Assembly: GCA_965247705.1 (NCBI GenBank)
Contig: CBDFHV010000069.1
Span: forward strand, 6,085 to 70,084
Length of the DNA stretch: 64,000 nucleotides
Source of the DNA: Rhodospirillales bacterium
GTDB lineage: Bacteria; Pseudomonadota; Alphaproteobacteria; Rhodospirillales; CAMCUA01
Direction of reading: 5' to 3'
The notes beneath the pieces were generated by a model. The model saw only the letters and a program-made list of their open reading frames with translations. It was not told the origin of the DNA and ran no database searches. The translations under genes were made by a program, and so were the position numbers. This document shows, one piece after another, positions 1 through 64,000 of the stretch; the stretch's first letter is position 1; each line of letters begins with the position of its first letter.

Positions 1-418
1 GGGCGGTTCACACTTCTACCCGGAACAAACGAAAAACAGGCCCCCGGACCACCCCGTGGAGGGCGGCCCGGGGGCCTGAGTATCTGCGATCGGGTCACAC
101 GAGAATCAGTGATCGAGCCACAGCATCGCCTCCGCCGCGCGGCGGCGCTCCAGGCCCGCGACGAATTAATAGGGACACTATATTTATATCATGAACTTCA
201 CAGTAACGCAGATGGTGTCGACGATAATGACAAATCCCCAATTCCCCCTCAAGTCCACCCTGGTCCCACCCGCATCGTGGCGCGGGGGGACAAGGCCGTG
301 GCATTCCGCGCCCTCCCCCTCGCCATCGTCGTCCGCGGCCCATATTTTCTCCATTGGGTGCTTGGGTCATTTTCAGAACCGACGGAATCGTCGGCGATCC
401 CCGTTCAAGGAGGCGGCA

Positions 419-805
419 ATGACGCGACCGGAGATCAATCAGCAGATTACCTGGGTCTACACCAGGGACTTGGAAGAAACAGCCAGGTTCTATGATCAGG
501 TCCTCGGGCTCACGGAGGTCTTCGATCAAGGGACCTGCCGCGTCTACCGGGCGACCCGAGACGGGTTTCTTGGCTTGTGCGCGATAACGCGGCCCGATCG
601 CTGGGTGGAACCCAGGGGCATGATCATATCCATCGTCACCGACGACGTTGACGGTTGGTACGAAAAGCTGCGGAGCGCGGAGGCCGATCTTCTGGGTCCG
701 CCCGAAGTCAGCGAAGACAAGACGATCTATTCGTTCTACGTCCGCGATCCCAACGGCTACCGTCTAGAGTTTCAACGATTTTTCGATCCCAGCTGGCCCG
801 CGTGA
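419..805 (+). CDS. VOC (glyoxalase/bleomycin resistance/dioxygenase) family protein
   Basis: Part of ORF 191..805. The ATG at 419 is preceded by AGGAGG (408-413). The sequence MTRPEINQQITWVYTRDLEETARFYDQVLGL... is typical of the VOC fold. Confidence 0.75.
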   Translation: MTRPEINQQITWVYTRDLEETARFYDQVLGLTEVFDQGTCRVYRATRDGFLGLCAITRPDRWVEPRGMIISIVTDDVDGWYEKLRSAEADLLGPPEVSEDKTIYSFYVRDPNGYRLEFQRFFDPSWPA

Positions 806-855
806 CCTGGACCAACCGGTGCCCGCCGTCCCGGTCAGCATCGTGCCCCTCGGGA

Positions 856-1488
856 TCACGTCCCACCGGTGGACGACGGGCCGCCATCGGGCCCCGTGAA
901 GCGGGCCTGGAAGTCGGCGGTGGTGTTGCCCCGGGGGAAGGGCATGTCCGGCACCGGCCTGTCGAGGAACCGGCACAGGGGCTCCCATCCGTCGCCCACT
1001 CGGTAGGTGAGCAGGCGCTCGGGCGGCAGGCTCGCCTGCACCTCGGCGATGCTTTTCTCGTAGACGGCAATGGCGTGGTCCCGGTCACCGGCACGGCCGC
1101 CGAACACGCCCTCGCCGATCAGCTTCTCGCCGACGCTGTCGGGCGAGCCGCCCGATTGCAGGACCTTGAGGATGGTGTTGGCGAAGCTTTCGTACCAGCC
1201 CTCAGCGTCGCGCACGGTCAGCAGCACCTTGGCGTCCGGGTAATGGGCACTCAGCTCCCGCCAAAAATATGCGGACGGCCAGTCGACGGCGGCGCCATAG
1301 CCATGGAAGATGGTATCCCAGTCGGGCGCCGCCCCGCCCGCCACGTCGCGCCACTGTTCCTGCTGCCGGGGATCCTTGAGGACCTCGATCATATGGTGAC
1401 AAGGGCCCAGGCCGAGGGCCTCCAGGGCCCGCTTCATGGACTCGGTGCCCGTGCGCCCGAACCCGGCGCCGATCACGGCCAAGGTCAT
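856..1488 (-). CDS. sulfotransferase family protein
   Basis: 210-aa ORF. The N-terminal MTLAVIGAGFGRTGTESMKRAL is a P-loop-like PAPS-binding segment. Its ATG overlaps the stop of the upstream VOC gene (ATGA at 1485-1488). Confidence 0.65.
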   Translation of the reverse strand: MTLAVIGAGFGRTGTESMKRALEALGLGPCHHMIEVLKDPRQQEQWRDVAGGAAPDWDTIFHGYGAAVDWPSAYFWRELSAHYPDAKVLLTVRDAEGWYESFANTILKVLQSGGSPDSVGEKLIGEGVFGGRAGDRDHAIAVYEKSIAEVQASLPPERLLTYRVGDGWEPLCRFLDRPVPDMPFPRGNTTADFQARFTGPDGGPSSTGGT

Positions 1489-1931
1489 GGATGCGCCTCG
1501 TAGCCGGTCGAGTCGTCGCCGGGCGCCTCCGGCTTGGCAACCACATAGGCATCGAGCTCGATGACGTTGCGGTCGGGATCGCGGATGAAGACGGCCCGCA
1601 TGTCCTTGAACGCGATCTGGCCGGTCAGGGGGATGCCGTTTTCGGCGAGGAACTGCTTGGCCGCCTCCAGGGACGCCACCCGGAACGAGACGTGGGTGAT
1701 CCCGGGATATTTCTCGTCCACGTCCATGAGGATATTGGTGTCATTGGGCATATTGCTGGGCCCGAGCAGATTCACCACCACTCCCGATGGATGCTCCATG
1801 ATGATCGGATGACCCTTGTCGAAGCCGGCGTCGAAAAGGGTCTCGAAGCCCAGCCGTTCGTAGAAGGCGACCGAGACCGCCTTGTCGGTGATCCGAATTT
1901 TCACATGGTCCACCTTTTCGATATTCAGCAT
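1485..1931 (-). CDS. VOC family protein (glyoxalase-like)
   Basis: 148-aa ORF (MLNIEKVDHVKIRITDKAVSVAFYERLGFE...) with a VOC-type beta-alpha-beta-beta-beta pattern. Translationally coupled to the sulfotransferase gene. Confidence 0.75.
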   Translation of the reverse strand: MLNIEKVDHVKIRITDKAVSVAFYERLGFETLFDAGFDKGHPIIMEHPSGVVVNLLGPSNMPNDTNILMDVDEKYPGITHVSFRVASLEAAKQFLAENGIPLTGQIAFKDMRAVFIRDPDRNVIELDAYVVAKPEAPGDDSTGYEAHP

Positions 1932-2014
1932 GCCGTTTGCCCCCGTGGTTGGAACAGCCGGGCGGCATAGGCACTACCCGGAAGCACTTCAGATGTGAAA
2001 TTGCGGCCGGCGTT

Positions 2015-3070
2015 TCAAGACTCGGGCACGATGGTGAACAGGACCGTTTCCCGTTCCCGCCCGCGCAGTTGAACCGAACCCTTGGCGAGGGCTTCATACG
2101 AACCCGGCAGCCTGACCCGGTCCAGGAGTTCGGCCGAGATCAGCAGCGGGCAGTCGAAAACCTTGCATTGCTGTTGGATCCGTGCGGCCGTGTTCACCGT
2201 GTCGCCGAAGTAGGAGATCTCCTGCTTGTAGTCGCCGCATTCGCTGATGACCACCGGGCCGCCGTGCAGGCCGGCGCGAAAGGCAGGCACGGCGCCGAAC
2301 CGGGCTTGGTATTCGGCGGCCTTCTCCTCCACCCGTTCGGCGATGGCGAAGTAGCAACGGATCGAGCGCATGTTCGGCGCCTCGGCGCGAAGGGGCCAGG
2401 TGATCACCACCTGATCCCCCACGTAGCGGTGGATTTCGCCGCCGTACTCGATGATCGGCTCGGTAATGTCGAAGAAGAACTGGGTGATCAAGGTCTGCAC
2501 GCCGATGTCCCCGAGGCGTTCCGCCAGCGCCGTCGAATCGGCCAGATCGAGGAACATGAAGATCCTGTCTTCCTCAATGGGCGTGCGATAGCGGCCGAGA
2601 ACGAAATTGACCAGGGTGCGCGCGCCGACGATGCGCACGATCTGAATCGACGCCTGAACAGCGGTGACGACGAGGAAGGCGGCGCCCATCACATTGTAGA
2701 ATCGCGGCTCCGCCAGGAACGCCAGGGTGATGACGCCGTGCAGAACCACGCGGCCGAAGAACGCCGCGAACAAAACGATGCACATCAGAACGATCGACTT
2801 GACGGCGATCGTGGCCAGGAAATGCATGCGCCGAAGGGGCGCGCCATGGCGACTGGGATACAGAAACAGCTCGAAACCGAGAAACAGGGAAGCGCCGACG
2901 AACCAGCTGAACGCCTCGTGAAGAAGCGCGTTGGTATGATCGAGACCTTCCGGACCAGGGGTCTGGTAGGCGATGAACACGCCGGCCGAGACCACCAAGG
3001 CCACCAGGATCGCGAACAGGCGCAATCGCCGAAGGGTCAGTCTGGACAAACGAATTCCCCGTTGGGGCAA
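2015..3070 (-). CDS. membrane-anchored class III adenylate/guanylate cyclase
   Basis: 351-aa ORF. Hydrophobic N-terminal half followed by a cyclase core (IFMFLDLADSTALAERLGD ... YFGDTVNTAARIQ). Confidence 0.85.
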   Translation of the reverse strand: MPQRGIRLSRLTLRRLRLFAILVALVVSAGVFIAYQTPGPEGLDHTNALLHEAFSWFVGASLFLGFELFLYPSRHGAPLRRMHFLATIAVKSIVLMCIVLFAAFFGRVVLHGVITLAFLAEPRFYNVMGAAFLVVTAVQASIQIVRIVGARTLVNFVLGRYRTPIEEDRIFMFLDLADSTALAERLGDIGVQTLITQFFFDITEPIIEYGGEIHRYVGDQVVITWPLRAEAPNMRSIRCYFAIAERVEEKAAEYQARFGAVPAFRAGLHGGPVVISECGDYKQEISYFGDTVNTAARIQQQCKVFDCPLLISAELLDRVRLPGSYEALAKGSVQLRGRERETVLFTIVPES

Positions 3071-3080
3071 CCGCCGCTCC

Positions 3081-3929
3081 TCAGTTCAGGACCAACAAAT
3101 GCGGATCGCCGCCGTTCTCGCCGGCCTCGAGACGGAGCGTGCCGGTCGTGACGTCGACGGCGTTCCGCCGGAGTTGCACGCCGGTGCGTAAATTTTGCGC
3201 CTGCAGGGATACCGGACCCCGGTTGACCAATTTCGGGTCGAGGGGGATGTGAAGCGCCCCGCCCCGGCCCTTCGGCAGGACCAGGACCAGGGTTTCGGCC
3301 TCTCGCCGCGCATGGACGAGGCGGCCCTCGTTTGCGTCCTCGGCGCCGGCAAGAGCCAGGGGCCGCCGGTCCGCGTTCAGGGCGGCGTATAGGGTACGGA
3401 CCACATGGTAACTCAAGCGCGGGTTGTAGAGGCGGTCGACGACGCCGTTGCGCATGAAGTAGCCACGGTCGATATCGGCGAACACATCGGCGTATACGCT
3501 CAAGCCCGGCAGGGCGGCGGCGGCGAACAGGGCCTCGGACACCCGGTGGGCGAACCATACGTCGTCCTGGCGCACGGCCGCCGGGCTGTCGCCGCCCATG
3601 CGCAGTTGGACCGCGCCGGCGATGCCGGAGGACTCGCAGAGTTCGCCGATGGCGCTCAGGCTCTCCAGGACGGGTTCGTCGGGGGCGACAAAGAAGACGG
3701 CCCCATCGACCCCGTCGAGGGCGGCCACGGCGCGGATCTGGTCGCCCTCTCCGGCCGCGAAGCCATGGAACACCGCATGGTGGTACGCCTTGCCGGAACC
3801 GTCGTGGGCCACATTGCCGCGCAGCCGCGACAAATATAGCGGCACGCTAATTGCGCGGCGCAACACGGCCACCACCGAGGCCAGTGCCGCGGGGTCCTGC
3901 CACGGAACGATGACCTCCAGCGCATCCAC
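3081..3929 (-). CDS. hypothetical protein (possibly the C-terminal part of the upstream metallophosphoesterase gene)
   Basis: 282-aa ORF with a GTG start and no motif I recognise. Its reading frame stays open and protein-like upstream of the annotated start (see findings). Confidence 0.5.
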   Translation of the reverse strand: MDALEVIVPWQDPAALASVVAVLRRAISVPLYLSRLRGNVAHDGSGKAYHHAVFHGFAAGEGDQIRAVAALDGVDGAVFFVAPDEPVLESLSAIGELCESSGIAGAVQLRMGGDSPAAVRQDDVWFAHRVSEALFAAAALPGLSVYADVFADIDRGYFMRNGVVDRLYNPRLSYHVVRTLYAALNADRRPLALAGAEDANEGRLVHARREAETLVLVLPKGRGGALHIPLDPKLVNRGPVSLQAQNLRTGVQLRRNAVDVTTGTLRLEAGENGGDPHLLVLN

Positions 3930-3958
3930 CAGCCCCGGGTCCCCGGCCAGGATCTCCG

Positions 3959-5197
3959 TCAGGCCATCGTCGGGAAAGCCGTGGATAAACAGGGCGTACT
4001 CATGGCCGTGGTGGCGCAGGCCCGCAGCCGCGCCCGCCGGTCCGGGTCGATCACGTCCTGGCGGGGAATTCGCAGCCGCCGCACGCCCATGTCCCAGAAC
4101 GCCATCACCGGATAGTCGTTGCGGGCCTTCTTGCGGTCGAACTCCTCCGGGCCGCCGGTGGGCGCCACCTGCACTACTTCCATCCAGTCCTGGCGCATAT
4201 CGAAACCCAGCGGCGCCCGCCAGTTCTCCAGCGGATGCAGGCCGTCGGGGGCGCCGCGGGCCACGGGCGGGGCGCTGTCGGGATCGGCGAGGGCGCCATA
4301 TGTCCGGACAATTGTGCAGTAGTGTCCGCGCTCATGGATGTGAACAAGGAAGTAACCCGGCTTGTTGGCGTCGCCGCGCCCCCCTTCCATGGCCAGCGTC
4401 GGCGGACTACGCGCCAGCTCGCTGTAGTCCTGGCGGACCTGGGAGACGGCGGGCAGCAGGTAGTAGTCCGTGGCCTGGCGCCGGTGGTACCAGAAATTAT
4501 GCACATGCCCGGTGAACACCGCCTCGACCTGGTGGTCGTCGATCAAGGAAAGCAGCCATGCCCGCCCGGGCTGGGAGATATTGTCGTAGCTTTCCCCCTC
4601 GTCTTCATGGTTGACGAAGGGCGGGTAGTGCAGGTTGAGGACGATGCGGGCGCCCCGGTGCCCGGCCAGCCAGGTCTCCAGCCACGCCTTCTGCCGAGCC
4701 TCGCTGGGCAGCCCGGAACCGATGACCTGGGCGTTCAGGCATAGGAAGTGGCAGCCGGCGACCTCGAAGGCGTAGTGGTCGTCGCCGAAATAGTTCCGGT
4801 AGGTCTCGACGTGTTCCTCGCAGACCAGGGGTGCCGGCGCCCAGTCGTTCGCCTTGTCCCCCATGTCGTGATTGCCGGGCAGCACGTGGAGGGGATGCTT
4901 CAGCTCCGATACCAGGGCCCGGTAGCAATCGAAAGCCCGTTGGTAGAGGTTCGGGATCGACGGAAAAGGATTGATGATGTCGCCCAGGTGGAGGACGAAG
5001 GCGATGTCGTCGCGCAGGTTCATATCCCGGAACACATGGCGCATTCGCGGATTGTGCAAGGTATTGGCCACGAAGGGCGCCAGGGTCTCCCGCTCCCCCT
5101 GATTCACATGGGTGTCGGCGATGACCGCATAGGAAAAGAGGTGCTTCCCCAGGCGCTCCGACGCGACGTCCCGGGGCAGTTCCCGCGCGCCCTTCAC
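3959..5197 (-). CDS. metallophosphoesterase (calcineurin-like) family protein
   Basis: 412-aa ORF with the motifs VIADTHVN, HLGDIINPF and LPGNHDMGD. The GTG start overlaps the stop of the upstream gene (GTGA at 5194-5197). Confidence 0.8.
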   Translation of the reverse strand: MKGARELPRDVASERLGKHLFSYAVIADTHVNQGERETLAPFVANTLHNPRMRHVFRDMNLRDDIAFVLHLGDIINPFPSIPNLYQRAFDCYRALVSELKHPLHVLPGNHDMGDKANDWAPAPLVCEEHVETYRNYFGDDHYAFEVAGCHFLCLNAQVIGSGLPSEARQKAWLETWLAGHRGARIVLNLHYPPFVNHEDEGESYDNISQPGRAWLLSLIDDHQVEAVFTGHVHNFWYHRRQATDYYLLPAVSQVRQDYSELARSPPTLAMEGGRGDANKPGYFLVHIHERGHYCTIVRTYGALADPDSAPPVARGAPDGLHPLENWRAPLGFDMRQDWMEVVQVAPTGGPEEFDRKKARNDYPVMAFWDMGVRRLRIPRQDVIDPDRRARLRACATTAMSTPCLSTAFPTMA

Positions 5198-6195
5198 TGC
5201 GCCGCCACTTCGGGGGCGCGGCGCAAGGCCCGCAAGTTATCCACCGAGGTGCGGGCCACCTGGACCGAACATCCGGGGCCGAGCAGGAAGCCCCGGCCAC
5301 CGGTCTGGCGGATGGCGTCGACGCCTTTCCCCAGTACGTCGTCGGGGCTGCCGGCGGCCAGGGTGGCGGCGTCGACTCCGCCGCCCAGAGCCCGCGTCGC
5401 GCCCAGGTCACGGCGCGCGGCGGCAAAGTCCGGGTTGTGGTCCGTATGGGTGTCCCAATGCACCACAGCGGCCGGGTAGTCGGCGAGGGCCGCGAGCTGG
5501 ACCGCGTCCTCGCACACATGAAGGAAGTTGCACCACAGGCCGCGGGCCTCGTTCATGACCCGCAGGTCGTGCTCCCCGGCCAGGTCACGATACGTCTCGG
5601 CCGGCAGCTTGTTGTCGTTGGCCCACTTGGTGGAGAAATAGATGCCGTCCACCCCGGCCTCGACCACCCGCCGCACGAACGCAGCGAAGGTATCGGCGAA
5701 CACCCCGAAGGCGAAGCGCACGGCCTCCGGGTCCTCGGCCATGTGGCGCTTGAGCAGCCCTCCGTCCCGGTCCGCCAGCTTTTCGGCCACGTCCAGCGGC
5801 AGAAACACCGTCATGATCAGGGGCACGTCCGCGGGCACGCCGGCCCGGATCAGTTCGATCAGGCGGATCTGTTCGGCCAGCGCCGGATCGTCCAGGCCGA
5901 GGGGCCGCAGCTTGCGCCAATCGGCCGCCTCGCGGATCGGCGTTCCAGTGCAGACGTGGCCCCGCGCCAGATCCGGCGAGGGCTCGAAGGCGTAGCCCCA
6001 GCCTTCCACGTGGTAGCTGGCCCGGGCGTGAATCTTCAGGTAGTCCCAGTCATACTCCGCCCGGAAACCGATCATGGTGTCGGCCAGGTCCTCGGCCGTG
6101 CACTCGCGGGTAAAGAAGTGGTCCCAGGCCCCCACGGGCACCCGGTCCACCGGCTGTCCACCAACGGCGGCCTCCACGCGTTGTCGACGGTTCAT
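5194..6195 (-). CDS. uroporphyrinogen decarboxylase (URO-D/MtaA-like) family protein
   Basis: Part of ORF 5194..6225. The internal ATG at 6195 has a strong AGGAGAAG Shine-Dalgarno sequence just upstream, whereas the ATG at 6225 has none. The start MNRRQRVEAAVGGQPVDRVPV... is URO-D-like. Confidence 0.7.
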   Translation of the reverse strand: MNRRQRVEAAVGGQPVDRVPVGAWDHFFTRECTAEDLADTMIGFRAEYDWDYLKIHARASYHVEGWGYAFEPSPDLARGHVCTGTPIREAADWRKLRPLGLDDPALAEQIRLIELIRAGVPADVPLIMTVFLPLDVAEKLADRDGGLLKRHMAEDPEAVRFAFGVFADTFAAFVRRVVEAGVDGIYFSTKWANDNKLPAETYRDLAGEHDLRVMNEARGLWCNFLHVCEDAVQLAALADYPAAVVHWDTHTDHNPDFAAARRDLGATRALGGGVDAATLAAGSPDDVLGKGVDAIRQTGGRGFLLGPGCSVQVARTSVDNLRALRRAPEVAAQ

Positions 6196-6435
6196 TGCTC
6201 TTCTCCTGGCCGTGGTATCCGCCATGCGAACTCATACGCCGGGGAGAACTCCAAAACTATCATCCCTTACGACCGCCACGCCGCCAAGACTTCATCCGCC
6301 ATTCCCGCTCGGTGGACGGCGGGTTGCCTTCCCGGCACCGCGCGGGCACCATGCCCCTTGAATTCGGGAGCCCACTTGTCTCTTGGGCTAACGCAAAGTG
6401 CCCGGATTCCTGACAACGAACGGAGGAGACGTCTC

Positions 6436-7287
6436 ATGTTAATCAAACGATCAGTTGCTGCGCCGGCTGGCGCGATGGCGCTTATCATGGCCATCGCCGC
6501 GTCCCCGGCAGTCGCCCAGAAATCCAACTGGGACGAGATCAAGAACGCCGGAGTCCTAAAAGTCGGGGTCATGCCGGGCCGTCAGCCCTACATGTGGCAG
6601 AAGGACGGTAAGTGGGAAGGCTTCGCCATCGAGATGGCGCGTGGCGTCGCGCGGGCGCTCGAGAACGCGAACGCCATGAACCGACCAATCAAGGTCGAAT
6701 GGAAGGAAACCACGTGGGGTACCGTGGTTCTGGACATTCAGTCCGGTAAGCTGGACGCCTTCTTCGGCATGAGCATTACCGATAAGCGCAAGAAAGCCAT
6801 CGACATGTATGGCCCGCTCTATGCGCTGGCCCATGTCTACATCAACACGTCGGGCTTCAATCCCGGCGGCCGGTGGGAGGACTACAACAAGGCGGCGATC
6901 AAGGTGTCCGCGACAACGGGCACGACGGACGAGGCGGCGGCCCGCAAGCTTTCGCCCAGCGCAACGATCCTGTCCATGCGCACGAATTCGGAAACCATCC
7001 TCGCCGTGCAGTCGGGCCGGGCGGAGGCGATGATTACCTCGGTGCTCGCCGGCCTGGACGCCATGCACAAAAACCGCAACTTCTCCAAGATGGTAATTCC
7101 GAAGCCGATGGTCAGCCTGCCGTCGGGGGGCGGCGCCCGCAAGGACAGCGACGGGCGCTTCACTACCTTTATGCAGGGTTGGGCGCACATGAGCCGGGAA
7201 AGCGGCTATACGAAGAAACTGATCCTGGAATCCGTCGCCAAGGCGGGCCTGAACCCCGACAACATCCCGCCCGAAATGGAGTTTTAG
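6436..7287 (+). CDS. ABC transporter substrate-binding protein (family 3, amino-acid type)
   Basis: The real gene is the 3' part of ORF 5437..7287. The ATG at 6436 follows GGAGGAG. It has a signal peptide (MLIKRSVAAPAGAMALIMAIAASPAVAQ) and the segment GVLKVGV...FAIEMAR. Confidence 0.8.
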   Translation: MLIKRSVAAPAGAMALIMAIAASPAVAQKSNWDEIKNAGVLKVGVMPGRQPYMWQKDGKWEGFAIEMARGVARALENANAMNRPIKVEWKETTWGTVVLDIQSGKLDAFFGMSITDKRKKAIDMYGPLYALAHVYINTSGFNPGGRWEDYNKAAIKVSATTGTTDEAAARKLSPSATILSMRTNSETILAVQSGRAEAMITSVLAGLDAMHKNRNFSKMVIPKPMVSLPSGGGARKDSDGRFTTFMQGWAHMSRESGYTKKLILESVAKAGLNPDNIPPEMEF

Positions 7288-7363
7288 AGCAGCATCCGAT
7301 CGTACGGAATCGCCTTCGGCGATCCGCACGGTCGAATAAAGCTGCTCTAACACTTGAAGAATC

Positions 7364-7418
7364 GAGCAATATCCGACCACACGGAACCGAACCAGTTCCG
7401 TGTGGTCGGATATTGCTC
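7364..7418. terminator. perfect 24-bp stem hairpin between convergent genes
   Basis: GAGCAATATCCGACCACACGGAAC (7364-7387), a 7-nt loop, then GTTCCGTGTGGTCGGATATTGCTC (7395-7418). A second hairpin (TAGAGCAGC/GCTGCTCTA, 7285-7349) lies just upstream. Confidence 0.55.
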
Positions 7419-7439
7419 TAACGGTCTAATCGGCTGCCG

Positions 7440-8360
7440 TCAGGACGCGGCGCGGCGCTGACTGGCTTCGACGAGGAGGCCGAAGCGGGTCAGCGCGTCG
7501 CGTATCCGGGCCTCGCCCTCGGGGCTCAGTCGCTCGACCGGTTCTCGTGGAAAACCAGCCGGGTATCCCAACATGTTGAGAGCGCCCTTGATCCCGGCGG
7601 GACGCGTATCGACGGCCATCAGGGTGTCGAACACGTGGGAGATGGCCACATGCAGGCGCCACTTCTCCTCTTTCGACAGGCTTGCGTGGCCCATGATCTT
7701 GCGGGCTTCCGGACCCCACAGTTCGGGACCGGTGGACAGGTAACCGTCGGCCCCCATTCCGAGGCCGGGAAGGATCAGGTGGCAGGCGCCCACCAGCACC
7801 GCCATGCGGTCGCCCAGAAGCTCCATAACCCGGGTAATGTGGAAAAAATCGTTGGAGGACTCCTTGAGCGCCACCACCGGCGCCACATCGCAGATGGCGA
7901 CCATCATCTCCGGCGTCAGGCTGATGCCCGTGCGCGCCGGGTTGTTGTAGATCATGACGGGCAGCGGCACCGACTTGGACACCAGTTCGAAGCGCCGGGC
8001 GGCTTCCGAGATCGAAGCGCGCAGGACGTAGCTTTGGGGCTGCAGGCATATGCCGTCGGCGCCGGACTCGGCGGCGATGGTCGCCTGCTTGGTGGCAATG
8101 CGGGCGGTGATGCCGCCGCAGTTGACAAAGACGTTCGCCCGGCCCGCCGACTCCTTCTTGGCGATGCGTGTCACATCGCCCAGCTCGGCACCAGTCAGCG
8201 CCCAGCCCTCCCCATTGTCGCCGGCGACGAGAAAGCCGGCGGCGCCACAGTCCAGGTGCCACCGCAATATGGCCGAGAAAGCGTCGGGCATCAGGTCCCC
8301 GTTCTCGGCGAAAGGGGTCACCGGGGCCACGTACTGCCCGCGAACCACAATGTCTGTCAT
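7440..8360 (-). CDS. dihydrodipicolinate synthase (DapA/NAL) family lyase
   Basis: Part of ORF 7440..8402. The ATG at 8360 is preceded by GAGGA. It has the segments MTDIVVRGQYVAPVTPF and VVALKESS (Schiff-base lysine context). Confidence 0.85.
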   Translation of the reverse strand: MTDIVVRGQYVAPVTPFAENGDLMPDAFSAILRWHLDCGAAGFLVAGDNGEGWALTGAELGDVTRIAKKESAGRANVFVNCGGITARIATKQATIAAESGADGICLQPQSYVLRASISEAARRFELVSKSVPLPVMIYNNPARTGISLTPEMMVAICDVAPVVALKESSNDFFHITRVMELLGDRMAVLVGACHLILPGLGMGADGYLSTGPELWGPEARKIMGHASLSKEEKWRLHVAISHVFDTLMAVDTRPAGIKGALNMLGYPAGFPREPVERLSPEGEARIRDALTRFGLLVEASQRRAAS

Positions 8361-8530
8361 CGGCCTGTCCTCATGCAATCGGTGACGGCGGATCAAGTGC
8401 ATACCGCCGGGCGTCGCCTGTCAACGCGACGACTGCATTCAGTTTTTCTCTGGCCTGGAATAATCGCCACGAGCCAAGGGCCAGGCGTGGATTGCGCCAT
8501 CTGATCGTCCGTTGCCGAGGGTTGTGCTAT

Positions 8531-8839
8531 ATGACGGCGATGCGGAGAGACACGGCCCTTGAACGTTTGCGCCATGGCCGCGACCTGTTGGCCAGTCTCG
8601 GGGTGCGCCACCTCTATCTCTACGGCTCGGTTGCCCGGGATGACGCCGATGGGGAAAGCGACGTCGACCTTCTGGTCGATCCTCGCGAACCGAATTTTAC
8701 CGTTTTCGACTTGGTGGCGGTGCGCGACCAATGCGCCAGAATACTGGGCGCCCCGGCAGAGGTGCACGATTACGGCGGGTACGAGAGATTACAAGGGTTC
8801 CGGTCCCGCGTCGGCGACGACATCGTCCGTGTCTTCTGA
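8531..8839 (+). CDS. mntA: MNT-type nucleotidyltransferase antitoxin
   Basis: The ATG at 8531 lies within ORF 8168..8839. It carries the motif LYLYGSVARDDADGESDVDLLVD (GSx(n)DxD). Confidence 0.8.
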   Translation: MTAMRRDTALERLRHGRDLLASLGVRHLYLYGSVARDDADGESDVDLLVDPREPNFTVFDLVAVRDQCARILGAPAEVHDYGGYERLQGFRSRVGDDIVRVF

Positions 8840-8876
8840 TGCCCCGAGGCACGGCCGGGCGCGATCGCCTCGCGGC

Positions 8877-9185
8877 GTGATCGCGGCGGCGGTGCGCGTC
8901 GGTCGGCGGGCTCTTCACCTGGTCCAAGAAGATGACGAAGAGAGCTATCTCGCGAACGATGAACGGCAATTGGCTGTTGAACGGCTCCTGATCCGATTTG
9001 GGGAAGCCCTCAAGGACGTTCCGCAGTCAACACTCGACGCCATAGATCCAGCGTTACCGTGGGCCGGTCCCAAGAGCTTTCGGGATATCGCCTCTCACTG
9101 GTACGAGGATGGGCTTGATCATCGACTGATCTGGCGAACCCTCGGGGTCGATCTGCCCCTCACGACACGACGGTGCAGACGCTGA
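8877..9185 (+). CDS. hepT: HepT-like (DUF86) RNase toxin, N-terminus uncertain
   Basis: Contains the Rx4HxY motif (RDIASHWY). The only in-frame starts are GTG codons at 8877 and 8892. A TGATG-coupled ATG at 8839 is in another frame (see findings). Confidence 0.6.
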   Translation: MIAAAVRVGRRALHLVQEDDEESYLANDERQLAVERLLIRFGEALKDVPQSTLDAIDPALPWAGPKSFRDIASHWYEDGLDHRLIWRTLGVDLPLTTRRCRR

Positions 9186-9453
9186 TCCACCGGTCGACAA
9201 GCATGTCGGCGTAGGCCGCGCGGACAGTGGGCATCCGGGGGGACTGTTTGTGCGCCTCCAGGGCCGCGTCGTCGGCGTAGACCTCGTAGACGAAGGCCCG
9301 GTCCGGATCGTCGGCGGCCATCAGGACATCGAACTGAAGGCAGCCCGCCTCTTCTTCGATGGTGCCCTCGGCATGGTCGCGGATGATCTTCTCGAAGGCC
9401 TGCCGCTGGCCGGGTTTCAGTTGGTATTCGACGATCAACGACACCTTGGCCAT
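9160..9453 (-). CDS. antibiotic biosynthesis monooxygenase (ABM) domain protein
   Basis: 97-aa ORF (MAKVSLIVEYQLKPGQRQAFEKIIRDHAEGT...CLQFDVL...EVYADDAALEAHKQSP) with a ferredoxin-like ABM pattern. Confidence 0.7.
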   Translation of the reverse strand: MAKVSLIVEYQLKPGQRQAFEKIIRDHAEGTIEEEAGCLQFDVLMAADDPDRAFVYEVYADDAALEAHKQSPRMPTVRAAYADMLVDRWISVCTVVS

Positions 9454-9622
9454 GAAACCCTCCTGTCACCGGGTTCAGCCGTTGTAGCCTGACTGGATTA
9501 ACCTTGAAAGTGGCGCTACCCTATACCAAGAGGCACTGAACGGGAGATACGCCACGGCCAAGCTCGCCCCCCGCATCCGCATTTCCGCCCCCGTTTCCCC
9601 CTTCACCGAGAAGGGCGACTTC

Positions 9623-10480
9623 ATGCCGGACGCCTACGCCGAGCTGGTGCGCTGGTTCGTCGAGCGGGGCACCCGGGGCTTCCTCGTCGCCGCCGACAAC
9701 GGCGAGCACTGGACCCTGTCCCTGGACGAGATCAAGCGGATCACGGAGATCACCATGAAGGAATCCGGCGGCACCATGCCGGTCTACGTGGGCGCCTGGG
9801 CGATCACCGAGAAGGAAGCCATCGAGCGCGCGGCTGCCGCGGCGGAAGCCGGCGCCTATGGGCTGTGCGTCAAGCCCCAGTTCTACGTCCATTCCTGGAC
9901 CGACGCTTCCGAGGCCGACATCGTCGGCCGCTTCGAGGCCGTGGCCAAGGCCGTGCCCTTGCCGATGATGATCTACAACTCCCCCAACCGCACCAACGTC
10001 AACATCACTCACGACATGCTGCACAAGATCTGCGACGTGGTGGAGGCGGACTGCCTGAAGGACACCAGCGGCGACCCGGCTTTCCTGCTGCAGCGGGTAC
10101 TCCAGTTCCGCGACAAACTGTCGGTGCTGGTCAGCGGCAGCTCCTTCTACACCGGCATGCTGCTGGGCGCCGGCGGCATGATCGCCACGGTCGCCGACCT
10201 CTTCGGCCACGATGCAGATAGGATCTTCGACTTCGAGTCCATGACCGAGGACGAACGCCGCGAGGAGATGGTCAAGCAGCTTGAACTGGGCGACTGCATC
10301 AACCTGCTGGGCACTATCCCGGCGGCCTACAAGTGCGCCTGGAACATGATGGGCCTCCCCGCCGGCCACCTGCGCGATCCCTTGAAGCCCCTGACGCCGG
10401 AGCAGGAGGGAAAACTTCGTGCCATGATGACCAAGTGGGGCGTGCTCACGGCCGACCAGGCGGTTCGCGCGGCGGAGTGA
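9623..10480 (+). CDS. DapA/NAL family lyase paralogue, 5' end unresolved
   Basis: 285-aa ORF with the lysine context ADCLKDTSG. Family homology (ISAPVSPFTEKGDF) continues upstream of the first ATG, where no ATG, GTG or TTG exists in frame (see findings). Confidence 0.7.
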   Translation: MPDAYAELVRWFVERGTRGFLVAADNGEHWTLSLDEIKRITEITMKESGGTMPVYVGAWAITEKEAIERAAAAAEAGAYGLCVKPQFYVHSWTDASEADIVGRFEAVAKAVPLPMMIYNSPNRTNVNITHDMLHKICDVVEADCLKDTSGDPAFLLQRVLQFRDKLSVLVSGSSFYTGMLLGAGGMIATVADLFGHDADRIFDFESMTEDERREEMVKQLELGDCINLLGTIPAAYKCAWNMMGLPAGHLRDPLKPLTPEQEGKLRAMMTKWGVLTADQAVRAAE

Positions 10481-10565
10481 GGAGCGGGCCGGTCTGGGAC
10501 CGGCCCCTACGCCCTTGAAATCCCCTTGCGTAGGGGCGGGTCTCAGACCCGCCCTGTCCCGCTCC
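10481..10565. repeat. REP-like palindromic repeat pair (likely bidirectional terminator)
   Basis: GGGCCGGTCTGGGACCGGCCC (10486-10506) plus CTACGC, then GCGTAG plus GGGCGGGTCTCAGACCCGCCC (10534-10554), bracketed by GGAGCGGG/CCCGCTCC. Lies between convergent genes. Confidence 0.75.
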
Positions 10566-10570
10566 GTTCC

Positions 10571-11818
10571 TCAATAGGTCATCGCCGCGCCCTTGCCGCG
10601 GGCACCGGTGCGGCGCACCGTCTCGACGGCCTCCTTCAACTGGGCCAGGTACTCGTCGCAGGCCGCCTCGTGGGGCAGGGACAGGCCGATCAGGATGCCC
10701 TTGGGCTGGACCAGGCGGCCGACGAACCAGTCCCTCTCGGTCAGCACATCGGCCACCGCCCCCATGTCGACGGCCGGATCGTGGCTGCTGAAGGTGATGA
10801 TCAGGGAATGGGGCTGGCCGTTGATGTGCAGCCCGTCGATGGCGTTGATGCCGTCCATGTAGCGCTGGCGCATGGTCATCAGCCGGTCGTTGAGCTTCAG
10901 ATAGCCGTCGCGGCCCAGGTAGTTCATCACCGCCCAGGCCCCCGAAATGGAGCCGCCGGGCCGGGAGCTGGCGACATTGGGGTTGGCGAAGCGGCCGACC
11001 GGCCATTCGTCGAACTCGAACGGCTGGTAGCGTTCGAAGTCCGGGTTGCGGTAGAGCACGGTGGAGGTGCCCTTGGCGCAGAACCCGTACTTGTGCAGGT
11101 CCGCCGAGATCGACATCACCCCCGGCACCGTGAAGTCGAAGTCGGGGACGGGATAGCCGAGCTCGCGGCAGAAGGGCGCGGTGTAGCCCGATACACAGGC
11201 ATCCACGTGCAGCCACAGGCCCCGCTCCCGGGCCAGTTCGCTCAGATCCTCGATGGGATCGATCACGCCGTAGGGGAAGCAGACGGCGGAGCCCAGCAGG
11301 GCAATGGTGTCGGGCGAAATGGCCTTGGCCATGGCCTTCACGTCGGCGCGGAAATCCTCCCCCACGGGTACCCGGGTGACCTTCAGGCCCAGGTACTGGC
11401 CGGCCCGGTTGAAGGTGGGGTGGCCCGAGTAGGGAATGACGATCTCGGGCTGGGTCACGTGGGGCAGCTTGTCCCGGGCCCAGTCCCGGGCCGCCTTCAT
11501 GGCGACGAAGATGCTTTCCGACCCGCCCGACGTGATGTGGCCCACGGAGTCCGGACCGCGCAGCAGTTCGGCGCCGAAATCGAGCACCCCGTCCTCCATG
11601 ATCTTCAGGCTCTTGAACGTGCGGCCGGCGCCGCCGCCGTTCTCCTGCATGAACATGGTGTAGCCCTTGATCTGAATGTCGAAGATGTCGTCCCCGCCGT
11701 ACCAGACGTGGAACGGCACCCGCCCACCTCGCCAGTCGGCGTCGTCCTGGCGAAAGGAAGCCATTTCCGTTTCCAGCTCTCCCCAGGTCCGGCCGGATTG
11801 GGGCAAAATGTTGCGCAT
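10571..11818 (-). CDS. PLP-dependent group II decarboxylase / sphingosine-phosphate-lyase-like enzyme
   Basis: Part of ORF 10571..11848. The ATG at 11818 is preceded by GGGAGGA. It has the PLP-lysine segment SISADLHKYG. Confidence 0.8.
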   Translation of the reverse strand: MRNILPQSGRTWGELETEMASFRQDDADWRGGRVPFHVWYGGDDIFDIQIKGYTMFMQENGGGAGRTFKSLKIMEDGVLDFGAELLRGPDSVGHITSGGSESIFVAMKAARDWARDKLPHVTQPEIVIPYSGHPTFNRAGQYLGLKVTRVPVGEDFRADVKAMAKAISPDTIALLGSAVCFPYGVIDPIEDLSELARERGLWLHVDACVSGYTAPFCRELGYPVPDFDFTVPGVMSISADLHKYGFCAKGTSTVLYRNPDFERYQPFEFDEWPVGRFANPNVASSRPGGSISGAWAVMNYLGRDGYLKLNDRLMTMRQRYMDGINAIDGLHINGQPHSLIITFSSHDPAVDMGAVADVLTERDWFVGRLVQPKGILIGLSLPHEAACDEYLAQLKEAVETVRRTGARGKGAAMTY

Positions 11819-11893
11819 CGAGACGTCCTCCCAAGTTCTCAAGACCATGGTGACAGACCCACGTGCCGCAAGCCTATCATCTTTCCGCCGTCA

Positions 11894-12766
11894 TCACCGC
11901 GCCCCGGCGGACACCCGCTCCCGGTGGGCGACGTAGACGCCGGCGGCGAAGATTATGGTGCCGCCGACCCAGGTCCACAGGTCGGGCAACTCGGAAAACA
12001 CCAGGTAGCCGATCATGGTGGCCCACAGCAGCTTGGCGAAATCCAGTGGTACGACGGCACCCACTTCGGCGTGGCGGAAGGCCTGGGCGATGGACCAATG
12101 GCCCAGCGCCCCGGCGGCGCCCAAACCGACAACAAACAGAATTTGCTCCGCACTGGCCGGCTCCCACACGAACAAGGCGGCGAGGAAAGTCACCGGCGTG
12201 GCCACCATGCCCAGGTAGAGGGTGATGGTGAGACTCGATTCCGTGCGCGACAGGGTCTTGATCACCGCCATCGCCCCGCCCCAGGTGGCGGCGCCCAGAA
12301 GGGTCGCCACCTCCCCCCAGCCGGGATCGGCGAAGCCGGGGCGCAAGACGACGAGAGCCCCGGCAAAGCCGACCAGAAGGGCGAGCAGCCGGCGGGTTCG
12401 AAAGGTCTCACCCAGGAACAGGAGCGCCAACACGGACGCGAACAGGGGTGCGCTGAACCCCAGGGCGGCGAAGGTCTCCAACTTGACCCGGCTGAGGCCG
12501 AAGAACATGGCCATCATTGCAAAGGCGGTCAACAGGCCGCGGAGCATGAGCAGCACCGGGCGCTTGGTGCGCAGGGGCGCCAACCCGTAACGGAGAAATG
12601 GCGGCGTCATCACCAGGAAGCCGAACAAGGATCGCAGGAACGCCACCTGAACCGGCGGCAGTTCGCGAGTCACATGGTGAACGCCCGCGTTGAGCACAGT
12701 GAAACTGAGGCCGGCGAGGACCATGTAGGCCATGCCCCGCGGCGTCGATTCCTTCGGAGGGATCAC
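11894..12766 (-). CDS. DMT superfamily (EamA-like) transporter
   Basis: 290-aa polytopic ORF. The GTG start overlaps the selB stop (GTGA at 12763-12766). Confidence 0.8.
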   Translation of the reverse strand: MIPPKESTPRGMAYMVLAGLSFTVLNAGVHHVTRELPPVQVAFLRSLFGFLVMTPPFLRYGLAPLRTKRPVLLMLRGLLTAFAMMAMFFGLSRVKLETFAALGFSAPLFASVLALLFLGETFRTRRLLALLVGFAGALVVLRPGFADPGWGEVATLLGAATWGGAMAVIKTLSRTESSLTITLYLGMVATPVTFLAALFVWEPASAEQILFVVGLGAAGALGHWSIAQAFRHAEVGAVVPLDFAKLLWATMIGYLVFSELPDLWTWVGGTIIFAAGVYVAHRERVSAGAR

Positions 12767-14670
12767 GGGCGGGGGAACATGGATGCCGCCGGGCGGACCA
12801 CTTGCCGCCCGTCGCCCCGGCGTTTGGTGAATCCCTGGGCGTCGAAAAACTCCAGGACCTCGATCGCCAGGTTGCGGCCGATGCCCGTGCGATCGCGGTA
12901 GGCCCGGGCGTCGAACTGGCCGTCGCCGTTCTCTCCCGCCAGGGCCTCGGCCGCCGCCGCCAGGTCGGCCAGGGCGGCGGGCGGGAAGAAACGGTTCTTG
13001 GCCACCCGCTTGAGGAGTCCCTGACCGGCGGCGCGGATCAGGAACCGCTCCACCTCCCCCGGCGGCATGCGCAAGGACTCGGCCAGTTCATGGACCCGCG
13101 CCGCGCGGGTCCCGCCGGCAAGCAGCAGCGGCTGTACCCGGGACCACAGGGATGCGTCGGCCTTGGACAGGGTGGCTTTGCGGCCCGGCGGCCGCACGAA
13201 GCCGCCCGCGCGCTCCACCGCCCCGTCGCCGGCCAGGGACCCGAGGACCGCTTCCAGTTCAACGGGGGAGACATCGGCGCCCAGGGAGGTTCGCAAATCC
13301 CCTTCGGCCAAGCCCCGGCCGTCGTCGCTTGTGTCCGCGTCGACGGCGGCCACCACCCGCTTGCCCAGATCCCGCCAGCGGACCTGGTCGAATCCGCGGG
13401 CGCCGGACCGAACCAGGGGCACGGCGGCGAACAGGGCCGTGGCTTCGTCGGTCGTCAGGTTGCGGGCGCCGGCAAAGGCTTCCAGGTCGACGCCATTCGG
13501 CGACACCGTCAGCAAGCCCGTCAGGGCCGCCACCGGGTCCGCCGCCTCCAGGGCCCGTACCACCGCCAATCGCTGGGGCCGGCGGCGGCCCCGGGCGGGG
13601 GCGAATGGATCGATGACCTGGCCGCCGGCCATGGTGCGCTGGGCCGAACGGTCGCGGAGGATGAAGCGGTCCCCATGACGGGCGCAGGTGGGCTCGTCCA
13701 AGACGATCTGGACCAGGGCTGAGTCCCCGGGCGCGACCCGCCGGCCTTCCAGCAGGGCCACCCTGCCCGTGATGTCGGCGGCGCCCAGATGCACGTGCAC
13801 CGATGTCCAGTGGGACAAGGGCCGCGGCTCGGAGCGCAGGAGCCGCAGCCGGGCGTCGATGCGCCGGGTCCCCTCCCCCGCCGCCGGCGCCACCAGCCAG
13901 TCGCCCCGGCGGACGCGATCCCGCGCCAGGCCCGGCCCGGCGATGTTGAGGGCCAATCGCTGACCGCGGCCGCCCCGATCGGCTGCCCGGTTCTGGGCGT
14001 GGAGCCGGCGGACCCGCGCCTTCAGCCCCCGGGGGCTGAGAAGAACCTCGTCTTCGACCGCCACCGCGCCGGAGAACACCGTGCCGGTGACCACCACGCC
14101 CGCGCCCTTGAGCACGAAGCAGCGGTCGATGGCGAGCCGGAACCGGCCCGGCGACGTTCGGTCCTGCCATCGCCGCGCCGCCGCCTCGAGAGCCGTCGAC
14201 AGCGCCGGCACGCCGTCTCCGGTGAGGCCGGAGACGGGGAACAGGGGCGCGCCCTCCAGCACCGTCCCCATGGTGAGGATGTGGATGTCCTCGGTCACTT
14301 CGGCCAACCGCGATGGATCTACCCGGTCGATCTTGGTCAGCGCCACGGCGCCGTCGTCGACGCCGATCAGGTCGAGGATGGCCAGATGCTCCTCGGTCTG
14401 GGGCATGGGGCCGTCGTCGGCGGCGACGATCAAGAGGGCGAAGTCGATCCCGGTGACCCCAGCCACCATGTTGCGCACGAACCGTTCGTGCCCCGGCACG
14501 TCGACGAAACCGATGACCGAACCGTCCGGACCCGGCACGTAGGCGAACCCCAGGTCGATGGTCATTCCGCGCGCCTTCTCCTCCGGCAGGCGGTCAGCGT
14601 CGACCCCGGTCAGGGCTTTCACCAGAAGAGTCTTGCCGTGGTCGATGTGGCCGGCGGTGGCGACGATCAC
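12763..14670 (-). CDS. selB: selenocysteine-specific translation elongation factor
   Basis: 635 aa. It has the G-domain start [22 protein letters not shown]...[17 protein letters not shown] and a long winged-helix C-terminal extension. The GTG start overlaps the selA stop. Confidence 0.93.
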
Positions 14671-16061
14671 GGGCGCAAGTGCTCCAACTGGCCGACGAAG
14701 GCGCTTTCGTCCTCAAGGCAGCGCAAGTCGAACAGCAGCGCCCCATCGGCGATGCGGCCGACCACTGGCACGGGGAGGGAGCGGAACGCCGCCGCCAGCC
14801 GCTTGATGGCCCCGTCGACGCCCCGGCGCGCCAGTGGCCTGAGGGCCAGGCCGGCGCTCTCCAGGCGTTCCATCGGCAGGGAACCGCTGCCCAACTGGCT
14901 GCGGCAGGGAACGACGGCAACGTCGAAGGCCGCCGCCAGCCGTTGGGCCAGGGGGACCGCCAGCCGTTGGGCCAGGGCCTCGATGTCCCCATACGGGCGG
15001 GCCAGCAGGCGGACGGTGGGCAAGCGTTCGGCCAGGCGGTCGGGGTCGGCGTAGAGGCGTAAGACGGCGCCGAGGGCGGCGATGGTCAGCTTGCCGCAGC
15101 GCAAGGCCCGCTTCATGGGATTGCGCTTGAGCCGCTTCACCAGGTCGGCGCGGCCGACGACCACGCCCCCCTGGGGCCCGCCGAGAAGCTTGTCGGTGCT
15201 GAAGGTAACCAGATCGGCGCCGGCGGCAAGCGCCTCCATGGGCGTCGGCTCGTGGGGCAGACCGTAGCGGGCCAGGTCGACCAAGGTGCCGCTGCCCAGG
15301 TCGACCGCGAAGGGCAGGCCGCTGTCGTGGGCGATGCGGGCCAGTTCCGCTTCCGGCACTTCGGCGGTGAAGCCCTCGACCGCGTAGTTGGAGCGGTGGA
15401 CCTTCATCAAGAGCGCGGTGCGGGGGCCGATGGCGTCGGCAAAATCCCGGGCGTGGGTGCGGTTCGTCGTGCCCACCTCCACCAGCCGGCAGCCGGCCCG
15501 GGCCATGATGTCGGGCATGCGGAAAGCGCCGCCGATCTCGATCAACTCGCCCCGGGACACCGGGACCTCGCGGCGGTTGGCCAGGCTGTTGAGCAGCAGC
15601 AACACGGCGGCGGCGTTGTTGTTGACGATGGTCGCCGCCTCGGCCCCGGTCAGGCGGACCAGCAGGTCCTCCACGTGGCTGTCCCGGTCTCCCCGCCGGC
15701 CGGTCGCCAGGTCGTACTCCAGGTTGGCGGCGCCGGCGACGGCGGCGATGGCAGCGACGGCTTCCGGCGGCAGGGGCGCCCGACCCAGGTTGGTATGCAG
15801 CACCGTCCCCGTCAGGTTGATGACCGGCCGCAGGCTCGGTTGGGCGCCGGCCGCCACCAGTTCTTGCGCCCGGGCCGCGATCGCCGCGTTACTTGCCCGG
15901 TCGGTGGCGACGGCCTCTCGGGATTCCGCGATGGCCGCGCGCACCGCCTCGGTGGTCGGCCGGCGGCCGAATTCCCGCACCAGCGCCGCCACCTGCGGCA
16001 GGCGAAGGATTCGATCCACGGACGGCAAGGCGGCGCGGGCCGAGGGGACGGGATCGGGCAT
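14667..16061 (-). CDS. selA: L-seryl-tRNA(Sec) selenium transferase
   Basis: 464 aa. The start [12 protein letters not shown] is SelA-like, and [13 protein letters not shown] is the PLP-lysine segment. Confidence 0.93.
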
Positions 16062-16141
16062 GGGAGAAACCGAAATGGAACGGTTGGCTTTGCGGCGATC
16101 AGCCTATCACGCCCCGTCGCGCTATCTCCAGGGCGACCGGG

Positions 16142-17395
16142 TCAGGCGGGCACCCGTTCCATATAGTCCGCCATCAAACTCTTGATTCGGTCGTCGTTGG
16201 GGACGATTCCGGACAGGCCGAGGAACTTGATATCTTCGTCGGAGTCCTGGCGAAATGCGTGGGCGAGGCGGAACAGCAGGCGGGCGGCGGCGGTTTCCTG
16301 CCAGAACCAGTCGCGCAAGGGGTCGATCGAAATGGTGGTGTCGCGGGCGGTGACGGCTTCCGTATAGAAGGCCTTCAAGTCCTGGAGGGCGAAGCGCACC
16401 GTCTGGTCCATGTCCAGGCCCCGATCCCTGGCCGGCTCGCGGCCCCCTTCCAGCACCGCCTTCAGGAAGGGCGGGATGGCCTCGATGGGGAAGCCGCTGG
16501 GCCCCATGGTGGTGGCCTGACCGGCCGCCAGCCGCCGCTCGAACCAGGGCCGCAGGCGGGCGATCTCGTCCAGGGTCTGTTCGACCAGGTCTGTGATGGT
16601 CCCGTCGCGGCCCGGCGGCGGGCCGAAGGAGACCGGGCAGGACCAGCCTTCCCCCGAATCCTCGTCGTCCCCGGAAGTCTCCGGCGCCTGTTCCGGGAAA
16701 TCGACGATTAGAGGACCGGAGGGCGCCTCCAGCAAGGCCAGGGCCGCGCGGATCACCCGCTTCTGAAACTCCACGGCCCCGGGCGGCCCGATGGGACGGC
16801 CCATTTCGAAGGGAACCCACAGGCTGCGCGGCGGCATCATGCGCTCGGAATGTTCGCGCAGGATGCTGATGATGGTGGTGGGAATGCCTTCCCGTTCGAT
16901 GACTTGGGCCAGCCCGCTCACGGCGCGCGTGCAGTTGGGTCAGACGGGCACCAGGAGAACGGCATCGACCTTCTCCGCCCTCAGCAGGCCGGCCAGTTCG
17001 CGGGCATAAGGCTCCATGAACTCGGGTCCGGTGGCGCCCATGAAGAAATAGTGATGGTTCGCCGCCGCGCCGATCTCGCCGTCCGCCGCCATCTCCCGCA
17101 GCCGGTCGGTGGGAAAGATGACGTTGAGGTCCGCCTGGAAGCCGGTGCGGTCGTAGTTGGTGGAAATGTGGCTCATCACCACGTCGTCGGCGTCCAGCGG
17201 AATCACTCGATAGTCGGCCCCGTTGCGAGCGAAGGGGCGGTCGCCCCGGCGATGAATGCCGGCGCTGGAGATCAGAGCGACCCGGCGCTGGGATACGGGT
17301 TTCCCCAGCGCCCACGGCCGGTCCTCGTAGGTCGGGCACGGCAGCGCCGCCAAGTGGCTGCGCAGGGGTTCCTGGAGATCGCTCAGTCGGACCAT
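16142..17395 (-). CDS. glycine/sarcosine/betaine/D-proline reductase B-type (GRDB family) selenoprotein with Sec at the TGA codon 16940-16942
   Basis: ORFs 16940..17395 and 16142..16921 share one frame and are separated only by a TGA and six sense codons. Read-through gives LLVPV-U-PNCTRAVSGLAQVIEREGIPTT. selA and selB lie immediately downstream. Confidence 0.8.
16906..16939 (-). promoter_or_regulatory. candidate SECIS region downstream of the UGA
   Basis: The mRNA reads UGA CCC AACUG CACG-CGCGC-CGUG AGC GGG CUGGCCC. CACG/CGUG (16931-16919) can pair, extended by CCC/GGG, and an alternative GGGCUGGCCC hairpin exists. Not folded computationally. Confidence 0.35.
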
Positions 17396-17790
17396 GGGAT
17401 TCCCGTCATGGAGGCCCCCGCACCCTGTCGGGATTGCGGCATCGGGTCAATGGGTGGCGTCTGTCGGCAAGGTTTCATATTGAAAGCCGCAATGATGGCC
17501 GGTCTCAACGTTCCCGTATCGACCCATCGCGGAACCCGGTATGTCGCCGCGCAATCCGACCTGCCGCCTATCCAGCCCCGCCAAAAGCCGCAAACGAAGC
17601 GCGGCTGTTTCGATGGAATGCGCGGCGATATTTCGGTGTCGGGATATATTACGTCCGCCCAATACGCCAAGACAGCGTTCCGGTTTCCTCAAGCCATTGA
17701 TATTAAGGTGATTAATTAAAAATCGCAGGTTTCCACGACTTTTCAGGGTGTCGGCATTTCTTACAGTTCCGGCACGGACGTAATTATCAA

Positions 17791-19533
17791 CCCGCCTTAT
17801 TCACCCAAGGGGCCTGAAATGACTGGCGCGCGGCGGATTTTGACGTAAAATCAATGTGCTAGAAGGATTCACAACAAACCTCCGCCGTGCGCCATGGGTG
17901 AAACGCTATCTCTGTTCGGTTCCTCGTTCAACAAGTCCCTTCGCATCGAATCCCGACCCGAGCGGCTGACCGGGGAACCGGGGGCCGTGCTCTTGCGCGA
18001 GATCATGGAGCGCACCCGGATCATCGAGTGGCTGACCGAGCGGTTGCACGATCCGCGCAAGGCCGATCGTGTCACCTATCCCCTGGCCGATCTGCTGCGC
18101 ACGGTTCTGCTTCTCTTTGGCCAGGGTTGGCACGACCAAGACGACGCCGACGCGCTCCGCCATGATGCGGGCCTACGCCTGGCTGCAAGCGGTTCACGGG
18201 GTGTCACGCCGTTGTCCACCGAGGCGCACCTGGCCTCGCAACCCACGCTGTCGCGTCTGATCGCGCTTCTGAGCACGCCGGAGGCCCGCACTGTGCTCCA
18301 TGAGGCGATCACCGAGCTCGCGGGGCGGCGGTTCCGGGGCCTGCGCGGCGGTCACCGGCAGCGATATCTGACCATCGACGTGGACAGCCTGCCGATCGAG
18401 GTCCACGGCCATCAACCCGGCTCGGCCTGGAACGGCCATTACCATCAGCGCATGTACCACCCTTTGGTGGCCAGCATCGCCGAAACCGGCGACCTTCTGG
18501 ACGCTCGTTTACGGGAGGGCAACGCCCACACCGCCGAGGGGGCGCTGGACTTCATCCTTGATCTCGTGGACCGAGCCGAAGAGACGCTGTGCCAAGTCGC
18601 TCTGGTGCGCATCGACGCTGGGTTCCCCAGCGATCCCCTGCTGTCGGGCCTGGAGCGTCGCGGGACGCCCTATGTTGCCCGATTGCGGACCAACAAGGTC
18701 CTGGACCGCATGGCTCAGCCCTGTCTTGGACGGCCGCCGGGACGGCCTCCGGCAGAGCCGCGGACGTGGTTCCACGAGATGACCTGCCGGGCGAAGTCGT
18801 GGTCGAAAGAGCGCCGAGTGGTCCTGGTGGTGTTGGAACGGCCAGACCAATTTCTGGTTGATCACTTCTGGCTGATCACCAGCCTTGATGCCGAGGCCGT
18901 GCCGGCGGCCGATCTCCTGGATCACTACCGCCAGCGCGGCCGTGCCGAGGCCCACATGGGCGAACTCATGGACGTGATGGACCCGGCGCTGTCGTCCGCG
19001 TCGCGAAGGAAGCGTCATTACCGGGGGCGCTGCCTGCCGGAGCGCGAGAGCACGGTCGATGCCTTCGCTCACAACGAGGTCGTCCTGTTGCTCAACATCC
19101 TGGCCTATGAACTGGTTCATGCCGGGCGGTGCCTGATGGAGACTGCGACCGGCGAGGGGTGGAGCCTTCGCCGGTTCCGCGAGCGCGTTCTGCGCGCCGC
19201 CGCCCGGGTCGTCGTTTCCGGCCGACGCATCACCATGGTCATCGGGGAAACATTCGCCCGCTTCTGGCAACGGCTCTGGCCGCGCTTGGAACGCTTGCGA
19301 TACGCCGACCCGTAACCCCGTCCAAGTCGGCCAGCTAGACTTCAAGCCACCGCCGGATCGCCGGTGGCGGTCCCGCTCGCCTCCACGGCGGCTTCTTCAC
19401 GCCTTTCATGCCTCAAGTGGCTATCGCACAGCTGGGGAAGCACCCGTGACTCGCCAGCCGCGAATGACCCTGCAACGAGACTCGCATCACATGCAGAAAA
19501 GTCTACGGCAAGGGGGTTGGTGAATAAGCCGGG
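17791..19533 (+). mobile_element. IS1380-family insertion sequence (copy 1), 1743 bp
   Basis: Left inverted repeat CCCGCCTTATTCACCC (starting 17791). The right end GGTGAATAAGCCGGG (ending 19533) has reverse complement CCCGGCTTATTCACC. A 5-bp direct repeat ATCAA flanks the element at 17786-17790 and 19534-19538. Confidence 0.8.
17894..19315 (+). CDS. IS1380-family DDE transposase
   Basis: 473 aa. The N-terminal SLRIESRPERLTGEPGAVLLREI and the QPTLSRL motif are shared with the second copy. Confidence 0.9.
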   Translation: MGETLSLFGSSFNKSLRIESRPERLTGEPGAVLLREIMERTRIIEWLTERLHDPRKADRVTYPLADLLRTVLLLFGQGWHDQDDADALRHDAGLRLAASGSRGVTPLSTEAHLASQPTLSRLIALLSTPEARTVLHEAITELAGRRFRGLRGGHRQRYLTIDVDSLPIEVHGHQPGSAWNGHYHQRMYHPLVASIAETGDLLDARLREGNAHTAEGALDFILDLVDRAEETLCQVALVRIDAGFPSDPLLSGLERRGTPYVARLRTNKVLDRMAQPCLGRPPGRPPAEPRTWFHEMTCRAKSWSKERRVVLVVLERPDQFLVDHFWLITSLDAEAVPAADLLDHYRQRGRAEAHMGELMDVMDPALSSASRRKRHYRGRCLPERESTVDAFAHNEVVLLLNILAYELVHAGRCLMETATGEGWSLRRFRERVLRAAARVVVSGRRITMVIGETFARFWQRLWPRLERLRYADP

Positions 19534-19576
19534 ATCAATCCCGCATAATCCATTGAAATGTCGATGACATTCGTTG

Positions 19577-19592
19577 TGGTATGAAAATTGCT
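19577..19592 (+). promoter_or_regulatory. candidate sigma-54 (-24/-12) promoter
   Basis: TGGTATGAAAATTGCT fits TGGYAY-N5-TTGCW with exact GG/GC spacing. It lies 54 nt upstream of the small PEP-CTERM ORF. Confidence 0.45.
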
Positions 19593-19645
19593 TTAAATAA
19601 TTTGCTACCGCTGAATTGCACATCACATGCAACTGGAAAAAATCG

Positions 19646-19775
19646 ATGTCTATGCTCAAAATGAACACTGCTGTCGTATCCCCAATTTTCTTACTGGCCG
19701 CTACGCCCGCGTGGGCTGGGGTCACCAGCGTCGTAAATGTGCCGGAGCCGAACATGCTCGGGCTCGTCGTGCTAG
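19646..19775 (+). pseudogene. very small PEP-CTERM-type protein gene, 3' end truncated by IS1380 copy 2
   Basis: MSMLKMNTAVVSPIFLLAATPAWA (signal peptide) followed by GVTSVVN-VPEP-NMLGLVVL. The ORF is cut at the IS boundary before the expected basic tail. Confidence 0.4.
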
Positions 19776-21374
19776 CCCCAATTATTCATGACGGCCATCG
19801 GATTTCAGCGGGACGAGCGGTAGCGACCGGGTTGACGGCGATTTTTGAGACGGATTGTCGGAGAGGTTGGAGGTTGTTGTTCGGGGCTCGTCCGGCGGCA
19901 CCTGCCGCTTGGTTCAGGGCCCTTGGGCGGTGATGCGCCCGGCGATGGCGATCATGGCCGGCTGATAGGGATAGGCCGAAGGCAGGGCGATCCTGAGGCG
20001 CGACTTGAGCTCCTCGACGCGGACGGCGATTTTGAGAAACGCCCGGCGCAGGGTTTCGAAGGTGGCCGTTCGCCACAGCGATTTCCGAGGCGCCGCTTGG
20101 CGAAGCTGATGCAGCAGCCAGTAGGCGCCGGTATGCAGGAAGAGGCGGAACTGGTTGGCCTCCCAACGGTGGCACGACGTGCGGTCGGACTTGGTGTAGA
20201 GCTTGTGGTCCTTGATCATGTTTTCCATCCGCCCGCGGGCGCAGTAGACCTTCTCGTAGAGCGCCTTGGCGCGGCCGCTCAGGTTGGTGACGACGAAGCG
20301 GACGTCACAGCCCTTGGCGGTAGCTTCCACGCGGGCGATGACCGAGCGTTGCCGTGACCAGCTTTTGGCCTGGTAGCCGGTGTGGAAGAAGCGGCGCACC
20401 TTATCCTTTCCCTGCCCCGCCCGGCGCACGGCGGCGTCCTCGCACCACGGCTGGCCGATCCTGTTCAGCCGGGCGTTGCCGGAAAGCCCGAAGATGTAGC
20501 CGCAGCCCTGACGTTCGAGGAATTCCATGGCCTCCGGCGTGGCGTAGTGGCCATCGCCCCGCACGGTGATCTCGACCCGTGGCCAGTTGCGGCGGATGCG
20601 GCCGATGACGTGTCTCAGGATCCGCGCCGCCTCGTCGCCGGAGGGCCGCTTGCCGGGACGCAGCAGTGACATCACCGGCTTGCCGGTGGCCGCCTCGAAG
20701 ATATGGATGGGTTGGAAGCAATAGTCGTCGTAATGGGCGTTGAACAGCGCCAGCTGCTGGCCGCCGTGAACGGCATCGTCGGTGTCGTCGATATCGAGAA
20801 CGATGCGCGCCGGAACGCGCTTGAAGCTGGCGCAAAACAGATCGATCATCGACAGCCCCATGCGCCCGAGCGCGCGCCATGACGGCGCGTTCTCGAGGCG
20901 CGACAGGGTCGGTTGGCTCATCAGGTCGTCGCCGCTCTCGGACAAACGGCCACAGGCCAGCTTGAACGCCGGATCGAAACGCAGAACGTCGAGGTCGTCG
21001 CAATCCTCATACCCGCAGGCAATAGCGAACAGGCGCGCCCGGATCATGTCTACGTAAGCGTGGGTCGTGCTCGCCGGGTCGCGCACGTCGGTGACGCAGG
21101 AAGCGAGCACGTCGGCGATGCCGAGCCGCCTGTCGATCTCGCCCAACAACAACACCCCGCCGTCCGACGACAGCCGTCCGCCGTCGAAGCGGGCGCAAAG
21201 CGGCTTGCCTCCAACGGGTGACAAACCAGGGAGATAGGGGGTAATCTCGTTCATGGTGAGCCGTGGGTTGTTCTGTTGCCATGTGATCTTGTCTTGACAC
21301 CAAAATCATACGGCATTTCAACAGGTTAATCTACGCTCACCAGCATTTTCAATCAGCGCCGTGAATAATTCGGG
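19776..21374 (-). mobile_element. IS1380-family insertion sequence (copy 2), about 1.6 kb
   Basis: The ends are CCCCAATTATTCA (starting 19776) and TGAATAATTCGGG (ending 21374), similar to the copy 1 inverted repeats. The flanks CTAG and TTAG are not an exact duplication. Confidence 0.65.
19914..21254 (-). CDS. IS1380-family DDE transposase
   Basis: 446 aa with the segments GGRLSSDGGVLLLGEIDRRLG, QPTLSRLEN and DIDDTDD. Confidence 0.9.
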   Translation of the reverse strand: MNEITPYLPGLSPVGGKPLCARFDGGRLSSDGGVLLLGEIDRRLGIADVLASCVTDVRDPASTTHAYVDMIRARLFAIACGYEDCDDLDVLRFDPAFKLACGRLSESGDDLMSQPTLSRLENAPSWRALGRMGLSMIDLFCASFKRVPARIVLDIDDTDDAVHGGQQLALFNAHYDDYCFQPIHIFEAATGKPVMSLLRPGKRPSGDEAARILRHVIGRIRRNWPRVEITVRGDGHYATPEAMEFLERQGCGYIFGLSGNARLNRIGQPWCEDAAVRRAGQGKDKVRRFFHTGYQAKSWSRQRSVIARVEATAKGCDVRFVVTNLSGRAKALYEKVYCARGRMENMIKDHKLYTKSDRTSCHRWEANQFRLFLHTGAYWLLHQLRQAAPRKSLWRTATFETLRRAFLKIAVRVEELKSRLRIALPSAYPYQPAMIAIAGRITAQGP

Positions 21375-21847
21375 TTAGCCACGTTATCCCGATATTCTGG
21401 CGCATCCATCGCTTGCATCACAGTGACCCCGACGTCGATTTTACGACCGCCCGGCGGCATCATCCCTTTGAGATACTCATCACGGCACCATTCCTTGCAC
21501 TTGGATTACTGATCTCTGGCGCGCCGCCACTCGCCTTGCTGATCTGGGCGTCATTGGCCGGAACGCTGACCTGGTTTCAGCATGGAAATATTCGCCTTCC
21601 AGACGGGCTCGACCGGGTTTTGAGGCTGTTCTTCGTGACGCCAGCCATGCATCGCGCCCACCATTCGTCGAAGCGGTCGGAAACGGACAGCAATTTCGGT
21701 GCGGTGTTCCCTTGGTGGGATCGTATGATCCGTACGTATTGCGCGGAGCCCGAAGGCGGGCTGACGGGGATGACCCTCGGCCTTGAGCAATTTCGTCGAC
21801 GCGAAGAGCTGTTTCTGCACCGGTTGATCCTTCAACCCTTTGCATAA
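21375..21847 (+). pseudogene. fatty acid hydroxylase / sterol desaturase family gene, 5'-truncated at the IS boundary
   Basis: Only the C-terminal part is present (FWRIHRLHHSDPDVDFTT ... MHRAHHS ... NFGAVFPWWDRMIRTY). The frame opens directly at the IS1380 end. Confidence 0.7.
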
Positions 21848-21956
21848 AGCGGGAAGTCAGCGGTGCGCTGAATTGGGGCAGGTCGGCGCACTTTCGGATA
21901 TCAAGACGTAGAATTTGTTCCGAACCGCAAAAGGCAGAGTCACAAATCCATACGCG

Positions 21957-22895
21957 TTAGGATGCCTGGCGATCAGTACCCCCCTGCCCCGCGCCCCCGG
22001 TCCTCGCCTTCACCGCCCGCTCTCGATAGGCGATGTAGATGACGGCGGCGAAAATCATCACCCCGCCCAGCCAGGTCCAGATCTCGGGCACCTCGGCGAA
22101 CAGCAGGTAGCCGAGTATCGCCGCCCACAACAGCTTGGTGAACTCGATCGGCAGCACGGCGGTGACGTCGGCGTCGCGGAAGGACTGGGCGACGCAGATG
22201 TGGCCGATGCTGCCCAGGCTGCCGATCAGCGCCAGCCACAGGAGATGCTCCATGGTGAACGGGGTCCACACGGTCAGAGCGGCGACCAGTGCGAAGGGCA
22301 TGGAGAAGACGGTCGAATAGAGGGCGATGGTGACAGCGGAATCCTCCCGCGACAGAATCTTGATCGCCACCATGCCCATGGCCGAGGCCAGGGCCGAAAC
22401 AAGGACGTAGATCGAGCCCGGATCCAGACCCTCGATGCCCGGCCGGACGATCACCCAGGTGCCGGCGAATCCGACCGCCAGCGCGGTGATGCGCCGCGCG
22501 CGGATCACTTCCTTGAGGATCAGGAACGCGAACACGGTGGCGAACAGCGGCCCCGTGAAGTTGAGCGCCGAGACCTTGGCCAGGGGCGCCAGTTGCAGGG
22601 CCATGAAAAACCCCATCATGGATACGGCGTTGAGGCTGCCGCGAAGCACATGCAGCCATGGCCTTCGGGTGCGCAGGATCGCCCGCCCATGGCGGATGAG
22701 GATCGGAACGAAGAACAGTAAGCCGAAAACGCTGCGGAAGAAGGCGATCTCGAAAGGATGCATCTCCGCCGACAGGTTGCGGATGGATACGTTCATCCCG
22801 GCGAAGCCGAAGGTGGACAGCAACATGAAGACCATGCCGCGGACCACGTTGGGACCGCCGCCAAACACGGACAGCGCGTAGGGACCGATTTTCAT
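21957..22895 (-). CDS. DMT superfamily (EamA-like) transporter
   Basis: 312-aa polytopic ORF, paralogous to 11894..12766 and 27285..28187. Confidence 0.8.
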   Translation of the reverse strand: MKIGPYALSVFGGGPNVVRGMVFMLLSTFGFAGMNVSIRNLSAEMHPFEIAFFRSVFGLLFFVPILIRHGRAILRTRRPWLHVLRGSLNAVSMMGFFMALQLAPLAKVSALNFTGPLFATVFAFLILKEVIRARRITALAVGFAGTWVIVRPGIEGLDPGSIYVLVSALASAMGMVAIKILSREDSAVTIALYSTVFSMPFALVAALTVWTPFTMEHLLWLALIGSLGSIGHICVAQSFRDADVTAVLPIEFTKLLWAAILGYLLFAEVPEIWTWLGGVMIFAAVIYIAYRERAVKARTGGAGQGGTDRQAS

Positions 22896-23334
22896 GTCGG
22901 AAGCAGTTTGTTTGGGGGCAGTCAGTGGACGGGCAGCGCGCCCATATTGTCACGATTCCGCCGCCCGGTCGCCGGATCGCTTCTTGGACCGCGATCCACC
23001 CTATCCCTTCGTAGAATTTCTGGCCGGTGCCTATCCAGGTATTCTGATGGACTTGCCGACAACCAAATCAGGGTGGAAAGAATCGATCATGACGCGTCAC
23101 GTTTCGAAGCAACGCCTTAGTGATCGAATTTTCGATGCCCTGGAACTGGCCTTGAGCCAAAGCCGAACGGAAATTGTTAGCCGCCTTCGACTCGTCGGTC
23201 AGTCGCTCGTGGAGGAGGAAGAGGGGGACGGCCACCCGCCACGGGATTCGGATCGCCATCGATGGGCCGCCGGCGAACGGGCAAGGGCGCGGCAGAAGGC
23301 CGCCGTCAGGTAATCCCTCGAAGGTTTCTCCGGC

Positions 23335-24216
23335 TCAACGATCGTAGACCTGACAGATGGAGATGCTGTCCAGGCCGGCATTCCCGCGGGCGACGTGCAT
23401 CCGGTAGAGCTGAGTCACCAGGCTGGTCAGGGGCAGCGGCGTGCCGGTGGACTCGGCGAACTCGGCGATGATGTTCAGATCCTTCATGATGGTGGCCGCG
23501 GTGCCGTGGGGCGGGCTGAAATCCCCCCGTGCCATCCGCGGTACCTCCACCTGCATCTGACGGGAATCGGCCGACCCGCCTTCGAGCACGCCGGGCAGCG
23601 TGCCCCCGTCCAGGCCGGCATCGCGGGCCAGGGCCAGCATTTCCGACAGCACCACCTTGTTGCAGCTGTTGACCAGCTGGTTGCACAGCTTGGTCACCAG
23701 GCCCATGCCGGGGCCGCCCATGGGCGCGAAGCGGTGGGCCACGCAGTCCATGATCGTGCGCGCCCGGTCGATATCGGCGCCCTCGCCGCCGGCCAGGATC
23801 ACCAGCTTGCCGGCCTTGGCCCCGGTGACGCCGCCGGTGACCGGGGCGTCGACCCATCCCATGCCGCAGTGCGCGCGCAGGCGGGCGCCCAAGTCCCGGG
23901 CCAGGGTCGGCTTGATGGTGGAGTAGTCCACCAGCACCTTCTCCGCGGTCCCCGTCTCGGCGACGCCGCCGGCGCCGAACACCACCTGTTCCACCGCCGC
24001 GCCATCGGTGACGCAGAGCTGAACGATGTCGGCGCCGCGGGCCACCTCGGCCGGCGAGCCCGCTTCCACCGCTCCCCGGTCCAGGGAAGGGGCGATCTTG
24101 TCCCGGTTGCGGTTCCACACCACCACGCTGTAGCCCGCGTCGAGGAATCGGTGGGTCATGGGCTCGCCCATCAGGCCAATGCCGATGTAGCCCAGCTTCG
24201 GTTTCCGTTCGCTCAC
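23335..24216 (-). CDS. NAD(P)-dependent oxidoreductase, 3-hydroxyisobutyrate dehydrogenase family
   Basis: The GTG at 24216 overlaps the upstream stop (GTGA). It has the Rossmann segment KLGYIGIGLMGEPM. Confidence 0.8.
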   Translation of the reverse strand: MSERKPKLGYIGIGLMGEPMTHRFLDAGYSVVVWNRNRDKIAPSLDRGAVEAGSPAEVARGADIVQLCVTDGAAVEQVVFGAGGVAETGTAEKVLVDYSTIKPTLARDLGARLRAHCGMGWVDAPVTGGVTGAKAGKLVILAGGEGADIDRARTIMDCVAHRFAPMGGPGMGLVTKLCNQLVNSCNKVVLSEMLALARDAGLDGGTLPGVLEGGSADSRQMQVEVPRMARGDFSPPHGTAATIMKDLNIIAEFAESTGTPLPLTSLVTQLYRMHVARGNAGLDSISICQVYDR

Positions 24217-25088
24217 GGCATTGTTCCCTGTTCCAGTTCGGCGTAAGGCCGGTCTCCGGTGATGGTCGTGCGGTGCATGATCCGGCGCTCGTTTTCCTCG
24301 TCGAATGTCGTCGCCAGGTGCATGGCGCAGCGATTGTCCCACAGGATCACATCGCCCGCCGACCAGCGGTGCCGATAGACGAAGCGCGCCTGGGTGGCGA
24401 AGTCGATCAGTTCGGCGATCAGGGCCCGGCCCTCATCGAGGGGAAGGCCCAACACCTCCCACGCCGGACGGCCGCCCAGATAAAGGCAGCGGCGCCCCGA
24501 CTCGGGATGGGTCCGCACCAGGGGGTGGACCACGTCGGGCAGCGCCGCCTTCTCCGCCGCGCTCAGGGGAAGCCGCTCGGGGAACCATTCAGGATAGGGC
24601 TTGACCCGGCTGTGAAGGACCGTTCGCCCGTCGATGCGCCCCTTCAGGGCCGCCGACAAGGCGTCGTAGGCGGCGTACATGTTGGCGAACAAGGTATCGC
24701 CCTCGGCCATCGGAACCTCGCGGGCACACAGCATGGAACCGGCCGGCGGGCAGGCAATGTAGGACATGTCCGTATGCCAGGAGCGTCCGCTGCGGGCGGC
24801 GCCGATGGGCTTGCCGTCCTCTTCCACATTGGAGACCACATAAACCTCGGGCTGACCTGGCAGGGCATAGCGGGTAAGACCGTGGATCTCCAGGCGTCCC
24901 AGCCGTCGGCTGAAAGCCACCTGCTGGGCGGGGGTCATGGCCTGTTGCCCGGGAAACAGCAGGATCAAATGCTCGAGCCAGGCGGCGCGGATTTGAGTCA
25001 CCGTGACGTCGTCGACGGGGCGCGAAAGGTCGACGCCTTCAACGGCGGCGCCGAGTGCATTCGACAACGGCCGAACGCACAAATTCAT
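24213..25088 (-). CDS. TauD/TfdA family Fe(II)/2-oxoglutarate dioxygenase
   Basis: The ATG at 25088 lies within ORF 24213..25199. The start is MNLCVRPLSNALGAAVEGVDLSRP, with WHTDMSY and a C-terminal RIMHRTTI. Confidence 0.85.
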   Translation of the reverse strand: MNLCVRPLSNALGAAVEGVDLSRPVDDVTVTQIRAAWLEHLILLFPGQQAMTPAQQVAFSRRLGRLEIHGLTRYALPGQPEVYVVSNVEEDGKPIGAARSGRSWHTDMSYIACPPAGSMLCAREVPMAEGDTLFANMYAAYDALSAALKGRIDGRTVLHSRVKPYPEWFPERLPLSAAEKAALPDVVHPLVRTHPESGRRCLYLGGRPAWEVLGLPLDEGRALIAELIDFATQARFVYRHRWSAGDVILWDNRCAMHLATTFDEENERRIMHRTTITGDRPYAELEQGTMP

Positions 25089-25161
25089 CGATGGGGAAGA
25101 CCGGGTTGGAGATCCGAGCGCGCCGATACGCGCTCCCGTTCGGCGCGACGGACGCGCGAAC

Positions 25162-25419
25162 TCAGGCTTCGATGTCCAGGCCCTCGCCGCGCCCTTCACG
25201 GCGGTCCCGGGTCGGGTCCCGATTGGGGTTGTTGTCCAACTCGTCGGTCTGGGCGACGGATTGGGCCTGCGCCCCCGCCGGCAGAGGCGCTTGCTGCGCG
25301 GCCGTCTGCAACAGGTCGGCGGATTCCTGAACCTGAACTTGAGGATCGGCCCGTAAGGGATTGGTGGTGGTTTGGTTTGTCGGGACGGCGCTGCTCACGC
25401 CGACGGGGTCCAAAGCCAT
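25162..25419 (-). CDS. hypothetical low-complexity small protein
   Basis: 85-aa ORF with a plausible GGAAAGG Shine-Dalgarno sequence. It is Q/A/P/D rich and has no recognisable family. Confidence 0.3.
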   Translation of the reverse strand: MALDPVGVSSAVPTNQTTTNPLRADPQVQVQESADLLQTAAQQAPLPAGAQAQSVAQTDELDNNPNRDPTRDRREGRGEGLDIEA

Positions 25420-25504
25420 CTCGACCGCCTTTCCATTATTCTCGCGACTGAAGGAAAGAATAGTGTACCACGGGGTGCCGCCAGGAGGAACCCATGCGAA
25501 AGGG

Positions 25505-25722
25505 TAGTGCCCCCCATCGCAATTCCCGACCCCATACGACGGCCTTGCGCGTTCATCCGGCCAGGCGCGGGACGCGCAAGGCCGCCCACTGGGTCGCTTT
25601 TCCCGTCCCCTCGGGGCGTCGGCGACGCTTGACGATGGCCCCGCATCGCCGGCGCGCCGCCTCCTGCCGAGGGAACGGGAAAAGCGATCGTATGGGGTGG
25701 GGAATTGCGATGGGGGGCACTA
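25505..25722. repeat. 218-bp nested-palindrome element (MITE-like or structured RNA)
   Basis: Terminal inverted repeats of about 34 bp, GTGCCCCCCATCGCAATTCCCGACCCCATACGA versus TCGTATGGGGTGGGGAATTGCGATGGGGGGCAC, with 1 mismatch. Each is flanked by TA. There are inner inverted repeats at 25595-25614/25667-25686 and a hairpin at 25541-25583. Confidence 0.6.
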
Positions 25723-25735
25723 GGCGGGTGTGACC

Positions 25736-26458
25736 TCAGAACAGGGACACGACGCCCTTCAAGCCTTCCTCGCCGACCTGGATGGAGTACATACGGGTAT
25801 CCTCTTCCGGTCGGTCGCCGTTGAGATAGACGTCGCGCAATTCGGGCACCCGGGGCGGATTCAAGGCCACCCCGGTAGGGTCCCAGGCCAGCAGGAGGTT
25901 GGGGAAAGCGGCCGCCTCGTAGGCCGGCGACGGCCATCGAAAGGCGGCGAAGAAAGGGCGGCCTTCCCGGCACCCGGTGACGATCCAGTAAAAGTCGTAG
26001 CTGTTCAGGCGCTGCCCGTCCGGCGCGCCGTCGAAGACGTCGCTCGCCGCCATGGCCTCACGCAGCCGTCCCAGATCCAGATCCCGCAGCCACACGCGGC
26101 TCGTTTCGCCTCGCCATGGTCCGGCCAAATCGAAGCTGCGGTCGAGGATCACGTTGCTCAAGTCCGCCGTCCCCAGGATGCGCACGTCCAGAGAATGCCC
26201 CTGGGGGGCGCCGATGGCGTCCACCTCGTAGGTCCGGACCTGCTCCACGTTGATGGCATTGTGGACAAATCGGTAGCGGTCGGGCGCACCGGGACCGCAA
26301 GCCGCCCGGATGTCTTCGCCGTCCAGATAGCTAAACCATGAGAACTTGCGAGCCACCGGATTGTCGGACCCACGATAAGCGCGGGCGGACAGCAGACCGA
26401 CAATGAGGATTGCTGCCAGACCGATCGAGATGGGCCGTGACGTCCAAGTCGGTTCCAT
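25736..26458 (-). CDS. hypothetical membrane-anchored protein
   Basis: The ATG at 26458 lies within ORF 25736..26518. It has a single N-terminal TM segment (ISIGLAAILIVGLLSA) and no motif I recognise. Confidence 0.55.
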   Translation of the reverse strand: MEPTWTSRPISIGLAAILIVGLLSARAYRGSDNPVARKFSWFSYLDGEDIRAACGPGAPDRYRFVHNAINVEQVRTYEVDAIGAPQGHSLDVRILGTADLSNVILDRSFDLAGPWRGETSRVWLRDLDLGRLREAMAASDVFDGAPDGQRLNSYDFYWIVTGCREGRPFFAAFRWPSPAYEAAAFPNLLLAWDPTGVALNPPRVPELRDVYLNGDRPEEDTRMYSIQVGEEGLKGVVSLF

Positions 26459-26495
26459 GGCACGATCTCCCGCGGACGTTGGGGAGCGTATTGTG

Positions 26496-27281
26496 ATGCC
26501 GACCGTGCAATCGAACAAGGCCAGCCTGTATTACGAAGTTCACGGCGAGGGGGCGGCGATCGTCTTTGCCCATGGCCGGGGTGGCAACGCCGCCATCTGG
26601 TGGCAGCAGACGGCCCATTTTTCCGACGGCTTCAAGGTGATCGTCTTCGACCATCGGACTTTCGGCCGCTCCATGGGCGGCGCCGATGGGTTCAGCCAAA
26701 GCCAGATGGTGGCCGACCTGATGGCCATTCTGGACGCCGAAGGCATCGACCGGGCCGCCCTCGTCTGCCAGACCATGGGCGGCTGGACGGGCCTGGGCGC
26801 GGCGGTTCACTATCCCGAGCGGGTATCCTGCCTTGTCCTCACCGGCACCCCGGGCGGCCTGATCACACCGGCCATGCAGGATCTGCTGGCGGCATGGGAT
26901 CGTGCGCCGGAACGGATCAGCGAATTCCCGGGCCGGGTCCTGGCCCCCGACTTTCCGGCGCGGGAACCGGCCAAGACCCTGCTCTATGCCCAAGTCTCCG
27001 CCTTCAACGTGGGCGTCGATCCGGACGCCCTGAAAGTATTGCGCGACCCAGCCCACGCGCTTGCGCCCAGCCAATTCCGGGACTATCGGATCCCCACCCT
27101 GTTCATCCTTGGCGAGCACGACCAGCTCTTCCCACCGGCCGTGTTGCGCCTGGCGGCGGCCGAGGTGCCCGGCGCCGAAGTGGAGGAAATGGCGGGTGCG
27201 GGACACTCCCCCTACTGGGAGCAACCCGATCTCTACAACGCCATGGTGCAGCGGTTCCTGGACAAGCACCTGTCCAACTGA
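26496..27281 (+). CDS. alpha/beta hydrolase
   Basis: The ATG at 26496 starts MPTVQSNKASLYYEVHGEGAAIVFAHGRGGN. It has the nucleophile elbow CQTMGGW and a C-terminal GAGHSPYWEQP. Confidence 0.85.
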   Translation: MPTVQSNKASLYYEVHGEGAAIVFAHGRGGNAAIWWQQTAHFSDGFKVIVFDHRTFGRSMGGADGFSQSQMVADLMAILDAEGIDRAALVCQTMGGWTGLGAAVHYPERVSCLVLTGTPGGLITPAMQDLLAAWDRAPERISEFPGRVLAPDFPAREPAKTLLYAQVSAFNVGVDPDALKVLRDPAHALAPSQFRDYRIPTLFILGEHDQLFPPAVLRLAAAEVPGAEVEEMAGAGHSPYWEQPDLYNAMVQRFLDKHLSN

Positions 27282-27284
27282 AGT

Positions 27285-28187
27285 TCAGGACGTCGCCTTC
27301 GCGATGGCCGATTCCCGGCGCGCGATGTAGAGGCCGGCACCGAAGATGACCGCCGCGCCGACCCAGGTCCAAATGTCCGGTTGCTGATCGAACAGGATCG
27401 CGCCCAAGGCACTGACGAATACCATCTGAAGAAACCGGAACGGCACCACCGCCGAAGCCTCGGCGATGCGAAGAGACTGGGCGAGGCACAGCAGGCCAAT
27501 GGTCCCCGACATCCCCTGCACCGCCATCCAGGCCAGCATCTGCGCGCTCGGCCAGACCCACACGGTGAGCGCAGTGGGCAAGGCACCAATGGTCATTAGT
27601 ATGCTCACGTAGGCGACGATCGTGCCCGGCGAATCGGTGCGCGCCAGGGATTTGGTGACGATGTAGGCGGCGGCGGCGAATGCGGCGCCCAGCAGGGCCA
27701 GGATCGCCGCCGGGGAAACAACCTCCACCCCCGGCCTGACAATCAGCAAAGTGCCGGCGAACCCGACGATGGTCGCCCCCCAGCGCCGTGGCCCGACCGG
27801 CTCCTTGAGGATCAGGGCCGCGCCGACGATGACGAACAGGGGCGACGTGAAGGTCAGCGCCGCGACCTTGGCCATGGGAATCTGGGTAATCGCCCAGAAT
27901 ACCATGGTGGTGGCGAAGAGCTGGGCCAGGGCATTGAAGCCGTGCAACTTGGCATGGCGCCTCCGCAGGCTCACCCCGCCTCGACGCAGGATCAGCGGCA
28001 CCATGACCAGTGCCCCGAACAGGAAGCGGAAAAACGTTACCTGGAAGGCGTGAAGCTCATTCGCTCCATGGCGCACCAGCGCCCACATGACGGCGAAGGC
28101 GATCCCCGCCCCGATCATCCACAAGGCGCCTTTTACGTTGTCGGCTGGCGCGCGCAATGGTTGGCCCGAAGCGGGCGGCAGCGTCAC
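27285..28187 (-). CDS. DMT superfamily (EamA-like) transporter
   Basis: 300-aa polytopic ORF, the third paralogue in the window. Confidence 0.8.
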   Translation of the reverse strand: MTLPPASGQPLRAPADNVKGALWMIGAGIAFAVMWALVRHGANELHAFQVTFFRFLFGALVMVPLILRRGGVSLRRRHAKLHGFNALAQLFATTMVFWAITQIPMAKVAALTFTSPLFVIVGAALILKEPVGPRRWGATIVGFAGTLLIVRPGVEVVSPAAILALLGAAFAAAAYIVTKSLARTDSPGTIVAYVSILMTIGALPTALTVWVWPSAQMLAWMAVQGMSGTIGLLCLAQSLRIAEASAVVPFRFLQMVFVSALGAILFDQQPDIWTWVGAAVIFGAGLYIARRESAIAKATS

Positions 28188-28206
28188 CGGGCGGGACCGA
28201 CCTGCC

Positions 28207-29589
28207 TCAGCCGGCCGCCACCCTGTCGGCCCGTGAGCGGGCGCGCGTGGCCCCCACCCAGTCGCCTAGGCCTTCGAGCGCTTGTGCCGTCTTCACCCAG
28301 GTCCCCCGGCCGTGGGGACGCACTTCTCCGCGTTCGGACAAGAGGCCACGGGCAAGGTCCCAGTATTGCGCCTTCAATGCCGCCTCGATCAGGATCTGGT
28401 CGAACAGGTCCCGCTGGGCATGGCTTCCGCCCAACGCGGGAAAATGGTGGCGCAAGGCGCCGATGCCGTCCACGGCCGTCTCGAAATCGTCCCGGTAATA
28501 GGCTCGTATGGCCTCGCCCAGGGGAAGGGCCACGGACGCGGTGACCGCGGCCCCAGTCTCGCGGGGCGAGGCCGCGTAGGCCCGCATGGAAGACAACAGT
28601 TGATCCACCGCCTCGAAGCGGCCGTCGGCGGCAAGGGCGATCAAGGCGTGCATGTCGGTAAACACCATGGCGCGATCGTCGACCCAATGCTCCGCCGCGT
28701 CGGCGAGGGCGCCCCAGCGGTTGCCCACGTCCACGTCGAGGAAATCCAGGCGCAGCAAGATGGACACGGCGTTCTGGACGTCCAGGTAGAAGGCGTTCTC
28801 GTCGGGGCGGATCGCCCGGTCGTAGGACGCAAGCACGGCGTCGTGGTCGCCCATGTCGAGGGCGAACAGGGCGCCGTGCCACCACAAGTGTCCGCGGAAG
28901 GGGCTGCGGTCGTCCCAGGCGTCCGGCGGGCGGTCGATCCACGCCCGCCCTTCGGCCAGGCGGCCCTGCATCTCCAGCACGTGGGTCACCGCATGCAGGC
29001 CCCACAGGTCGTCCCCGTTCGCTTCCACGGCCTGTCGGCCGAGGGCCTCGGCCTCGGCGTACTCCCGGCTTTCCTCGCGGCCGAAGGCATACATGCCGAG
29101 CACGAACCCCCGCCCCGGGACACCGGCGTCCCAGGCATGGATCACCCGGGCGATGGCATTGCGGATCTCCACCGACCGTCCCATCCAGAACAAGCAGGAG
29201 TGTTGCAGCCGCAGGGCCAGCATGTCCCGGGGATGGGCCACCAGGACGCCTTCCCACAGTGTCACCGCCTTGTCCATGTCCCCTTGGATCCAGGCCCGAA
29301 GGGCCGCGAGATGACCCCGCTCCCGTTCGGTGGCGCCAACCGCCGCCATTTCCGCATGGGCGAGGCTTGCCGCCGCCCGGCCGCGTACCGCCTGGCTGCC
29401 CATGAGCATGAACAGGTATCCCGCCAGGCAATGGCCCATGACGAATTCCGGATCGGCCTCGAGGGCCCTTTTAACGGCGTCGCGAATGGCCGTGCGGTAG
29501 GTCAGGTAGTGGGCCATTGCCTCGTTGAAGGCATCGGCGGCCGCCGGCTCCGCCGTCGTCAGGGTCAGGCCACGCTCGTCCGTCGCCAT
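28207..29589 (-). CDS. tetratricopeptide repeat protein (TTC38-like)
   Basis: The ATG at 29589 lies within ORF 28207..29664. The sequence MATDERGLTLTT...EADPEFVMGHCLAGYLFML shows a helical-repeat pattern throughout. Confidence 0.7.
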   Translation of the reverse strand: MATDERGLTLTTAEPAAADAFNEAMAHYLTYRTAIRDAVKRALEADPEFVMGHCLAGYLFMLMGSQAVRGRAAASLAHAEMAAVGATERERGHLAALRAWIQGDMDKAVTLWEGVLVAHPRDMLALRLQHSCLFWMGRSVEIRNAIARVIHAWDAGVPGRGFVLGMYAFGREESREYAEAEALGRQAVEANGDDLWGLHAVTHVLEMQGRLAEGRAWIDRPPDAWDDRSPFRGHLWWHGALFALDMGDHDAVLASYDRAIRPDENAFYLDVQNAVSILLRLDFLDVDVGNRWGALADAAEHWVDDRAMVFTDMHALIALAADGRFEAVDQLLSSMRAYAASPRETGAAVTASVALPLGEAIRAYYRDDFETAVDGIGALRHHFPALGGSHAQRDLFDQILIEAALKAQYWDLARGLLSERGEVRPHGRGTWVKTAQALEGLGDWVGATRARSRADRVAAG

Positions 29590-29732
29590 GGATCGCGCCT
29601 CTTCTGGCTGAATTCGGGGGCGACCAAGGTAGATCAGGCGATGGCGCGGGTCCACGCGCCTCAAGGGGCGCTCGCGACCGCGAAACCGCTCCGCTAAGGT
29701 GTCGCCAACCCATCTCCAATCGGAGCTCCCCC

Positions 29733-30602
29733 ATGTCCACGCCCGTTTTTAGAGACTACGACCAGGAGGCCCTGGACCGGGAATACAACAACATGGCCAA
29801 GGTGCCGGGGGCGGCGGAGATCATGGCCCGTAGCGAGGCGGCCAGCGCCGAGGCCCGGGCTGCCCTCACCTGCCGCCTGGATGTGCCCTATGGGGCCAGC
29901 GAAGCGGAGAAGCTGGACCTGTTCCTGCCCGACGGCCCGGGGCCCCACCCGGTGATGGTTTACATTCACGGCGGCTATTGGCGAGCCCGGAATCGCCGGG
30001 ACTTCAGCTTCGTCGCCCCACCCTTCGTGGCCCGCGGCGTGGCTACGGCGGTGAGCGGCTACGCCCTCTGCCCAGTGGTGAGCATCGACGAACTGGTGCG
30101 CCAGTGCCGAGCCGCCGTCGCCTGGTTGTGGAAGAACGCCGACAGTCTTTCCCTCGATCGCGACCGCCTGTTCGTTTGCGGTCACTCCGCCGGCGGCCAC
30201 ATCGTGGCCATGTGCCTGGCCACCCCGTGGCGGGAGTTCGATTCGGCCCTGCCCGCGGACCCGATCCGGGGCGCAACGGCCCTCAGCGGCCTTTACGACC
30301 TGGAGCCGATTCGGCTCTGTTTCCTCAACGCCGAGGTTCGCATGTCGGCCCAAGACGCGGCCCGGAACAGCCCGGTCCTGCTCACCCCGGGCAGCACCCC
30401 GCCCCTGATCCTCGCCGTCGGCGGCCTGGAGGGTCCGGAATATCTTCGCCAGACCCGGGACCTGGAAGCGGCCTGGACGCCCCATGGCATAGCGCCCCGG
30501 GTCATGGTCCTCGACGGGGCGGACCACTTCTCCATCCTCGACGAACTGACCGATCCGGCGCGCCCGCTCGCCCGTGCGGTGTTCGCCCAGATCGGCGTCT
30601 AG
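29733..30602 (+). CDS. alpha/beta hydrolase (esterase/arylformamidase-like)
   Basis: Has the motifs HGGYW and GHSAGGH. Confidence 0.8.
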   Translation: MSTPVFRDYDQEALDREYNNMAKVPGAAEIMARSEAASAEARAALTCRLDVPYGASEAEKLDLFLPDGPGPHPVMVYIHGGYWRARNRRDFSFVAPPFVARGVATAVSGYALCPVVSIDELVRQCRAAVAWLWKNADSLSLDRDRLFVCGHSAGGHIVAMCLATPWREFDSALPADPIRGATALSGLYDLEPIRLCFLNAEVRMSAQDAARNSPVLLTPGSTPPLILAVGGLEGPEYLRQTRDLEAAWTPHGIAPRVMVLDGADHFSILDELTDPARPLARAVFAQIGV

Positions 30603-31798
30603 AACCTGTCGGGGCTGTAGGGCGCGACGTCGAGACAGGGCGCGCGCTCGGCGGCGATGTCGCCGATTAGGCGGCCGGTGCCGGGGCCGATGTTGAACCC
30701 GCTGTGGCCGTGGCCGAAGGCGAAGATGACCCGCCGGTGCCGGGGTGAGCGGCCGATCACCGGCAGGTAGTCGGGCGTCACCGGCCGAGCGCCCATCCAG
30801 CGGCTTTTGCCCGTATCGTCGAGGCCGGGGATGAGCTGCTTGGCGAAACGGCCGACCCGTTCGGCCAAGCGCCAGCGGGGATTGTCCACGCCGGCGGAAA
30901 ACTCGGCCATGCCGCTGGCCCGGATACCGTGCTCCATCGGGGTGACGATCATCTTGCGCTCCTGCCACAGCACCGAGATGCGCATGGCGACCCCCGCGTC
31001 GGGCATCATCACGTGATAGCCCCGTTCGGCGACCAGGGGAACTTGGGTGCCGAGCCCTGCCGCCAGATCCCGCGACCAGATACCGGCGGCCAGCACCACC
31101 TGATCGGTCTCGTGGCGGCCGGCATCGGTGATGATGATGGGCCGGCCCTCGGCGTCGAACGCGAAGCTCAGCGCTTTTTCCCGGCGGATCTCGCCTCCCT
31201 TCGCCACGCACAATGCGGCCAGGGTCTGAACGACCCGCAGGGGATTGAGCAGGTGTCCGGCATCGGGCGCGTAGACCCCGCGCACCGCGATCGGGCCCAC
31301 CACGGGCTCCATATCGCGGACCCCGTCGCCGCTCAGCGATTCCAGCGCGATGCCCCGCTTGCGCCGGAATTCGAGACCATACTCGTCCTTCTTGTAGCCG
31401 GACTCCGTGCTCCAGACGAACAAGCGCCCGTGCTTGGTCAAAAGTTCCGGGGCGCCGGCCTTGGCGATGGGGCCCGTGCGCTCCGGGCGGGTGCAATCCA
31501 GATAGCCCCGAAACCAAGGCAGCAATCGGTTCATGTGGGACCAATGGACGGACAGGGGATGCCGGGGGTCGAGCAGCATCCCCGGCAGCTTGAAGACGAC
31601 TCCCGGGATGGCGTAGTGGGCATTGCCGCCCAGGTTGCCGGCGGCGCCAAAAGACGTGTTCTCGCCCGGCCCGTCGGGATCGATCACGCTCACCCTGAAT
31701 CCCTGGCGCTGCAGATAGACGGCACAGCACAGCCCGATGATTCCGGCGCCCACCACCACAACCCGATTTTCGCTTTCGTTCGCCACGGCGCGTCGCAC
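30599..31798 (-). CDS. FAD-dependent oxidoreductase (D-amino-acid dehydrogenase-like)
   Basis: N-terminal VVVVGAGIIGLCCAVYLQRQG dinucleotide-binding motif. 399 aa. Confidence 0.85.
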   Translation of the reverse strand: MRRAVANESENRVVVVGAGIIGLCCAVYLQRQGFRVSVIDPDGPGENTSFGAAGNLGGNAHYAIPGVVFKLPGMLLDPRHPLSVHWSHMNRLLPWFRGYLDCTRPERTGPIAKAGAPELLTKHGRLFVWSTESGYKKDEYGLEFRRKRGIALESLSGDGVRDMEPVVGPIAVRGVYAPDAGHLLNPLRVVQTLAALCVAKGGEIRREKALSFAFDAEGRPIIITDAGRHETDQVVLAAGIWSRDLAAGLGTQVPLVAERGYHVMMPDAGVAMRISVLWQERKMIVTPMEHGIRASGMAEFSAGVDNPRWRLAERVGRFAKQLIPGLDDTGKSRWMGARPVTPDYLPVIGRSPRHRRVIFAFGHGHSGFNIGPGTGRLIGDIAAERAPCLDVAPYSPDRF

Positions 31799-31998
31799 TC
31801 TTAGCCGAATGTGGGCCGAGATTAGGGACCGTCCCCGACGGGTGCAATGACGCCCCCGAAAGGGGCGATTGACGGCGGGGGATTGCTTGTGTTGGTTTCA
31901 CGGCATTGACCGGGGTTCGCGATCCCAGGAGAATCGACGAATCCCCCCGGGCGCCGACCGCCAGGGGCACCACCAATCGGAGGCGGACGACCCACCCC

Positions 31999-32976
31999 AT
32001 GGCCGATCCCCAGCGCCTTCACATTTCTCCGGAGATGCGCCCCAAGCCCGATGACGTGACCTACGATCTGGACCGGGCGCTCTCGTCCGTGGTGTCCCTT
32101 CAGGCCCTGGTCCCCGACGATGCCTATACCGCCGGCAGCCTGGGCAACGAACGGGCGGGCAATGGCGTCCTCATTCGCGACGACGGGCTGGTGCTGACCA
32201 TCGGCTATCTGATTACCGAGGCGGAGCAGGTCTGGCTGATCGACGAATCCGAGGCTGCCACCGCCGCCCACGTTGTCGCCTACGACCAGCAAACCGGCCT
32301 CGGCCTGGTGCAGGCCCTGGGCCGCCTCAGCGGCCATGCCCTGCCCATGGGCAACTCGGCCGACCTGGCGGTGGGGGACGACGTGGTGGTCGCCGGCCAC
32401 GGCGGGCGAAGCCACGCCATCAATGCGGAGGTGATCGCCAAGCGGGAGTTCGCGGGCTACTGGGAATACGTGCTGGACGAGGGCATCTTCACCGCCCCGG
32501 CCCACCCCAATTGGGGCGGCACCGCGGTGATCGGCGCCGACGGCACACTACGTGGCCTGGGGTCCCTCTATGTCCAGCAGACCACCGGCGACGGCGAACC
32601 GGAGGAAGGCAACATGATCGTTCCCATCGACCTGTTGAAGCCGATCATGGACGACCTGCTGACCCTGGGGCGGGTCAACAAGCCGCCCCGGCCGTGGCTG
32701 GGCATGTTGACCACCGAAATCGACGACAAGCTGGTGGTCGCCTCGGTCAGCGCCGGCGCGCCGGCGGACCAGGCCGATGTGCAAGTCGGCGACGTGGTGT
32801 TGGGCGTCGCCGGTCATCCGGTCAACGGCCTGGCCAACCTGTTTCGCCGGGTCTGGGCCCAGGGCGAAGCCGGGGTCACCGTGCCCCTGACCGTGCACCG
32901 GGACGGGGACACCCTGGAGATCCCCGTCCTGACCGGCGCCCGCACCGACTTCCTGAAGTCCCCTCGGCTGCACTGA
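31999..32976 (+). CDS. S1C (DegP/HtrA-like) trypsin-fold protein with C-terminal PDZ domain, catalytic residues apparently substituted
   Basis: The ATG at 31999 lies within ORF 31906..32976. GNGVLIRDDGLVLTIGYLI stands where ..TNxHV.. is expected, and HPNWGGTAV stands where GNSGGP is expected. The C-terminal segment is PDZ-like. Confidence 0.7.
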   Translation: MADPQRLHISPEMRPKPDDVTYDLDRALSSVVSLQALVPDDAYTAGSLGNERAGNGVLIRDDGLVLTIGYLITEAEQVWLIDESEAATAAHVVAYDQQTGLGLVQALGRLSGHALPMGNSADLAVGDDVVVAGHGGRSHAINAEVIAKREFAGYWEYVLDEGIFTAPAHPNWGGTAVIGADGTLRGLGSLYVQQTTGDGEPEEGNMIVPIDLLKPIMDDLLTLGRVNKPPRPWLGMLTTEIDDKLVVASVSAGAPADQADVQVGDVVLGVAGHPVNGLANLFRRVWAQGEAGVTVPLTVHRDGDTLEIPVLTGARTDFLKSPRLH

Positions 32977-32985
32977 AACGGACGG

Positions 32986-33630
32986 TTACGGCTTCGGCTT
33001 TTTGCCCTCGGCGGCCTCGCCGCCATCCCCTTTCGCCGATCGGCGCGGCCACATGAGATTGCGCAGGGTCACCCGGTCGGGCACCCCGGTGACGGTCAGG
33101 CCGTTCTGCCGCTGATAGGCGGCCACCGCCTGCTCGGTGGCTTTGTCGAAGACGCCGCTGGGCGGGCCGACGAAGTAGCCGTCCGTCGCCAGCTTGGCCT
33201 GCACCCGGGCCAGGGTCTGGCGGTAGAGGATCACGGTTTGGGCCTGGCCTTCGGCCCGCACCACCGGCTCGGCGGCGCGCAGGCGGTCCTTCTCCATGCT
33301 GCCAAGCAGGATGACCAGGCCGCTGGCGAAGCGGTCGTCGGGCCGGGCGCGGCAGAAGTTGGCCAGCAGGCGCGCCAAGTCGGTGGTGTCTTCCCAGGTC
33401 AGGATGTCGTAGGTGTCGTTGCGCAGCAGGTTGTAGGCGCTCACGAATCCGTCGATCCAGCCGCCGAACTCGGCGTAGGTCCATGTCAGGCCCTTGCGCT
33501 CCTCCAGGTATCGCGCGCAGGTGGCGGCGCCGGCTCCCTTGGGCGCGAAGCGATTCTGCTGGTCCGCCGCCTGGGCGCCCGCCGAGGCCACCACAAGGCC
33601 CACCACGAGTCCGAGGGCAAGGGGTTTCAT
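32986..33630 (-). CDS. secreted protein with C-terminal peptidoglycan-binding (PG_binding_1-like) domain
   Basis: The ATG at 33630 starts a signal peptide (MKPLALGLVVGLVVASAGAQA). The C-terminal YFVGPPSGVFDKATEQAVAAYQRQNGLTVTGV is PG-binding-like. Confidence 0.65.
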   Translation of the reverse strand: MKPLALGLVVGLVVASAGAQAADQQNRFAPKGAGAATCARYLEERKGLTWTYAEFGGWIDGFVSAYNLLRNDTYDILTWEDTTDLARLLANFCRARPDDRFASGLVILLGSMEKDRLRAAEPVVRAEGQAQTVILYRQTLARVQAKLATDGYFVGPPSGVFDKATEQAVAAYQRQNGLTVTGVPDRVTLRNLMWPRRSAKGDGGEAAEGKKPKP

Positions 33631-33736
33631 GTCGTCCTCTCGGGTTGTTGACCGGGTTGCCGGAGGGATCATACCAGCGAACAGGTTGCCTGACCCGCCT
33701 GTTGCCCTTGGTGGGGATCGGGAATGTCCCTTGCCA

Positions 33737-33809
33737 GGAGCGGGCGGGTCTCAGACCCGCCCCTACGCAATCTCGCTCCGGGGCGTAGGGGCCGGTCTCA
33801 GACCGGCCC
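33737..33809. repeat. REP-like palindromic repeat pair (same family as 10481..10565)
   Basis: GGGCGGGTCTCAGACCCGCCC (33742-33762) plus CTACGC, then GCGTAG plus GGGCCGGTCTCAGACCGGCCC (33789-33809). Confidence 0.75.
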
Positions 33810-33895
33810 GCTTCAGACGCATTTTCGGCCATCCCTTGAATCGGAAACGGCGGCCCCGAAGGGCCGCCGTCCGTGATCCGTCCTGGTAAAACGAA

Positions 33896-35536
33896 TCAGC
33901 CTTGGCGTTTTCTGCGTCGCAATGCGGCGAGGCCAATGAGGCCCAGTCCGAAGATGCCCAGGCCCGCCGGCTCGGGGACGCCCGTCGTCTGGGCGAAGAG
34001 GGCCGACTGTTCGATCACGTAGGGGGAGTCCTGGTTGAAAAGAGTTGCCTCCTCGGTGAACGTCGCCGCCACGGCGAAGGCCAGGGGATCGGAGGGATCC
34101 AGCCCAAGAGCCGGATCGATCCCCAGGACCCTGAAGCCTTCCACGTCGAAGAAACCCTCGGCGTCGAAGTCGATGATCGCGCCCGGCCCGAAGCTTCCGA
34201 CCAACGCAAATACGTCCGCCGGGTTAAGGGCGAATACGTCGTAGATCTCGTCGTCGTCTCCCGCCAGGTCCGGCAGCAGGATGGTGTCGAAGAAGCCGGG
34301 ACCGTCGAGGATCTCGAAATCGTAGCCGATGATCGCGCCCTCCGTCGGCGGGTCGAGGACCACGGGCTGGTTCAAGTTGACGAAGAACTCGAAACAGAAA
34401 TTGCCGCCCGGATCCGACGCGCAAAGGTCGTCCACGTTGGTCGGCAGTTCGACGTACTCGAAAAGTCCCTCGTCGCCCATGGCGAAGGTCTGCACATCGA
34501 GCGTATAGGTACCGGCCTCATTGTGGAATCCTTCGTAGCCTTCGCCTTCGCCGCCATCGAACAGGGCAAAGTCATCGAACCCGCCGCCGCCTTCGCCAAA
34601 CAGGGCCAGGTTGACGTGGCCGCTGTCGGGAACGATGCCGACGATGCGCACCTTGTTGTCGCCGTCGTCGACGGGCTCATCCTCGTTCACGATCGGGAAT
34701 GGGAAGTCGCCATCACCGGGGATGTCGATACCACCCCCGTCGAAATCGTCATCGAAGTCCTCGCCCAGCAGGGTACCGTCATCGGCGAACCAGCCGATGA
34801 TGGCATCGACGGGTGGCAGCAGGCCCTCATCCCCAGCCACCACTAAGGGGTCAGGGGGTTCGAGGTCGAAGATCGCGCTGGCTGTGATCTCGGCGACAAA
34901 GACCTCGCCGGGTGTGCCCTGGAACTGCACGAAATCCACATCGCAGCCGCCGGTTTTCCCACCAAAAAATCCGCAGCCGGCATGGTCGCCAATCTGAACC
35001 AAGCCAAAGTATAGACTATCGTTGCCGTGGGGGTCCCCGGTATCGTCGTCAAGACCGTCGAAGTTCTCGTCCGAATCGTCGCTCACCGTGACGACGGCGT
35101 CGCCTGCGCCATCGACGGCACCGAACGCGATAGCGAGTTCTCCTGGGAAGAATGCCTCCGTGGCAGGGGAAGCACCGAGCGAAAATCCATCCGACGATAC
35201 GGTATCCGGGGGAGAACCGACCACGGCAATGAAGGGGGTTCCCTCGCCGAAACCAGTGGGAATTACGTGGGTGGGAAAGGTGCCCGGTGTGAATTCCGGG
35301 TCATCTCCACCTTTATCGAAGATGCCGCCGAAGAGCTTCCTGTCGAAGAGTAGGCCGGCGGCCGGGTTGAAGCCTTCGAGAATCCCGTCGAACGACCCGA
35401 CGCCCGGAGCGAGGACCTCTATGTCGCCAAAGACGTTATTGGGTTCGCCAGCTTCGGGCACCGCCATGGCGGGCGCGCCAAAGCCCAACATGCCGACCAG
35501 GGCGGTCGACACGCACAACTGTGTTTTCAGGGTCAT
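33896..35536 (-). CDS. PEP-CTERM sorting domain-containing acidic secreted protein
   Basis: Signal peptide MTLKTQLCVSTALVGMLGFGAPAMA. The C-terminus VPEPAGLGIFGLGLIGLAALRRRKRQG is a canonical PEP-CTERM motif. The body is rich in D/E/G/F. Confidence 0.85.
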   Translation of the reverse strand: MTLKTQLCVSTALVGMLGFGAPAMAVPEAGEPNNVFGDIEVLAPGVGSFDGILEGFNPAAGLLFDRKLFGGIFDKGGDDPEFTPGTFPTHVIPTGFGEGTPFIAVVGSPPDTVSSDGFSLGASPATEAFFPGELAIAFGAVDGAGDAVVTVSDDSDENFDGLDDDTGDPHGNDSLYFGLVQIGDHAGCGFFGGKTGGCDVDFVQFQGTPGEVFVAEITASAIFDLEPPDPLVVAGDEGLLPPVDAIIGWFADDGTLLGEDFDDDFDGGGIDIPGDGDFPFPIVNEDEPVDDGDNKVRIVGIVPDSGHVNLALFGEGGGGFDDFALFDGGEGEGYEGFHNEAGTYTLDVQTFAMGDEGLFEYVELPTNVDDLCASDPGGNFCFEFFVNLNQPVVLDPPTEGAIIGYDFEILDGPGFFDTILLPDLAGDDDEIYDVFALNPADVFALVGSFGPGAIIDFDAEGFFDVEGFRVLGIDPALGLDPSDPLAFAVAATFTEEATLFNQDSPYVIEQSALFAQTTGVPEPAGLGIFGLGLIGLAALRRRKRQG

Positions 35537-35633
35537 TTTCCATCTCAACAGCAAGAGCCAAAGTTTCGTTCATTTGCCCCCGCCGCCGACAAGGGGGTCG
35601 GAAACGGGGCGGGCGCTGTGCCTGTGAGATGTT

Positions 35634-35650
35634 GTGCAAGAGACGGGCCA
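35634..35650 (-). promoter_or_regulatory. candidate sigma-54 (-24/-12) promoter for the PEP-CTERM protein gene
   Basis: The minus strand reads TGGCCCGTCTCTTGCAC, against the consensus TGGCACG-N4-TTGCW. It lies about 100 nt upstream of the ATG at 35536. Confidence 0.5.
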
Positions 35651-35972
35651 ACTCGATAAGTTGTTGAAATAAAAGGATTACAAAATATCGCACCAAAATT
35701 TTCCCGTCCCAACTGTCAAGTATCCCGACACCAGGGGGCTCGCCGGGACCCTTCGTCGCCCCTACCCGAACGGATAATAGTGTTAAAAATCAATTACTAA
35801 GGCCTCCCTCGGCGGGTGAGGGCCATGGTGATCAAAATTCCGACACCGGGTCACCGGGGACGGGGGCGCCAATCCCCGGTCTTAGGTCGTTTCCGTTGAA
35901 TTGCAGTGTGTTATCATGCATCTCCCGAACGTAAGGCAATCCGACAGAGGCGATGGGAGGCGCCGCGAGCCG

Positions 35973-36578
35973 ATGGCACAGAGCCGAACACCGTGGAAGC
36001 CGGGAAAGCGGTTGCGGCTGCGCACGCCGCGCTACGAATTGCGGTCCCTGGGGCCCGAGAACGTGGACCAAAAGATCGTTGACTGGCTGCAGGACCCGGA
36101 AGTGGTGGAAACCCTCAACGTCCCCGCCGAGGCCCGGGCGCTCAAGGACATCGCCAACTACATGCGCCGGTTCAACAACCGCAACAGCTTCGGCCTCGGC
36201 GTCTATTTCCGCTCGACCGGGATTCTGGTCGGCTTCTATGCGGTCTACCTGGACTTCAAGAACAAGCTCGCCAACACCAACGTGGTGATCGGCGACAAAA
36301 GCCACTGGGGCAAAAGCGCGGTCCTGGAAACCCGCGCCGCCATCCTCGATTTCCTGTTCGACACGATGGGGGTTCACAAGGTCTGCGGCAATCCCTTCGC
36401 CCGCAATTTTCCAGCCGTGTTCAACTACAAGGCCCAGGGCTTCCAATGCGAAGGCGTCCTCAGGCAACACCGGATGACCAGGGATGGAAACCGGCTGGAT
36501 CAACTGCTGTTCGGCATTCTGGCCACCGAATGGCAGGACCGGCGCAGCGTTCCGGCCGCCCGCGGGGGGCTGACGTGA
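35973..36578 (+). CDS. GNAT family N-acetyltransferase (RimJ/RimL-like)
   Basis: The ATG at 35973 lies within ORF 35901..36578. The core VVIGDKSHWGKSAVLETRAAILDFLFDTMGVHKV is GNAT-like. Confidence 0.75.
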   Translation: MAQSRTPWKPGKRLRLRTPRYELRSLGPENVDQKIVDWLQDPEVVETLNVPAEARALKDIANYMRRFNNRNSFGLGVYFRSTGILVGFYAVYLDFKNKLANTNVVIGDKSHWGKSAVLETRAAILDFLFDTMGVHKVCGNPFARNFPAVFNYKAQGFQCEGVLRQHRMTRDGNRLDQLLFGILATEWQDRRSVPAARGGLT

Positions 36579-36811
36579 GCGCCACCCTCGACCGGGCCCG
36601 CGCGCTGCTGGCCGAGGCCCTGGAAATCGGCCCCTCGAACATCGGCGACGACGCCTCCATCGACACCGAGGATCGGTGGGACAGCCTGGCCCATCTACGC
36701 ATCATCGAGGCCGTGGAGTCCCAGCTTGGCCACGAACTGGGTCCGGACGCCATCGTCGGCATCACGTCGCTGCGCGACGTGGCCGCGGCCCTCGACGGTT
36801 CGGCCGCCTGA
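36575..36811 (+). CDS. acyl carrier protein-like phosphopantetheine-binding protein
   Basis: The GTG at 36575 overlaps the GNAT stop (GTGA). 78 aa with the serine attachment context DRWDSLAHLRIIEAVE. Confidence 0.65.
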   Translation: MSATLDRARALLAEALEIGPSNIGDDASIDTEDRWDSLAHLRIIEAVESQLGHELGPDAIVGITSLRDVAAALDGSAA

Positions 36812-36820
36812 TCCCATCGG

Positions 36821-38194
36821 ATGAGCCTGGCGAGCTCCCCGTCACCGCCAATCCCCGTCCCGCCGCGGTCGACCGCCCCGGGTATCCTGTGGCCGGCCCT
36901 GCCGTCACCGGACAACGCCATTCTCTTTGCCCTGATGGGGCAACTGGAGTGCAGCGAGTGGTGGCCGCCCGAGGTTCTGGCCGCCCATCAGCGGGAACAG
37001 CTTGCGCTGTTGCTGGGGCACGCGGCGCGCACCGTGCCCTTGTATGGGAAGCGTCTGCGGCCGGTGCTGCGGCATCTGTCGGGCAACGACTGGCAAGCCG
37101 CCTTCCGCGACCTGCCGCCGCTGACCCGGGCCGACCTCCAATCGGCGGACGGCGCCATCGAGAGCACGGACCTGCCGGCGGACCACTTGCCGACCGAAGT
37201 GGTGGAATCATCTGGTTCCACCGGGATGCCGGTTCGGGTCCTGGCCACCCGGGTGTCGAGCCTCTTTTTCCACGCCGCCAACCTGCGCTACCACCTCTGG
37301 CACGGCCGGAATTTTCGGGCCCGGGTGGCGGGGATCACCCGGCCGGCAGCGCCGAGCCGCGGCAACCGTCCCGCCCGCTGGGTTCCCGGCTATCCCAGTG
37401 GCCCCATGTATCGTTACGACGTGACCCGCCCGGTGGCCGAGCAGTTCGAGTGGCTGCAAAAGTTGAACCCGGACTACCTGCTGACCTATCCGGTGAACCT
37501 GCGGGCCCTGATCGAGCTGTCCCGGGAGACCGGTCAACGCCTGCCCAGGCTGCGCCAGGTCTCGACAATGGGCGAGCCCTTGGACCCCGAGGTGCGCCTG
37601 GCATGCCGCGAAGCCTGGGGAATCCCGGTCAGCGACGCCTATAGCGCCATGGAGACAGGCATGATCGCCCTCCAATGTCCCGGCCATGAGCACTACCTGG
37701 TCCAGGCGGAAAACATCATGGTCGAGATCCTCGATGTATCGGGGCGTCCCTGCGTCCCCGGCACGGTGGGCCGCATCGTCATCACCGACCTGCACAATTT
37801 CGCCACCCCCCTGATCCGCTACGAAGTCGGAGATTATGGCGAGGCCGGCGGCCCCAGCCCCTGCGGCCGGGGCCTGCCGACCATCACCCGGGTGCTCGGC
37901 CGCACCCGCAACATGCTCAAACTGCCCGACGGGGAGCAATTGTGGCCGGTTTTCTCCACGGTCCTGGGAGAGGCGGTACCGGACATGAAGCAGGCGCAAC
38001 TGGTTCAGCGCGACGCGGACTCCGTCGACCTGATGCTGGTGGTGCGCCGGCCCCTCTCGGCCGATGAAGAGCAGGCGGCCTGCCGCGCCGTCGAAGGCGC
38101 CCTGCGCGACAGCCTGTCGGTACGGCTGGTCTACGCCGAGGAAATCCCGCGCTCGCCGACGGGCAAGTTCGAGGAAGTGAAATGCCTGATTTGA
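36821..38194 (+). CDS. adenylate-forming enzyme, phenylacetate-CoA ligase / F390 synthetase-like
   Basis: 457 aa with ESSGSTGMPVRV (AMP-binding P-loop variant), YPVNLRAL and a C-terminal PRSPTGKFEEV. Confidence 0.8.
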   Translation: MSLASSPSPPIPVPPRSTAPGILWPALPSPDNAILFALMGQLECSEWWPPEVLAAHQREQLALLLGHAARTVPLYGKRLRPVLRHLSGNDWQAAFRDLPPLTRADLQSADGAIESTDLPADHLPTEVVESSGSTGMPVRVLATRVSSLFFHAANLRYHLWHGRNFRARVAGITRPAAPSRGNRPARWVPGYPSGPMYRYDVTRPVAEQFEWLQKLNPDYLLTYPVNLRALIELSRETGQRLPRLRQVSTMGEPLDPEVRLACREAWGIPVSDAYSAMETGMIALQCPGHEHYLVQAENIMVEILDVSGRPCVPGTVGRIVITDLHNFATPLIRYEVGDYGEAGGPSPCGRGLPTITRVLGRTRNMLKLPDGEQLWPVFSTVLGEAVPDMKQAQLVQRDADSVDLMLVVRRPLSADEEQAACRAVEGALRDSLSVRLVYAEEIPRSPTGKFEEVKCLI

Positions 38195-41100
38195 GGGGAT
38201 GGCCTTGTTCCAGGCTCGAACAATCCTCAAGTCTTGAACGCCCGCGAAAGGCCCGAATGCCCATGACCACAGTACGACTTCCCGCCGCCGGTCGCCGGAT
38301 CGCCGGCCCCGGATTACCTTGATGGCGGCCCTGCTCCTGGCCGCCGCCACGCTCGCCGGACCCGCCGATGCGCGCACCGGCGACAACGACAAATCGACCC
38401 AGCTTTTCGAGGAAGCGCGGGAAGCCCTGGACAAGGGCGACCCGTCGACCGCCCTCATCCACCTGAAGAACGCGCTGCGGGCGGACCCCAACAACGTCGC
38501 CGCCCGGCTGGAACTGGCCCGGTTGTACCTGCGCCTGCGCGAGGGCGCCTCGGCGGAGAAGGAGCTCCGGGCCGCCCAACGACGGGGCGCTTCGGACGAG
38601 GATATCCGGGTCTCCCTGGCGGAGTCCTACCTGCTGCAGGACAAGCTCCGGGAGCTGCTCAAGGAGATCACCGCCGACGACCTGGCGCCGGAGACGGCGG
38701 CCAAAATCACCCTTGCCCGTGGCCAGGCCCATTTCAAGTTAAAGGAGATCGACGCCGCCGAGGAATCGTACAAACGGGCCCTCGAACTGGATCCCAAATC
38801 CGCCAATGCCCGGATCGGCCTCAGCCAGATCGCCGAGACGCGGGGCAACCTGGATGAAGCCTTGAGCTTGGTCGACGACGCCCTGGTGGCCGTTCCCGAC
38901 CACGAATTGGCCCTGGTTCACAAGGGCGATGTACAGCGAAAAATGGGCGATACGGAAGGCGCCATCGACAGCTACTCCAAGCTGCTTGCCCTATCGCCCC
39001 GTAATGCGGCGGCACGCATGGGGCGGGCGATGGCCCGGCTGACCAATCGGGACCCGGACAGCGCGCTCGAGGACGTTGACCACGTGCTCGACCGGATTCC
39101 CGGCCATCCCACGGCCACCTATGTCAGGGCGATGGTGCTGACCCGCCAGGGAAAGCGGACCGAGGCTCTGAGCACCCTGCGCGGTTCCATCCGCAACCTG
39201 GATTCGCTGCCCCAGGCGCAATACCTCATGGGGGCGCTGACCCTCGCCGCGGGCGAGACGGAACAGGCCGCGATCTACGCCCACAAATTCGTGTCCGAAA
39301 TGCCGCGCAGCGTCGCCGGTCAACGCCTCCTGGCCGCCGTTTATTTGAAGCAAAACGCACCCCAGCGGGCCATCGCCCTTCTCGAACCCGTGGTCCAGCA
39401 GTTCCCCAAGGACCGCCGAAACGTCGGCGCGCTCGCCAATGCCTATCTGATGGCGGGGCGCAACGAGGATGCGGCTGAGTGGTTCGAACGGCTGGTGGCA
39501 CTCGATCCCGGCAACGTCCAGGCACGTCGGCGTCTGGCCGTCATCCGGGCTGGACGGGGCGACTTGGACGCGGCCGAGCGGGATCTCGAAGCCCTGGTCG
39601 AGGAAGATCCGGATAACGTGCAGTCGCGGATTCTCTTGCTGGCGGCGCAGTTGCGGAACAAGGAGCACGAGGCGGCCTTGCGGACGGTCGACGGCCTGCG
39701 GACCCTGATGCCGGGCAGCCCCGTCCCCGACAACCTGGAAGCGGGGATCCACCGGGCGCTGGGCGATCTGATAAAGGCCCGGGAAGGCTATGGGGCCGCC
39801 CTGGACAAGGACCCGAAGTTCGTGCCGGCGCTCCTTAAGCTGGCGGAGATGGACGTTCGCGCGGACCGCATGGACGCCGCCCGGCGCCGCTTCGAGCAGG
39901 TGCTGGAATCGGACCAGGGCAACCTGCCGGCCCTTCTGGCGCTAGCGACGTTCGCCAGGCGCGAAGGGCGCACCGACGAGGCCATGGCATTGATGCGGCG
40001 GGCCGCCAACGCCAACCCGGATGCCCTGGTGCCCCGGCTGCGCATCGTCGACCTGATGCTATCCGACGGTCTGGGGGTGAAGGCGTTGGTGGCAGCCCGC
40101 GAGCTTCAAGGGAAGTTCCCCAACGATCCGGTGGTCCTGGAGGCCCTGGGGCGCGCCCAGTTCGGGGCGGACCAACCGCTGAGCGCCGTCTCCACCTTCC
40201 GGCAACTGGCGGCCCTGCGGCCCCATGTTCCCCAGGTTCACGTCATGCTGGGTCGGGCGCTGCTGGCCTCGGATAACGCGCCGGCCGCGAAAGAGGCCCT
40301 GGGCCATGCGCTCGAAGCCGACCCGAAACACGTGCCGGCCTTGTTGCTGTTGGGGGGGCTGGAACTAAGACAGGGCCATGTCGATCAGGCCCGTCTTCAC
40401 TACAACGAAGCTCTCGGCCTGGATCCCGTCAACCTGGCGGCCGCCGAGGGCCTGGCCCGCGTCCCTGGCGGACGATGACCTTCCCGAAGCGACCGAACGT
40501 CTGAAGCAGGCCATCGACCAGCATCCCGAAGCCATTTCCGCCCGTCGGCTTCTGGCCCAGACCTGGTTGCGGAGGGGCATGGGACAGGAAGCCCTGCGGA
40601 CCGCGCGCGATCTCGTGGCCCGGGCCCCCAAGAACGAGCAGTCGTTGCTGACCCTGGGAGAGATCGAGGCGCGCCTCAGCCTCTGGGACGCGGCGGAAAC
40701 CACTTTTCGCCACGCCACGGACGTGGCCCCCGACTCGGCGAGGGCGCATTTCGGACTCGCGCAAGTGCTTATCGCCAAAAACAGTCACTCCGCCGCGGCC
40801 GAGGCCCTGGATGCGGCCCTGTCCCGGGACCCAAGCCTGATCGCCGCCCGGCCCATGAGGATCGAATCCACCTATCGGGCCCATGGACTTGAGAAAGCCC
40901 TTGCCCTGGCGGAGGCGGAGCGGCGGGAGCACCCGGACAACACGGAAATTGCCGTCGCCCTCGGTCTCCTCTACCGGCAAGCGAACCGCCACGTCGACTC
41001 GGCGGGGGAATTCGCGACGGTCTTCGCGGCCAGACCGCAATCGCGGGTCCTACGCCATCTCCATCGCAGCCTGGTCCTGGCCGGCCGGCGGGGCGAAGCG

Positions 41101-41283
41101 CGGCAATTGCTGCTCGACTGGGTGGCGGAACACCCCGAAGACACCGACACGCGTTTTTTCCTGGCCACCGAACAGACGGCGGCCGGCGAGTACGCCCTTG
41201 CCATTGCCGAAAACGAAGCGCTGTTGGAGCGCCAGGGGGAGCGCGCCGCGCTGTGGAACAACCTCGCCTGGTTATTCGATCAG

Positions 41284-42360
41284 CGTCCCTATCCGGTTAA
41301 AACAGGATCGGCCCAAATGTTCTTGTTATGTTCGCGTAGAGGATGTAGGCTGATCGCATTGTCTCGGGCTTTTGGAGGGCGGTGCGATGGGCAGGATGTT
41401 GGCGTTTCAAGAACGGCACGGATCGGAAGCGGCCTGCATCGAGGCGCTGGCCCGGCTGCGCTGGCCGCAGGGCTATGTCTGTGCCCGCTGCGGCGAACGG
41501 CGGAGCTACCGAATGACGGCGCGGCCCAGGATCTTCGAATGCGCCCGTTGCGGTCATCAGGAATCGGTGACGGCGGGGACGATCTTCCACCGCACCCGCA
41601 CGCCGCTCCGCAAATGGTTCCTGGCGGCGTGGTGGATGGCGCGCGACAAGCGTGGGGTCTCGGCCCTTTTGCTGTCCCGCGAGTTGGATCTGCGCTACGA
41701 GACAGCGTGGCTGATGGCTCATAAGCTGCGTCATGCCCTGACGGAGCGCTCGGAATTTCCGCTCGAGGGCTTGGTCGAGGTCGACGAGAGTTATTATGGC
41801 GGGCGCGGCAAGCCGGAGAGCCGGGGCCGGGGCCTTTCCAACCCGAACAAGAGCCTGTTGGTGATGGCCGTCGAGAAGCGGCCGGTCGGGCCGGGCAAGG
41901 GCATCAAGGGGAGCGGCTTCGTCGCCGGCCGGGCGCGGCTCGCCATCCTCCCGGCGGCCACCGCCCGCGAGCTGGGCGGCTTCGTGCGCGCCTCGGTCAG
42001 GCCCGGAAGCCGCCTCGCCAGCGACGCCTTCAAGGGGTACGCCGGACTCCGCGACACCTATCGCCACCACCCCGTCGTGCAAGGCGAAGGCAAGAATGCC
42101 GAGCGCTTGATGCCGGTCGTCCATGTCCTGTTTTCCAACGTGAAGACCTGGCTCAACGGCACCTATCACGGTGTCGGCGCCAAGCACCTGCCGCGCTATG
42201 CCCGGGAATGGAGCTACCGCTTCAACCGCCGCACACGCATCACCGATCTGGCCGACTTCGTCCTCCGCCGCGCCATGGACCAACCCACCATCACCTACAA
42301 GGAGCTGGTCGACAGTCTTCAACCGCAGGGTGCGCTACCTGCTTTAACCGGATAGGGACG
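41284..42360 (+). mobile_element. IS1595-family insertion sequence, 1077 bp
   Basis: Inverted repeats CGTCCCTATCCGGTTAAAACAGG and CCTGCTTTAACCGGATAGGGACG. An 8-bp direct repeat TCGATCAG flanks the element at 41276-41283 and 42361-42368. Confidence 0.88.
41387..42355 (+). CDS. IS1595-family transposase
   Basis: The ATG at 41387 follows GGAGGG. It has an N-terminal zinc ribbon (CARCGERRSY...CARCGHQES) and a DDE domain. Confidence 0.9.
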   Translation: MGRMLAFQERHGSEAACIEALARLRWPQGYVCARCGERRSYRMTARPRIFECARCGHQESVTAGTIFHRTRTPLRKWFLAAWWMARDKRGVSALLLSRELDLRYETAWLMAHKLRHALTERSEFPLEGLVEVDESYYGGRGKPESRGRGLSNPNKSLLVMAVEKRPVGPGKGIKGSGFVAGRARLAILPAATARELGGFVRASVRPGSRLASDAFKGYAGLRDTYRHHPVVQGEGKNAERLMPVVHVLFSNVKTWLNGTYHGVGAKHLPRYAREWSYRFNRRTRITDLADFVLRRAMDQPTITYKELVDSLQPQGALPALTG

Positions 42361-43011
42361 TCGATCAGACCGGCGACGCTCGGGCGCTCGAGTACGCGGA
42401 AAATGCCGTCGCACTGGATCCGACTTCCCCGCATGCCGCCGATACCCTGGGCTGGATCCTAATGGGACGCGGTATCGTCGATCGCGCTCTGACCCTGTTG
42501 AAACGCGCTCACCGGGACGCCCCGGACCATCCGGTGATTGCCTATCACTATGCGCTCGCCCTAGAGGAATCGGGACACTCCGCACAGGCCGCCGCGGTCC
42601 TGAAGCGGATTCTGGAGCGTGACGTGGCCTTCGACGAACGTCCCAAGGCCGCGGAGCTTCTTGAAAGGCTGGAGGTGCCGTAATTCCGGAGCGTCGCAAA
42701 CTCGCTCTTGCGAACGGGCCCAGGACGAGGTATGTATAGGTGCGTTCGGTGACCTGAGTTGGCGTAGCGTGAGGGGTGACGAGTTCACCTGCGACCCAGC
42801 ATCGAATGATCCTGCCACTGGCAGGGATCGAGGGAAGATACCAACGATAATACAAGATCGCGTCGCCGCCGAACCGTTCGGGGGCGTTGGTTTCGTCTTG
42901 TTGGAGTTGGGAGATTCCCATGCTGTATCCGCGCCTTCTCACCATCGTCTACATGATTGCGGTCGCCGTGGCCTTGTCGGGAATGCTTCAAGTCATGTCC
43001 GGAACCGTGCG

Positions 43012-44172
43012 CTAGGCCCTTCCGGCTTCGGTCACGGGCGAAGTACCGCGCAGGTCAGCGACTTTGCGCATGACAGCGTCGAGGTCGACGCGGTAGGGAT
43101 AATGCATCGGGCTCTCCCCCGGTTGCCCCGTTGGCCGAAGGTCGTCGGTGACCATGCATTCGTAACTTTGGCCGCGCACCCGGGCGATGAACTCGAATTC
43201 GCGCATGTGGCGGATCGTGCGACTGGCCAACTCAAGTACCCGGCATCCGTGTGGCGCAAATATCAGGTTGGTCATGCCGGCCCCATGGGGTCCAACCACC
43301 GTACGCGATTGCGAGAATGTCGCCACCTGCTCCCGAAAGCCCAGTTGGCCGAGGACGACGATCTCGAATCCCAAGTCTTCCAGCCGCGCAGCCAGGGCGT
43401 CCTCGTTCAGCATCGGTCGCCGCGGCGAATCGGCGCGCGAGACGTAAATGTCCCGCTTCGCCGCGCCTGCATCGCCGTCGATCAGCCCCAGCTTGCGGCG
43501 CAACCAATCGACGCCCAAATCCATGCGCGGGTGATTGCGCAGATTGACCGGGACCACGATCTCCCGACAGTGAACGACGCGATCTCGGGGCACCCCGAGC
43601 CGGCGGTCCGCTCCGATTCCCAAGGCGTCCAGGCTCTCGAGTTGAAAAGCCGCCAGATCCTCGTTGATTAAGAACGGGAGGTCGCGGCAGCTCTCCTCCC
43701 CCTCGATCAGCGCCAGGCGAATCAGGCCCCTGATCAGCCAGTGCGAATAATTCCCGTCGCCGCCGAGGAAGATGCACGGCGGTTCGATCCGCCGCACCGG
43801 GTCGGGACAATTGACGATGAAGGTCCGCCGGTCGGGCGCCCTGCGCCCCCGTACGAAGGCGCTATTGAATATCTGCTTGTTGAGGGTCTCGATGGCATAC
43901 ATGCGCCCCCGATCCAGGATCGACCAGGATTCGGTCTCCACAAGAACGTCGCGTAGGAGCCCCACGTAGGGTTCCCCGCGATGCGCCTTCGCCTCATCCA
44001 TGAAGGATGAAACATAAGCCTCCACATGGGGATGGGCGCGAGGATCCAGCCGCGCCCAGTCCTGAAACGCCGCCACCGCCTCATCGATACGGCCGCGCTT
44101 CAGGAGCCTGCGCCCACGGTCGTAGTGATCGCGGATGATCTGGAGCTGGGCCTCCGACGGCGGCTCGGTCAT
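43012..44172 (-). CDS. glycosyltransferase family 61 (DUF563) protein with an N-terminal TPR-like segment
   Basis: 386 aa with the segments GGDGNYSHWLIRGL and VVGPHGAGMTNLIFAP, typical of GT61/DUF563. Confidence 0.7.
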   Translation of the reverse strand: MTEPPSEAQLQIIRDHYDRGRRLLKRGRIDEAVAAFQDWARLDPRAHPHVEAYVSSFMDEAKAHRGEPYVGLLRDVLVETESWSILDRGRMYAIETLNKQIFNSAFVRGRRAPDRRTFIVNCPDPVRRIEPPCIFLGGDGNYSHWLIRGLIRLALIEGEESCRDLPFLINEDLAAFQLESLDALGIGADRRLGVPRDRVVHCREIVVPVNLRNHPRMDLGVDWLRRKLGLIDGDAGAAKRDIYVSRADSPRRPMLNEDALAARLEDLGFEIVVLGQLGFREQVATFSQSRTVVGPHGAGMTNLIFAPHGCRVLELASRTIRHMREFEFIARVRGQSYECMVTDDLRPTGQPGESPMHYPYRVDLDAVMRKVADLRGTSPVTEAGRA

Positions 44173-44291
44173 TCACTTTGTCTCCACGTGCGGCCAAGGA
44201 TTGCCTTGCGCCGTGCGACGGACCAAGATGGAGTCGAAGGAAGTCGGGTCGGCCTTTCCGGTCCGGGGCCAATGGGGGGATAGCGAAAAAG

Positions 44292-45050
44292 ATGCAACTG
44301 CAATTGCACACTTGGCAGGAGGTCGATGCCTATCTGCGACGATCCACCGGCATCATTCTGCCCATCGGCTCCACCGAACAACACGGTCCCAATGGCTTCA
44401 TCGGCACCGACGCCCTGTGCCCGGAACTGATCGCCCGTGGTGTCGGAGACCGCATCGACGCCATGGTCGCCCCCACCATCAATGTCGGTATGGCCCAGCA
44501 TCACCTCGGGTTTTCCGGATCGATTACCTTGCGCCCCACGACGCTGATCGCCGTTATCTCCGACATCGTAAACTCCCTCGCCCGCCAGGGCTTCGACCGC
44601 TTTTACTTTTTCAATGGCCATGGCGGCAACATTGCCACCGTGACCGCCGCCTTTTCCGAAATATACGCCCAGTCGAGCCTCGGCGTCGCCGGCACCAACC
44701 GGCCGCCGGTGCGATGCACCATCGAGAACTGGTGGATGCTGTCCCAGGTGAAGGCATTTCGGGAGAAGCAGTTCGGCGCATCGGAAGGACGCCACGCCAC
44801 GCCGTCGGAAGTCGCGCTTACCTACTTCGGTTATCCGGAGCATGCGGCCCGCATCAAGGATGCGGCAATGTCGCCCAAGGTGGCCCCCATCGGGCCCGTT
44901 GGCGATGCGGAGGACTATCGTCGTCGCTTCCCCGATGGCCGCATCGGATCGGATCCCAGTCTGGCGACGGTGGCCCTCGGAGAGAACCTCTACAACATTG
45001 CCGTCGAAGACGCCTGCGCCTCCTACGAGTCGTTTCTCAAGGCGACCTGA
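44292..45050 (+). CDS. creatininase (creatinine amidohydrolase/MftE) family protein
   Basis: The ATG at 44292 lies within ORF 44178..45050. It has the motifs LPIGSTEQHGP and FNGHGGN. Confidence 0.85.
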   Translation: MQLQLHTWQEVDAYLRRSTGIILPIGSTEQHGPNGFIGTDALCPELIARGVGDRIDAMVAPTINVGMAQHHLGFSGSITLRPTTLIAVISDIVNSLARQGFDRFYFFNGHGGNIATVTAAFSEIYAQSSLGVAGTNRPPVRCTIENWWMLSQVKAFREKQFGASEGRHATPSEVALTYFGYPEHAARIKDAAMSPKVAPIGPVGDAEDYRRRFPDGRIGSDPSLATVALGENLYNIAVEDACASYESFLKAT

Positions 45051-45092
45051 GCGGCGGGTGGAAGCGGGCAGGCAAGGAGGCAACCAGGAACC

Positions 45093-45602
45093 ATGCGGCG
45101 CTGTTTTCTCATCTTCGACTACGACAATGACCTCTCCGACGCGAGGCGAATTGCCCAGACGGGCTTGGTCCGCGCCACGGCGCCGGCGGGATTCGACGAC
45201 ATCGCGGATTGGTCGGCGGCCAAGGAAAAGGGCGTCGACGCGGTAAAACGCATGATCGACCAGGGGATTTCCGGATCTTCCGTTACCGTCGTACTCATCG
45301 GTTCGCGAACGGCCACCCTAGGTTACGTTACCTATGCGCTGGAACGCAGCCTGCGCCGGCACAACGGCGTACTCGGCATCCATATTCACAATTTGAAGGC
45401 CTCCAACGCCACCGACGCGGACCGGGGCCGAAAGCCGGCCCTCCCCGAGGCCGCCGTCCGCTGGGCCGACAGCGACGACTATCCGAGCCACGACTGGGAG
45501 CAATCCCGATTTGCCGAGTGGGTATTCGACGTCGCTACCGACTGGAAGAACTACGCCCGCCGTCGCCCCGCCGACCCCGTACCGCCGGGGTTCAAGCTCT
45601 AG
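45093..45602 (+). CDS. ThsB-type TIR-like domain (DUF1863) protein
   Basis: 169 aa. It has the segments CFLIFDYDND, SVTVVLIGSRTA, YVTYALERS and GVLGIHIHNL, in the order seen in Thoeris ThsB-type TIR proteins. AAGGAGG lies at 45074-45080. Confidence 0.75.
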   Translation: MRRCFLIFDYDNDLSDARRIAQTGLVRATAPAGFDDIADWSAAKEKGVDAVKRMIDQGISGSSVTVVLIGSRTATLGYVTYALERSLRRHNGVLGIHIHNLKASNATDADRGRKPALPEAAVRWADSDDYPSHDWEQSRFAEWVFDVATDWKNYARRRPADPVPPGFKL

Positions 45603-45706
45603 TGTTCCGATCGAGACATTTCGTTCCCATTAAATCTACGCAAACTGCGACCTTCACCCCCGGGCTCAGGAACCAAATGTTAGAATCGCAACACTAGTGT
45701 CGTGAA

Positions 45707-46438
45707 TCAGCCCGCATCCTTGGCCGTTTCCTCTTCGCGCAGATAGCCGAAAACCGCCAAGGACAAGGCAAGAATCACCGTGATCACGGCCATCTCGCCG
45801 CCGTCCTCGACACAGGCGATGATGCGATGGGCGGCTGGCTCGCCGCGCGCGAAGGAAGACATCATGTCGACCACGCCACCAAAGAAGGCCAGAACGAAAA
45901 ACCACTTCGTCAGAGTCGAACCGATGGACCGATCCAGGCCCGTACTGCGCCATAGTGCATATGCGAGGAATCCCAGTAACGGCGTCCCGAACAGCCCCCA
46001 GGTCGCCAATTCGCCGAAATCCTGCCCGCGCAGACCGAAGGCCGGTTGCAGGTCAAGCCAACGGGTCAGAAAGCCGCCGAGAGATTCGTGGATTTGCAGG
46101 GAATCGTCGGCCAAGTAGTAGATGAAGATGAACAGAAAGGCGAAATAGACAGGCCGGCGCAGTCTCCAGGCCAACCGCGCGAACGCCACGACGATCAACG
46201 CAACCAACACGTATGCGAAATATTCCGCGTAGCTGCCCTCTGTCTCGAGCGCGAAGTCCCGCCCCTTGAATCCGGCGCTCAGAAGCAGTTTGCCGGGATC
46301 GAACCGGCTTCCTGCCAGGACATGGGCAATATGCAGCGCGAAAAACACCAGATCGCCGAATACCGCAAGTGATACCACGATGCGCAGCCGCCGATCTTCC
46401 TTGAACCGCCGCAGGGTACTTCCGAACAGACCTCGCAT
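45707..46438 (-). CDS. hypothetical polytopic membrane protein
   Basis: The ATG at 46438 lies within ORF 45707..46597. About 6 hydrophobic segments and no recognisable soluble domain. Confidence 0.55.
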   Translation of the reverse strand: MRGLFGSTLRRFKEDRRLRIVVSLAVFGDLVFFALHIAHVLAGSRFDPGKLLLSAGFKGRDFALETEGSYAEYFAYVLVALIVVAFARLAWRLRRPVYFAFLFIFIYYLADDSLQIHESLGGFLTRWLDLQPAFGLRGQDFGELATWGLFGTPLLGFLAYALWRSTGLDRSIGSTLTKWFFVLAFFGGVVDMMSSFARGEPAAHRIIACVEDGGEMAVITVILALSLAVFGYLREEETAKDAG

Positions 46439-46647
46439 ATGGCACGACCCCTTCCAGACTTGTGGCAATGATACCCAATTGGCGCAATCGTTCGAATGGT
46501 TCTCCCACGGCCTCGTCCATGACCAAGGCTCTACCGCCTTCAGCAAAGCCAGGGTCCCGGTCACTGCGCCGTTGGCAAACCCGCGCCCGTGGGTCATCCT
46601 CGCAGCCGTTCCGTCTCTTTCTCTCCCACCGGTCCCGGAGACAGGTC

Positions 46648-47568
46648 ATGCAGACGAGCCCCTTCATGTGCCTCAACGGCGAGATCGTTCCCTACGAGGA
46701 TGCCAAGATCCACGCCTTCGCGGGGGTGGTGAAGTACGGTTGCGCCGTGTTCGAGGGCCTGCGCGGCTATTGGAACCCGGACCACGAGGAAATGTACGTC
46801 TTCCGCATGCGCGAGCATATGGAGCGCCTGCGTTTCGGCATGCGGGTGATGCGCTTCGATACCGTCTACGAGCCCGAACACACGGAAGACTGCCTCATGC
46901 GCATGATCCGGGCCAACGAGCTAAAGGAGGCGGTGCACCTGCGCATGATCGCCTTTCTGGAGGGGGATGACGAACTGGCCATGGCGGGGCCCATCGGTCT
47001 GGTCTGCGGCGCCGTGCCCCGGCCCACCGCCCAACGGGTTTGGGACGGAATCCACGTCATGGTGAGCTCCTATACCCGCATCGCCGACAACGCCATTCCG
47101 CCGCGGGTCAAGAGCTCGTCCAACTACGCCAACAACCGTTTCGCCGAGCTCGAGTCCCGGCGCCACGGCTATGACGGGGTGCTCATGCTGACCGCCCGGG
47201 GAACCGTCTCCGAGGGCTCGGGCGCGTGCCTGTTCATCGTCCGCGACGGCACCCTCATCACCCCCGACGTGACCAGCGGCATCCTGGAGAGCGTAACCCG
47301 CGACTCGGTAATCCGCCTGGCCCGGGAAAAACTGGATCTCCTGGTCGTCGAGCGGGAGATCGACCGGCACGAACTCTACGCGGCGCAGGAAGCCTTCTGG
47401 TGCGGCACCGCCCACGAGGTGACCCCCATCGTGTCGGTCGACCGCATGGACGTGGGCGATGGTGATGTGGGGCCGCTGACCAAATCCATCCGCGACCTCT
47501 ATTTCCAGGTGGTCAAGGGCGAGATTTCCGACTATCCGGAATGGCGCAGTCCCGTCTACGGCGACTGA
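46648..47568 (+). CDS. ilvE: branched-chain amino acid aminotransferase (PLP fold type IV)
   Basis: The ATG at 46648 starts MQTSPFMCLNGEIVPYEDAKIH. It has FEGLRGY, the lysine context RVKSSSNYANN, and TVSEGSGACLF. Confidence 0.8.
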   Translation: MQTSPFMCLNGEIVPYEDAKIHAFAGVVKYGCAVFEGLRGYWNPDHEEMYVFRMREHMERLRFGMRVMRFDTVYEPEHTEDCLMRMIRANELKEAVHLRMIAFLEGDDELAMAGPIGLVCGAVPRPTAQRVWDGIHVMVSSYTRIADNAIPPRVKSSSNYANNRFAELESRRHGYDGVLMLTARGTVSEGSGACLFIVRDGTLITPDVTSGILESVTRDSVIRLAREKLDLLVVEREIDRHELYAAQEAFWCGTAHEVTPIVSVDRMDVGDGDVGPLTKSIRDLYFQVVKGEISDYPEWRSPVYGD

Positions 47569-47586
47569 CCGAATTCGGGGGCGGAC

Positions 47587-49839
47587 GTGCCCTACGCCAC
47601 CTACCGGGTCGACCGCATGGGCGCCGCCCGCATGGTCGGCGAGACCCGCTTCCAGGCCGCCCAGATGGGCAGCCTCGCGGTCGAATACACGGCCGGTCCC
47701 TTCGGGCTTGACGACGGCGGCGCCATCAAACTGGTCTGGCGCGGTTGCTGCGATACGGCCGCGCCCCAGTTCGACGATCCCACGGGCGCCGCCTACGCCA
47801 CCGCGGAGGCCAGCAACGGCGCGCTGCTGGCCTGCGACTACAGCCCGAAAGGCAACTTCCGGCCCTTCTCCAAGGCGGTCATGGTGAGCGTGGTCCAGGG
47901 CTACCTGGCGCCGGGCGATACGATCACCATCCGCATCGGCGATACCCGCTTCGGCGCCCCCGGCATTCGCATGCAGTCGGTGGTGGAAACGGGCCACGAG
48001 ATGAAGGTCCTGGCGGACCCCATCAACACCCGCGACTTCGCCATGCTGCCGGAAACCCTGACCTTCGACATTTTCGCCGCCCCTCGCCGCGACTGGCACG
48101 CCGTCCTGCCGTCCCTGCGCCAGGTGGGTGAGCCCTTCCGCCTGGGCATCCGCATGGACGACGCTTTCGGCAACCCCAGCGACCAGGGCAGCGCCGGCGT
48201 GCGGTTGCGCCCCAGCATTGCCGTCGAGGGCCTGCCGGAAACCATCCAACTGAACGCGGGCGATTTCTCGACCGTGATCGAGGGACTCGTGGTCCGTGCC
48301 CCGGGCGATCTGGTCATCGTCCTCGAGGACGAAATCGGCACGCCGGTCGCGGAGAGCAATCCCTTGAGGATCGTCGACAAGGCCGACTTGCTGCCCTATT
48401 GGGCCGACTTTCACCACCAGAGTCGGGAGACCGTGGGCATGGGCACGGTCGCCGAGAGCTTCGCCTACGCCCGCAACAAGGCTTTCCTCGACGTCACCAG
48501 CCATGCCGGCAACGACCTGTAGATCAGCGGAAAGAACTGGGACGACATCAACCGGGCCAGCGCCGCGTTCAACGAGCCGGGTCGCTTCGTTGTCCTGCCC
48601 GGCTACGAATGGTCGGGGAACACCCCCTTGGGCGGCGACCGCAACGTGATTTTCCTCGGAGAGGGTGCCCCCATGCGCCGCTCGTCGCACGCCCTGGTGC
48701 CGGACCTCGGCGACGCCGATACGGACTGTCACACCATCGAGGACCTGTACCGGGGATTGCGGGAAAGCCCCGTCCCGGCCTTTTGCCTCGCCCACATCGG
48801 CGGCCGCCACTGCGACATCCGCCTCGCCCACGATCCCCTCATCGATCGGTCGGTGGAGATCCAGTCCGCCACCTGGGTCACCTTTGAGTGGGTCCTCAGG
48901 GACGTCTTCGAAAAGGGCTACCGCATGGGCGTGGTCGGCAATACGGACGACCACAAGGGCCGACCGGGGTCGAGCCCGCCGGGGTTCGCCGGCTTCGGCT
49001 GCGCCGGCGGCCTCACCTGCCTGTGGCTGAAGGACCTGTCGCGGGACGGCGTCTGGGACGCCATGACCCACCGCCGCCACTTCGCCACCACCGGCGCCCG
49101 CATCCACCTGGACGTGCGCGCCCGCACCGGCGCGCCCGCCGAGCGGTTTCACGAGGATCCAGCCGCCGGCCCCACGGGCTCGGACATGGTGTCCGAGCTT
49201 GTGATGGGCGACATCGCCCGGGTCACTGAGGCGGAAGTAGAATTCAATCTCGACGTCCTGGCCCCCGCCCCCATCCACCGGATCGAGATTCGCCGTGGCC
49301 TGGAAACGATGGAGGTGTTTCATCCCCACGCGGACCAACCCCGGGGGAACCGAATTCACGTCACCTTCGAGGGCGCCGAGTTCCGCGGCCGCAACCCCAA
49401 GACCCTGTGGGACGGCACGGCGGTGGTCGAAGGCACCACCCTTCAGGCCGCCCACCCCATCCGCTTCGACCTCTTGAGCAAGCGCCTCGAGGTGGAGAGC
49501 CCGTCGACCGTCCGCTGGACCGCCCAGACCACCGGTAATATCGTCGGGCTCGCCCTGACCCTCGCCGGGGCCGGCAACGCCGGCCTCACCGTGGAGACGC
49601 CGCAAGGCACGGAAACGGTCGCCATCGCCGACCTGGGGGTCGAGGAACGGGTGTTCGACTACGGCGGCATCGACAAGCGCATGCGCATCTTCCGCCTGCC
49701 CGACCATAACCCCCACCGCGCCGTAATCCTGTCCCGGCGCGTCCCCTTGCGGGCCGAGGGCGACAACCCGCTCTACGTCTGCGTCACCACCGAAGACGGC
49801 CACCAGGCCTGGTCGAGCCCGATCTATCTGTTCCGGTGA
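47587..49839 (+). pseudogene. DUF3604-like metal-dependent phosphoesterase gene interrupted by one in-frame TAG (48520-48522)
   Basis: ORFs 47587..48522 and 48628..49839 are in the same frame. The sequence reads ...YWADFHHQSRETVG...TSHAGNDL-TAG-ISGKNWDDI...PGYEWSGNTPLGGDRNVIF without a break in similarity. Confidence 0.65.
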
Positions 49840-49899
49840 GGTGGCGCGCGATAGGATACGATGCCTGTCACGAGTGACACTTCGCATGGGAGGAAGACG

Positions 49900-50208
49900 A
49901 TGAAACGGGTGCTGGTGCGCTACAAGGTCAAGCCGGATCGCGTGGCGGAGAACGAGGCGCTGTGCAGGGCGGTTTACGACGAGTTGAAGGGCAAGGCCCC
50001 CACGGGCATCCGCTACATGACCTTCAAGCTGGAGGACGGCGTCTCCTTCGTCCACGTCGCCTCCATCGAGACGGACGACGGCAGCAACCCCATGGCCGGG
50101 ATCGACGCGTTCAAGGCCTTCCAGAAGGATATCGGCGCCCGTTGCGACGAGCCACCCACCGCGACGGAACTGACGGCTGAAGTCGGCTCTTACGGCTTCT
50201 TCGACTGA
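49900..50208 (+). CDS. small ABM/dimeric alpha-beta-barrel-like hypothetical protein
   Basis: The ATG at 49900 is preceded by GGGAGGAAG. 102 aa. Confidence 0.55.
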   Translation: MKRVLVRYKVKPDRVAENEALCRAVYDELKGKAPTGIRYMTFKLEDGVSFVHVASIETDDGSNPMAGIDAFKAFQKDIGARCDEPPTATELTAEVGSYGFFD

Positions 50209-50512
50209 CGGTGGGGCAACGATACGCCGCCTCGATCAGTCGCCAATTTCCCACCACGCTGCCCGCGGTGGCCGGTGACGCCGAAGAAGATGGCGAAATG
50301 AGTTTTGTGTCCCAATAAATCTAATCACGGCTTGTCAACGGCGGCGGGAATATGTACCGGGGCGGCGGCGCAAAAATGTACCACGGGCTCGGTGGTAGCT
50401 TGTCCGCGTAGTCCATGGGAGGGACCCGCGCGCGGGGCGACGCGCCCTCCGCGCGGCTGGCGGCGGCCCGCGCGTGGGAGGGGCCTGTGGGCCCACGCGG
50501 GCAAGCGGGGGG

Positions 50513-51277
50513 TTATTCGGACGGTTGCCGGTGTCGTGACCGGCTCTGCTTGAGCCGGTAGCTCTCGCCGTTCATCTCCAGGATATGGACATGGTGGGTG
50601 ATGCGGTCGAGCAGCGCGCCGGTGAGGCGCTCGCTGGCGAAGACCGTCGTCCATTCCTGGAAGGGCAGGTTTGAGGTCACGATGGTGGCGCCGTTCTCGT
50701 AGCGCCGGCTGAAGACGTCGAACAGCAGCTCGCTTCCGGTCTGCGAGAGGGGCACGTATCCGAGCTCGTCGACGATCAGGAGATTGACCCTGGCGAGCTG
50801 GTCCTGGAGGCGGAGCAGCCTCTTCTCGTCGCGTGCCTCGATCAGCTCGTGGACCAGATGGGAGGCTGTGGCGAAGCGCACGGAAAGGCCCTTCTGGCAG
50901 GCGGCGAGGCCGAGGGCGAGAGCGACATGCGTCTTCCCGACGCCGCTTGGGCCGAGCAGGATTACGTTCTCACGGCGCGTGATGTACTCGCCGCGCGCGA
51001 GATCCAGCACCAGCATCTTGTTGAGGCTCGGGATTGCCTTGAAGTCGAAGCTCTCGAGCTGTTTGACGACAGGGAACCCGGCCTGCCTGATGCGGCGCTC
51101 GACGAGGCGGCGCTCGCGGTCGATCAGCTCCAGCTCCACCAGTCGGGCGAGGAACTGCACATGATCCAGGCCCTCGGCCGCGCACTGGCGCGCCAGTTTC
51201 TCGTATTCCCGCAGGAAGGTCGGCAGCTTCAGCCTCTTCAGGTGATGTTCGAGCAGGATGCGGGGGGCCTCAGCCAT
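50513..51277 (-). CDS. istB: IS21-family helper ATPase IstB
   Basis: The ATG at 51277 starts the gene. Walker A is GPSGVGKTH and Walker B is LLIVDELGY. Confidence 0.9.
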   Translation of the reverse strand: MAEAPRILLEHHLKRLKLPTFLREYEKLARQCAAEGLDHVQFLARLVELELIDRERRLVERRIRQAGFPVVKQLESFDFKAIPSLNKMLVLDLARGEYITRRENVILLGPSGVGKTHVALALGLAACQKGLSVRFATASHLVHELIEARDEKRLLRLQDQLARVNLLIVDELGYVPLSQTGSELLFDVFSRRYENGATIVTSNLPFQEWTTVFASERLTGALLDRITHHVHILEMNGESYRLKQSRSRHRQPSE

Positions 51278-52772
51278 GGCCGGCCCCTCCGGCCAGCAGG
51301 GTGGCGTAGTCGGCGCTCCGCGTGGCGGCGACGAAGGGCTGGGGCAAGTGCGGATAGCGCGACAGGTCGAGATGCACGGGCCGCCTCTCGATGCGCGCCA
51401 GCAGGAGATGCTTGACCGCATCGAAGCCGATCAGGCGCCGCTTCACCGCGTCGCGCACCGCGGCCGCCACTTGGCGTGCCGGGAAGTCTTCGTGCAGGCG
51501 CAGCACCTGGATGTATTCGCGCTTGCCGCGCGGGCCGAAGCGGGCTTCGAGGAGGCGGCGCAGCGTGTCGAAGGCGGGATCGAGCTTCCATCCCCGCAGC
51601 GGCGCCGCCTGGTCCAGGGCGCCCGGCTTCTTCTCCAGCAGCGACAGATAGTGCAGCGGCTCGTAGATGACGTCGCCGCGGACATAGGAGCGCCGATGGC
51701 GGGCGACGATCTCGGCGCCGAGCGCGATCTCGACCCGGTCGACATAGCCCTTCACCATGACCTTCTTGTGGGCGTGCACCGTCGGCGCCGAGTAGTCCAC
51801 CAGCCGGTAGCGCACCAGGGCCGTGGACAAGATCTGGCCCGGCACATGCTCGCAGGCCTCGAAGGGAACCGCCGGCAGATCGCGCAGGGCGTCGAGGTCG
51901 CCCAACAATGCCGTCGCCCGGTCGCCTGCCTCCAGCGCGTCGAGCCGCTCCAGGCAGCGCGCCATCAGCCGCTCGTTCAGGACCGACAGGTCGTGCACCT
52001 TCGGGATCGGCACCATGAACCGGCGCCGTGCCGTCTTCACCAGGGCCTCCACCTTGCCCTTGTCGTTGCCCTTGCCGGGCCGGCCGAAGCGGTCGCGGAA
52101 CAGGTAGTGCGATTGCAGATGCGTGAACGCCTGCGTGCGCCGACGCGTGCCGTCGCCCAGGATCCGTGCCACCGCCAGGGTCGTGTTGTCGTAGAGGATC
52201 GAGCGCGGAACCCCGCCGAGGAAGGCGAAGGCGCTGACATGGCCGTCCAGGAAGGCCTCCGTCGTCTCCCGGGGATACGCCTTGACGAACCAGAGGTTGG
52301 AATGGGGCAGGATCAGGCAGAAGAAGGCGACCTTCTCCCGCCTGCCCCCGACCTCCACCACCGCCTCGCCGAAGTCGACCTGGGCATGGCCCGGCGGGTG
52401 ATGCAGCGGCACGAAGGCCTCGCGCGTCGATTGCCGCCGGGAACGCACATAGTCCTTCACAATGGTGTAGCCGCCGGTGAACCCGTGCTCGTCCCGTAGC
52501 CGCTCGAAGATCCGATGCGCCGTGTGACGCTGCTTGCGCGGCACGTCCGGATCCGTGTCCGCCTCCAGGATCGCGTCGACGATGCCGGTGAACCCGTCCA
52601 GCTTCGGCCGCCTGACCGGCTTCGTCCGGCGGTATCCCGGCGGCGCCGAATAGCTCAGCATCTTCTTCACCGTCCGGCGGTCGATGCCGAACCGCCGGCC
52701 CGCCTCGTGATGGCTCAGACCCTCGTCGACAACCGCCAGTCGAACCGCCGCATAGAGCTCCACGCCGTACAT
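51270..52772 (-). CDS. istA: IS21-family transposase IstA
   Basis: The ATG at 52772 starts MYGVELYAAVRLAVVDEGLSHHEAGRRFGIDRRTVKKML (HTH). It has a DDE core and overlaps istB by 8 nt. Confidence 0.9.
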   Translation of the reverse strand: MYGVELYAAVRLAVVDEGLSHHEAGRRFGIDRRTVKKMLSYSAPPGYRRTKPVRRPKLDGFTGIVDAILEADTDPDVPRKQRHTAHRIFERLRDEHGFTGGYTIVKDYVRSRRQSTREAFVPLHHPPGHAQVDFGEAVVEVGGRREKVAFFCLILPHSNLWFVKAYPRETTEAFLDGHVSAFAFLGGVPRSILYDNTTLAVARILGDGTRRRTQAFTHLQSHYLFRDRFGRPGKGNDKGKVEALVKTARRRFMVPIPKVHDLSVLNERLMARCLERLDALEAGDRATALLGDLDALRDLPAVPFEACEHVPGQILSTALVRYRLVDYSAPTVHAHKKVMVKGYVDRVEIALGAEIVARHRRSYVRGDVIYEPLHYLSLLEKKPGALDQAAPLRGWKLDPAFDTLRRLLEARFGPRGKREYIQVLRLHEDFPARQVAAAVRDAVKRRLIGFDAVKHLLLARIERRPVHLDLSRYPHLPQPFVAATRSADYATLLAGGAGHG

Positions 52773-52863
52773 CTCCTGCCCCTCGTCGCAACCGACAAGG
52801 GACCATGAGTGGCACAATTTTGCGCCGCCGCGACCGGACCGCCCGGCCGCCTCGCGTGGTGCA

Positions 52864-53682
52864 TTATTCCTCCGCCGTTAACAGCGAACCCCATTTGCTG
52901 AGCAGTCTCAGGTCGACCGGGTCCGGGAGGCCCGAGGCGTTGCCATAGTTGACCAGCATTCCGAACGGGCGCGTGCACTCGAACGACTTGGCGAAGGTGT
53001 CCTTGCCGACGCCGTCGAACACCGCGTGCACGCCCTTCGGCACGATTGCTTTGACCGCCTGAACGAAGTCGGTCTCGCGATAGAGAATCGGGTGGTCGCA
53101 GCCATGGCTCTTCACCAGCCGGGCCTTGTCCGTCGAGCCCACGGTGCCGAGCACGGTGGCGCCCAGATGTTTGGCCCATTGGGTCAATGGCAGACCGACG
53201 CCGCTGGCCGCGGCATGGATCAGGATCGCCTCGCCCGGTTTCGGCTTGTGCATGCGATTGATCACCAAGGAGGCCGTCAGCCCCTTGAGCATGAACGCGC
53301 CCGCTTGGCGCTCGGTGATGTCGTCCGGAAGGGGGATGAGGCAGGAGGCGGGAACGTTGCGCTCCTCGGCGTAGGAACCCGTATTCTCGAAGAACGGCCC
53401 GCCGACGCCGACATAGGCGACACGATCACCCACACGCACGCTGCGGACGCCGGATCCCAGCTCCGTGACGACACCCGCCGCCTCGTTACCGAGGACAATG
53501 GGAAAGCGCGGATCGGCGGTGAAGTAGAAGCCCCCACGGCGTACGTTGACGTCAGAGAAGTTGACTGCGATCGCCGTGTGCCGCAGACGCACATCGCCGG
53601 CGGACGGCGCCGGGATAGCGATGCTCTCCCAGCGCATTACATCCGGCGTCCCATTGGAATGGATGCGAATAGCCTTGGTCAT
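52864..53682 (-). pseudogene. NADPH:quinone oxidoreductase (zeta-crystallin/MDR family), 3'-truncated by the IS21 end
   Basis: MTKAIRIHSNGTPDVMRWESI ... AASGVGL. About 50 C-terminal residues are missing. The last six codons (LLTAEE) and the stop lie inside the IS21 terminus. Confidence 0.7.
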
Positions 53683-54207
53683 GATCCGTCCCGCTCCCGC
53701 TTTCGCGCCGTGCCTGGAAGGCAGCGTCGCTGTCGATGACTCGGGTTGTAACACAGCCCGATTGCGGCGGCATCAGGCGCGCCCTGTAGCCCCGGGCTTG
53801 GCATTCTTAGAGTAAGCGGCATTGACACGTTGCATGCCGCAGTCGGCCGAAATTCACCGTCGCATGGATCAGGCTGAATCAAAAAATAGGGGCCACATCG
53901 ATTCGTTGTTTGGGGGTCAGGTCTTGAATCTTGAACAAGCACGTCCCCGCATGCATAACTACTTGGACATCTGATCTGCTTTAATTCAATATTCAAGACA
54001 TGGCCCCTCATTTGTGACCCCTCAATTGAGCGGACTGGGGTCGCGGTGCTCACGGCAATTCCCGCCAATTCCGGGCGAATTCCGTCCCGCACCGACCTCG
54101 ACATTGCCTCGGCATTCAATCCGAACTACCGTCTCCTCACGAACCGGGCTTCATCTGGGGGATGTCGGCTGGGTTAGCCCCCAATTGCAAAGCCATGGGG
54201 GAGGTCT

Positions 54208-55986
54208 ATGGGCGAGCAACCCATCCAGCGCCGTCTGGCGGCGATTCTCGCCGCCGATATCGCCGGGTATTCGCGCCTGATGAACGAGGACGAGGAAGCG
54301 ACGGTCGCCGCCTGGCAAGTGGCGCGCGCCGAGGTGATCAAGCCGTCCATCGCGGAACATTCGGGGCGCATCGTCAAGCATACGGGCGACGGGTTTCTCG
54401 CCGAATTTCCGACCGCGAGCCAAGCGGTACGCAGCGCCATCGGCATGCAGCACGGTTTCGGCGCGCTCAACGCAGACGTTCCCGACCCGCGGCGCCTGAA
54501 TTTTCGCATGGAAATCAACGTCGGCGAGTTCACCGTCGACGACGACGACATCCACGGCGATGGGGTCAATGTCGCGGCACGCCTGGAGGGGCTGGCGGAA
54601 GCACCCGGCATTTGCGTCACGTCGTCCGTCTACGACCAGGTTCGAAAAATGGTCGACTGCACGTTCGAGGACATGGGCGAGCATCGGGTGAAGAACATCG
54701 CCGAACCCATCCACGTATACAAAATCCTGTGCCAGGCGCCGGCCACCACAGAAAGCGACGACGGGCAGGAGCCGGCGCCGGCGGCTGTCGGTCGCGCGCC
54801 GGCGGCGGCGGAGAAGCCTTCGATCGCCGTCCTCCCGTTCGTCAACATGAGCGCCGATCCCGAACAGGAATACTTCGCCGACGGGCTGACCGAGGACATT
54901 CTCACCCAGTTGTGCCGATTCAAGGACCTGTTCGTCATCTCGCGCAACTCGACCTTCACCTTCAAGGGCCGGGCGGTGAAGGCGCAAGAGGTGGCGCGCG
55001 ACCTTGGCGTGGCCTACGTCGTCGAAGGCAGCGTCCGCAAGGCGGGCGACCGGGTGCGCGTCACGGTACAGCTTATCGAAGGCGCCCAGGACCGCCACGT
55101 CTGGGCTGAACGCTACGATCGCAATCTGGAGGACATTTTCGACATTCAGGACGAAGTTACGGCGGCGATTGTGGCCACGCTTCCCGGTCGGGTCGAAGCC
55201 GATAGCCACGATCGCGCCCGGCACACACCGACGGACAACATGGCGGCCTACGAATGCATGCTGGCCGGCAAGGTGCTCCACCACAACAGCAAGCGAGAAG
55301 ACAACGCCGCGGCTCTGGCGCTCCTGGATCGCGCCATTGAACTGGATCCCGGCTTCGCCCATGCGCGCGCCTGGCGGGCTTGTGTTCTGGCCCAGGCCTG
55401 GAGCCACGGCTGGGACCCGGACCCCGAGACCGCGACAAACCGCGTCGCCGAGGAGTTGGAGCGTGCTCTTGCTCTCGACGAGAACGACGCGGACATCCAC
55501 CGCATTCTTGCCGCCATCCACATCACAAGGAACAACCACGACCAGGCGTCACTGCATCAGAACAGGGCACTGAACCTCAATCCCAACTACGATCTGGTGG
55601 TCGTCCAGCAGGGCGAGTTGATGACGTGGCTGGGCCGGCCCGACGAGGGCGTCGAGTGGATCAAGAAGGCGATGCAGCTCAACCCGTTTCATCCGCCACG
55701 ATTTTGGAGCCATCTCGGCCGCGCCTATTTCGTCGGCCGCCGCTATCAGGATGCGATCGACGCGATCAAGCAGAACAGCACGCTGGATCAGACGCTCCAC
55801 GCATTGCTCGCCGCCTGTTACGGATATCTGAACGACAACGTCCAGGTGGCGGCGCAACGGCAAGAAGTGCTTGTACGCGACCCCGACTTCTCCGTCGATG
55901 CCCAGATGGGGACCTTGCACTATATGAAGGAAGATGACCGCACGCACTATCGCGACGGCCTTCTCAATGCGGGGCTGCCAGCCTGA
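54208..55986 (+). CDS. class III adenylate/guanylate cyclase fused to a TolB-N-like module and TPR repeats
   Basis: 592 aa with LAAILAADIAGYSRLM ... HGDGVNVAARLE, then PSIAVLPFVNMSADPEQEYFADGLTEDI, then TPR repeats. Confidence 0.85.
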   Translation: MGEQPIQRRLAAILAADIAGYSRLMNEDEEATVAAWQVARAEVIKPSIAEHSGRIVKHTGDGFLAEFPTASQAVRSAIGMQHGFGALNADVPDPRRLNFRMEINVGEFTVDDDDIHGDGVNVAARLEGLAEAPGICVTSSVYDQVRKMVDCTFEDMGEHRVKNIAEPIHVYKILCQAPATTESDDGQEPAPAAVGRAPAAAEKPSIAVLPFVNMSADPEQEYFADGLTEDILTQLCRFKDLFVISRNSTFTFKGRAVKAQEVARDLGVAYVVEGSVRKAGDRVRVTVQLIEGAQDRHVWAERYDRNLEDIFDIQDEVTAAIVATLPGRVEADSHDRARHTPTDNMAAYECMLAGKVLHHNSKREDNAAALALLDRAIELDPGFAHARAWRACVLAQAWSHGWDPDPETATNRVAEELERALALDENDADIHRILAAIHITRNNHDQASLHQNRALNLNPNYDLVVVQQGELMTWLGRPDEGVEWIKKAMQLNPFHPPRFWSHLGRAYFVGRRYQDAIDAIKQNSTLDQTLHALLAACYGYLNDNVQVAAQRQEVLVRDPDFSVDAQMGTLHYMKEDDRTHYRDGLLNAGLPA

Positions 55987-56098
55987 CGGGGGAGGAGGGC
56001 CGGTGCCAGACTCACGGCGGAATTCGGACGCCGGTCACGTCGCTCTGGCGACCATTGGCCGGGGGAGCAGCCAGGGGTCGAACACCGTATAGCCGGTC

Positions 56099-56359
56099 AT
56101 GGGGACCGAGGAACGGCTGTTCGACGACAGCCTGTGGGACGCCATCGCGTACGCCCTTGACGCCTTCACCCCAACCGAATGCCAATACTACTTGGCCGCC
56201 GCCGGATACGTGCTCAGGCGAGGGGGGCCTGATCCGGTTGCAATGTCCAAACGGGCGCTTTTGGTCATGGTGGTGATCAAGGGCTCGTGCCAGCTTTGCC
56301 GCTCTGTCGGCAAAATGGAATTGGCCATGACTTGCCGCTGCGTCAGGACCTCGAAATGA
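56099..56359 (+). CDS. hypothetical small protein
   Basis: 86-aa ORF whose stop overlaps the next ATG (ATGA at 56356-56359). No clear Shine-Dalgarno sequence. Confidence 0.3.
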   Translation: MGTEERLFDDSLWDAIAYALDAFTPTECQYYLAAAGYVLRRGGPDPVAMSKRALLVMVVIKGSCQLCRSVGKMELAMTCRCVRTSK

Positions 56360-56601
56360 CGGACCGCTATTGCCGGTTCTGCCGCCACTGGGTTCCTTGG
56401 AGCAGGACTAGGCTGGGGCGTCGCGCCTTAGCAGGTGCCTGCGAAGGGGAGCTCGACAATACTGGCGAATGCCGCGCTCACCCACCGGCGCCCGACAAGT
56501 TCAGCGCCTTCTTGACAACCTACGCCGATGATTGGTGCGGGGAGTTCGCTTCCTGTTTGTCGCCGGAGACGACGGCGGGCCCGGGAAGGGTTGAGGAATG
56601 A
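56356..56601 (+). CDS. hypothetical Cys-rich small protein
   Basis: 81 aa starting MTDRYCRFCRHW, with GACEGELDNTGECRAHPPAP and DDWCGEF. Translationally coupled to the preceding ORF. Confidence 0.4.
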   Translation: MTDRYCRFCRHWVPWSRTRLGRRALAGACEGELDNTGECRAHPPAPDKFSAFLTTYADDWCGEFASCLSPETTAGPGRVEE

Positions 56602-56693
56602 GACACACGCCTGATCGAGAATTAAAGAGTCACGCCAGTGAGCGAATTATGTGACTCGGCGACGCCTCTCGGATGCCCCCTTGGGACGTGGAC

Positions 56694-56714
56694 GGGCCGG
56701 TCTGAGACCGGCCC
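56694..56714. repeat. single REP unit of the same family
   Basis: GGGCCGGTCTGAGACCGGCCC, between convergent genes. Confidence 0.65.
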
Positions 56715-56735
56715 GCCTCAGGCGCCCGCCGCCGT

Positions 56736-57545
56736 TCAGTCCAGCGCCGGAAACCGGTCTGCGGGTAGAAAAACGCGGGTGCACTTCATGAAGCGGGGGC
56801 CGTCGAAGGCGTCGCGGCTGTGCAGGTTCTGGCCGTTGTCGTACATGATCAGGTCGCCCATGCGCCAGGGGTGGTGGTAGTAGTTTTCCTCCCGCAGGTT
56901 GCAGGCCAGCAGGTCCTCGATCAACGGCTTCGCGTCCCCGTCGGGCATGCCTTCGATGCCCTTGGTCCTGAGGTGGACGTAGAGGGAGCGCCGGTCGCTT
57001 ATCGGATGCTTCAGCACCACGGGGTGGCTGACGTCCTTGTGGCGGACGGTCGCCGCGGGGGGCGTGCCGTAGATGCCGCGCAAGCCCTCGATGCGCGGCT
57101 TCAGGTCCTCGGGCACCGCCTCGTAGCCGAGCCGAATGTTGCACCAGTGGGTGGTGCCGCCCCGGGGCGGCGGCAACACCGCGAACAGGATCGACAGGGT
57201 CGCCGGGGTATCGCGGAAATACTGGTCCGAGTGCCAGGTCACGTCCCCGGCCCCCAGTCCGCCCAGGTCCTGGCCCGCCTGGTCCTTCATGTTGGTCAGA
57301 TAGATGACCTTTGGGTATTCGGGCGAGGCGGTGCGGGCGTTGGCCGCCGTCTCCACCCGGCCCATCAGGGCGCTGATCCGGTCCAGGTCCTGATCGTGCA
57401 GGCACTGGCCCCGGAACAGGAGCAGGGCGTGCTCGAGAAGGGTTTTACGAATTGTCTCGGCACCGGCCTGGTCCAGGTCGAGCAGGTTCAGGCCCCTGAC
57501 CTCGCGGCCGAAGGCGGCGTCGATGGGGTGCAGATCGAGGGGCAT
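56736..57545 (-). CDS. TauD/TfdA family Fe(II)/2-oxoglutarate dioxygenase
   Basis: 269 aa with the segments AFGREVRGLNL, WHSDQYF and HSRDAFDG. Confidence 0.85.
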   Translation of the reverse strand: MPLDLHPIDAAFGREVRGLNLLDLDQAGAETIRKTLLEHALLLFRGQCLHDQDLDRISALMGRVETAANARTASPEYPKVIYLTNMKDQAGQDLGGLGAGDVTWHSDQYFRDTPATLSILFAVLPPPRGGTTHWCNIRLGYEAVPEDLKPRIEGLRGIYGTPPAATVRHKDVSHPVVLKHPISDRRSLYVHLRTKGIEGMPDGDAKPLIEDLLACNLREENYYHHPWRMGDLIMYDNGQNLHSRDAFDGPRFMKCTRVFLPADRFPALD

Positions 57546-57557
57546 GGTCGCGGAGCC

Positions 57558-58565
57558 TCACATTGTCCGGTCGGTGGCCAAATGGAACACGCAGTCCCCC
57601 GGCACCACCCGGCCCATATTGCGCTGGCAGATGACCATGCCCGCGGTTTTGAAGTGGCAGGCGACGGGCTCCCGGCCCGGGTCGTCGACGAAATGCACCT
57701 GGCCGGCGGGCTGGCCGGATTTGATGGTGTCGCCCAGCCGGACGAAGGGCTCGAACAGGCCGGCGGCCGGGGACAGGGTGTAGTAGTCGCGGCCGCGGAC
57801 CTCCATGAACCGGGTCTCGGCCGGCGGCGGATGACCGGGCGGCAGCTCCATGACATGGAAGTGGGCGAGCACGCGGCGAAGCCCCGCCTCCACCAGGCGC
57901 ACCCCGTCCGGGTTGACCACGCCGCGCCCCCCGAACTCGCCGCCGATGCTGATCACTCCCAGTTTGTTGGCTGCCCGCTGCGCCACCTTTTCGCCCAAGC
58001 TATAGGCATGGATCATGGTGATGGGGGCGCCGAAGGCCCGCAAGGCCGCCAGGGCCTTGGCGTCATGGGCGTCGTCCCCGGAAACGTGCATGTTGGCGTA
58101 GGGGATGTAATCGAGCGAGGCGCCGCCGGCGTGAAAATCCTGCATGGCGTCGCACAGGGGCCAGACGACGCTGGTCAGGTAGTGGGCGATCTTCTCCGTC
58201 GGTCCGCCTTCCGGGTCGCCGGGGAACAACCGGTTGAGGTTCCCCCCGTCGACGGGCGACACCCGAGTGCCGGCCAGGGCCGCCGGCGTGTTGAGCGCCG
58301 GCAGGACAATCAGCCGCCCCTGCACTTCGCCCGGATCGATGACGCGGATCAGTTTGGTGAGGGCCACCTGGCCCTCGTACTCGTCGCCGTGGTTGCCGCC
58401 GGAGAGGGCGATGGTCGGCCCGGCGCCGTTCTTCACCACGCAGATGGGAATGGCGATGTTGCCGTAAGCCGACCGGGTCACCGAATGGGGCAGGTAAAGC
58501 TGCCCGACCTGCTTGCCGGCCTTCTCGTAGTCGATGTCGGTGAAGATGGGGGAATCGCTGGTCAT
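57558..58565 (-). CDS. succinylglutamate desuccinylase/aspartoacylase (AstE/AspA, M14-like) family deacylase
   Basis: The ATG at 58565 lies within the long ORF 57558..59552. It has the segments [15 protein letters not shown] and GNLNRLFPG. Confidence 0.85.
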   Translation of the reverse strand: MTSDSPIFTDIDYEKAGKQVGQLYLPHSVTRSAYGNIAIPICVVKNGAGPTIALSGGNHGDEYEGQVALTKLIRVIDPGEVQGRLIVLPALNTPAALAGTRVSPVDGGNLNRLFPGDPEGGPTEKIAHYLTSVVWPLCDAMQDFHAGGASLDYIPYANMHVSGDDAHDAKALAALRAFGAPITMIHAYSLGEKVAQRAANKLGVISIGGEFGGRGVVNPDGVRLVEAGLRRVLAHFHVMELPPGHPPPAETRFMEVRGRDYYTLSPAAGLFEPFVRLGDTIKSGQPAGQVHFVDDPGREPVACHFKTAGMVICQRNMGRVVPGDCVFHLATDRTM

Positions 58566-58585
58566 GATGTCATTCCCTCGCCCCT

Positions 58586-59596
58586 TCAGGGCACATAATC
58601 CTCGGCCAGATGGGCGACGCAGTCGCCCCGCTCCACGGCTGTGGGGGTGCGGCGGCAGATGACGATCCCGTCGGACCCGAAATGGACGGCGCGCGGGGGG
58701 CGTTCCGGATCGTCGATGAAGTGCACCTGCCCGGCGAGCTGGCCGGCGTTCACCCCGTCGCCCAGGTCGAAGGCGGGCTCGAACAAACCCCGGTCGGGCG
58801 CGTAAACGAAGTGGCGGCCCTCCACCCGCATCAGCCGCGTGGGCGGTCCCTCGAGCTCGGTTGGGAACGCCCCGTCGGCTAGCAGGCCGAGGTGGCGCAT
58901 CAGGTTGCGCACACCGCGCTCGGTCACCGCAATGGTCTGTGGCGTGACCGTGCCGCTGCCTCCCAGCTCGGCGCCGATGGCAAGAACGCCACGGCGATTG
59001 GCGGTGGCGATCAGGGTCCGGTCCTCGCGGCTCTCGGTCAGGTAGGCTCGGGGCGCGCCGGTCGCCACGAGGGCGGCGATGGTCCGCTGCCGCTCGCCGG
59101 CGTCTTCCGGCAGGCGGGCGAGGAAGCTGGGCAGATAGTGAAGGGTGCGCCCGCCGGCGTGCAGGTCCACCACCGCTTGGCACTGGGGCAGCAGCACGCT
59201 GTCTATGTAGTGGGCGATCATCGGTGACGGCGTGGAATCCGGATTGCCGGGAAACAGCCGGTTGAGGTTGCCGTCGTCGATTGGCGAGACCCGGGTACCG
59301 GCCGTGGCGGCCGGGAAGTTGGCCGCCGGCAGGATCATCACCCGCCCCCGCACCGCATCCGGGTCCAGGTCGCGGATCAGCTTGGTGAGCACGATCTGGC
59401 CCTCGTACTCGTCCCCATGATTGCCGGCCATGAAGAGGACGGTGGGCCCTCGACTGTTCTTGATCTGGGCGAAGGGCAGCCCGATCCAGCCGTAGGCGGA
59501 GACGTTGCTGGAATAGGGCAGGTGCAGATAGGAGACCTGCCGCCCCTCCCATTCGAAGTCGATGTCCGTCGAGATGCGGCTCGGGCGGTCGGTCAC
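58586..59596 (-). CDS. succinylglutamate desuccinylase/aspartoacylase family deacylase (tandem paralogue)
   Basis: 336 aa with [14 protein letters not shown] and GNLNRLFPG. The GTG start overlaps the upstream stop (GTGA at 59593-59596). Confidence 0.85.
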
Positions 59597-60633
59597 GACG
59601 CTACCTTAATCGCTGCGGTGGCCTCTTCGGGCGGCGTCACCAGATGACAGGCCGTGCGGTGCCCGGCCTCCGTCTCCAACAGGGCCGGGTCCAGGCGTTG
59701 GCACACGTCCATCGCGTGGGGGCAGCGGGTGTGGAATCGGCAGCCGCTGGGCGGGTTGATGGGACTGGGGACATCGCCCACGACCCGCAGGCGTTCCGTC
59801 CGCCGGGCCTTGGGGTCGGGAATGGGCACGGAGTCGAGCAGTCCCTGGGTGTAGGGGTGCTGGGGGTTGTCGTAGAGCCTCTTCTTGTCGGCGATCTCGA
59901 CGATCCGGCCCAGGTACATGACGGCGACCCGATCGGCGATGTGCTTCACCACGCTGAGATCGTGGGAGATGAACAGGTAGGTGAGATCGAATTCCTTCTG
60001 CAGGTCCTGCATCAGGTTGATGATCTGGGCCTGGATGGAGACGTCGAGGGCCGACACCGGTTCGTCGCAGACGATGAACTTCGGATTGGTGGCCAGGGCC
60101 CGGGCGATGCCGATGCGCTGGCGCTGGCCGCCGGAGAATTCATGGGGGAACCGTTCGGCGTGGTAGCTGGCGAGGCCCACCACATCCATCAAGTCCCGCA
60201 CCCGGGCCACCCGCTCCTCGTGGGTATTGCCGCCGTGGATCAACAGGGGTTCGCTGATAATCTCGGACACCGACATGCGGGGGTCCAGGGATCCGAACGG
60301 GTCCTGGAAGATGATCTGCATCTCGCGACGGAACGGCTGCATGTTGCGGTTGTTCAGGGCCAGCAAGTCCTGACCGTCGAACAGAATCATGCCGGCCGTG
60401 GGCTCGATCAGGCGGATCAGCATGCGCCCGGTAGTGGTCTTGCCGCAACCGCTTTCGCCGACCAGGCCCAGGGTCTCGCCGCGCCCGATACTGAAGGTGA
60501 TCCCGTCCACCGCCTTCACCGCGCCGACCCGGCGGGAGAAGACGATGCCCCGGTTGATGGGGAAGTGCTTGACCAGACCCTCGACGACGATCAGGTCGTC
60601 GGCCGGGTCCGGGGGCGCCGCCGTGGCCGCCAT
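59593..60633 (-). CDS. peptide/nickel-type ABC transporter ATP-binding protein (DppF/OppF-like)
   Basis: The ATG at 60633 starts the gene. Walker A is GESGCGKTT and the signature is FSGGQRQR. It has a C-terminal oligopeptide-type extension. Confidence 0.9.
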
Positions 60634-61625
60634 TAGGCGCTGCCCCCGCCCACCGCATAGTCCCGGTGCTTGATGCAGGCGGCGATCCGCTCGGGCCCCA
60701 CATCCAGCAATGGTGGGTCGTTTTGGCTGCATGCGGACTTGGCATACTCGCAGCGGGGCTCGAACCGGCAGCCCGACGGCAGGTCGAAGGGCGACGGCAC
60801 GATGCCCGAGATCATGCGCAGTCGCTCCCGCTCTTCCACCAGGGACGGGATGCTGTCCAGCAGGCCCTCGGTGTAGGGGTGCATGGGCGCATGGAAGATC
60901 GGCTCCACCGGTCCTTGCTCGATGATACGGCCGGCGTACATGACCACCACCCGGTCCACCACCTCGGCGATGACGCCCAGGTCGTGGGTGATGATGACAA
61001 CGGCCATGCCGAATTCCTTCTGAAGGTCGCGCAGCAGGTCGAAGATCTGGGCCTGGATGGTCACGTCGAGGGCCGTCGTCGGCTCGTCGGCGAGCAGCAG
61101 CTTGGGATTGCAGGCCAGCGCCATGGCGATCATCACCCGCTGGCGCATGCCGCCGGACATCTGGTGGGGATACTCGTCGATGCGCTGCCGCGCCGACGGG
61201 ATGCCGACCCGGTCGAGCATCTCCACCGCCCGTTCGAAGGCGGCGCGGTGGCCCAGCTTCTCGTGGCGGATGATGGTCTCCACGATCTGGTCGCCGATGG
61301 TGAACACCGGGTTCAGGGACGTCATTGGCTCCTGGAAGATCATCGAGATTTCGGCGCCCCGGATCTCCTGCATCTGGGCCTCGGTCTTGCCCATCAGGTC
61401 TTCGCCCTGGAACAGAACCTCGCCGCTGACGATACGGCCCGGGGGCTGCGGAATGAGGCGCATGATGGACAGCGCGGTGACGCTCTTGCCGCTGCCCGAT
61501 TCACCGACGATGCCCAGAACCTCGCCCTCGTCGAGATGGAAACTGGCGTGCTCGATGGCGGAGAAGGTGCCTTCGTCCACCGTGAACTGGGTGGTGAGGT
61601 CGCGAACGTCGAGAAGGCGGCTCAC
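60633..61625 (-). CDS. peptide/nickel-type ABC transporter ATP-binding protein (DppD/OppD-like)
   Basis: The GTG at 61625 starts the gene. Walker A is GESGSGKSV and the signature is MSGGMRQR. The stop overlaps the downstream ATG (TAATG). Confidence 0.9.
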
Positions 61626-61630
61626 CGCGG

Positions 61631-62491
61631 TCAGCTCTGCTGGACCCGCATGCGGGGATCGAGGGCATCGCGCAGCCCGTCGCCCAGCAGGTTCAGCCCC
61701 AGCACCGTCAGGGCGATGGCGATCCCGGGAAAGAGGGTGATCCAGGCCGCCTCGCGCATGTAGTTGCGGCCCTCGGAGATGATGTTGCCCCAGGTCGGCG
61801 TTGGCGGCTCGGGGCCGACACCGAGGAAGCTGAGGATGGCCTCGGCGAGGACCGCGTAGGCGAAGATGAAGGTGCACTGAACGATCAGCGGCGCCAGGCT
61901 GTTGGGCAGAATGTGCTTGAACATGATGCGCGGCGCCGAGGCGCCGCAGGCCCGGGCCGCCTGAACGTACTCCATCTCCGGCACCACCAGGACCGAAGCC
62001 CGCACGATGCGCGCCGTCCGCGGCGTGTAGACGACGGACAGCGCGATGACGGCGTTGGTCAGGGACGGCCCCAACGCGGCGGCGATGCCGATGGCCAGCA
62101 GGATCGCCGGAAAGGCCATGAAGGCGTCCATGACCCGCATCAGGGGGTTGTCCAGGCGGTGGAAATAGCCGGCCAGCGCCCCGATGTAGGTTCCCGCCAA
62201 GCCGGTGAAAATCACCACCTCGAAGCCGATCTGGAGGGACAGCCGCGCCCCGTGGACCACCCGACTGAGGAGGTCGCGACCGAAGTTGTCGGTACCGAAC
62301 AGGAACTGGCCGAACGGCTCTTCGAACCGGTGGCGGAACTGGATCTTGTCGGGCGGGATCTGGGCGATGACATCGGCGAAGATGGCCACGCCGACGATGA
62401 ACAGGAACATCGCCGATCCGGTAAGAAATAGTTTGTGGCTCTTCAGGCGACGCAGGACGCGCGACCGTCGCCAACGTTGGAGGGTCAGCAC
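61631..62491 (-). CDS. ABC transporter permease (DppC/OppC-like)
   Basis: 286 aa with a GTG start. It has the segments FGTDNFGRDLLSRVVHGAR and the EAA-type loop YVQAARACGAS. Confidence 0.9.
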   Translation of the reverse strand: MLTLQRWRRSRVLRRLKSHKLFLTGSAMFLFIVGVAIFADVIAQIPPDKIQFRHRFEEPFGQFLFGTDNFGRDLLSRVVHGARLSLQIGFEVVIFTGLAGTYIGALAGYFHRLDNPLMRVMDAFMAFPAILLAIGIAAALGPSLTNAVIALSVVYTPRTARIVRASVLVVPEMEYVQAARACGASAPRIMFKHILPNSLAPLIVQCTFIFAYAVLAEAILSFLGVGPEPPTPTWGNIISEGRNYMREAAWITLFPGIAIALTVLGLNLLGDGLRDALDPRMRVQQS

Positions 62492-62528
62492 GATCCGCGC
62501 GCGGCGCGCCGGGGCTGTGGCAATGTCG

Positions 62529-63486
62529 CTAATTTTGTTCCCTCTCGTAGCGGACTCGCGGATCGAAATAGGCGTAGAGGAGGTCCACGATCAGGTTGAT
62601 GACGACGAGCATGCCGGCGACGAACAACAGGCTGCCCTGAATGACCGGATAGTCGCGGCGCATGATGGCCGATCCGATCAGACGGCCGACTCCGGGCACG
62701 GAATAGACCGTCTCGATGACGATGGAGCCGCCTAGGCATCAGGCTGAAGACAATGCCGATCACCGTGATCACCGGGATCATCACGTTCTTCAAGGCGTGC
62801 TTGCCGATGACGACATAGGTCTTCATGCCCTTGGCCTGGGCGGTGCGGATGTAGTCCTGACGCAGCACCTCCAGCATGGTCGAGCGGGTGATGCGCGCCA
62901 GCAACCCCATCTGGGCCAGGGCCAGGGAAAAGGACGGCAGGATGGTGCTCCGCAGCCACCCCCAGGGATCTTCCGTTAGGGGCACGTAGCCGCCGGAGGG
63001 CAGCCAACTCATGTGCACGGCAAATAGGATAATCAGCAGCAGCCCCAGCCAAAAATTGGGGATCGAGACGCCCAACAGCGCGAACGTCATAAATAGCTGA
63101 TCGACCCAGGTGTTTTGTCTCAACGCCGCCAGCACGCCGCTGCCGACAGCGACGCTCACCGTCATGATGAGGGCGAAGAACGAGATCGACAGGGTCACCG
63201 GCAGGCGCTCGATGATCGCCGTGGTGACGCTGCGGCCGAGCAGGAACAAATCCCCCAGGTCGCCATGGAGCAGGGCCCAGTACCAGTTGCCGAGCTGGAT
63301 GAAGATCGGCTCGTTCAGCCCCAGTTGCTGGCGAACTTGCTCGATCTCCTGGGGCGTCGCCTCCATGCCGGCGATGATCATCGCCGGATCCCCCGGCACC
63401 AGCTTCATAATGAAGAAGGCGATCAGGGTGACCATGAAGACCACCGGAAAGGCGCTCAGCAGCCGTCGGACGATGTACTGCCCCAT
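62529..63486 (-). pseudogene. ABC transporter permease (DppB/OppB-like) with a 1-nt frameshift near 62731-62736
   Basis: MGQYIVRRLLSAFPVVFMVTLIAFFIMKLVPGDP... is family-like up to VITVIGIVFSLM. The expected tail GGSIVIETVYSVPGVGRLIG...DPRVRYE continues in another frame to the TAG at 62529. The span is 958 nt (3n+1). Confidence 0.75.
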
Positions 63487-63590
63487 GGGCGGCGCTCGCG
63501 AAAATTCCGAGAATTCGAACGGATGGAAAAGTCCCGCCGACGGCAACCGCGCCGCCGGCGGGCGTCAAGTCCGTTTAGGGACCGGTGGCG

Positions 63591-64000
63591 CTAGTCCTTC
63601 CACACGTTCCAGAAGCGCGGTACGCGGTAGGGCGCGAAGTTGTGCACCTTGGCCTGCACCGCCTGGATCTTGTTGTAGTCGCCGAACTTCAGATTGTAGA
63701 CGTTGTCGTACAATCGCTTCTGCGCCTGGGAGAACGCATCGAGGCGTTCCTTGAGGGTCGTCTTCTGATGCATGTCTTCCCACGGCTGCAGCCACGCCGG
63801 GTCCTTGTCGCCGGCGCCCGGCCACATGCTGGGCGGATACAAGCCCTTCATGGCACCGCGCGGGCCGATCGACGGCCCCGTCCCCATGCCAGTGAAGAAG
63901 AAATTCCACCGGGTATAGTCCGTGCGCCGCTTGCGCGACGTCGGCCAGTCGGTGACCTCCATCTTGGCGTTTAGGGTCCGGACTCATTCAAATCCAGTAG
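63591..64000 (-). CDS. ABC transporter substrate-binding protein (family 5), 3' part only, gene continues beyond the window
   Basis: The C-terminal MEVTDWPTSRKRR...WNFFFTGMG...FGDYNKIQAVQAKVHNFAPYRVPRFWNVWKD is typical of DppA/OppA-type SBPs. An in-frame TGA at 63984-63986 suggests a frameshift near 63974-63976. Confidence 0.65.

Follow-up and report, generated by a model that had tools for sequence, protein, structure and literature searches.

A PrdB-like selenoprotein with a C-terminal helical domain, encoded beside selA and selB in a Rhodospirillales bacterium

Introduction

PrdB is the 26-kDa selenoprotein subunit of the clostridial D-proline reductase (Kabisch et al. 1999, as cited in PMC13188914). 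It carries selenocysteine (Sec) in a U-x-x-C motif, is decoded by means of a UGA codon and a SECIS element, and is found in Stickland-fermenting Firmicutes together with the PrdA pyruvoyl proprotein and PrdC. The related GrdB, GrdF and GrdH proteins (PF07355; TIGR01917, NF040794, NF040795), which are the substrate-specific selenoprotein B of the reductases for glycine, sarcosine and betaine, have a Sec-containing core. GrdB, of about 430 amino acids, is described with a U-x-x-C-x-x-C motif (PMC13188914), and its systems include grdA, grdE, grdC, grdD and trxAB.

Since 2005, selenoproteome surveys have included a family of UxxC selenoproteins under the name "proline reductase PrdB" (PMC1088965, PMC2398784, PMC1976440). 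These surveys of the Sargasso Sea, GOS and Olavius symbiont selenoproteomes (Zhang, Gladyshev and co-workers; 2005-2008) place the family among the most abundant marine selenoproteins (235 Sec forms versus 110 Cys forms in GOS) and class it with the thiol-dependent redox selenoproteins (PMC1088965). For the Olavius delta-1 symbiont, five "PR" selenoproteins were counted, with neither GrdA nor GrdB among the selenoproteins.

Here we describe a gene that is probably of this kind, located in a window of 64 kb, which is the whole stretch of DNA analysed, from a Rhodospirillales bacterium, and compare it to the PrdB and GrdB systems.

Results

On the minus strand, a reading frame runs from the ATG at 17395 to the stop codon at 16142-16144, the sole interruption being the TGA at 16940-16942 (Table 1). 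The downstream ORF, called from a GTG at 16921, begins six sense codons past this TGA, and the read-through product of 417 residues contains ...LLVPV-U-PNCTRAVSGLAQVIEREGIPTT.... The start (MVRLSDL...) agrees with that of the homologues P0004 and P0005 and of the related loci L007 and L035, and the two halves have a similar coding signature (GC3 of 0.85 and 0.86). In an independently assembled sister strain (L081) the TGA and the layout are identical, and the C-terminal fragment is 98% identical. As the terminator of the gene is also a TGA, a genome-wide reassignment of this codon is excluded. A preliminary description of this DNA had given the coordinates of the two ORFs, the TGA and the spacing to selA, all of which proved correct.

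Table 1. Features of the locus, with positions in the 64-kb window.
Feature	Position	Strand	Evidence or remarks
PrdB-like selenoprotein CDS, complete	16142..17395	minus	417 residues plus TGA stop; residue 152 is Sec; continuous frame
UGA codon read as Sec (U152), opening the U-P-N-C redox motif	16940..16942	minus	TGA column in 80/80 related loci; Cys in homologues
PrdB-like alpha/beta domain with Sec (residues 30-223)	16727..17308	minus	NCBIfam TIGR04483, Pfam GRDB, AlphaFold2 model of P0003
Cys155, thiol partner in U-x-x-C	16931..16933	minus	invariant in 79/79 aligned family members
Cys253 in W-x-C-P-V motif, candidate relay or resolving cysteine	16637..16639	minus	invariant in 79/79 Sec forms
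Family-specific C-terminal region (residues ~250-417)	16145..16648	minus	extended segment with W-x-C-P-V, then seven-helix domain
SECIS element	16907..16933	minus	synonymous-site constraint and compensatory base changes
SECIS core stem-loop	16912-16928 (alignment columns 21-37)	minus	CG.CGC[CGUGA]GCG.CG in the family register
selA, L-seryl-tRNA(Sec) selenium transferase	14667..16061	minus	TIGR00474, 559.6 bits (cutoff 267.9); Pfam SelA, E 5.5e-154
selB, Sec-specific elongation factor	12763..14670	minus	TIGR00475, 413.2 bits (cutoff 242.25)
IS element	17791..19533	plus	395 bp upstream of the start codon, bounding the locus; DDE_Tnp_1_4 transposase and terminal inverted repeats
IS element, second copy of the family	19771-21379		transposase 19914-21254; terminal inverted repeats 19771-19793/21357-21379

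Eighty related loci were fetched from other species, which comprise Alpha-, Delta-, Beta- and Gammaproteobacteria, Dehalococcoidia and Gemmatimonadaceae MAGs. The alignment column of the window's UGA is TGA in every one of them, with the protein conserved on both flanks, a conservation which is far above chance. Coding constraint continues in frame 3' of the UGA, with conserved residues as far as position 399. Four natural full-length homologues of 411-418 amino acids (P0003, P0004, P0005 and P0255) have a Cys in place of U152. An alignment of homologues had been proposed in the preliminary description as a check on the UGA, and its outcome is this combination of TGA in all loci and Cys in full-length proteins. 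The PrdB profile match, from residue 30 to 223, bridges the UGA, so that neither half is a complete domain. On these comparative grounds TGA 16940-16942 reads as a selenocysteine codon rather than a stop.

The family hairpin begins about 11 nt 3' of the UGA, and its apical loop, which is GUN in the family and CGUGA in the window, starts about 18 nt after it. Four-fold-site entropy is 0.17-0.46 bits in the stem codons 156-158 and 160, versus a gene-wide mean of 1.53, and 1.28 bits in the loop codon 159; synonymous sites are frozen in the stem codons only, while loop and flanking codons vary freely. Four of the seven stem pairs show compensatory changes, some of them at the cost of an amino acid change. 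Stem covariation amounts to 0.115 and is 0.060 in shuffles, none of the 500 shuffles being as high, and registers slid along the alignment give at most 0.042. Because their stems hardly differ, 68 close sequences gave only weak covariation, which became decisive once five divergent loci were added. In bacteria, the SECIS model (bSECIS) has a stem-loop just 3' of the UGA, whose apical loop contains a G and lies some 16-37 nt from the codon. The hairpin described here agrees with this model, and constraint and covariation support it; the thermodynamics of the window sequence alone are not significant.

The window's own copy of the hairpin has a G.G mismatch, a 5-nt loop and an imperfect lower stem (16931-16933 paired to 16907-16909), and the minimum free energy structure of the window sequence alone takes a neighbouring register. 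An RNAfold-type folding test, also proposed in the preliminary description, gave no support, the energy being no better than that of dinucleotide shuffles (z = +0.94 for 86 nt and +0.84 for 38 nt). Single-sequence folding is uninformative for this SECIS because GC-rich shuffles fold equally well. Rfam gave no match in the window at the gathering threshold and none around the locus at E <= 1.

These data bear on the alternative that the TGA is a true stop, so that the locus would consist of two separate genes or of the pseudogene of a once Cys-containing gene. Gene callers do split the locus everywhere, the single sequence folds into no significant hairpin, and neither selC nor selD is seen within the window. 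A true stop is difficult to reconcile, however, with 80 of 80 species keeping TGA while both flanks stay in frame under protein-level constraint, with a PrdB-like domain running across the codon, with a SECIS that shows both synonymous constraint and covariation, and with selA and selB adjoining the gene; nor is one specific stop codon kept across several phyla expected of a pseudogene. The comparative data effectively refute this alternative, to which we leave next to no probability. The proposal of the preliminary description that the UGA fuses two ORFs into one selenoprotein gene is upheld by TGA in 80 of 80 loci, the Cys homologues and the constraint and covariation of the SECIS, and window 16142-17395 (minus strand) almost certainly holds a real and intact Sec-decoded gene of the PrdB-like family.

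The protein matches the Pfam GRDB model (PF07355) at residues 32-149 with 35.4 bits (gathering cutoff 22; E 9.7e-9), and PF07355 is also found precomputed on the database records of N-terminal fragments. The best NCBIfam match is PrdB (TIGR04483), with 104.9 bits and E 4e-30 over profile positions 23-219 of 238, which is essentially the whole length of PrdB and includes the U-x-x-C motif with Sec; the equivalog cutoff of 300 bits is not reached. Scores are also below cutoff for TIGR01917 (45.0 vs 602.2), NF040794 (52.8 vs 800), NF040795 (55.1 vs 775) and TIGR01918 (50.3 vs 65.45), and no model in NCBIfam release 20 reaches its cutoff for this protein. Membership in the GrdB/PrdB superfamily, for which the preliminary description had suggested a Pfam search, is confirmed by the GRDB and TIGR04483 matches. 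Its more specific comparison to GrdB stands at the level of the superfamily and the common Sec-containing core only, since the similarity spans the whole of PrdB but in GrdB is limited to the C-terminal part (positions 221-345 of the 347 in the GRDB profile). The N-terminal 220 or so residues of GrdB are absent here, and the motif is U-x-x-C instead of U-x-x-C-x-x-C.

In distinction to PrdB, whose model is a single domain of 238 positions, the window protein carries an additional helical domain, some 170-190 residues long and containing an invariant Cys. In the family alignment U152, C155 and C253 do not vary, and the Cys forms, too, have R157. C253 is retained in the Cys forms P0004, P0005 and P0255 and is Ser in the Cys form P0003. 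The AlphaFold2 model of P0003 (mean pLDDT 87.4) has the alpha/beta domain at about residues 35-235, and that of window residues 240-417 (pLDDT 90.7) has seven helices. No Pfam family matches the C-terminal region, and its best Foldseek hit in the PDB has an E value of 0.76 and a TM score of at most 0.26, which is no fold match. The preliminary description had already stated that the C-terminus matches no family it recognised, and this holds for both Pfam families and PDB folds. For the whole model, the PDB search by fold gave nothing at E <= 1e-3 and only generic alpha/beta sandwiches with TM <= 0.25, and the search by sequence yielded no relevant entry (a de novo design had E 0.058). As there is no significant PDB fold match, no structural analogy can be claimed for the protein. 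An exhaustive phmmer search with the C-terminal region retrieved 404 representatives, and the best 150 of the 404 all have a single two-domain architecture, so that among these 150 the predicted helical domain appears confined to the PrdB-like two-domain proteins. A self-processing pyruvoyl site at C20 was also considered and dismissed, since only 65 of the 79 members have this residue.

The start of selA lies 80 nt past the stop codon of the PrdB-like gene, selB and the end of selA share 4 nt, and a terminator scan between the PrdB-like gene and selA found none; the three genes are probably co-transcribed. In selB the SelB beta-barrel and winged-helix domains were found. The adjacency of selA and selB noted in the preliminary description is borne out, both genes scoring above their TIGR cutoffs. 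Rfam/tRNA and Pfam scans detected neither selC nor selD in the window. Seven related tRNA-Sec queries yielded no selC or remnant of it there, the listed blastn matches, 11-15 nt in length, being due to chance and the nhmmer profile giving none. Elsewhere selB is found within 8 kb of the PrdB-like gene in 8 of 80 loci and tRNA-Sec within 8 kb in 7 of 60, directly upstream in two (L007 and L010), and in GCA_041443065.1 selD, selB and selA are located beside the gene. Overall, physical linkage of the gene to sel genes or to tRNA-Sec occurs in nine or more lineages, and about 90% of the loci are without it.

None of the approximately 50 ORFs scanned in the window encodes PrdA, GrdA, GrdC/D/E or a component of a thioredoxin system, in agreement with the stand-alone gene of the preliminary description. 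A PrdA, GrdA or GrdE partner is not recurrent around 76 clustered loci either, nor is any other prd or grd gene, and no neighbour is common to more than 11 of them. Neighbours are clade-specific: a MerR-HTH/MEDS regulator in 11 deltaproteobacterial loci, and a CoA-transferase III with a D-2-hydroxyacid dehydrogenase in 8 marine Rhodospirillaceae loci. Other loci have a quinone oxidoreductase, an enoyl-CoA hydratase, an acyl-CoA synthetase or MurJ (6 loci), and genes with a VTT/DedA domain occur in L082 and several deltaproteobacterial loci. The EamA transporter and the PLP decarboxylase of the window are common only to the sister strain, apart from one EamA-family match in L007. A function could not be deduced from the gene neighbourhood, as there is no conserved partner and the clade-specific neighbours point in no single direction. 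Upstream, the transposase gene of the first IS element is at 17894-19315 and its terminal inverted repeats are at 17791-17805/19519-19533; the insertions could have disturbed the native promoter of the PrdB-like gene.

Discussion

With PrdA and PrdC absent from its vicinity and no grd or trxAB genes accompanying it, the PrdB-like protein most likely needs no pyruvoyl partner subunit to function. It could still be argued that it is a genuine PrdB of a D-proline reductase whose PrdA gene lies in another part of the genome. The best NCBIfam match is indeed the PrdB model, which runs across the Sec residue, the U-x-x-C motif is identical, and JGI calls many N-terminal fragments "D-proline reductase (dithiol) PrdB". 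The score falls far under the equivalog cutoff, however, a PrdA-like gene is neither in the window nor recurrent in the 76 clustered loci, the extra domain is missing from the PrdB model, and the hosts are marine Alphaproteobacteria and Dehalococcoidia MAGs rather than Stickland fermenters. We regard a genuine PrdB as very improbable, and it is quite probable that the protein is a true member of neither PrdB nor GrdB. Judged by sequence, the PrdB-like proteins form a distinct and widespread two-domain subfamily of the GrdB/PrdB superfamily, carried by Proteobacteria of marine and sediment settings and by Dehalococcoidia. The best explanation of the whole locus, which we consider very probably correct, is a selenoprotein of this two-domain subfamily, decoded through SECIS and SelB and being neither true PrdB nor true GrdB.

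By analogy to the published chemistry of PrdB and GrdB and from the U-x-x-C motif, a selenol/thiol redox cycle is the likely mechanism. Sec-tRNA would be made by SelA, and SelB would read the SECIS at UGA 16940-16942. Sec152 would sit at the start of a helix following a beta-strand, beside the conserved R157. Its selenolate would attack a small substrate, for which H76, S78, N80, D82, R83, H115, Y116, R190 and R200, an invariant polar cluster, would provide the binding site; C155 would resolve the adduct to a selenenyl-sulfide, and re-reduction would follow via C253 and/or a cellular thiol system. Written out in these steps (attack by Sec152, resolution by C155, re-reduction by C253 or thiols) the catalytic cycle is tentative, and we would sooner doubt it than rely on it.

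A different role, in which the protein does not cleave a substrate and is instead a selenium/sulfur-handling protein or a general thiol-oxidoreductase tied to the Sec trait (e.g. selenium delivery or detoxification), would account for its travelling with selA, selB, selC and selD. DedA proteins are linked to selenite uptake or resistance, and the VTT/DedA-domain neighbours would suit such a role, as would the linkage with sel genes or with tRNA-Sec seen in nine or more lineages. A U-x-x-C motif is moreover typical of thiol oxidoreductases, and the survey class of "PrdB" is thiol-dependent redox (PMC1088965). About nine tenths of the loci, however, show no sel linkage, and the large conserved set of polar, pocket-like residues, together with the relationship to substrate-specific reductase subunits, is more in keeping with an enzyme than with a carrier. 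Linkage to sel genes is common in other families of client selenoprotein genes too, fdhA being an example. We therefore consider a selenium-handling role improbable and retain the enzyme as the preferred reading.

The window protein is a new member of an already known selenoprotein family of a functionally uncharacterised kind. The "proline reductase PrdB" of the surveys has the same Pfam domain (pfam07355), the same UxxC motif and the same marine abundance, and one of our loci (L054) comes from the Olavius delta-1 symbiont; from domain, motif, abundance and this locus, the survey family and the PrdB-like family are probably one and the same. The available portions of the surveys give the name PrdB and the function of D-proline reductase, and mention there neither the missing PrdA nor the extra C-terminal domain. 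The novelty claimed in the preliminary description was consequently overrated, as the UxxC "PrdB" family has been in surveys since 2005 and its fragments are publicly named PrdB or selenoprotein B. In public records, besides the JGI label, the N-terminal fragments also appear as "selenoprotein B". Gene callers cut at the UGA and produce a "PrdB" or "selenoprotein B" stub of 151-153 amino acids and an unnamed ORF of about 230-260; a search with the N-terminal part gave 1,714 matches, the best 120 of which were all stubs of this length.

An abundant family, carried by aerobic marine Alphaproteobacteria, sulfate reducers and Dehalococcoidia and with Sec forms greatly outnumbering Cys forms, is in this way systematically mis-annotated, under a borrowed name that suggests a D-proline reductase of the Stickland type, a function unsupported here. 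The locus is also a clean example of synonymous constraint and covariation validating a bacterial SECIS where thermodynamics cannot. It is quite possible, if still short of probable, that the PrdB-like family is a self-contained selenoenzyme other than proline reductase, with a chemistry of its own, no pyruvoyl subunit, a U152/C155/C253 redox triad and a new helical domain, and that in some Alphaproteobacteria it is the main client for which selABCD are kept and moved as an island. The recurrent linkage to selA, selB, selC and selD suggests that the PrdB-like gene helps to explain the retention of the Sec trait in some lineages.

The selenoprotein gene and its in-frame UGA codon

The ORF listing splits the minus-strand PrdB-like gene into 16940..17395 (151 aa) and 16142..16921 (259 aa), the second beginning at a GTG six codons past an in-frame TGA which is the sole interruption of the frame opened by the ATG. 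Read-through gives a product of 417 residues (...LLVPV-U-PNCTRAVSGLAQVIEREGIPTT...), and the two gene halves are alike in codon-position composition, with a GC3 of 0.85 and 0.86. The standard genetic code applies here, since the gene's own terminator is also TGA. The preliminary description had joined the two ORFs across the UGA and placed selA and selB downstream; its coordinates and statements on ORFs, TGA and selA/selB were all correct in the frame and ORF checks.

Features of the selenoprotein block and of its surroundings in the window
Feature	Position	Strand	Remarks
PLP decarboxylase, group II	10571-11848	-	MfnA model 218 bits, under the cutoff of 299
EamA/DMT transporter	11894-12766	-	after selB
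selB	12763-14670	-	
selA	14667-16061	-	
Selenoprotein CDS	16142-17395	-	ATG 17395 to TGA stop 16142-16144; from reading frame
SECIS element (predicted)	16907-16933	-	core 16912-16928
In-frame TGA	16940-16942	-	
IS copy 1	17791-19533		transposase DDE_Tnp_1_4 17894-19315 (+); terminal inverted repeats
IS copy 2, same family	19771-21379		transposase DDE_Tnp_1_4 19914-21254 (-); terminal inverted repeats
IS1595-type transposase	41372-42355	+	
Mu-like transposase	51270-52817	-	rve and Mu transposase C-terminal domain

With the read-through product as query, a protein search gave chiefly C-terminal fragments (229-267 aa), together with three full-length proteins of 413-418 aa, in which Cys occupies the UGA column (...IPTCPHCTRAV... 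and ...IPVCPNCSRTV...); P0255 (411 aa) is a fourth full-length homologue of this kind. The N-terminal 151 residues as query gave 1,714 matches, the best 120 of which are all 151-153 aa long and thus share a common end point. A scan of relatives, with one genome per species, yielded at least 549, and the best 80 loci were retained. A simple motif search found the in-frame TGA at the column in 75 of them; the other five carry it likewise and differ at residue 157 only, so that all 80 have TGA at the Sec column. These loci span Alpha-, Delta-, Beta- and Gammaproteobacteria, Dehalococcoidia and one Gemmatimonadaceae MAG. A sister strain, assembled independently and 98% identical over its C-terminal fragment, preserves both TGA and gene order.

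In several alphaproteobacterial genomes the gene is followed in tandem, about 1.2 kb downstream, by another PrdB-like selenoprotein gene (TGA at 9689 in loci L002 and L009, 9691 in L014 and 6192 in L039), which has its own UGA and a hairpin of different sequence. The family member P0258 (368 aa, JGI) has no segment around the Sec column (...HYSFMG|CTRAVCAL...), which reflects either a true deletion or a gene model in which the region of the UGA was skipped. One family gene, L065, lies on a 2.6 kb contig (JABMOR010000145.1) labelled Nitrosopumilus sp., an archaeon; judged by its length and its similarity to bacterial loci, this contig is probably mis-binned.

The SECIS element

The sequence after the UGA conforms in all loci to the consensus UGA CCN NNN UGY ACG CGC GCC GUN GGC GSG CUN, and the window stem reads CG.CGC[CGUGA]GCG.CG, with a G.G mismatch found in about half of the family. 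Folding of the window sequence alone, the check proposed in the preliminary description, was uninformative: GC-rich shuffles fold equally well or better (z = +0.94 and +0.84), and RNAfold favours a neighbouring stem register. Evidence for the hairpin comes from comparison. In a codon alignment of 79 genes, the mean third-position entropy at four-fold codons is 1.53 bits. Codons 156, 157, 158 and 160, which make up the two arms of the stem, have values of 0.39, 0.17, 0.46 and 0.45 bits, against 1.28 bits for loop codon 159 and 1.56 and 1.65 bits for flanking codons 153 and 162.

Close sequences are too invariant for covariation. Compensatory changes, some altering the protein, come from five divergent loci and include the pairs (alignment columns) A27-U31 and U22-A36 in L059, C23-G35 and A22-U36 in L065, G22-C36 in L035 and U22-A36 in L047. 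With the divergent loci included, double changes occur in four of the seven stem pairs (11 cells); the covariation score is 0.115 versus 0.060 +/- 0.008 in shuffles, none of 500 being as high, and slid registers reach at most 0.042. The apical loop starts about 18 nt past the UGA and is opened by a G-U in most members, a geometry that agrees with the bacterial SECIS model. At the level of sequence comparison the signal for a predicted SECIS element is thus strong. Conservation of the TGA, the Cys homologues and this covariation uphold the selenoprotein reading, and the window gene is almost certainly decoded with selenocysteine.

In L082, a Cys form with TGT at the Sec column, a 5-bp hairpin (CCGCA/UGCGG, at about 2252-2283) occupies the SECIS-equivalent position; it is weak (-6 kcal/mol, not significant) and perhaps left over from an ancestor with Sec.

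Linkage to the selenocysteine machinery

The selA gene starts 80 nt past the selenoprotein stop and its end is overlapped by selB; both are intact (559.6 bits to TIGR00474 and 413.2 bits to TIGR00475, respectively), and a scan between the selenoprotein gene and selA/selB found no terminator-like site. No selC was detected in the 64-kb window by ARAGORN, Rfam at two thresholds or a profile from seven related tRNA-Sec genes, and no selD by Pfam scans of its approximately 50 ORFs. Eight of the 80 related loci have selB within 8 kb, and six have selA in this range. In 60 loci, nine tRNA genes were detected; seven of them are tRNA-Sec and lie within 8 kb of the PrdB-like gene (L007, L010, L027, L040, L042, L043 and L047). 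The tRNA-Sec gene is directly upstream of the PrdB-like gene in L007 (7784-7877, order selA-selB-selC-gene) and L010 (837-931). In the next-closest relative (GCA_041443065.1) the gene is grouped with TetR, DUF2852, selD, selB, selA and a putative split UGSC selenoprotein. Linkage to the Sec machinery is the only cross-clade theme of these gene neighbourhoods.

The UGSC locus of GCA_041443065.1 (7394-7915, beside selA) consists of two adjoining short ORFs both matching Pfam UGSC (PF24696), probably another selenoprotein cut at its UGA by the gene caller.

A two-domain subfamily

Within the GrdB/PrdB superfamily, the protein falls into a distinct subfamily with two domains. The top NCBIfam match is PrdB (TIGR04483), where residues 30-223 align to positions 23-219 of 238 (E 4e-30, 104.9 bits). 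The protein thus has the whole PrdB-like domain, with the Sec inside it. The score is one third of the equivalog cutoff of 300. Likeness to GrdB is confined to the profile end: Pfam GRDB (PF07355) matches above cutoff at residues 32-149, only for profile positions 221-345 of 347. The protein is under every cutoff of the GrdB, GrdF, GrdH and TIGR01918 subfamily models, and no NCBIfam model was found that captures the family. It is probably not a true PrdB or GrdB.

Residues from about 250 to 417 matched no Pfam family. An exhaustive phmmer search with residues 240-417 against 1.84 billion representatives found 404 proteins, and nearly all of the best 150 are at most 260 aa long with the domain at about 85-240, the size of the remainder when a gene caller starts past the UGA. 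P0255 is the one clear full-length Cys form among the matches listed, with the domain at its C-terminus, and no other architecture occurs among the best 150. AlphaFold2 gave a confident model of the natural Cys homologue P0003 (pLDDT 87.4, pTM 0.85), with an alpha/beta domain at about 35-235, a helical domain at about 266-412 and the Sec-replacing Cys predicted at the end of a beta-strand and start of a helix. Window residues 240-417 were modelled as an extended segment followed by seven helices (pLDDT 90.7). Foldseek against the PDB found no significant match for either model. A PDB sequence search found nothing, so there is no detectable PrdB/GrdB relative with a solved structure.

The preliminary description had ranked the gene high for novelty, which was not borne out. 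In the passages dealing with the family, marine surveys count 'proline reductase PrdB' (pfam07355, UxxC) among the most abundant selenoprotein families, with 42 sequences in the Sargasso Sea (PMC1088965) and 235 Sec and 110 Cys sequences in GOS (PMC2398784); likewise, five 'PrdB' and no GrdA/GrdB are given for the Olavius delta-1 symbiont (PMC1976440), the source of our locus L054. N-terminal stubs stand in public records as 'D-proline reductase (dithiol) PrdB' or 'selenoprotein B glycine/betaine/sarcosine/D-proline reductase' (e.g. HER63263.1, HID57845.1). Because of these surveys and records, such selenoproteins are already known and the window gene is a further member. Reviews to 2026 have only GrdB and D-proline reductase as superfamily entries (PMC9312934, PMC13188914), and we found no literature that takes up the absence of PrdA, the additional domain and its invariant Cys, or the function.

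Gene neighbourhood

Pfam scans of the approximately 50 window ORFs detected no PrdA, GrdA, GrdC/D/E, thioredoxin or thioredoxin reductase, in keeping with the earlier description of the gene as stand-alone. All ORFs up to about 7 kb from the gene were clustered over 76 loci. Leaving aside the gene and its antisense shadows, no neighbour was common to more than 11; a recurrent partner gene is absent. Recurrent neighbours are clade-specific and do not converge on a substrate: a downstream MerR-HTH/MEDS regulator (11 deltaproteobacterial loci), an upstream CoA-transferase III with a downstream D-2-hydroxyacid dehydrogenase (eight marine Rhodospirillaceae loci), quinone oxidoreductase, enoyl-CoA hydratase and acyl-CoA synthetase (another alphaproteobacterial group), MurJ (six loci) and a VTT/DedA-pyridine-nucleotide-disulfide-oxidoreductase fusion (several loci). 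The EamA/DMT transporter and PLP decarboxylase are retained in the sister strain; the 80 related loci gave one EamA-family match (L007, 37% identity) and none for the decarboxylase.

The window is rich in IS elements, and two IS copies bound the selenoprotein block 395 bp upstream. Since the sister strain (L081) carries a different, larger IS set at the equivalent place, the border of the sel block looks like an insertion hot spot. The selA-selB segment (12000-17000) has a GC content of 0.71-0.73 against 0.62-0.66 in both flanks; this contrast and the flanking IS elements suggest possible acquisition of the selenoprotein-selA-selB block as an island.

Elsewhere in the window, a ThsB-like TIR-domain protein (45093-45602, +; Pfam ThsB_TIR, E 1.5e-11) is flanked by a creatininase-family gene on one side and unannotated ORFs on the other; it is a possible component of a Thoeris-type defence system. 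The long ORFs 46921-50055 (-, 1044 aa) and 56820-58598 (+, 592 aa) are unusual in codon-position composition (GC1 of 0.89-0.90, GC3 of 0.66-0.67) and matched no Pfam family; they might encode low-complexity proteins or be non-genes.

Conserved residues and proposed mechanism

U152, C155 and C253 (in W-x-C-P-V) are invariant in 79 family members, and C20 is present in 65. At least 95% conserved are the polar residues H76, S78, N80, D82, R83, H115, Y116, R157, R190, R200, E277, D339, Y344 and E346. R157 lies within the SECIS-constrained codons; as Cys forms retain it too, it is under protein-level constraint.

PrdB/GrdB chemistry (PMC13188914) and the U-x-x-C motif suggest a cycle in which the selenolate of Sec152 would act as nucleophile and C155 would resolve the adduct to a selenenyl-sulfide; a cellular thiol system, possibly via C253, would then re-reduce the oxidised pair. 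This cycle as a whole is put forward tentatively. True D-proline and glycine reductases activate their substrate on the pyruvoyl group of PrdA or GrdE; no such partner is evident for the window protein. Its substrate might need no carbonyl activation, or the extra domain and the cluster of conserved polar residues might provide the binding.
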